Below, piece by piece: positions 1 through 32,000 of a DNA stretch of 32,000 bases; position 1 is the first letter of the stretch, and each line of letters opens with the position of its first letter. The DNA is from an uncultured bacterium (GTDB taxonomy: Bacteria > Patescibacteriota > Gracilibacteria > UBA1369 > PNNO01), in assembly GCA_963704705.1 (NCBI GenBank), contig OY969931.1:840001-872000 (forward strand). The letters are read 5' to 3'. A model generated the notes under the pieces. That model worked only from the letters and a program-made list of their open reading frames with translations, made no database searches and had not been told where the DNA came from. The translations under genes and the position numbers were made by a program.

Positions 1-667
1 CGTGCTCGTCTTCTTCAATCGGCATAAATTCACCGGGACGCTTTTCTTCTTCAAGATAAGCCGTGTATTTCCAACGGCAACTTTGTGCGCAAATTCCCTG
101 ATTGGCATCACGATTGGTCATGTATTGTGACATAAGGCATCTTCCTGAATAAGCAACACAAATTGCACCATGAACAAATGCTTCAAGTTCCATTTCCGGT
201 ACTTTTTCATGGATTTCTTTGATTTCGTTAAGGCTGAGCTCTCGCGGCAAAACAACTCGTTTTGCTCCAAGCTTATGCCAGAACTCAACGTCTTTATAGT
301 TAACTGAATTCGCCTGCACAGAAATATGAATTTTCGCATCGTGATACTCCTCTTTAATCAAACTAAACACACCGGGATTCGCAACAATAAGTGCATCGGG
401 CTTAATCTCACTTAAATATTTAATGTGCTGCCTGAACACATCAATTTTTGAATTATGAGGATAAATGTTTACTGTAACATAAACTTTTTTTCCCAGTTTA
501 TGCGCTTTATCGATCGACTCTTTTAACTTTTCCTTATCAAATTCATTAACGCGGCTTCGCATACTAAAACCGGTTAGGCCCATATACACGACATCAGCAC
601 CATATTCGAAAGCAAAATCCATTTTTTCCGGAGATCCCCCCGGTACGATTAATTCTGGTTTTAACAT
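1..667 (-). CDS. Peptidase U32 family protein (Fe-S type, RlhA/TrhP/UbiU-like); 3' end runs off the window
   Basis: My own reverse translation from the ATG at 667 gives MLKPELIVPGGSPEKMDFAFEYGADVVYMG..., a typical U32 N-terminus. Further on comes the Cys-rich U32 signature HGAICVAYSGRCLMSQYMTNRDANQGICAQSCRW. The frame stays open to base 2. It is absent from the ORF track because it has no stop inside the window. Confidence 0.8.
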   Translation of the reverse strand, partial: MLKPELIVPGGSPEKMDFAFEYGADVVYMGLTGFSMRSRVNEFDKEKLKESIDKAHKLGKKVYVTVNIYPHNSKIDVFRQHIKYLSEIKPDALIVANPGVFSLIKEEYHDAKIHISVQANSVNYKDVEFWHKLGAKRVVLPRELSLNEIKEIHEKVPEMELEAFVHGAICVAYSGRCLMSQYMTNRDANQGICAQSCRWKYTAYLEEEKRPGEFMPIEEDEH

Positions 668-862
668 CTAATTCCAAGTTAAATGCGGAGGTAACTTTAG
701 CAGAAAACCTTTAAACTGACAAATTTCGATCACGGGATCGGCATTGCAAAGTCAGAAAAATTTCACAAGCAAGCCAAAAAACAAAGCTATAAATAACCTC
801 CGAAAACAACTAATATGTCAACTTTTTAGCAATTCACCTCTTTTTGTGCTATTAAATTAAAT

Positions 863-2311
863 ATGAAACATTTCGACTTTATTGTTATCGGTTCGGGAAT
901 CTCCGGACTCAACTTCTCGCTTAGTGCTTCCAAAAAAGGCAAAGTTTTAATTGTTACAAAAAAGAAAATTATTGAAGGAGCAACAAACTATGCACAGGGC
1001 GGAATCGCTGCGGTTCTCGACCAACTCGACAACTTCCAAAAACACATAAACGATACATTAAAAGCCGGCGCATATCACAACAACAAAAAAGCGGTCGAAT
1101 ATATGGTTACAAACGGACCAAAAGAAATCCAAAAACTTCAAAATATAGGAGTGAATTTCGCTGAAAATCGCACACACAAACTCGAACTGGCCAAAGAAGG
1201 CGGCCACTCTCACAGACGCATAGCCTTTGTTGGCGACAGAACCGGCCACTCAATCGAAAAATCGCTCATAAAAGCCGTGCGCTCAAATCCGAATATCGAA
1301 ATCTGGGAGGATACTTTTGCTGTGGACCTACTCGGTAAGCCGCCCTTACTCGGTAAGACCTGCTATGGCATAACCATCCTAAAAAAAGGCAAACTCCATA
1401 ACATTTACGCGTCTGCGGTAATACTGGCTACGGGCGGGCTTGGACAAATCTATAAATACACAACAAATCCAAAAATTTCAACTGGTGATGGAATTGGAAT
1501 GGCGGCTAGAGCTGGCGCAAAAATGCAGGATCTCGAATTTATTCAGTTTCATCCAACAGCATTAAATGTACCTAGAAAAAACAAATTTCTGCTTTCTGAA
1601 GCGCTACGTGGAGAAGGCGCAAAACTTCTAAACCATAAAGGCGAAAGATTTATAGACGAACTCAAACCCCGTGATATAGTTGCGCGCGCAATTTACCAAG
1701 AATTAAAGTCAGGTCCGGTTTATCTTGATATTTCGCATAAACCCGCAAACGAAATACGCAAAAGATTCCCGCATATTTACAAAGAACTTAAAAAACGCGG
1801 ATTCGATTTAACCCGCCAAAAGATCCCTATATCCCCTGCTGCCCATTATTCTTGCGGCGGTGTAAAAGTTAACCTTAAAGGAGAAACGTCTATTAAAAAT
1901 CTTTATGCCTTCGGTGAAGTTGCTTGTACCGGTGTGCATGGGGCAAACAGACTCGCAAGCAACTCGTTGCTCGAAGCGGTTGTTTTCAGTGAAGTTATAA
2001 GTGCACAAATCACCAAACAAAAATCCTCACCAACTCCACTAAAATTCCCCCTTCCAAAACTCGCAGCTAAATCCTCAAATTATCAAGCTATCAAGCGAAA
2101 AATAAAGAACATTATGTGGCAAAAAGTAGGCATTGTTCGCAACCCGCACGACCTCAAAACCGCTCTTTCGCAACTTGAATCAATAAAATTCTCCCCTTCC
2201 GCAAAAATTCCTGAACTCGAAACAAAAAATATGCTCGATACAGCAATTCTAGTTACAAAAGCTGCGATTGAACGCAAAAAATCACTCGGCTGTCACTTCC
2301 TTGCTTCCTAA
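863..2311 (+). CDS. nadB: L-aspartate oxidase
   Basis: N-terminal FAD dinucleotide fold DFIVIGSGISGL. Conserved blocks: YAQGGIAA, ATGG, FHPT, HYSCGGV and GANRLASNSLLE. Length is 482 aa. No nadA or nadC lies nearby. Confidence 0.85.
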   Translation: MKHFDFIVIGSGISGLNFSLSASKKGKVLIVTKKKIIEGATNYAQGGIAAVLDQLDNFQKHINDTLKAGAYHNNKKAVEYMVTNGPKEIQKLQNIGVNFAENRTHKLELAKEGGHSHRRIAFVGDRTGHSIEKSLIKAVRSNPNIEIWEDTFAVDLLGKPPLLGKTCYGITILKKGKLHNIYASAVILATGGLGQIYKYTTNPKISTGDGIGMAARAGAKMQDLEFIQFHPTALNVPRKNKFLLSEALRGEGAKLLNHKGERFIDELKPRDIVARAIYQELKSGPVYLDISHKPANEIRKRFPHIYKELKKRGFDLTRQKIPISPAAHYSCGGVKVNLKGETSIKNLYAFGEVACTGVHGANRLASNSLLEAVVFSEVISAQITKQKSSPTPLKFPLPKLAAKSSNYQAIKRKIKNIMWQKVGIVRNPHDLKTALSQLESIKFSPSAKIPELETKNMLDTAILVTKAAIERKKSLGCHFLAS

Positions 2312-5300
2312 ATATTCCCACAATTCTTTAAAAAATGTAGAACCAAATTCCTCGAATCTTTCTATTCCCGCTTTTTTATCACCGCCTTCCTGCTGAATAT
2401 AATAATCGCAAAGTTTTCTTCCTAACATTTGTTCTGTCATTAATAAATTGCATTCAACTCCAAAACCCAATTCCAATAAGAATACATTTAATGGTATTTC
2501 GCATTTTCTTTCCAACTCATGCTGCTTTTGTTCTGTAAATTCAAAAATCTCTAAACAGCTATAAATTCGATTTGGAGTTTTAAAATCTCTTAACTGCCTT
2601 ATTTCATCTTCATTGTAAGTAATAGTTTTACCAATAAGTCCGCGTTTTAACATTTCTATAATTACAATCACTGCTTCAGGATGGAAATCCGTGCCTGCTT
2701 TTCGTATTAAATAACCATTTAAATCTTGCAGAGGCATTGGACCCTTCGCCCTGTACTTTCTGTCAGTTGACCTTACAGCCTGTATTTGATCGGCAGGATT
2801 CATCATACGTGCCATCCAAATATAAGCTTCACTTAATTTGAATGATAAAGCCTGAATCTCTTCTTCTGTTGGATTTTCAAGTTTATCCAAAAGCATACGA
2901 GGCAGTTCTTTAATTTTATCACCAGGCGCCTCAACAGGATAACTGGGCTCAAGCCCATATTTAATATGATGTGCAAAAATTAAAATAACCAATTCCGGAA
3001 AATGTTTAATAAAATGTGGAATTCCCCTTAACCATTCAGGGCCTTCAGTTGCATGCTTTTCTGTTTCTTCTCTTTCAAAATCCTGATATTTTCTTGGGAT
3101 ATCAAGTAACATTATTGTGTTTACAGCTAATTTTCCAACATCATGTAACATTCCGGCAGCTTCAGCTATAATCGGATCAATATCAAAATCTTTTGTTTCA
3201 TTTAAATAATAGCAAATTTGTAAACACATAAATGCCATTTCCTGCTGATGTCCCATGGTTGGATTGTGTCTTCTGAACAAATACCCAGATAAAGCTTTTA
3301 CTTCTTCCAATGCTTCTTTCTTTTTTGTTTTATAAGAAGGGTCTTCAGCATCTAATGCTTCCATCTCATTCATTATGTCATTCAAATTCAATAAATATCT
3401 CATTCCTTTAAATATTTCTTCAATTATTTCTTCTGAAGCTTTTGACATTTTCATATCAACTTCCAAAATCATATATCTTCCTTTCTGCTCATCGATTGGC
3501 ATTACTCTCAAAATTCTGCCTTTATCTGTATGATACAAATATGTTCTTTTTTTACTGTTTTTATAGTTCTCAATACTTTCATTCAATAAAATATATTCGG
3601 ATTTATCCATATGACCTATTATTTTCACGCCATCAGGACTTTCTTCGTACATATAAGTTCTTCCAATATTAGGAACAATCTCTCTTAATGAATCACCAAC
3701 AGAATGATTCAATACTGCTTCATAATCTTCAGCATTTGCCAAATCATGATTTCGTAAAATTCTGTAAACCATATCAGTCCATTTTTGGATTCTGTAGTCG
3801 CTGGCAATTTCAGCCATATCAAATTCATCAGGATCTTTAGGCTTTCTGAAATCATTCAAAAGCTCATCATTAAAATCCATCATTTCTTGATATTTCTTTT
3901 GTATTAATCTAAATAACCTAGTTCCTTTAAATCCTACATCCTGAAGATTATTATAAGCTTCACATAGATATTTCTGACAATCTATAAATGCCTTTAAAAG
4001 CTCCGGACCACTCGTAAATTTTTCTCCATTTTTTTTCTCTTTTATTCCTCTGTATTCCGCACCAAGTAACCGTACTTTTGCAAATGCGGTTTTACCAAGA
4101 ATATAATAAATTTTAGCATCCATTGCTCTGTTCGATAATTTCGGACGCGGTGAATCGGTATCAAGCCTGTAAGCATCAAAAATCTCTTCAATTTTCTCAA
4201 TATCATCCAATGTAAGATGTCTTGTAAGTTTTTGAGAATCAAAATTAGTTACTTTATCAACTTTTTCTCTTGTTTCTTGTCTTTCCTGATCAATCCCTGC
4301 TCTTGAACTTGATTCCAGCAACTGAATTTCAGCTTGAATTACATTAAGCCATTTATCAAAAATATGGATTGAGCCTCTGTTATAAGTCTGAGTCTTTCCT
4401 CTTAAAATTCTTATTGCATCACATGCAGCAGTTGCCTCTTCGATTTTTTCAAATCGGATTGCAGCTCTTGCAACTAATATTTGGATCAAAGTCTGAACTC
4501 TTTTAAATTCCTGATCAATAGCTTCCTTTAGCACTTCATTAAAAACTCCTTCTGCCTCATTATAATCTATTCTGTTTTTAATTAAGTCGTCAAAAGTGGT
4601 TTGTGCTTTTACTTCAAGCGCAAATTCCACATTAGCCGGATGAGTAAATTCACCATTTTTAAACTTTTGTAAAACTTGATCAGCCCTATTTTTCAATTTA
4701 ACTATTTTATTTTTTCTTAAAAAGATTTTATCAGGCTTATCATTTCCCAAAATATGTTCAATCTCAATTTCCAAAAAGTCAGTATATACATCAAGCCAGG
4801 TTTCTGTTTGATCTTTAAGCGTGTAACGCGCAGCTTTTTGGAATCTTTCCGGATCTTCATTTTTATCCGAAACATCAACTGCCTGCTCAGGAATATATCC
4901 TTGCGGCAATAAATTCATTGCTTCAATTGATATTGCTGCGGCTTCTTTACAATTTTCATGATATTTTTGTCCTTCTGCTGTTAAATCCGTAGATCTTAAG
5001 AAAAAATCATGAATTGAACCAGTAAAACGTGTTAAAAAATATGCACATCTCCATATCAATTCCAGTTTTTCCGGCCCGAGCTGATGTTTTTGCTTGTTAA
5101 AATAAGTTTTAACTGTATCAAACAAATAATTAACATTCACATAATGATCCTGAATATAACATTCCTGAATCTCCCTTAAAACTTCTTGCTGATCCTCATC
5201 ATCTTTTAAAATCAACACCACAAAATCAAATAAAACTTCACCGAAATTATGAAATTCACGCATAACCATGTCCGGTTCCATTTGAATATTTGAATATGAT

Positions 5301-5608
5301 TGAATAATCGCATAATGCAGCAAAGCTTCACGTACCAAAATAAGCGAATCATTTATTCCGCGCGCCTTTACAGCATTAATAAGAACCTGTGCATTACGAT
5401 AACTTACCAATGCGTCTTTATGATCTCCATTTTTACGTTCTTTATCAGCATCTATATAAATATCAAAAAACATTTGATGCCATTTTTCTTCAAGTTCATC
5501 ATTTGGAAGCAATTCAACTTCTCTTAATTGAGGAGTAACCGAAGGCAATTTAGACGTGGTTCGTCTACGACCGGTTTTAAGGGCTGAAAATTCGAGTGAA
5601 GCTGCCAT
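2282..5608 (-). CDS. Large (1108 aa) lineage-specific protein. N-terminal ~640 aa helical region of unknown function, a possible GAF-like segment, then a C-terminal degenerate HD-GYP-type metal-dependent phosphohydrolase domain
   Basis: Uninterrupted 1108-codon ORF. HD-domain signature GMLHDVGKL (HD codons at 3140-3145). Downstream lie AHHIKYGLEPSYP (degenerate HHxxxGxGYP) and NPADQIQAVRSTDRKYRA (compare the canonical ADxFDALTSxRxYK). A GAF-like stretch RILRVMPIDEQKGRYMILEVDM sits upstream. No P-loop was seen. AAGGA lies 6 nt upstream of the ATG. The stop is TGA. Confidence 0.6.
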   Translation of the reverse strand: MAASLEFSALKTGRRRTTSKLPSVTPQLREVELLPNDELEEKWHQMFFDIYIDADKERKNGDHKDALVSYRNAQVLINAVKARGINDSLILVREALLHYAIIQSYSNIQMEPDMVMREFHNFGEVLFDFVVLILKDDEDQQEVLREIQECYIQDHYVNVNYLFDTVKTYFNKQKHQLGPEKLELIWRCAYFLTRFTGSIHDFFLRSTDLTAEGQKYHENCKEAAAISIEAMNLLPQGYIPEQAVDVSDKNEDPERFQKAARYTLKDQTETWLDVYTDFLEIEIEHILGNDKPDKIFLRKNKIVKLKNRADQVLQKFKNGEFTHPANVEFALEVKAQTTFDDLIKNRIDYNEAEGVFNEVLKEAIDQEFKRVQTLIQILVARAAIRFEKIEEATAACDAIRILRGKTQTYNRGSIHIFDKWLNVIQAEIQLLESSSRAGIDQERQETREKVDKVTNFDSQKLTRHLTLDDIEKIEEIFDAYRLDTDSPRPKLSNRAMDAKIYYILGKTAFAKVRLLGAEYRGIKEKKNGEKFTSGPELLKAFIDCQKYLCEAYNNLQDVGFKGTRLFRLIQKKYQEMMDFNDELLNDFRKPKDPDEFDMAEIASDYRIQKWTDMVYRILRNHDLANAEDYEAVLNHSVGDSLREIVPNIGRTYMYEESPDGVKIIGHMDKSEYILLNESIENYKNSKKRTYLYHTDKGRILRVMPIDEQKGRYMILEVDMKMSKASEEIIEEIFKGMRYLLNLNDIMNEMEALDAEDPSYKTKKKEALEEVKALSGYLFRRHNPTMGHQQEMAFMCLQICYYLNETKDFDIDPIIAEAAGMLHDVGKLAVNTIMLLDIPRKYQDFEREETEKHATEGPEWLRGIPHFIKHFPELVILIFAHHIKYGLEPSYPVEAPGDKIKELPRMLLDKLENPTEEEIQALSFKLSEAYIWMARMMNPADQIQAVRSTDRKYRAKGPMPLQDLNGYLIRKAGTDFHPEAVIVIIEMLKRGLIGKTITYNEDEIRQLRDFKTPNRIYSCLEIFEFTEQKQHELERKCEIPLNVFLLELGFGVECNLLMTEQMLGRKLCDYYIQQEGGDKKAGIERFEEFGSTFFKELWEYLGSKEVTAE

Positions 5609-5665
5609 GTTTATCCTTACAGAATTGCTGAAAATACTTTACACATTGCAAATCAGTCATGCAAG

Positions 5666-5694
5666 TTGACATTTGGGCTAATTTAGTGTAAAAT
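5666..5694 (+). promoter_or_regulatory. Sigma-70-type promoter: TTGACA, 17 nt spacer, TAAAAT
   Basis: TTGACA at 5666-5671, the 17-nt spacer tttgggctaatttagtg, and TAAAAT at 5689-5694. It sits about 65 nt upstream of the 5761 ATG in a divergent intergenic region. Confidence 0.45.
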
Positions 5695-5760
5695 ATACAT
5701 TGGATGATAAAAAAGGCCAAGTAAAAGCCAAAAACTAATTATTCACTTAACAAAAACAAA

Positions 5761-6057
5761 ATGTTTGAAAAAAAACATGCCAACAAGTTCTGGGCAATAG
5801 CAATTATTTTAATTGCGCTTGTAACAGTAACGGTTGTATTGCAGGCTCAAATCCTAATGATGCTTCGCGATCTGCAAACTTCGTTATTTAGAACTTTAAT
5901 CCCTACAACTTCGATAGAACAAGTTATGGATTCAAATCCATTACCAATCAAACCAGTGAATACTGTAAGTGATTCAAATCCATTACCAATCAAACCTGTT
6001 GATGTTGTAAGCGATTCAAATCCAAATCCACCAATGACAACATTGAAAACTTACTAG
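5761..6057 (+). CDS. Small (98 aa) signal-anchored protein with a proline-rich DSNPLPIKPV tandem repeat
   Basis: N-terminal hydrophobic helix FWAIAIILIALVTVTVVLQAQILMML. C-terminal repeats DSNPLPIKPVNTVS / DSNPLPIKPVDVVS / DSNPNPP. The ORF is bracketed by a consensus promoter and a strong terminator. Confidence 0.55.
   Translation: MFEKKHANKFWAIAIILIALVTVTVVLQAQILMMLRDLQTSLFRTLIPTTSIEQVMDSNPLPIKPVNTVSDSNPLPIKPVDVVSDSNPNPPMTTLKTY
5930..6033 (+). repeat. 42-bp coding tandem repeat, about 2.5 copies
   Basis: Unit 1 is 5930-5971 and unit 2 is 5972-6013; a partial unit 3 starts at 6014. Units 1 and 2 share an identical 26-nt run, gattcaaatccattaccaatcaaacc. Confidence 0.9.
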
Positions 6058-6073
6058 AAATTATAAAAAATAT

Positions 6074-6111
6074 AACCTTGCCGCTTAGTAATTAAGCGGT
6101 AAGGTTTTTTT
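6074..6111. terminator. Bidirectional intrinsic terminator between the convergent small ORF (+) and prfA (-)
   Basis: A 14-bp stem, aaccttgccgctta (6074-6087) pairing with taagcggtaaggtt (6093-6106), contains one G-U pair and closes a 5-nt loop gtaat. A T-run follows at 6105-6111 and an A-run lies 5' of the stem, so it can act on both strands. Confidence 0.7.
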
Positions 6112-6112
6112 A

Positions 6113-7183
6113 TTATTTTCCAAGTTCAGCTAATTTCTTTGCCTGATCTTCCATACTTAATTCTTCAATTATATCTTCAATATCGCCATCCATTATGCCG
6201 TGAATATTACTCCAGCTCTTTTTAATTCTATGATCAGTGACCCTATCCTGCGGAAAATTGTATGTCCTGATTTTTTCAGATCTGTCTCCTGTCCCAATTT
6301 GGCTTAAACGTTCCTCTCCGAGTTCCTTTAATCTCTTATCTTCTTCAATCTGATACAAACGAGCTCTTAAAACCGACATTGCTTTTGTCTTATTCTTTAA
6401 CTGTGATTTTTCATCCTGACAAGTTACTACCAGTCCAGAAGGTAAATGAGTAATTCTAACCGCAGAATCCGTAGTATTAACAGACTGCCCGCCTGGTCCG
6501 CTTGACCTGAATATATCAATTTTCAAATCGGAATCTTTAATATCAACTTCCACTTCATCAACTTCAGGCAATACTGCGCAGCTAACAGCTGAAGTGTGAA
6601 TTCTGCCCTGACTCTCTGTAACAGGAATTCTTTGAACCCTGTGGACACCGCTTTCATATTTCATTTTTCCATATGCCCCATGCCCCATAATTTTAAAAAT
6701 TATTTCTTTCATACCACCGTCTGTAGTTTCTGATTTACTTATAAGTTCTGTTTTAAATCCAATATTATCAGCCCATCTCATATACATTCGGGCAAGTTCA
6801 GCAGCAAAAAGCGAAGCTTCGTCTCCTCCTGTGCCAGCCCGTATTTCAACTATACAATCTTTAATATCATTTGGATCTTTAGGTAAAAGTTCTATTTTGA
6901 TCTGTTCTTCTAATGTTTTTTTATCTTTTTTTGCTTTTTCCAGCTGGTCTTTAGCCATTTCAATCATTTCTTCATCCTTTTCCGTTTCTAAAATCTCCTC
7001 GGAATCGCTTATTTCTTTCATTACATTTTCATATTTAACAGCCAATTTATAAGCATTTTCCAAAGCCTTTAAATTTTTCATTAATTTTGTATATTTTACC
7101 TGATCACTTGCAACCTCAGGTTGTGAAGCCTGCTTTTGAAGCTCTTCATACTCCGCTTTAATCTTTTGTAACTTATCCAGCAT
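6113..7183 (-). CDS. prfA: Peptide chain release factor 1
   Basis: GGQ motif in [24 protein letters not shown]. The RF1-type PxT tripeptide appears as PVT in [14 protein letters not shown]. Length is 356 aa. Confidence 0.95.
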
Positions 7184-7984
7184 TTAATTTTTGATTATAA
7201 AATACCTATCCAAACCAGCCAAATCCTGCAAAACTTCACATTCAGCTTCAGGAAAATACTTTTTAAATAAAATTTCAAGTGCTTCACCCTGCATATATCC
7301 AATTTCACCCAATAAATATTTAAATCCCTTAACCTGTTTAAATAATTTCTCATAAATTTCCAAACCATCAGAGCCACCAAATAATGCGACATGTGGTTCA
7401 TGTTCTTCTGTTTCTTTTGAAACAAAAGAATTTGTATCAGTGCCTATATATGGAAGATTAGCCACAATAATATCAAATTCCATATCCTTAAGTTCTGAAA
7501 GTAAATCCGATCTTATAAAACTTACAACAGCACCAAGCCTTTCAGCGTTCACTTTTGCCACTTCCAAAGCTTTGTCGCTGATATCAGTTGCATAAATTTC
7601 AATATTTTTAAGATTTTTAGCCAATGAAATTGCAATATTTCCGCTTCCTGTACCAATATCAACAATTCTTTTTAATGATTTATCCGAACTTACCAGATCA
7701 ATTATTGTTTCAACCAAAAACTCGGTTTCGGGTCTTGGAATAAGCACTCTTTCATCAACATAAAAAGGCAAACCATAAAATTCTTTATGTTTTGTTAAAT
7801 AAGCAACAGGTACTCCCCTTTCATGTCCGCGAATATCCTCATAAAATCTTGTACAGCTCTCGTTTGATACATCGTAATCCGGATTCGTTAAAAGAAATTC
7901 ACGGGATTTATTTAAAATATGCGATAAAAGCACTTCTTTTTCCAGTGAATTACCTCCTGTCTGTAATAAATCTTTAATTTTCAT
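7184..7984 (-). CDS. prmC: Release-factor glutamine N5-methyltransferase
   Basis: SAM-binding motif DIGTGSGNIAISLA and catalytic NxPY motif VANLPYI. Its stop abuts the prfA start (TAAATG junction at 7181-7186). Confidence 0.9.
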   Translation of the reverse strand: MKIKDLLQTGGNSLEKEVLLSHILNKSREFLLTNPDYDVSNESCTRFYEDIRGHERGVPVAYLTKHKEFYGLPFYVDERVLIPRPETEFLVETIIDLVSSDKSLKRIVDIGTGSGNIAISLAKNLKNIEIYATDISDKALEVAKVNAERLGAVVSFIRSDLLSELKDMEFDIIVANLPYIGTDTNSFVSKETEEHEPHVALFGGSDGLEIYEKLFKQVKGFKYLLGEIGYMQGEALEILFKKYFPEAECEVLQDLAGLDRYFIIKN

Positions 7985-7990
7985 GATTTT

Positions 7991-8018
7991 AAAAAAGCCG
8001 CTAAATTAATAACGGCTT
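7991..8018 (-). terminator. Possible weak intrinsic terminator or attenuator after rpsU
   Basis: The minus strand reads aagccgttattaatttagcggctttttt. That is a 6-bp GC-containing stem AAGCCG/CGGCTT (plus 2 bp after a mismatch) followed by a T-run, lying between the rpsU stop and the prmC start. Confidence 0.35.
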
Positions 8019-8034
8019 GATAATTTAAGAACAG

Positions 8035-8241
8035 TTATGCAAATCTGTTTTTATCTTTTATTGCTCTGTATTCTTCGCGTTTAACAGCTTTTTTTCTCTG
8101 TAGTCTTTTAGTAAGAGGTTTTTGAAAATATCTTCCGGTTCTTTTTTGCAAAAGAATACGGCTTGCCTGCACTTTTTTATTAAAGCGGGAAATTACACGA
8201 TCAACTGATTCTTTATCATTTTTTTCAACTTTTATTGCCAA
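8035..8241 (-). CDS. rpsU: 30S ribosomal protein bS21
   Basis: 68-aa basic protein: MAIKVEKNDKESVDRVISRFNKKVQASRILLQKRTGRYFQKPLTKRLQRKKA..., matching the S21 pattern. The start codon is TTG (reverse complement of 8239-8241). Confidence 0.85.
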   Translation of the reverse strand: MAIKVEKNDKESVDRVISRFNKKVQASRILLQKRTGRYFQKPLTKRLQRKKAVKREEYRAIKDKNRFA

Positions 8242-8248
8242 TTAAATG

Positions 8249-8258
8249 CACCTCCTTT
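8249..8258 (-). promoter_or_regulatory. Extended Shine-Dalgarno AAAGGAGGTG upstream of the rpsU TTG start
   Basis: The minus strand reads cgAAAGGAGGTGcatttaaTTG, with 10 nt of perfect complementarity to a canonical anti-SD. There are 9 nt between the GGAGG core and the start codon. A TATAAT box lies further upstream (minus strand, 8285-8290). Confidence 0.7.
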
Positions 8259-8300
8259 CGTATAGTTAATTAATGTGAAGTAAGATTATAGTAATTACTG

Positions 8301-10292
<1,992 letters not shown>

Positions 10293-10309
10293 TCAGGCTA
10301 TTTTTATGT

Positions 10310-13039
10310 TTATTGTTCGTAAAATTTACGAACAATATCATCTAGAAAAACAAGATCAAAAGTGCCGCTTACACTGCGGTCTCCGGTTGCAGTCTGAACA
10401 ATAACATTTGTAACCTTATCGTCTTTACTATAGTAATCAAAAGAAAACTTAGCACCCCGGTTTTCATCAAAATAAACATCAATTACTCTATAAATTCCAT
10501 TGTTGAAATCCACAATTGCAACATTATCTTCATTTAAAACCACTCCCAGATCCGAAAACTTTCCTACTACAAAAACCTTCGCTGTTTTAGCTACTTCATT
10601 TTCTTTTGTAGCTGGTTCTTCTTCGTCCGGAACAACAGTTGTACCGCTTTGAGAATCAACATATTCAAGAATAAAGCTTTTAACTTTATTCAATTTTATA
10701 CCTTCCTGAGTGACAATCTTGTCATCTATTATAATATTGGAAAGAAGTTCCCTATCCCAGTCATAAGTACCCCTGAATACAATTTTATTAACTTCAGCAC
10801 TTAATATAGGAACTTTAGTTTTTGTTGTGTCCTCATAAAATCCAAACTCAATATTCACAATTCCCTCATCATTTAGATCTTTTCTCACCCGTGCCAAAAC
10901 ATCGTTGGCAGTTAGTTCAACCTGAGCTGAAGTACCAAATATTTCTTTACGGATATCCTCAAAAGTTACATTTTGCTTTTGAATCTCTTTAAATGCTTCA
11001 AATCTTTCAAGGTGTGTGGCTCCATGAAGGGGAGTTGAAGAATATTCATCAGATTTCAAATACTCCCAAAACACTCCAAAATCCGCCAAACGCTTCTCAA
11101 ATAGATCATTTATTGCAGCAACGTCCAAAGTGTCTTGTTTAAGCTCTTCCATATCAGCAAGAAGCCTAAACACAATTTGTCTTGCATCAGCCGGATCAAG
11201 TTCTTCCTTAAATAAGAAATATTGAATTCGGCTTAAAAGATTTATTTTTTCATTAATAAATGTTTGTCTTTGTTCTTTTTTATCCCTAAGGCCCGGAATA
11301 GTAGCCAAATAATCTTCTTCTATTTTCTTTTTTGACTCAAATATGCCAATTTTGTACAAATCAGAGTTTAGGAATAATAAATTATCAATTAAAATATTTT
11401 GTCTTATTATTTGATCCCGGATTTCAGATATATTGTCACGATAGTTTTGGGTTAAAGACTCATAAAGTTCAAAATAATGCTCTAAAATAACTTCAGCATC
11501 ATTAGATCCGCTTGCCAGTGCATCATAAACATCATTTAACTTTAAAGTTAGTAGATTATATTGTTCTTCTATTGGAAGATCTTTTCTTGCCTTAGAATTA
11601 AAAATTTCTTCATAAAGAAGCTCTTTAATAGGATAAAGATCATTATCCGGAGTTAAATACAGATAATCTTCCAGATATTTAGCCAGTTCTTTATATAACA
11701 ATTCATTTGCATATTCATTCTGAGTAATAACAGGATCTTTTATATCATCTTTAAATAAAGACAAGCGAACACCCGCATCAGTTGAATTATTCTGAATAAA
11801 AAGAAAAGCAGCGTCATTAATGTTTTCAAAAATATCACCGACTAAACTTGAAGCTTTTTTCTGGTCTGTAAATGTAAGTGCTTCTCTTAAATCACTTAAC
11901 AATTGTTTTGCCTGAAATCTTACTGAGTCAGTTGATATATTTTTTAATCCCATTTCCCTAATGCTTTTTATAAATTTTTCATCTATTGACGTTTTTAAAC
12001 TATTATCCTTTCGTATATTTTCGGCTATCCACGGATCCTGCTCAATTGTAGTGGTCGCTGCGCGGCCATAGCTAAATTCCTTAACAAGCTTTGAATACAA
12101 AAGTTGCTCAATTGTTTCAGGCTCTTGATCAATTTTTGTATCCAAAAACTGAGCCTTATTTCCCTCGGCTATCCACAGCTTATTAATTACTTTATTGTTA
12201 GCCAATATTTCGACTGTAACATCATGCTTTTGAGCATAAATATTTGTTCGACTTCCATCGTATTCAATATTAAATAAAGAAAGTGATGGAATTGCTGCTA
12301 TTTTTCCTGAATTAATCCTAAGATCAAAAAAGTTATTCAATAAATTTCCCCATATTTTTCCGTTCATCAGAGTAAGTTCAAATTGTTCCTGGTCAACATT
12401 AAAACTGTTTATATTAATTATTGTATTGGCATCCAAACGAAGAACTCCCTTTAATGGAAGATTAATGGAAACGCCGCTTACAGACTGAGTATTCAATGTT
12501 TCGCCGCCTTTAAATTCATACTCGTTCTTTACATTAAATTTCTGTCCATTTTGTTCAATTTGAATGGTTTCATCACCAGGGATAGTTACTATAAATCTAT
12601 TATCATAAATAGCTACCTCTTCAGCTTTAACGTAATTATCAACATATAAAGTTAAAGCAAAAAGACCGAATCCAAGTACAAGTAGAAATAGAACTTTTAG
12701 TATTGAGAAAGCCAATGATTTAGGTTCCTTTACCTTAGTTTCGACTGGTTTTACTTCATCTTTAATAACTTTTTCCTGTTCTTTTTGAGCATTTTTTATC
12801 TTCTCTTGTGCATTTTTTTTATTCAATTCTTTTAGCTTTAAATCGAAGGTTTCAATAGGTTGCTTAGGAATAATTTTCTCTGCATTTTCTTGGGTAGTCA
12901 AAGGTTCCGGAGCTATTTCAGTTTGTTCATTAACAACTTGTGGCTCTGAACCTGTTTGAGGTTTAATTAAAAGTTCGTCATTTTGAATTAATGATTCTTC
13001 CGGACCTTTTTGATTTTTATTTGTGTTTTCTGGATTCAT
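10310..13039 (-). CDS. Large (909 aa) single-pass membrane-anchored protein of unknown function, with a possible FecR-like beta domain followed by a long helical region
   Basis: Uninterrupted ORF. A charged, low-complexity N-terminal ~105 aa is followed by one TM helix (LAFSILKVLFLLVLGFGLFALTLYV). Next is a beta-rich segment (LRLDANTIININSFNVDQEQFELTLMNGKIWGN) reminiscent of FecR-type sensors, then ~450 aa of helical sequence. I recognise no catalytic motifs. Confidence 0.55.
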   Translation of the reverse strand: MNPENTNKNQKGPEESLIQNDELLIKPQTGSEPQVVNEQTEIAPEPLTTQENAEKIIPKQPIETFDLKLKELNKKNAQEKIKNAQKEQEKVIKDEVKPVETKVKEPKSLAFSILKVLFLLVLGFGLFALTLYVDNYVKAEEVAIYDNRFIVTIPGDETIQIEQNGQKFNVKNEYEFKGGETLNTQSVSGVSINLPLKGVLRLDANTIININSFNVDQEQFELTLMNGKIWGNLLNNFFDLRINSGKIAAIPSLSLFNIEYDGSRTNIYAQKHDVTVEILANNKVINKLWIAEGNKAQFLDTKIDQEPETIEQLLYSKLVKEFSYGRAATTTIEQDPWIAENIRKDNSLKTSIDEKFIKSIREMGLKNISTDSVRFQAKQLLSDLREALTFTDQKKASSLVGDIFENINDAAFLFIQNNSTDAGVRLSLFKDDIKDPVITQNEYANELLYKELAKYLEDYLYLTPDNDLYPIKELLYEEIFNSKARKDLPIEEQYNLLTLKLNDVYDALASGSNDAEVILEHYFELYESLTQNYRDNISEIRDQIIRQNILIDNLLFLNSDLYKIGIFESKKKIEEDYLATIPGLRDKKEQRQTFINEKINLLSRIQYFLFKEELDPADARQIVFRLLADMEELKQDTLDVAAINDLFEKRLADFGVFWEYLKSDEYSSTPLHGATHLERFEAFKEIQKQNVTFEDIRKEIFGTSAQVELTANDVLARVRKDLNDEGIVNIEFGFYEDTTKTKVPILSAEVNKIVFRGTYDWDRELLSNIIIDDKIVTQEGIKLNKVKSFILEYVDSQSGTTVVPDEEEPATKENEVAKTAKVFVVGKFSDLGVVLNEDNVAIVDFNNGIYRVIDVYFDENRGAKFSFDYYSKDDKVTNVIVQTATGDRSVSGTFDLVFLDDIVRKFYEQ

Positions 13040-13146
13040 AAAAAACCTTATTTTTCTTATTATTATAGCATTTTTTTGAGTTTATGTAAATTTAAAAGGC
13101 CTTAAAAATTTAATATACTAACAAAGTTATTTATTAATTTATTTGT

Positions 13147-14844
13147 ATGAAATTAAAACTGAAGACTATTCTATTAGGTTTTGTATGTAGTTTATTTATT
13201 GCTCAAAACGCATTTGCCATACAATTTGTGGATGTAGTTGAAAGAAGCTTGTTTTACGATGCCATTAATTACTTTGTTACTGAAGTTCCGATTCTCGCAA
13301 CAGACAGGGATGAATTTAACCCGCTTGATAAAGTAACTAAAGCTGAATTCTTTAAATTATTGATTAGAAGCGGCGGATACGATCCTGCTCCGGATAATTA
13401 TGATATTCCTTATTATGATGTCACTGGTACAGAATGGTTTGCACCTTATGTGAAAACAGCGATTGATTTAAATATTATTCAATTCAGTGATAATAATCCA
13501 AATTTTAATGCAGGAGAAACTGTTACAAGAGAAGAAGCAATTGATTGGGTTGTTAAATTTTACGGGATTAATCCGGCTGCAGTGAGTTCTTTAGCGATCG
13601 AATACAATGATGTGTCTCCTTCTGATTCTTATGCAAATATTTCAAAAATTGCTTATCAACTTCATCTTTTACATGATTATAAATCAGGACTTTTTAATGC
13701 GAATAAAGAGTTAACAAGAGCCGAAGCTGTACATATATTTTATGAAGTTCATCAAAACGATCTTACTGCTTCAACTCAGCTACAAAACAGTAATTTAAAT
13801 GTTAATGATGCCAATTTTGCTCTTTTCTATGAAGTCTGGGATACAATCAATAATGAATATATAAACAAAGATGAAATTGATCAAAATGAGCTTATTTATG
13901 GTGCAATTACAGGATTGGTATATAAATTAAATGATCCATACAGTGTATTTTTCGAACCAATAGAAGCTGACAGTTATTTGGAAGCCTTAGAAGGCCAATT
14001 TGACGGCATTGGAATTTATCTTAATCAAGATGATTTGGATTTCGTTATACTGACGCCATTAAAAGGCTCTCCTGCTGAAGACGCCGGTATTAAACCCAAT
14101 GATATAATTATTGAAATTAATGATGAACCGGTTAGAGGACTTGAAATAGGAGATGTAATTGAACTTTTACGCGGTGAAATAGGAACTCAGGTTAAATTAA
14201 AACTAAAACGGGACAACAATTATATTTTAAAATATGTTACCAGAGCAAAAATTAATGTACCGTTTGTTGAAAGTGAAATGAAAGATGGTATTGGAATAAT
14301 CCATTATTATCAATTTACCAGTAACTCAGACGATCAATTGTCTGAAGCTCTTAGCGAAATTTTAAAAAATAATCCAAAAGGTATAATCCTTGATTTAAGA
14401 AATAACCCTGGAGGATTCATTTATAGCGCCCAGCAATTGATTTCAAGATTTATACCTGCAAATGAGCCTTATATTAACATCATATTGGCAGATGGTACTT
14501 CGTATACTGAAAAGTCGTTAGGTCCTGGTGAGCTTAAAGATTTACCGATCGTTGTGTTAGTTAACGAGGGTAGTGCATCTGCTTCTGAAATTGCTGCTTT
14601 GGCATTAAAAGATCAGTTAAACGCTAAGATTGTAGGAGTTAATTCATTTGGTAAAGCAAAAATCCAGGAAATTCTTACTTACCCTGATGGGTCGACATTA
14701 AAATTAAGTATTGCTAATTGGACTTCTCCAAATGGAACTTATATTCAGGATGTGGGAATAACGCCAGATTATATTGTAGAATTAAATCAGGCCAGTACAG
14801 TTGACGATCAGTTGGAAAAAGCATTACAACTAATTAAAAATTAG
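13147..14844 (+). CDS. S41 family C-terminal processing peptidase with N-terminal SLH-like repeats and a PDZ domain
   Basis: Signal peptide MKLKLKTILLGFVCSLFIAQNAFA. Three SLH-like modules: FVDV...FNPLDKVTKAEFFKLL, YYDV...GETVTREEAIDWV and YNDV...NKELTRAEAVHIF. PDZ domain GSPAEDAGIKPNDIIIEINDEPV. S41 core LDLRNNPGG and VLVNEGSASASEI. Confidence 0.85.
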   Translation: MKLKLKTILLGFVCSLFIAQNAFAIQFVDVVERSLFYDAINYFVTEVPILATDRDEFNPLDKVTKAEFFKLLIRSGGYDPAPDNYDIPYYDVTGTEWFAPYVKTAIDLNIIQFSDNNPNFNAGETVTREEAIDWVVKFYGINPAAVSSLAIEYNDVSPSDSYANISKIAYQLHLLHDYKSGLFNANKELTRAEAVHIFYEVHQNDLTASTQLQNSNLNVNDANFALFYEVWDTINNEYINKDEIDQNELIYGAITGLVYKLNDPYSVFFEPIEADSYLEALEGQFDGIGIYLNQDDLDFVILTPLKGSPAEDAGIKPNDIIIEINDEPVRGLEIGDVIELLRGEIGTQVKLKLKRDNNYILKYVTRAKINVPFVESEMKDGIGIIHYYQFTSNSDDQLSEALSEILKNNPKGIILDLRNNPGGFIYSAQQLISRFIPANEPYINIILADGTSYTEKSLGPGELKDLPIVVLVNEGSASASEIAALALKDQLNAKIVGVNSFGKAKIQEILTYPDGSTLKLSIANWTSPNGTYIQDVGITPDYIVELNQASTVDDQLEKALQLIKN

Positions 14845-17173
14845 GAGTTGTTGGAGGTTCGGATGCTGGTTCATTCTCTGTTTCAGGTTCTTCTTCCGGC
14901 TCTGGCTCAGCTTCCGGCTCCGGAGTAACTTCAGTTTCAACAGGTACCTCTTCTGCTGCAGGTCCAAGATCAGGCTCTGCCGGCGGTCCAGGTGCTTCAG
15001 TCCCTTCATATTCAACTTCTTCGGCCTGTGCCTGAAGTATTTCTTCCGGGTTTGTAGTTACAAGTTTATCTTCCCCATACGAAGCAATAATTTGAATTGC
15101 AACGTGTTTATTACCGGCAAAGAAAAGTCCCTGGCCGATTCCGCTGTTTAAAAGCATATATTTCTCGCCTTCCGTTAAATTAAATACACTTTGCAGCATA
15201 TCAATTGCTGCAGGTGCCTGTTTTAATAATACCTGCATCGATGAATTTGTAATAATAGGTTTGCCATATTTATTCTGAACAAAGTCTTCTACATCCTGAG
15301 TAATTGTAGTAACTCCCAAATAATATTTTCGGGCTCTTTTAACTAGTCCATATAAAAATCGTGCTGAATCATCATGCTGCATTAAAGACCAGGCCTCATC
15401 AATAACCAATATTCTGCGTTTAAGCGAACTTCTGACATTATTCCAAATGTAATTAAGAATAATATACATCGCGATTGGCCTTAATGCGTCCTCCAAATCA
15501 CGAATACTAAACACAACCAAACCAGAAGTTAAATCAATATTTGTTGATTTGTTAAATATTCCTGAATAAGTTCCTGATGTGAATTTTGCAAGTCTTGTAG
15601 CCAAATCTTTACCACCTTCCATTGAATTCAAAATATCATATAAATCTTCCATTGTAGGAGGAGCAATTGAAGAAGGATCTTCAATTTGCATAGTAATACC
15701 TCGTAATGCATAAACATCGGTTAATGCTTTATCAAGCATCCCTTCTTCTTCCGGGGTAACACCTCCAAGCATAATTTTTAATAAACCATGAAGAGCAATA
15801 ATATTTGAACGTAATAAATCCCCTGGTTTAACCACCTCATCTTTTAATGGAGCCGGCAAATCAAATGGATTGATTCTGCGATCGGAATTTAATGAAACTT
15901 TCATATAACTTCCGCCTACCACTTCGCTTATTGCTTCATATTCATTTTCCGGATCGATAACTATTACATCTGTTCCAAACATCAATGATCTTAAAATCTC
16001 GAGTTTTACAGCATAAGATTTACCTGCACCTGATTTTGCAAATACAACTGAATTCGCATTTTCCAGCTTGAATCTGTCAAAAATAATTAAACTATCGTTA
16101 TGTCTGTTGAGTCCGTAAAGGATTCCGGTATTTGAAGTAAGATCAGCTGAGGTAAACGGAAACATCGTTGATAATGGCGATGTATTCATATTCAATGTTA
16201 CCTCTAATTCATCTGTACAAATTGGAATTGTTGAATTAAATGCATGTTCAGCCTGGAGATCTGCACGTTTTATCATTACCAGTTTTCCTGCAAGCAAACT
16301 TGAAATCTGTTTGGCTACTCTTTGAAGCTTCTTTTTATCTTCCGCATAAATTGTAAAATAAAGTCCGAGCTGGAAAAACTTTTCCTGCCCCCTCTGAATT
16401 TGAGTTCTTAATTCTTCAGCATCCTGAAGCGCTGTTTCAATTGCAGGGTCTCTAACATTTCCTTTTTCTTCAGCGATTCTCATTGAAGATTGCAACTGCG
16501 CAACTTTTCTTTTTAAAACTTTCATTATCGCTGCTGAATCAATAGGATAAACAAATTGTGAAATATCCATTGTTACATCAAAATTTATAACCGGAGAAAG
16601 CCAGTTTGAATCGAGATATCGAGGATATGCGAAAACATAAAATGTCTGAGCATACATTCCTTCTACTCTAACACTATCAAAATCAACTTCCATCGAAGCC
16701 GGAGCAATTAAATCCCTAACTGTTGCAAGCCCTTCCTGATACAATTTTTCAGCTTCTTCAATTTTTTTCATTTCTTCCGGTAAAACCTTTGGTTTATTGC
16801 CGGTTAGCGCATCAGTCTCTGTCGTGGTTTTTGCAATTTCTGTTTGTTTTTGTTGTTGCACCGAAAATATATTCTTTAAATTATCAAAAATAGTCTTTTT
16901 ATGTTCAGCTTTCTCTTTCACCTCTGCTTTTTTTTCTTTTTCCTCAGGTTCAACAACAGGCTCAGCTGCAGGTTCAGTATTTTCTGCGGCAGCAGTTTCT
17001 CCTTTTGGCTTACCAGCACTCTTTACCCATGCAGGCAAATCTCCTGACGTATCTTTATTTTCTGTTGGCGGAACTGCTTTCTTCGCATCAGACTGCTGAT
17101 TTTCACCATTATTAAGCCATTCCGGAATCTCGGTAGTGCTTTCTGTTTGTGTTTGTTTTGTTTCGTCAGCCAT
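14834..17173 (-). CDS. VirB4/TrbE-family (AAA_10-like) ATPase with low-complexity N- and C-terminal extensions
   Basis: Walker A VFAKSGAGKSY and Walker B RILVIDEAWSLM, with GVTTITQDVEDF downstream. The N-terminal domain pattern YAQTFYVFAYPRYLDSNWLSPVI is typical of VirB4/TraC. The ~130-aa N-terminal region and the PE-rich C-terminal tail are low complexity. No other T4SS genes occur in the window. Confidence 0.7.
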   Translation of the reverse strand: MADETKQTQTESTTEIPEWLNNGENQQSDAKKAVPPTENKDTSGDLPAWVKSAGKPKGETAAAENTEPAAEPVVEPEEKEKKAEVKEKAEHKKTIFDNLKNIFSVQQQKQTEIAKTTTETDALTGNKPKVLPEEMKKIEEAEKLYQEGLATVRDLIAPASMEVDFDSVRVEGMYAQTFYVFAYPRYLDSNWLSPVINFDVTMDISQFVYPIDSAAIMKVLKRKVAQLQSSMRIAEEKGNVRDPAIETALQDAEELRTQIQRGQEKFFQLGLYFTIYAEDKKKLQRVAKQISSLLAGKLVMIKRADLQAEHAFNSTIPICTDELEVTLNMNTSPLSTMFPFTSADLTSNTGILYGLNRHNDSLIIFDRFKLENANSVVFAKSGAGKSYAVKLEILRSLMFGTDVIVIDPENEYEAISEVVGGSYMKVSLNSDRRINPFDLPAPLKDEVVKPGDLLRSNIIALHGLLKIMLGGVTPEEEGMLDKALTDVYALRGITMQIEDPSSIAPPTMEDLYDILNSMEGGKDLATRLAKFTSGTYSGIFNKSTNIDLTSGLVVFSIRDLEDALRPIAMYIILNYIWNNVRSSLKRRILVIDEAWSLMQHDDSARFLYGLVKRARKYYLGVTTITQDVEDFVQNKYGKPIITNSSMQVLLKQAPAAIDMLQSVFNLTEGEKYMLLNSGIGQGLFFAGNKHVAIQIIASYGEDKLVTTNPEEILQAQAEEVEYEGTEAPGPPAEPDLGPAAEEVPVETEVTPEPEAEPEPEEEPETENEPASEPPTTPNF

Positions 17174-17331
17174 CTCTTTAGTTAAATTTTCCTTATATTA
17201 TAGCAAATTTTAGTAATTTTTTCAATACTATAAGACTATATTCAAAATCACTTCAATTGTTTCAAAATTTATGCTAAAGTATGGCGGGTTTGGATTAAAC
17301 CAAGTTATTTTATATCACTAAATTTTCACAT

Positions 17332-20145
17332 ATGGCTAAGGATGAAAAAAATGAAAACCCTGAAGAAATAAATGAGCCAGAAGCAAGTTCTGATGAAATT
17401 GAAGAGGTAGAAAAAACAGAAAAAGTCCCGGAAGCAGAAGAAGAAGTAACCTTTGCACGAAATTTAAATAAACGGAATATTACAAAAGAAATGGAAGAAT
17501 CTTATCTTGATTATGCTATGAGCGTAATTGTATCAAGAGCACTTCCTGATGTTAGAGATGGTTTAAAACCAGTACACAGAAGAATTTTATATGCGATGCA
17601 TGAGCTTGGTTTAAGATCTACTGCAAATTTCAGAAAATCAGCCGGAGTTGTAGGTGAGGTAATGGGTAAATTCCATCCGCATGGTGATGCCGCGATTTAT
17701 GATTCCATGGTACGTTTGGCTCAGCATTTCTCACTAAGATACCCTCTTGTTAGGGGTCAGGGAAATTTTGGTTCAATTGATGGAGACTCTGCTGCGGCAA
17801 TGCGTTATACAGAAGCAAAACTTGAAAAAATTTCCGATGAAATTCTTGCAGATATCGATAAAGAAACCGTTGGATGGCACGATAACTATGATGGCAGATA
17901 TAAAGAACCTGATGTTCTTCCTTCAAAAATACCTCAGCTATTATTAAACGGAACTACAGGTATCGCTGTTGGTATGGCAACTTCTATTCCGCCGCATAAT
18001 TTAGGCGAACTTATTGATGGTGTTATTAATTTAATTGATAATCCTGAATTAACTATTGAAGATTTGATGGAGTTTGTTAAAGCTCCTGACTTCCCTACCG
18101 CAGGTAAAATTTACGATCTTGAAGCAATAAAACAAGCTTACACAACAGGTCGCGGAGGCATGACAATGCGTGCAAGAGCTGAAATTGAAGAGAGAAAAAG
18201 CGGTAAATATGCAATTATAATTACTGAAATCCCGTATCAGGTTAATAAAGCTAATCTGGTTGAGAAAATCGCTGATTTGGTCAGAGACAAAAAGATTGTC
18301 GGCATTGCTGATATACGTGATGAATCAAACAAGGACGGTATTAGAGTTGTTATTGAATTAAAACGTGAATCATTCCCTAAGAAAATTCTAAACCAATTGT
18401 ACAAGTTCACTCCGATGCAGCTTAATTTCAATATGAATATGATTGCTCTTGTTGATGGAATTCAGCCAAGAGTGCTTAATTTAAAACAGGTTCTTGAATT
18501 GTTCATAGAACACAGAAAAGAAGTTATTACAAAAAGAACTCAATACGAACTTCGAGTAGCTCAGGAAAGAGCACATATTTTGGAAGGTTTAAAAATTGCA
18601 TTAGATAATATTGATGCTGTTATTGACACGATCAGAAAATCAGCCGACAAAGAAAAAGCGCATGCAGCATTGATGAAACAGTTCAAACTTTCAGAAAAGC
18701 AAGCAACTGCGATTCTTGAAATGAGACTTCAAACACTTGCCGGACTTGAAAGACAGAAAATTGAAGATGAATATAAAGAAAAAATGGCAATTATAGCTGA
18801 ACTTGAATCAATTCTTAAAAATCCTCAAAGAATTTTGGATATAATTAAAGAAGAACTTGCAGAGATTAAAGAAAAATTTGGTGACAAGAGAAGAACTGAA
18901 ATTATACCTCACGGACTTGGTAAATTCTCTCTTAAAGATACAATTCCAAATGAACCGATGATTGTTATGCTATCTAGAGAAGGCTATATCAAACGTGTAC
19001 CGCCTTCAACATTTAAAGCTCAGCACAGAGGAGGTAAAGGAATAGTTGGAATTACAACAAAAGAAGAAGATGAAATAAATACTTTAATGCACGCAAAAAC
19101 TCATGATAATGCGTTGTTCTTTACTAATAAAGGCAGAGTTTTCCAACTTCCTGTATGGGAAATTCCAAAAACATCAAGACAAGCAAAAGGTTCACCGGTT
19201 GTTAATTTAATTCAGCTTGGTGAAAACGAAATTGTAACTGCCATGCTTGCAGCTAAAGAAAAATTCAAAGGTGAATTCTTAATAATGGCAACTAAAAAAG
19301 GAACAATTAAAAAAACCGCTGTTGAAGAATATAAAAATGTTCGTAAAAGCGGATTAATAGCAATAAAACTTAGAGACGGAGACTCATTGGAATGGGTTCG
19401 TGAAGTTTCAAAGGATAATGAAGTTATTCTTGTTACAAGAACCGGAAAAGCTATTAGATTTAATGAAAAAGACGCAAGAGATATGGGCCGGGCATCAATG
19501 GGGGTACGTGGAATCAAACTTAAAGATAAAGATTTTGTAGTTGAAATGGATGTTGTTAAAAGTCCTGCTGCAAGATTGTTTGTATTAATGGAAAACGGTC
19601 TTGGTAAAACTTCACAAGTTTCAAATTACAGACTTCAAAACAGAGGTGGCACCGGCGTAAAAGTGGCTAACATTACAACAAAAACAGGCCAGGTTGCAGG
19701 TGCTAAAGTATTGGAACAAACATTTGAAGGTGATGCGATTCTTATCTCTAAAAAAGGCGTTACAATAAGAATGAATCTTAAAGATATTCCTACGCTTGGA
19801 CGTGCGACTCAGGGTGTAACATTGATGAGATTAAAAGCCGGAGACAAAGTAAGCACACTTTCAATTATAAGAGTTGATGAAATTCAAAGAGAGGTTGAAG
19901 AAAGTGAAAAAGAAGCTGAAAAACAACGTAATAAAGAAGTAAGACAGGTCGATAAAGGTGTTGAAAAACTTGTTGAGAAAGTATTAGAATCAGAATCAAA
20001 ACCGGAACCTGAGGCTGTTGCTGTAGGCAGAGCGACCAAAGGGAGCTCTAAGGAGCGAGCGTCAGCGAGCGAAGCGAAAACTTCTAAACCTAAAGCAAAA
20101 ACAAGTAAGAAAAAAGTAGACCCTAAACAGCAATCTTTACTTTAA
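17332..20145 (+). CDS. gyrA: DNA gyrase subunit A, with acidic N-terminal and basic C-terminal extensions
   Basis: [24 protein letters not shown], the active-site tyrosine in [10 protein letters not shown], and C-terminal beta-pinwheel repeats. About 45 extra acidic residues at the N-terminus and about 90 extra residues at the C-terminus, ending [13 protein letters not shown]. Confidence 0.95.
20025..20080 (+). repeat. GC-rich 56-bp dispersed repeat, copy A (in frame within the gyrA 3' tail)
   Basis: aggcagagcgaccaaagggagctctaaggagcgagcgtcagcgagcgaagcgaaaa matches 21766-21821 at 53 of 56 positions, including a 33-nt perfect run. By my count it is 33/56 G+C in an AT-rich context, with the tetranucleotide AGCG recurring. 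It encodes [18 protein letters not shown]. Confidence 0.9.
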
Positions 20146-20160
20146 TTAGCTTAAAAAACT

Positions 20161-21420
20161 ATGAAGCACTTAAGGAAAGTAATTTTTACAATCTTTCTTA
20201 TAACGTGCTTTTTGGCAGGCTCTTCAAATGCTTTAGCTCAAAGTTTCAGCAAAGATATTTCAATAAATCCAAATAGCGTACGACTATCAACCGATCGCGT
20301 ACTTGAAGGCAATGCAGTTAGGATTTATGCAACAATAATAAATAACAGTGGATATGATTTAAGGGGCAATGTTCAATTTTATGATCAAACCGCAGGGAGA
20401 CAAATAGGAAGCGACCAGACAGTTTCAATTTTAGCAAATGGCTCAGATGATGTTTTTGTTGATTGGATCCCATATTTTGAAGGGACTCATTATATTCAGT
20501 TAAGCATTGATCCCTGGGAAGCTTCAGGCGACAATCCTGATAACAATTACGGCTCAATTAGCGCAAATGTTCTAAAAGATACGGATTGGGACGGAATAAC
20601 AGACGAAGATGATACTGATGATGATAATGATGGGGTATTGGATGAAGAAGACGACTTCCCTCTTGATTCAAAAGAGCAAATTGATACCGACGGCGACAGG
20701 ATAGGAAATAACGCTGATGAAGATGATGATAACGACAGTCATTTGGACGAAGAGGATGCTTTCCCTTTAAATCCAATGGAATGGGATGATACTGATAAGG
20801 ATGGGATTGGTGATAATGAGGACGATGACAATGATAATGACGGTTTAACTAATGATGAAGAACAAAAACTGGGTACTGACCCTCTAAATCCAGATAGTGA
20901 CGGAGACTCTGTTTTGGACGAAGAGGATGCTTTTCCTTTGGATCAATCCGAACAATACGATTATGATCTCGATGGCATAGGTGATAACAAAGACGAAGAT
21001 GACGATAATGATGGTGTTTTGGATGTAGATGACATCGATGATCACAATAAAGGCCCAATAATAGAAATCGCTGGAAATACTGCTTTTGCCTTTTTAAACA
21101 GAGAAATTAATTTAAGTGCTGTTAATTCCTTTGATGAAGACGGGGAAATTTTGGAGTATAAATGGTATGTAAATGGCGATGAACCCATCGAAAGTAAAGT
21201 ACTAAGTATGGTGGTTGAAGATAACAATCCCCAAAGTATCAAACTGGTGCTTGTAGATGACAAAAATGAATCGCGTGAGAGATATGTTGAACTAAGTGTT
21301 TTTGATTTGGATTTCTATTTAATAAGTTTTCTTTTATTAATCATAATTTTCCTTGCAATTATAATTAATATAAAGTATAGTTCATGGGCAAAAAAATTAC
21401 TTAAAAAGTTAAAGAAATAA
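20161..21420 (+). CDS. Secreted, C-terminally membrane-anchored protein with thrombospondin type-3-like acidic calcium-binding repeats
   Basis: Signal peptide ending ALAQS. An Ig/CARDB-like N-terminal segment. Repeated DxDxDGxxDxxD-type motifs ([60 protein letters not shown]) across 20578-21045. A PKD-like segment ([23 protein letters not shown]). C-terminal TM helix [20 protein letters not shown]. Confidence 0.6.
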
Positions 21421-21424
21421 GATC

Positions 21425-21871
21425 ATGAAAAAAGACGTACACCCAAAATATTATACAAATGCAAAATTCACTTGTGAATGCGGGAATGTTGTAGTTACAG
21501 GCTCAACTCTTGAATCATATAAAGTTGAAATATGCAGTGCTTGCCACCCTTTTTATACTGGTAAACAAAAGCTTGTTGATACAGCTGGTAGAGTAGAAAA
21601 ATTCATGGCTAAACGTAAAAAAGCTGAAGGTCCAAAAAAAGAAGATGAAATTTCAGAAACTGGTAAAAAAGCTAAAAAAGATGAAACTTATTTAACTGTT
21701 GATGAATTTAAAGCAATTAAAGAGAAAGAAAAGGATAAAGCAGTGAAAAGAGAAGTTAAAAAAACAGGCAGAGCGACTAAAGCGAGCCCTAAGGAGCGAG
21801 CGTCAGCGAGCGAAGCGAAAAAAAAACCAGCTGCTAAAAAGCCAACTGCTAAAAAAACCGCGAAAAAATAA
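21425..21871 (+). CDS. rpmE: 50S ribosomal protein bL31 (Zn-ribbon type) with a ~80-aa lysine/alanine-rich C-terminal extension
   Basis: [10 protein letters not shown]...CECG...[24 protein letters not shown] is a canonical L31 core of ~70 aa. The remainder is a charged tail ending [18 protein letters not shown]. Confidence 0.9.
21766..21821 (+). repeat. GC-rich 56-bp dispersed repeat, copy B (in frame within the rpmE 3' tail)
   Basis: aggcagagcgactaaagcgagccctaaggagcgagcgtcagcgagcgaagcgaaaa encodes [18 protein letters not shown]. Similarity to copy A stops abruptly on both sides of the 56 bp. Confidence 0.9.
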
Positions 21872-21885
21872 TTTATCTTTTATAA

Positions 21886-23992
<2,107 letters not shown>

Positions 23993-23994
23993 AA

Positions 23995-24555
23995 ATGAAA
24001 AACCTAATAAATTATTTTTTTGAGATAGGGATGCTTAAAAAATACCATCACAATGGTGTTATGGCTGCAGGTGTAAAGATTCCCGATACTGTAGCGGAGC
24101 ATTCATTCAGGGCAGCGATAATTGCTTATGTTTTAGCTGAACTTGAAGGTGAGAACAGCGAAAAAGTAGCTTGTATGTTGTTGTTTCACGATGTTCCTGA
24201 GGCAAGAACCGGAGACCACAATAAAATAGCTCAAAGATATATTGATAGAGATGGAATTGAAGAAAAAGTATTAAAAGACCAAATTAATTTGCTGCCAGCT
24301 AAAGCAGCTAAAGCAATTGAAGAATACTGGATAACTGAACACAGAGGTTCAAATAAACTAGCAAAAATCGCATATGATGCGGACTTACTTGAAACAGCAA
24401 TACAGGCAAAAGAATATTTGGATACAGGATATCCAACAAAAAGCTGGATTGATAATATTAAAGTACATCTAAAAACAAAAAGTGCGAAAAAGCTTTTACT
24501 TGAGTTGGAAAAGACGCATTTAACTGATTGGTTTAAAAAGATTAAAAAACTTTAA
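23995..24555 (+). CDS. HD-domain phosphohydrolase (YfbR-like 5'-deoxynucleotidase family)
   Basis: HSFRAAIIAYVLA ... LLFHDVPEARTGD ... AYDADLLE matches the H...HD...D metal-ligand pattern of small HD hydrolases. The stop overlaps the tyrA start (TAATG). Confidence 0.7.
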   Translation: MKNLINYFFEIGMLKKYHHNGVMAAGVKIPDTVAEHSFRAAIIAYVLAELEGENSEKVACMLLFHDVPEARTGDHNKIAQRYIDRDGIEEKVLKDQINLLPAKAAKAIEEYWITEHRGSNKLAKIAYDADLLETAIQAKEYLDTGYPTKSWIDNIKVHLKTKSAKKLLLELEKTHLTDWFKKIKKL

Positions 24556-25379
24556 TGAAATTATTTAACAAAGCAATAAAAGATATAACCGTTGGATTCA
24601 TAGGCGGCAAAGGCCAGATGGCAAAGCTTTTTATTCCTTTATTTAAGAAAAAAGGCTTTAAAGTGATTATTTCTGATAAAGGAACAAAGCTTTCCAATAC
24701 GGAATTGGCCGAAATAGCTGATATTGTGATTGTTTCTGTGCCGATAATGAAAACCAAGGAGGTTATTCGAGAGATAATTCCTTTAACTCACGAAAAACAA
24801 TTGTTGATGGATTTCACTTCTTTGAAAGTCGAGCCGATTAATGAAATGTTAAAAGGCAAGGCTGAAGTAATTGGTCTTCATCCTATGTTTGGACCTAAAA
24901 TTTCGACTACCCAAAACCAAAGAATAGTGCTTTGTCCGGCCCGAACTGCGAACAAAAAATTTATCCAGAGTTTTCTTGAAGAACAAGGGCTTTTAGTGCA
25001 CGAAACAACACCGGAAAATCATGATAAAAACATGGGGGTAATTCAGGTTTTAATTCACTTTCATTCTATTTTGCTGGGTCATACTTTGCGCGACCTAAAT
25101 GTTGACTTAAATGAGCTGGAAAAATTTATGAGTCCTATTTATAAACTTGAATTTGGAGTAATTGCGCGTATGTTTTCTCAGGATCCGGACTTGTACGGAC
25201 CGATTTTAATGATGAATCCTGAAAAAAATTATATTATTGATTCCATTATGGTTAATACAAAAAATCTCGCGAATATTGTAGAATCCTCTAATCAAACGCT
25301 TTTTAGAGAATTCTTTATTAAGACATCAAAATACCTGGGTGAGTATAGTGAAATTGCATCGAAAATGATTAAAAGTTAA
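24555..25379 (+). CDS. tyrA: Prephenate dehydrogenase
   Basis: N-terminal Rossmann motif VGFIGGKGQMA and the TyrA-family hallmark GLHPMFGP. Length is 274 aa. Confidence 0.8.
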   Translation: MKLFNKAIKDITVGFIGGKGQMAKLFIPLFKKKGFKVIISDKGTKLSNTELAEIADIVIVSVPIMKTKEVIREIIPLTHEKQLLMDFTSLKVEPINEMLKGKAEVIGLHPMFGPKISTTQNQRIVLCPARTANKKFIQSFLEEQGLLVHETTPENHDKNMGVIQVLIHFHSILLGHTLRDLNVDLNELEKFMSPIYKLEFGVIARMFSQDPDLYGPILMMNPEKNYIIDSIMVNTKNLANIVESSNQTLFREFFIKTSKYLGEYSEIASKMIKS

Positions 25380-28300
25380 AAAAATCTGCGCATTTTATTT
25401 TTACTACTGATTCTGCATAAAGCTCACAAATTCTGGAACGATTATTCTTTCCACTAATTGCTTCAATTTCAACGAACCTTCTCCTTATCGCAGATATAGA
25501 TTTCCCAAGTTCTCTTGCCCATGCTTCAATTGTCCCGTATTTTTCTCCATTTAACTCAACAAATCCATTCTCATCAACATGTGGAAGGTCTACCAATAAA
25601 TCCACGCAAATATTTCTTATATCTGATTCACTATAAAAATCCCAAACTCCTCCATGTTTATTCTTCCCTTTAATTCCTTTAATCCCTAATAGTCTTTTCT
25701 TTATTGAATTAAATGAGATATCAAGTGCTTTTGCCCATCCTCCAATTGTTCCATGTCTTTCTCCGTCCACTTCAATGAATCCATTTTCATCAGCCTGTAA
25801 AAAATTTTCAATGAAATCAGAACATCTTTCCCTTACTATTGACCCCGCATAAAATTCACATATTCGGCCTCCTCCATCTTTACCTCTAATTCCTTCTAAT
25901 TCATTTAACCTTTTTTTAATTGCATTAGAGGAGATTGTTAATACCCTTGCCCAGGCCTCAATAGTCCCGTATTTTTCTCCATTTATCTCAATAAATCCAT
26001 TCTCATCAGCCTTTGGAAGGTCTGCCAATAAATCCGCGCAAATATTTCTTATATCTGATTCACTATAAAAATCACAAATTCCTCCTTTATTACTCTTACC
26101 TCTAATTTCTTTAATTCCAAATAGTCTTTTCTTTATTGAACGATATGAGATATTAAGTTCTCTTGCCCATCCTGCAATTGCGCCATACCTTTCTTCGTTC
26201 AATTCAAAAAAACCACTCTCATCAGCCTTAGGGAGATCTAACATTAAATCCGCACAACTTTTTTTTACTCTTGATTCCGGGTAAAATTTATGAATTCTCC
26301 CATTTTTATTTTTCCCATTAATTCCTTCTAAACCATTTAACCTTTCAAATATTACATGTCTTGAGACACCAAATTCTTTTGACCATAAATATAATGAACC
26401 ATACCTTTCTCCATCCAGTTCGAAAAATCCATTCTCATCAGATACAGGAACGTCTTCAAGTAAATCAAAGCATTTTTCTTTTATGCTTGATTTCGGGTAA
26501 AATTCATTTATTGCGCCTTTTATATTCTTACCTCTAATTCCTTCCACTCCATTTAATTTAACCTTAATTGTAGGTGAGGAGATACCAATTGTTTTTGCCC
26601 AAGCTCGAATTGTTCCATATTGTTGACCATTTAAATAGAAAAATCCATTCTCATCTGCTTGCAAAAAATCTTCCAGTAAATCAGAACATCTTTCCCTTAT
26701 TAATGACTCTGAGTAAAATTGGCAAATTGTACCTTTTTTATACCTCCCTCTAATTCCTTTAATCCCTAATAATCTTTTCTTTATTGAATTATGTGCGACG
26801 CCAAGTTCTTTTGCCCATCCTTCAATTGTTTGATGTCTTTCACCGCCCACTTCAAAAAATCCATTATCATCGGCCTGTGGAAGATTTTCAAGGAAATCAG
26901 AACATCTTTCCCTTACTGTTGACTCCGTATAGAATTCACATATTCGGCTTAACTTATCTTTACCTGCAACCCCTTCTATACCAACTAATTTTTTCTTAAT
27001 CGTAAAATGGTTAACACCAAATTCCCTTACCCATGTATTTATTGTCCCATATCTCTCCCCATCCAATTCAAACAATCCATGCTCATCTGCCTGCGGAAGC
27101 TCTTCTCGTAATTTAAGCTGCTCATAAATATCAACTTGTTCGACTTCGCGCACGTATATCTGAGGATTTTTTCCCAATAAGTGTTGCCTAATCATTGCAA
27201 CTTCATCTTGTACCGGACTTCCCACATCGCCACCGTGGAATCCCCCGTGTGAGTTTTGCAGACCAAGAATGCGTCCTTCTTTAAAATCCGGCCAGCAATC
27301 TAGTAAATCAGGCAATAAATATGGTCTGTACCTGTTTGATCTAGGAATTATTTGTGCAACAAGTGCAAACATCTTTTTAAATCCCTGTTGTGATAAATCA
27401 CTTTGCGCTCGTATCTGACGAAGAACTCTTCCGTGTCGTTGTTCAAGTTTTGTAGAAGATAATGTCGGATAAGCATCTATAAGACACCTTGCCCTTGGGA
27501 GATTTATACCTCTGCCACCCATCTCGCAAAGTACCAATATATCTACTTTCCCATCATTAAAATCCGTCATATCTCTTTTAATCTGTTCCGAACTCATGCT
27601 TTCACCTGTCCAACAACGAACTGTAACTCCTTTATCACCGAGTTTCTGTAAAAGTTCCAGTGTTGTGGCATAAGCCAGTTGGACACTTGGAACATATACT
27701 AAAGTCGGGAAATTTTTTCTATTTTCTTTTGGAACAAGGGCTTCATAAACTTCAGGAATAGCCTTTTGAATTTCTGCTTCTTTTAATGCTGTTTGCAGTT
27801 CTTTTTGGTCGTAATCATCCTTTATTACATTTAATTGGCTGTCATCCAAGTCCGCTTCGAACAAATAAAATAACGGCGGGACATTTATTCCTTTTAAAAT
27901 TCCTTCTTTTAAATTCATTTCGTGTATTTTTTCTCCCCAAATTTCAGAAATATCTCTGCCGTCAGGCCATTTTGATGTAGCGGTAAGGCCCACTTTTACG
28001 GGATATTGAAAACCATTTATAATTTCTTTTCTTTCATCCGTTAAAAACATATCCGCTTCATCTCCTATTAAAAGCCGCACCCTTTCCGAAGGTAATAATT
28101 TGGCTAAATCTTTCTTATTTTTTTGCATTGCCTGAATGCTCGAAACAATTAAAGGACGGTCAAGAACTTTCTTTCCACCGCCCCAAATGCCGGTATCAAG
28201 ACCCAAAAAGTCAAATTCCTCTCTAATCATATGAAGTAATGATCTTTCAGTTGTTAATATAACATCGTGAGAATCCTGAAGTCCTAATTCCTGTTTTGCT

Positions 28301-28632
28301 CTTTGAGATGCAATTGCGAGATTAGCTTCAAGTATAGTTTTACCAGAACCGCATGAATGAACTATTGAAAATGCTTTTCTGTTAACAGCAAGTGCTATAG
28401 CCGCAAGTTGCATTGCCTCCTGTTGATGCGGATCCATGATAAGATCCGGATTCTCATTTAAAGGAGTTAATGTATCTATTTGGCGTTCGCAATAATCCGC
28501 GAATTTTAGTTGATAATCGTCTTGCATTAAGATTATTTTACAGAGATTTATTTTAACCTTTTTCATACTTTTGTCAAGCAATAAGCCCCTGAAAATTTGT
28601 TCATTTACAGGGAGAGTATACCTATTGCGCAC
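25369..28632 (-). CDS. Superfamily-2 DEAD-motif helicase (ResIII/COG1061-like core) fused to eight C-terminal tandem 72-aa HTH-like repeats
   Basis: Helicase motifs: I HSCGSGKT, II LIGDEADMF, III GLTATS, VI QRHGRVLR. Residues ~512-1087 are eight in-register 72-aa repeats. The start is ambiguous: GTG at 28632 (longest ORF), ATG at 28566, or ATG at 28527. A minus-strand TTGACA-16nt-TAAAAT (28577-28551) would favour 28527. Confidence 0.8.
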   Translation of the reverse strand: MRNRYTLPVNEQIFRGLLLDKSMKKVKINLCKIILMQDDYQLKFADYCERQIDTLTPLNENPDLIMDPHQQEAMQLAAIALAVNRKAFSIVHSCGSGKTILEANLAIASQRAKQELGLQDSHDVILTTERSLLHMIREEFDFLGLDTGIWGGGKKVLDRPLIVSSIQAMQKNKKDLAKLLPSERVRLLIGDEADMFLTDERKEIINGFQYPVKVGLTATSKWPDGRDISEIWGEKIHEMNLKEGILKGINVPPLFYLFEADLDDSQLNVIKDDYDQKELQTALKEAEIQKAIPEVYEALVPKENRKNFPTLVYVPSVQLAYATTLELLQKLGDKGVTVRCWTGESMSSEQIKRDMTDFNDGKVDILVLCEMGGRGINLPRARCLIDAYPTLSSTKLEQRHGRVLRQIRAQSDLSQQGFKKMFALVAQIIPRSNRYRPYLLPDLLDCWPDFKEGRILGLQNSHGGFHGGDVGSPVQDEVAMIRQHLLGKNPQIYVREVEQVDIYEQLKLREELPQADEHGLFELDGERYGTINTWVREFGVNHFTIKKKLVGIEGVAGKDKLSRICEFYTESTVRERCSDFLENLPQADDNGFFEVGGERHQTIEGWAKELGVAHNSIKKRLLGIKGIRGRYKKGTICQFYSESLIRERCSDLLEDFLQADENGFFYLNGQQYGTIRAWAKTIGISSPTIKVKLNGVEGIRGKNIKGAINEFYPKSSIKEKCFDLLEDVPVSDENGFFELDGERYGSLYLWSKEFGVSRHVIFERLNGLEGINGKNKNGRIHKFYPESRVKKSCADLMLDLPKADESGFFELNEERYGAIAGWARELNISYRSIKKRLFGIKEIRGKSNKGGICDFYSESDIRNICADLLADLPKADENGFIEINGEKYGTIEAWARVLTISSNAIKKRLNELEGIRGKDGGGRICEFYAGSIVRERCSDFIENFLQADENGFIEVDGERHGTIGGWAKALDISFNSIKKRLLGIKGIKGKNKHGGVWDFYSESDIRNICVDLLVDLPHVDENGFVELNGEKYGTIEAWARELGKSISAIRRRFVEIEAISGKNNRSRICELYAESVVKIKCADFFNF
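25372..27099 (-). repeat. Coding tandem repeat array, 8 x 216 bp (72 aa), ending exactly at the stop codon
   Basis: Approximate unit consensus: LPxADENGFFELxGERYGTIxxWAKELGISxxSIKKRLxGIEGIRGKNKxGRICxFYxESxIRExCxDLLxD. D5, G8, W23, I34, G46, Y57, S60, C66 and D68 are invariant in all eight units. 8 x 216 = 1728 nt, which spans exactly 27099 down to 25372. Confidence 0.9.
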
Positions 28633-28649
28633 TCAATTTTTTATATTGT

Positions 28650-28681
28650 CAATGAAATCCCGTCCCGGGATGGAATCATTG
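28650..28681. other. Imperfect GC-cored palindrome/hairpin in the helicase-ruvA divergent intergenic region
   Basis: Outer arms caatga (28650-28655) and tcattg (28676-28681). Inner arms atcccg (28657-28662) and cgggat (28666-28671) around the loop tcc. This is the only GC-rich patch in an AT-rich 85-bp spacer. Confidence 0.3.
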
Positions 28682-28717
28682 GTTTTGAATAATTTAGTGA
28701 GATGCTATACTTAAACC

Positions 28718-29284
28718 ATGATTGCATATCTAACAGGAACAATTCATAAAAAGCTAGGTTCTAGCCTTATATTAACCGCAGGTGATGTTGGTTATCTGGT
28801 TAATGTTACGCAGACTTATCTTGGTGAAAATGAGCAGAACGATATTGCCGAGCTTTATATTCATACTGCCGTACGTGAAGATGACATAAGCCTTTATGGA
28901 TTTGAAAAATTTGAAGAACTTGAGGTATTTAAGCTTTTAATAAGCGTTTCAGGTGTTGGTCCAAAGTCAGCTCTCGAGATTCTTAACAATCCCCTTTCTT
29001 CAGTTAAATACGCAATTTCTAAAGGTGATAGTGCCCTTCTTGTAAAAACAAAGGGAATAGGCAAGAAGACCGCTGAAAGAATTGTTATTGATTTAAAAGA
29101 AAAGATAGGTGCATCTGAAAAACCTCAGGATTATAAAGTACCTGCCGACATTAACGAAGACGTTGTTTCAGCACTTGAGAATTTGGGCTACAGAAAGCAT
29201 CAAATCATTCAAAAATTAAAAGATATTCCTGAAGAAATTCAGGAACCTGAAGATATCATAAAATACTTCCTCCAAAATGCTTAA
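28718..29284 (+). CDS. ruvA: Holliday junction branch-migration complex subunit RuvA
   Basis: MIAYLTGTI... N-terminal OB domain. HhH motifs ISVSGVGPKSALEIL and TKGIGKKTAERIVIDLKEK. Length is 188 aa. Confidence 0.9.
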   Translation: MIAYLTGTIHKKLGSSLILTAGDVGYLVNVTQTYLGENEQNDIAELYIHTAVREDDISLYGFEKFEELEVFKLLISVSGVGPKSALEILNNPLSSVKYAISKGDSALLVKTKGIGKKTAERIVIDLKEKIGASEKPQDYKVPADINEDVVSALENLGYRKHQIIQKLKDIPEEIQEPEDIIKYFLQNA

Positions 29285-30344
29285 AGAAATAAGAAAGCAA
29301 TTCAAGAATTACAATGCTTTGTTCATTAGCAATCCCACTAATGTTTATTATTTAACTGGGTTTACCGGTTCGCGAGGGCTTATTTTAATAACTCAGCGTA
29401 AAGCGTATTTTTTTACTGACTTCAGATATCTTGAATATGCCCAAAAAATAATCCCAAAAGACTTTGAGGTTGTTCAGATTGATAAAAAATGGAAAAAAGA
29501 CTGGCCCGCTCTTCTTAAAAAATTCAGAATTAAAGAATTGGGAGTTGAAGAAAGTTATTTAACTGTAAGCCAATATGATGGATTAAAGAAAATTTCTCCT
29601 GGTGTGCGGTTTAAAAAAACTGAAAATGTTATTGAAAAAATCCGCGAGATCAAAACAGACTGGGAACTTGCAATGCTTAAAAAATCTCAAAGAATAAACG
29701 AACTTGTTTTGGATGAAGTACTTAATTATTTAAAAGAAGGCCGAACAGAAGCTGAAGTTGAATGGTTTATTATTAAAGCACAGCGCGACTTGGGGGCTGA
29801 GGATTCATCATTTGACCCGATTGTTGCTTTTGGATCGCACAGCTCAATCCCCCATCATCAAAATACAAACAGAAAGTTAAAAAAAGGGCATGTTGTACTT
29901 ATTGATATGGGTGTTAAATATAAATCTTATTGCAGTGACATGACCCGTACCTTTTTTACAGCGAAGCCGTCAGCCAAAGAAGCTGAGGTTTACCAGACTG
30001 TTTTGGATGCTCAAAATGTAGCAATTGCAGAGCTTAAACACGGAACAACAGTTAAAAAAGTGGTTGAAGCTGCAATGAAGCCGATTAAGGAAAATGGTTA
30101 TGAAAAGAATTTTCAGCATGCTTTGGGCCACGGAGTCGGCTTGGATATCCATGAACTTCCGAGTCTTGGAGTTGAAGAACCATACAAGCTTAAAGCCAAT
30201 ATGATTACTACAATAGAACCGGGTATTTATCTACCTAAAAACTTTGGCGTTCGTATAGAAGATATGCTAATAATATCACGTACCGGAGCCCAGAATATTA
30301 CAAAGGCTCCAAAAGAACTAAAAGATGTAATAATCAAAATATAA
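29277..30344 (+). CDS. M24 family Xaa-Pro aminopeptidase/dipeptidase
   Basis: Creatinase-like N-terminal domain. M24 metal ligands in VLIDMGVKYKSYCSDMTRTF, HALGHGVGLDIHELP, TIEPGIY and VRIEDM. Overlaps the ruvA stop by 8 nt. Confidence 0.85.
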   Translation: MLKEIRKQFKNYNALFISNPTNVYYLTGFTGSRGLILITQRKAYFFTDFRYLEYAQKIIPKDFEVVQIDKKWKKDWPALLKKFRIKELGVEESYLTVSQYDGLKKISPGVRFKKTENVIEKIREIKTDWELAMLKKSQRINELVLDEVLNYLKEGRTEAEVEWFIIKAQRDLGAEDSSFDPIVAFGSHSSIPHHQNTNRKLKKGHVVLIDMGVKYKSYCSDMTRTFFTAKPSAKEAEVYQTVLDAQNVAIAELKHGTTVKKVVEAAMKPIKENGYEKNFQHALGHGVGLDIHELPSLGVEEPYKLKANMITTIEPGIYLPKNFGVRIEDMLIISRTGAQNITKAPKELKDVIIKI

Positions 30345-30345
30345 T

Positions 30346-31656
30346 ATGGCTAAAATCGCAGTAATTCTATTCCCTGGAACGAATTGTGAACTTGAGGCAT
30401 TAAGGGCAATTGCAAGAAGCGGAATGGAGCCACAATTAATAAGATGGAATGAAGAAGCGGATTATTCGGGCTTTGACGGATTTTTTATTCCGGGCGGATT
30501 TAGCTATGAAGACAGGGGCAGGTCAGGAATTATCGCATCAAAAAACCCTTTAATTAATAATATTAAAGAAGAGGCTGCAAAAGGAAAACCTGTTTTAGGA
30601 GTTTGTAATGGAGCTCAGGTTGTTGTTGAGGCTGGTATGATTCCGGGGCTTGATCCAAAGCATGTAGAAATGGCTCTTGCATGGAACAAACGTGTTGATA
30701 AAGACGGAAATATTTTAGGTACAGGATTTTATAATGACTGGATTTATATTAAGAACGCGGTTCCAAAAGGCCGCAGCGCATTTAACTATTATGATCAGGA
30801 TCATTTACTTAGAATTCCTGTTGCGCATGGTGAAGGAAGATTCACATCAATTGATCCTGAAATGGAAGAGCTCTTATTAAAAAATCAGCAGACAGTATTT
30901 AGATATTGTGACGAGAATGGCGAAATTCGTGAGGAATTCCCTGTGAATCCAAATGGTGCGATGTTAAATTTGGCTGGTGTTTGTAATCCTGAAGGAAATG
31001 TAATGAGTTTAATGCCGCATCCTGAAAGAACTGAAGTGGGCGACCCTATTTTTGAATCAATGAATGCTTATATTGGTAAGAGTTTTGAAATTGTTAAACC
31101 TGAAGGCATTGTTATGGAAAAACCTGCATACGAAACCGAAGGTGCCAAGGCTTACGATAAGCCGGATATTGAAGTTTTTGTAGATACTGTGATTACTGAT
31201 AATGAAGAAAGAACTCTTGAAGCTGCAATTCACAACTTGGGATTTGCGGATGCAAAACTTAAAAAACTTTTATATTACGGAATTAGAACTAATGGCAATG
31301 TTGATAAAGTTGAAACAGCAAACGAGCTTTTAAAGAGCGGTGAAATTGTTAATATGGCAAAAGAAATTCCTTTAATTAAAATAGAAGGTAAGTTTTATAG
31401 TTTTGATCCGGAACAAGGTTTAAGTGAAACAGACGGGAAATCAATTAATGCTGAAAGCTATTTAACTTTTAATAAAGAAGATACTGTTGGAGAAAGTAAA
31501 TTACAGACAATCAAACATCATTTTGAAATTAAAGGTGTTGATAGAATTCATGCAGGGAAAAAATGGTCGCTTTCGAGTGGCGCGCAGGAAGCTGAAAAGA
31601 TTGTTTCTACTTTAATCTTCCACAATCCACATTCAATGGATATTTATAAAGCTTAA
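30346..31656 (+). CDS. purQ: FGAM synthase glutaminase subunit PurQ fused to a ~165-aa C-terminal region with two PurS-like modules
   Basis: The N-terminal ~235 aa is collinear with PurQ: IAVILFPGTNCE, the GATase nucleophile LGVCNGAQ, AHGEGRF and MPHPER. The C-terminal region begins around 31165. It contains IEVFVDTVITDNEERTLEAAIHNLGF... and ...HHFEIKGVDRIHAGKKWSL...LIFHNPHSMDIY, which resemble PurS and the lgPurL N-domain. Confidence 0.75.
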   Translation: MAKIAVILFPGTNCELEALRAIARSGMEPQLIRWNEEADYSGFDGFFIPGGFSYEDRGRSGIIASKNPLINNIKEEAAKGKPVLGVCNGAQVVVEAGMIPGLDPKHVEMALAWNKRVDKDGNILGTGFYNDWIYIKNAVPKGRSAFNYYDQDHLLRIPVAHGEGRFTSIDPEMEELLLKNQQTVFRYCDENGEIREEFPVNPNGAMLNLAGVCNPEGNVMSLMPHPERTEVGDPIFESMNAYIGKSFEIVKPEGIVMEKPAYETEGAKAYDKPDIEVFVDTVITDNEERTLEAAIHNLGFADAKLKKLLYYGIRTNGNVDKVETANELLKSGEIVNMAKEIPLIKIEGKFYSFDPEQGLSETDGKSINAESYLTFNKEDTVGESKLQTIKHHFEIKGVDRIHAGKKWSLSSGAQEAEKIVSTLIFHNPHSMDIYKA

Positions 31657-31660
31657 AAAT

Positions 31661-32000
31661 ATGTGCGGAATATTCGCCTACAAAGGCCCTAGACAAAACG
31701 CAGCAGAACTTGTTATTAATGGCTTAAAAAAGCTCGAATACAGAGGTTATGATTCTTGGGGCGTGGCTTCAAAATGCAACGGAGAAATATCGATATATAA
31801 AGAAGTCGGCAAAATAAGCGACTTTGATTTTAATAATCCGCCTGAAGGCATCGATCTAAAACGTGCGTGCAATCTTGCAATGGGCCATTCACGCTGGGCC
31901 ACTCACGGGGGTGTAACAGTTGCAAATGCTCATCCTCATTTTTCTGCTGATAAGTCGATTGCTATTGTTCACAACGGAATTATTGAAAATTACATTGAGC
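31661..32000 (+). CDS. glmS: Glutamine--fructose-6-phosphate aminotransferase; 5' part only, runs off the window
   Basis: My translation is MCGIFAYKGPRQNAAELVINGLKKLEYRGYDSWGV...GHSRWATHGGVTVANAHPH...VHNGIIENY. The LEYRGYDS and HxRWATHG blocks are GlmS-type Ntn glutaminase signatures rather than PurF. Confidence 0.85.
   Translation, partial: MCGIFAYKGPRQNAAELVINGLKKLEYRGYDSWGVASKCNGEISIYKEVGKISDFDFNNPPEGIDLKRACNLAMGHSRWATHGGVTVANAHPHFSADKSIAIVHNGIIENYIE

Follow-up and report, generated by a model that had tools for sequence, protein, structure and literature searches.

A probable DNA-targeting motor system, not previously described, in which an SF2 ATPase is fused to eight predicted winged-helix-like repeats in a Gracilibacteria genome

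The window analysed here is a 32,000-nucleotide stretch of a genome from an uncultured member of the Gracilibacteria (contig OY969931.1). On its reverse strand, one gene encodes in a single frame an intact SF2 ATPase and an array of eight 72-residue units (Table 1). The flanking genes, tyrA (prephenate dehydrogenase) and ruvA (RuvA), both lie on the opposite strand, as the initial annotation had it. The frame given there, 25369 to 28632 on the minus strand, does exist and codes for 1087 amino acids from a GTG, but the true start is probably the ATG at 28527 (M36 of that frame). This is because an identical protein in public data (P0001, on a 1.37-Mb contig) is 1052 amino acids long, homologues, like P0001, have 472-480 residues ahead of the array, and the region's best match to a sigma-70-like consensus (11/12 positions) lies inside the GTG extension. 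Starting at the GTG would add 35 residues that overlap this promoter candidate.

Table 1. Coordinates of the gene and its features in the window
Feature	Position	Strand	Remarks
Whole gene, likeliest expressed form, 1052 aa	25369..28527	minus	stop codon 25369-25371 included; start from P0001 and homologue N-termini
Sigma-70-like promoter candidate	28550..28577	minus	TTGACA, 16 nt, TAAAAT; 22 nt upstream of ATG 28527; consensus match only
RecA-like domain 1	27973..28437	minus	Pfam ResIII 1.7e-15, DEAD 6.7e-7
Domain 1 motifs	28339-28341; 28051-28062; 27976-27984	minus	Walker A (GSGKT) Lys codon; DEAD; TAT
RecA-like domain 2	27418..27741	minus	Pfam Helicase_C 3.7e-15
Motif VI, QRHGRVLR	27418-27441	minus	in domain 2
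Motor-array connector	27100..27417	minus	low-confidence loop, helix, strand, helix, into unit 1
Repeat unit 1, 72 aa	26884..27099	minus	first ~14 residues (LPQADEHGLFELDG) match the C-terminal tail of free-standing helicases
Repeat unit 2	26668..26883	minus	
Repeat unit 3	26452..26667	minus	
Repeat unit 4	26236..26451	minus	
Repeat unit 5	26020..26235	minus	61-63% identical to units 2 and 7
Repeat unit 6	25804..26019	minus	59% identical to unit 8; TRF 432-nt period
Repeat unit 7	25588..25803	minus	
Repeat unit 8	25372..25587	minus	stop codon adjoins; without a basic tail, unlike most free-standing arrays

The motor has the complete SF2 core that had been read from its motifs. Across 25 homologues, the Walker A lysine (K63 in P0001 numbering), the DEAD and TAT motifs (D156-D159, T182-T184) and Q363, R364, R367 and R370 of motif VI are invariant. 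Upstream of motif I, the homologue alignment contains a conserved HQxxA element (H34, Q35), reminiscent of the R-x-Y-Q-x-x-A element in enzymes of the ResIII/XPB type. The Foldseek neighbours of the core are RadD, the HsdR subunit of EcoR124I, SauUSI and XPB/Ssl2 (~1e-12), and PHROG 16, a DNA helicase family, is matched at 4.9e-40. The core resembles these dsDNA translocases (XPB/Ssl2, type I HsdR, RadD, SauUSI), unlike DEAD-box RNA helicases. An RNA helicase with an RNA-binding array, such as a ribonucleoprotein remodeller, would fit a motif II that reads DEAD and the Pfam DEAD match (6.7e-7), and HTH-like folds can bind RNA. This reading is highly improbable: ResIII and SWI2_SNF2 are stronger than DEAD in Pfam, as are the PHROG DNA helicase and DNA translocase structure matches, all NCBIfam models of DEAD-box RNA helicases gave E >0.1 and the HQxxA element is like that of the ResIII/XPB type.

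Between motor and array lies a connector, for which the full-length AlphaFold model gives pLDDT <50 at residues 421-435, then helix 440-452, strand 457-466 and helix 467-475. This region is conserved among homologues, and is found also in P0027, a sister helicase that carries Pfam HA repeats (5.9e-37). Helicases with HA domains had initially been regarded as merely analogous, which does not hold, as P0027 belongs to the same clade and shares 41% identity across 95% of the motor. In both proteins the motor is followed by tandem repeats of ~65-77 residues that run to the C-terminus. The repeats themselves differ, and the earlier statement that the unit is not Pfam HA stands: the window repeat has no PF03457 match, with an hhalign probability of 0.1. 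HA is an all-helical domain, whereas the 72-residue unit is predicted as two beta-hairpins and an HTH, and a split operon with many array genes was found here only for the 72-residue unit.

The array occupies residues 512-1087 of the GTG-started frame, and its eight head-to-tail units follow one another without linkers up to the stop codon, as first described. The units had been called exact repeats; this is true of the 72-residue period but not of the sequence, in which pairwise identity is 38-65% (mean 50%). The nine invariant positions that had been listed (D5, G8, W23, I34, G46, Y57, S60, C66 and D68) were reproduced exactly. At the DNA level, TRF reports a period of 432 nt, or two units, with 75-80% matches, the signature of a two-unit duplication (units 5-6 and 7-8).

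The HTH-like character initially proposed for the unit is borne out by AlphaFold, which predicts a beta-hairpin, an HTH, a beta-hairpin wing and then two short helices (pLDDT 92.9 for a di-unit, 85.9 for the full-length protein). Consistent with this, nearly all sub-threshold Pfam matches of the unit are HTH DNA-binding families. No match in Pfam, NCBIfam or PDB reached threshold, profile searches of PDB sequences gave nothing below E 0.1, and Foldseek with the unit returned no significant fold (best E 0.14 in PDB and 0.011 among viral models). Its weak, compact matches were winged HTH proteins that bind DNA: BldC, RacA, CarH, IBP39, PrtN, Bro-N, NUMOD1 proteins and I-TevI-like proteins. The relative P0173 has a PADLOC match at 1.7e-14 to mad1, a small protein resembling a regulator. 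The 72-residue unit, previously uncatalogued, is thus predicted to be a winged-helix-like domain.

Two known module types come close to this prediction. In NUMOD1/IENR1 modules (I-TevI-, I-HmuI-type), too, a short beta-element precedes an HTH that bears a '...LGIS..TI..' signature, and these modules are likewise used in tandem beside a DNA-acting enzyme. The likeness to NUMOD1 and homing endonucleases noted initially is upheld in part: PHROG 3377, an HNH endonuclease family, covers the hairpin and HTH part of the unit at 4.9e-16, and NUMOD1 and I-TevI-like proteins are among the weak viral fold matches, but Pfam NUMOD1 stays below threshold (16.3 against 22.8 bits). In addition, the 72-residue unit is longer, adding a wing and C-terminal helices with a near-invariant Cys, the largest arrays reach 13 units per protein, and the helicase-array protein has no nuclease domain. 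BldC and lambda Xis (MerR/excisionase-type) share the topology of HTH, beta-hairpin wing and helix, and the compact weak fold matches include BldC, RacA, CarH, PrtN and MerR-type phage proteins. Proteins of this type assemble head to tail along direct repeats, an arrangement that a covalent tandem array would mimic. Unlike them, the units here are covalently joined, have an extra N-terminal hairpin and are attached to an ATPase. Comparison with BldC/Xis gave no significant sequence or fold match (Foldseek E >1), and hhalign gave a probability of 4% for lambda Xis.

Among 79 independent arrays the scaffold is strongly constrained, and variation clusters at column 21, the wing tip and recognition-helix positions 1, 2, 5, 6 and 9. 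The variation first seen at columns 21-22, 31-33 and 48-52 of the window array holds in this larger set, and extends to 35, 36, 39 and 54. Within arrays, mismatch is 0.83-0.93 at columns 21, 31, 32, 35, 36, 39, 42, 49, 50 and 54, against 0.14-0.37 at scaffold columns. In the model, the variable columns sit on HTH helix 2 and the wing loop; whether they share one face, and how the array would fit B-DNA, is judged from secondary structure only. The pN/pS ratio is 0.35 for the whole unit, and columns 21, 26, 31, 32 and 36 change at about the synonymous rate; these column ratios of ~1 have confidence intervals that include 1 and demonstrate no non-synonymous excess.

The tandem units, which lack linkers and combine a fixed scaffold with variation at particular sites, had suggested the logic of a TALE- or PUF-style reader. 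One or two code residues in such a reader would let a unit recognise a single base or a very short word, making targets predictable and re-engineerable. The units of P0002, P0040 and P0084, which are ~74% identical and differ mostly at the variable columns, fit such a code. This logic finds no support in the window protein, and a reader of this kind is very unlikely, because at least ten columns vary rather than one or two, units are only ~50% identical and the unit is predicted to fold as a 72-residue winged-HTH-like domain, not as an alpha-solenoid repeat. A domain of this type usually touches several base pairs. TALE and PUF proteins, and the more recent DNA-binding repeat proteins STAR, MOON and pTERF (Hu et al. 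2024, PMC11417379), likewise pair a conserved scaffold with localised hypervariable residues in tandem repeats; they differ in fold and unit length from the 72-residue unit with its many variable columns, and the 72-residue-unit family is absent from the main text of that survey.

The unit is present in 612 representative proteins, the majority of which are stand-alone arrays; 26 fusions have unit numbers that vary from 3 to 9. On long contigs six stand-alone arrays were located, and every one of them directly follows the gene of an orthologous helicase of ~500 amino acids; split loci hold 1-8 array genes with up to 44 units per locus. The description of the gene as solitary is correct for this window, but misleading, because most relatives have an operon of helicase and array. 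In free helicases the first beta-strand of the unit survives as a conserved tail: 48 of 48 C-termini end in a D/E-x-G-F-hydrophobic strand motif (34 by strict regular expression, the remainder by eye), and some tails hold the whole hairpin. Free arrays start at the second strand, with model positions 9-15 as their first in 85 of 135.

The array genes turn over between strains, in sequence as well as in number, with six in 8.8 kb and three in 4.05 kb in a pair whose flanks are 89-94% identical, and the units of the closest homologues have no positional orthology. In its layout of one motor gene followed by several fast-changing candidate specificity genes, the split form recalls type I restriction, and the motor resembles HsdR (3h1t at 4.3e-5; EcoR124I HsdR by Foldseek). 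Unlike type I systems, it lacks a nuclease domain, a methyltransferase and an HsdS-like target-recognition domain, the NCBIfam EcoAI R model gives 23.7 bits where the cut-off is 550, and exchange of arrays on the motor is hypothesised here rather than observed.

Such turnover, with unconstrained columns on a constrained scaffold, is what an anti-phage or anti-plasmid role might produce. Here the arrays would sense foreign DNA or proteins and the helicase would be the effector, blocking replication or transcription of the invader or recruiting host nucleases. AIPR and SIR2-like genes lie upstream at one locus (L010), and PADLOC gives weak motor matches to the defence helicases PbeA (7.8e-9) and a type IV restriction enzyme (1.6e-8). 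These PADLOC matches, however, reflect generic similarity of the helicase core, and the protein contains no effector domain such as a nuclease, methylase or toxin, nor does one lie consistently beside it. Neighbourhoods are not conserved among loci and adjacent genes give no clear functional clue; housekeeping genes surround this and most other loci, and GC content is like that of the surroundings (0.36 for the gene, 0.353 around it). The helicase looks lineage-wide rather than patchy, with one orthologue cluster on 28 contigs that include Candidatus Peribacter riflensis genomes, and the column ratios above show no demonstrated non-synonymous excess. We regard conflict as a tentative possibility; it concerns biological role and is compatible with a DNA-binding mechanism.

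The HTH-like fold may alternatively bind protein partners or oligomerise, so that the array would be a scaffold recruiting the helicase to a complex. The window array is not basic (pI 6.6, net charge ~-2), profile and Foldseek searches revealed no significant similarity to proven DNA-binding domains, evolving protein interfaces would also explain variable exposed positions, and the tail docking proposed below would already engage the unit in a protein-protein contact. Against this, basic residues are conserved in the unit (R16, K/R25, R37, K47 and R63), free arrays are basic (median pI 9.15), the variable columns show the 1, 2, 5, 6, 9 pattern that is classic for an HTH recognition helix, together with the wing tip, and the motor is of DNA-translocase type. 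The HA repeats of the sister clade are also reported to bind DNA, to judge from the title of Mills et al. 2013 (reference 64 in PMC12191111). A protein-interaction module is unlikely.

Our preferred reading, to which we give a probability of about 0.55, is that the window protein represents, in fused form, a two-part system in which a motor of dsDNA-translocase type is targeted by modular DNA-binding arrays. We infer that every unit touches DNA as winged-HTH domains usually do, with the array laid along an extended DNA stretch. Unit-specific preferences would come from the hypervariable residues of the second HTH helix (1, 2, 5, 6 and 9) and the wing tip. Because each unit would contact DNA with its own preference, the array would anchor or target the motor, which would translocate on that DNA, or remodel it, in an ATP-driven manner. 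In the split form, alternative arrays would dock on a single motor through the unit's first strand or hairpin; we propose this because the motor keeps that element as its tail and the arrays begin at the second strand. The fusion in this window would make the docking permanent. On the best reading of its distribution, the system is confined to the Peregrinibacteria, Peribacteria and Gracilibacteria of the candidate phyla radiation. For these bacteria it probably represents an undescribed DNA-targeting motor system, which, as a guess, may serve in DNA surveillance, conflict or repair.

The gene lies on the minus strand within one long open reading frame (Table). The initial annotation had read it from a GTG at 28632; the true start is probably the ATG at 28527, because the identical public protein is 1052 residues long, homologues have an N-terminus of equal length, and the best promoter-like site falls within the 35-codon extension. 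Eight linker-free units of 72 residues had been described, and these make up the C-terminal 576 residues, the last abutting the stop codon; an alignment of the eight reproduced exactly the nine positions reported as invariant. The units had also been called exact repeats. This holds for their period but not for their sequence, as they are 38-65% identical to one another (mean 50%). At the DNA level, periodicity is seen only at 432 nt, or two units, with 75-80% identity, because a pair of units was duplicated.

The N-terminal half is an intact SF2 ATPase. The proposed helicase core was recovered by Pfam as ResIII (57.8 bits, cut-off 22.5; E = 1.7e-15) and Helicase_C (56.6 bits, cut-off 23.5; E = 3.7e-15), and its two RecA-like domains with Walker A, DExx, motif III and motif VI place it in the SF2 ResIII-Helicase_C group. 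The Walker-A Lys, DEAD, TAT and the motif VI Q and R residues are invariant in 25 homologues, which makes it very likely that the motor is an active ATPase. Using Foldseek, the closest structures to the core were RadD, EcoR124I HsdR, SauUSI, archaeal XPB and yeast Ssl2, all near 1e-12, and the top PDB sequence match of the motor was a type I R subunit fragment (4.3e-5). These neighbours are DNA enzymes, mostly double-strand translocases; DEAD-box RNA helicase models in NCBIfam score poorly on the motor.

Assignment to a more specific class was evaluated and rejected in each case. The NCBIfam model for the XPB/Rad25 repair helicase (NF045503) scored 30.3 bits against a cut-off of 610; the likeness is at the fold level only. 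The type I restriction R subunit model (NF046051) scored 23.7 bits against 550, no nuclease domain was found by Pfam, and the adjacent genes in the window encode prephenate dehydrogenase and RuvA, where hsdM and hsdS would be required. More broadly, no nuclease, methylase or other catalytic domain was detected in the protein with Pfam, NCBIfam or PHROG. Membership of a known defence system was also dismissed, as PADLOC-DB 2.0 matches were limited to the helicase core (PbeA, 7.8e-9; type IV REase, 1.6e-8), at the level of generic helicase similarity, and to mad1, which significantly matched the relative P0173 (1.7e-14). Mad1 is an accessory, regulator-like protein; its authors class its gene alongside restriction-modification components and widespread regulators, and MADS defence does not require it.

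A motor-only search recovered the free helicase of ~500 residues more commonly than the fused form, and included an orthologue from Candidatus Peribacter riflensis genomes. One partial helicase homologue, P0226 (376 aa, 58% identical), carries the source label Candidatus Hodarchaeales, an archaeon; since its contig is so small (1170 bp), this label is probably a binning or labelling artefact.

Within the same clade, the helicase P0027 shares the connector and matches 95% of the motor at 41% identity, but bears Pfam helicase-associated (HA, PF03457) repeats in place of the 72-residue unit (four matches, 5.9e-37). The cores of HA-domain helicases and of the window motor are thus homologous, whereas the window repeats gave no PF03457 match at E up to 1. 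Consistent with the earlier view that the unit is not the Pfam HA domain, hhalign comparison of the unit profile with the P0027 HA repeat returned a probability of 0.1, and by this profile comparison the two repeats appear unrelated. The HA domain has been reported as DNA-binding (Mills et al. 2013, as cited in PMC12191111). The kinship of motor and connector with an HA-bearing protein indicates that the window architecture is a variant, with a different repeat, of a known but functionally uncharacterised theme. A helicase with C-terminal DNA-binding repeats is therefore not in itself new; the domain family and its operon organisation are.

No Pfam or NCBIfam model matched the repeat at threshold. 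Its sub-threshold matches were nearly all to HTH DNA-binding families (DUF2089-HTH, DUF739, HTH_41, HTH_10, HTH_50, sigma-70 region 4, NUMOD1 and Cro), and a significant match was obtained between the hairpin-plus-HTH part and PHROG 3377, annotated as an HNH endonuclease (4.9e-16). AlphaFold2 gave a pLDDT of 85.9 for the full-length protein (25 sequences) and 92.9 for two units, with each unit predicted to run from a beta-hairpin through two helices, a second beta-hairpin (the wing) and a helix to a short helix. Together with the sub-threshold Pfam matches, this model supports the HTH-like reading of the unit first made from the sequence alone. In Foldseek searches of the PDB and of viral models, no match of the unit was significant; the compact weak matches were to DNA-binding winged-HTH proteins (BldC, RacA, CarH, IBP39, PrtN, Bro-N, NUMOD1 proteins and I-TevI-like proteins). 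Sequence profiles built from 8 and from 70 units retrieved no PDB sequence below E 0.1, and no MerR/excisionase-type member appeared in the PDB profile search.

We evaluated two named families further. A likeness to homing-endonuclease modules had been proposed, and the PHROG 3377 match agrees with it; membership of NUMOD1 (PF07453) does not follow, as the score was 16.3 bits against a gathering score of 22.8 (E = 0.012), with three of 23 di-units matching at E below 0.1. The homing-endonuclease catalytic domain (GIY-YIG, HNH or LAGLIDADG) expected beside NUMOD1/IENR1 modules was not found in the window protein with Pfam, NCBIfam or PHROG. The pattern 'G.x.GK...G....FY.E..V' in the unit is suggestive of excisionases. 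The window protein gave no HTH_17 match in Pfam, and lambda Xis reached an hhalign probability of 4%, although this was a weak test; four relatives have PF12728 among their precomputed Pfam domains, for which scores are not given. From the sub-threshold and negative family searches and the AlphaFold2 model, we conclude that the unit represents a family not yet catalogued, with a confidently predicted winged-HTH-like fold, and not demonstrable as a member of NUMOD1, HTH_17 or HA. Full-text searches of the literature found no description of the 72-residue unit family.

The unit varies along its length in a structured manner. Alignment of 746 units to the unit model allowed differences within arrays to be scored in the 79 proteins with at least five units. 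The most variable columns were 21, 31, 32, 35, 36, 39, 42, 49, 50 and 54 (mismatch 0.83-0.93), with P2, G8, F9, G46, G51, F56, Y57, E59 and C66 near-fixed, which confirmed the earlier placing of the variation and extended it to more columns. In the AlphaFold2 model, columns 31-37 form the second HTH helix and columns 48-52 the loop of the second hairpin; the hypervariable columns lie on canonical DNA-reading elements, comprising the wing tip and, on the presumptive recognition helix, positions 1, 2, 5, 6 and 9. It is through this surface that winged HTH domains usually contact DNA. The suggested TALE- or PUF-like logic would call for near-identical units that differ at just one or two residues; with units this divergent and at least ten columns exceeding a mismatch of 0.8, a one-residue code of that type is not supported.

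Codon-level comparison gave a pN/pS of ~0.35 for the whole unit and ~1 at columns 21, 26, 31, 32 and 36. In a smaller set of 20 pairs, column pN over global pS slightly exceeded 1 at six columns, whereas in a larger set of 90 pairs, drawn largely from a single locus, the ratios were 0.93-1.02 and their intervals included 1, at a pS of 0.65, near saturation. Given near-saturated synonymous sites and non-independent pairs, we limit our claim to a constrained scaffold with relaxed or unconstrained columns, rather than proven diversifying selection. A diversity-generating retroelement was rejected as the source because the variation lies between paralogous units and no reverse transcriptase was seen among neighbours with precomputed Pfam hits.

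When 1.84 billion cluster representatives were searched with the unit profile, 612 proteins matched, 229 of these at values below 1e-30. The majority lack a helicase: they consist only of units, 3 to 13 in number, start with Met and have a short, usually basic C-terminal tail. Unit number varies among homologues, with fusions carrying 3 to 9. Related loci were located by scanning species-representative genomes with a 25-protein alignment, a single-protein scan having given no relative. All 18 matching loci come from metagenome-assembled or single-cell genomes, labelled Peregrinibacteria, Peribacteria, Gracilibacteria or Patescibacteria, or in one case merely 'uncultured bacterium'. At many of these loci a helicase of ~490-500 residues forms its own ORF and is followed by one or several array ORFs. 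Of the stand-alone arrays on long contigs, six were located, and each lies directly downstream of such a helicase. Motor and array are thus fused in some genomes and linked as adjacent genes in an operon in others, which is strong evidence that they work together.

Features of the window and of related loci (L numbers)
Sequence	Position	Strand	Feature	Details
Window	25369..28632	minus	Helicase-array ORF	1087 codons when read from GTG
Window	2282-5608	minus	1108-residue ORF	Sole Pfam match an HD domain near residues 786-886 (4e-7); first about 780 residues without Pfam match
Window	5929-6024		42-bp tandem repeat	2.3 copies, 88% matches; intergenic, between the 1108-residue ORF and a prfA-like gene (6113..7183, minus)
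Window	10310-13039	minus	909-residue ORF	No Pfam match at E up to 1e-4; flanked by a gyrB-like gene and an S41 peptidase bearing an SLH domain
Window	14834-17173	minus	VirB4/TraC-type ATPase	TraG P-loop, 3.9e-26
Window	20025-20080, 21766-21821		56-nt direct repeat	Copies 95% identical; GC about 57% vs 35% for the genome; one copy each, in frame, at the 3' end of gyrA (17332..20145) and of the unrelated L31-like gene (21425..21871)
L013	6893-7900	minus	Array gene upstream of helicase	Opposite strand to helicase; five further array genes downstream, same strand as helicase
L022	4332-4567		Helicase/first-array gap	236-bp spacer; AT-rich part, then GC-rich, partly palindromic stretch (…GGCCATGAGCTCCCGCTCGGGCCTGAGGGCCTCGGGGCCTCGAACGGCGAGGCC…)
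L022			Six array genes	About 35 units
L026			Eight array genes	44 units
L027			Four array genes	25 units

Several further observations concern the surroundings of these genes. Both copies of the 56-nt direct repeat in the window encode GRATK(G/A)S(S/P)... inside Lys-rich tails, and the window contains two exact copies of its 31-nt core, where chance predicts 0. The repeat could have arisen by gene conversion or by insertion of a small element, or it could be a tail with a function common to both proteins. T4SS pilin, TrbL or TraG/VirD4-type genes lie a few kb from the helicase-array clusters of L022, L024 and L027, which may be coincidence in small genomes. The inverted repeat copies at L013 could permit inversion-type shuffling. 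Comparison with 50,697 phage records by tblastn produced no match to the array that would point to a phage origin. No conserved gene neighbourhood was found among the loci examined. Genes of DNA metabolism do recur as neighbours, namely ruvA (window, L017), uvrB (L022, L024), recQ (L010) and dnaE (L020), but this is a weak clue because the genomes are small and the loci few and non-independent.

Where motor and array are split, the free helicases terminate in '...LP.AD..GF(I/F)Y(L)...', which corresponds to the first beta-strand of the unit, and sometimes retain the whole first hairpin; by eye this tail motif is present in 48 of 48 examined, of which a strict pattern caught 34. Free arrays start at model positions 9-15, in the '(E)RY.T' second strand, in 85 of 135 cases and end at positions 70-72, their first unit being a recognisable conserved variant. 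Conservation of the tail on helicases that are only 38-56% identical suggests that it is functional. A gap between the helicase and first array gene was noted in L019 as well as L022; at other loci the two genes overlap or nearly abut.

The arrays themselves turn over at strain level. Between L022 and L024, the left flank plus helicase is 94.5% identical and the uvrB flank 89.5% identical, whereas the array cluster of L022 spans 8.8 kb with six genes and that of L024 4.05 kb with three, the best colinear piece having 83.5% identity. Units of the window protein lack positional correspondence with those of its closest homologues, and some arrays are internally homogenised, as in the relative P0002, whose units have a mean identity of 74%. 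Together these data indicate that arrays change by duplication, loss and recombination of units and genes, and do so faster than the motor.

These data allow us to propose a mechanism in which the arrays would bind double-stranded DNA along an extended site and so supply the motor's address, with alternative arrays docking on the motor through its C-terminal tail. Two points count against DNA binding: the window array is near neutral (pI 6.6), although free arrays are nonetheless basic (median pI 9.15), and the unit has no significant match to a proven DNA binder. In its complete form, the model holds that the units are a new modular DNA-reading class and that a swappable library of arrays docks on one translocase via the tail. 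The recognition helix and wing of a unit would together read a few base pairs, the array would specify a long composite site, a cell's cassette library would reach up to eight genes and 44 units, and docking would proceed by beta-strand or hairpin complementation with the conserved tail. We consider this complete model unlikely, at a probability of roughly 15%. The proposed exchange of specificity subunits would follow a logic analogous to type I HsdS shuffling, built from different parts.

What such a system would be used for can be read in more than one way. The variability and turnover of the arrays suggest a function in conflict or surveillance, and one locus, L010, adjoins AIPR and SIR2-like genes. 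The window gene, however, sits among housekeeping genes with local GC content, lacks an effector and belongs to a family that seems widespread in the lineage, and the recurrent neighbours are repair and replication genes, albeit in a small sample. Array turnover beside a conserved motor suggests either a conflict or surveillance system that has gone unrecognised or a means of targeting chromosomes flexibly.

The biology of candidate-phyla bacteria is still mostly inferred from sequence, and the 72-residue family offers a large and coherent set of proteins with confident models, open to direct test. Should the arrays turn out not to bind DNA, what remains is a lineage-specific repeat protein. 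If they do, the 612 representatives would constitute an uncatalogued family of tandem DNA-recognition modules, none of them named in Pfam, NCBIfam or the PDB, and the variable residues at HTH base-reading sites would make them a natural candidate for engineerable long-site DNA binders. The family is coupled to a motor, and its occurrence in both fused and split forms already identifies motor and arrays as partners; were the complete model true, it would represent a potential new engineerable DNA-targeting scaffold. The family also offers a first functional handle on the related HA-domain helicases, which have long been known yet remain uncharacterised.
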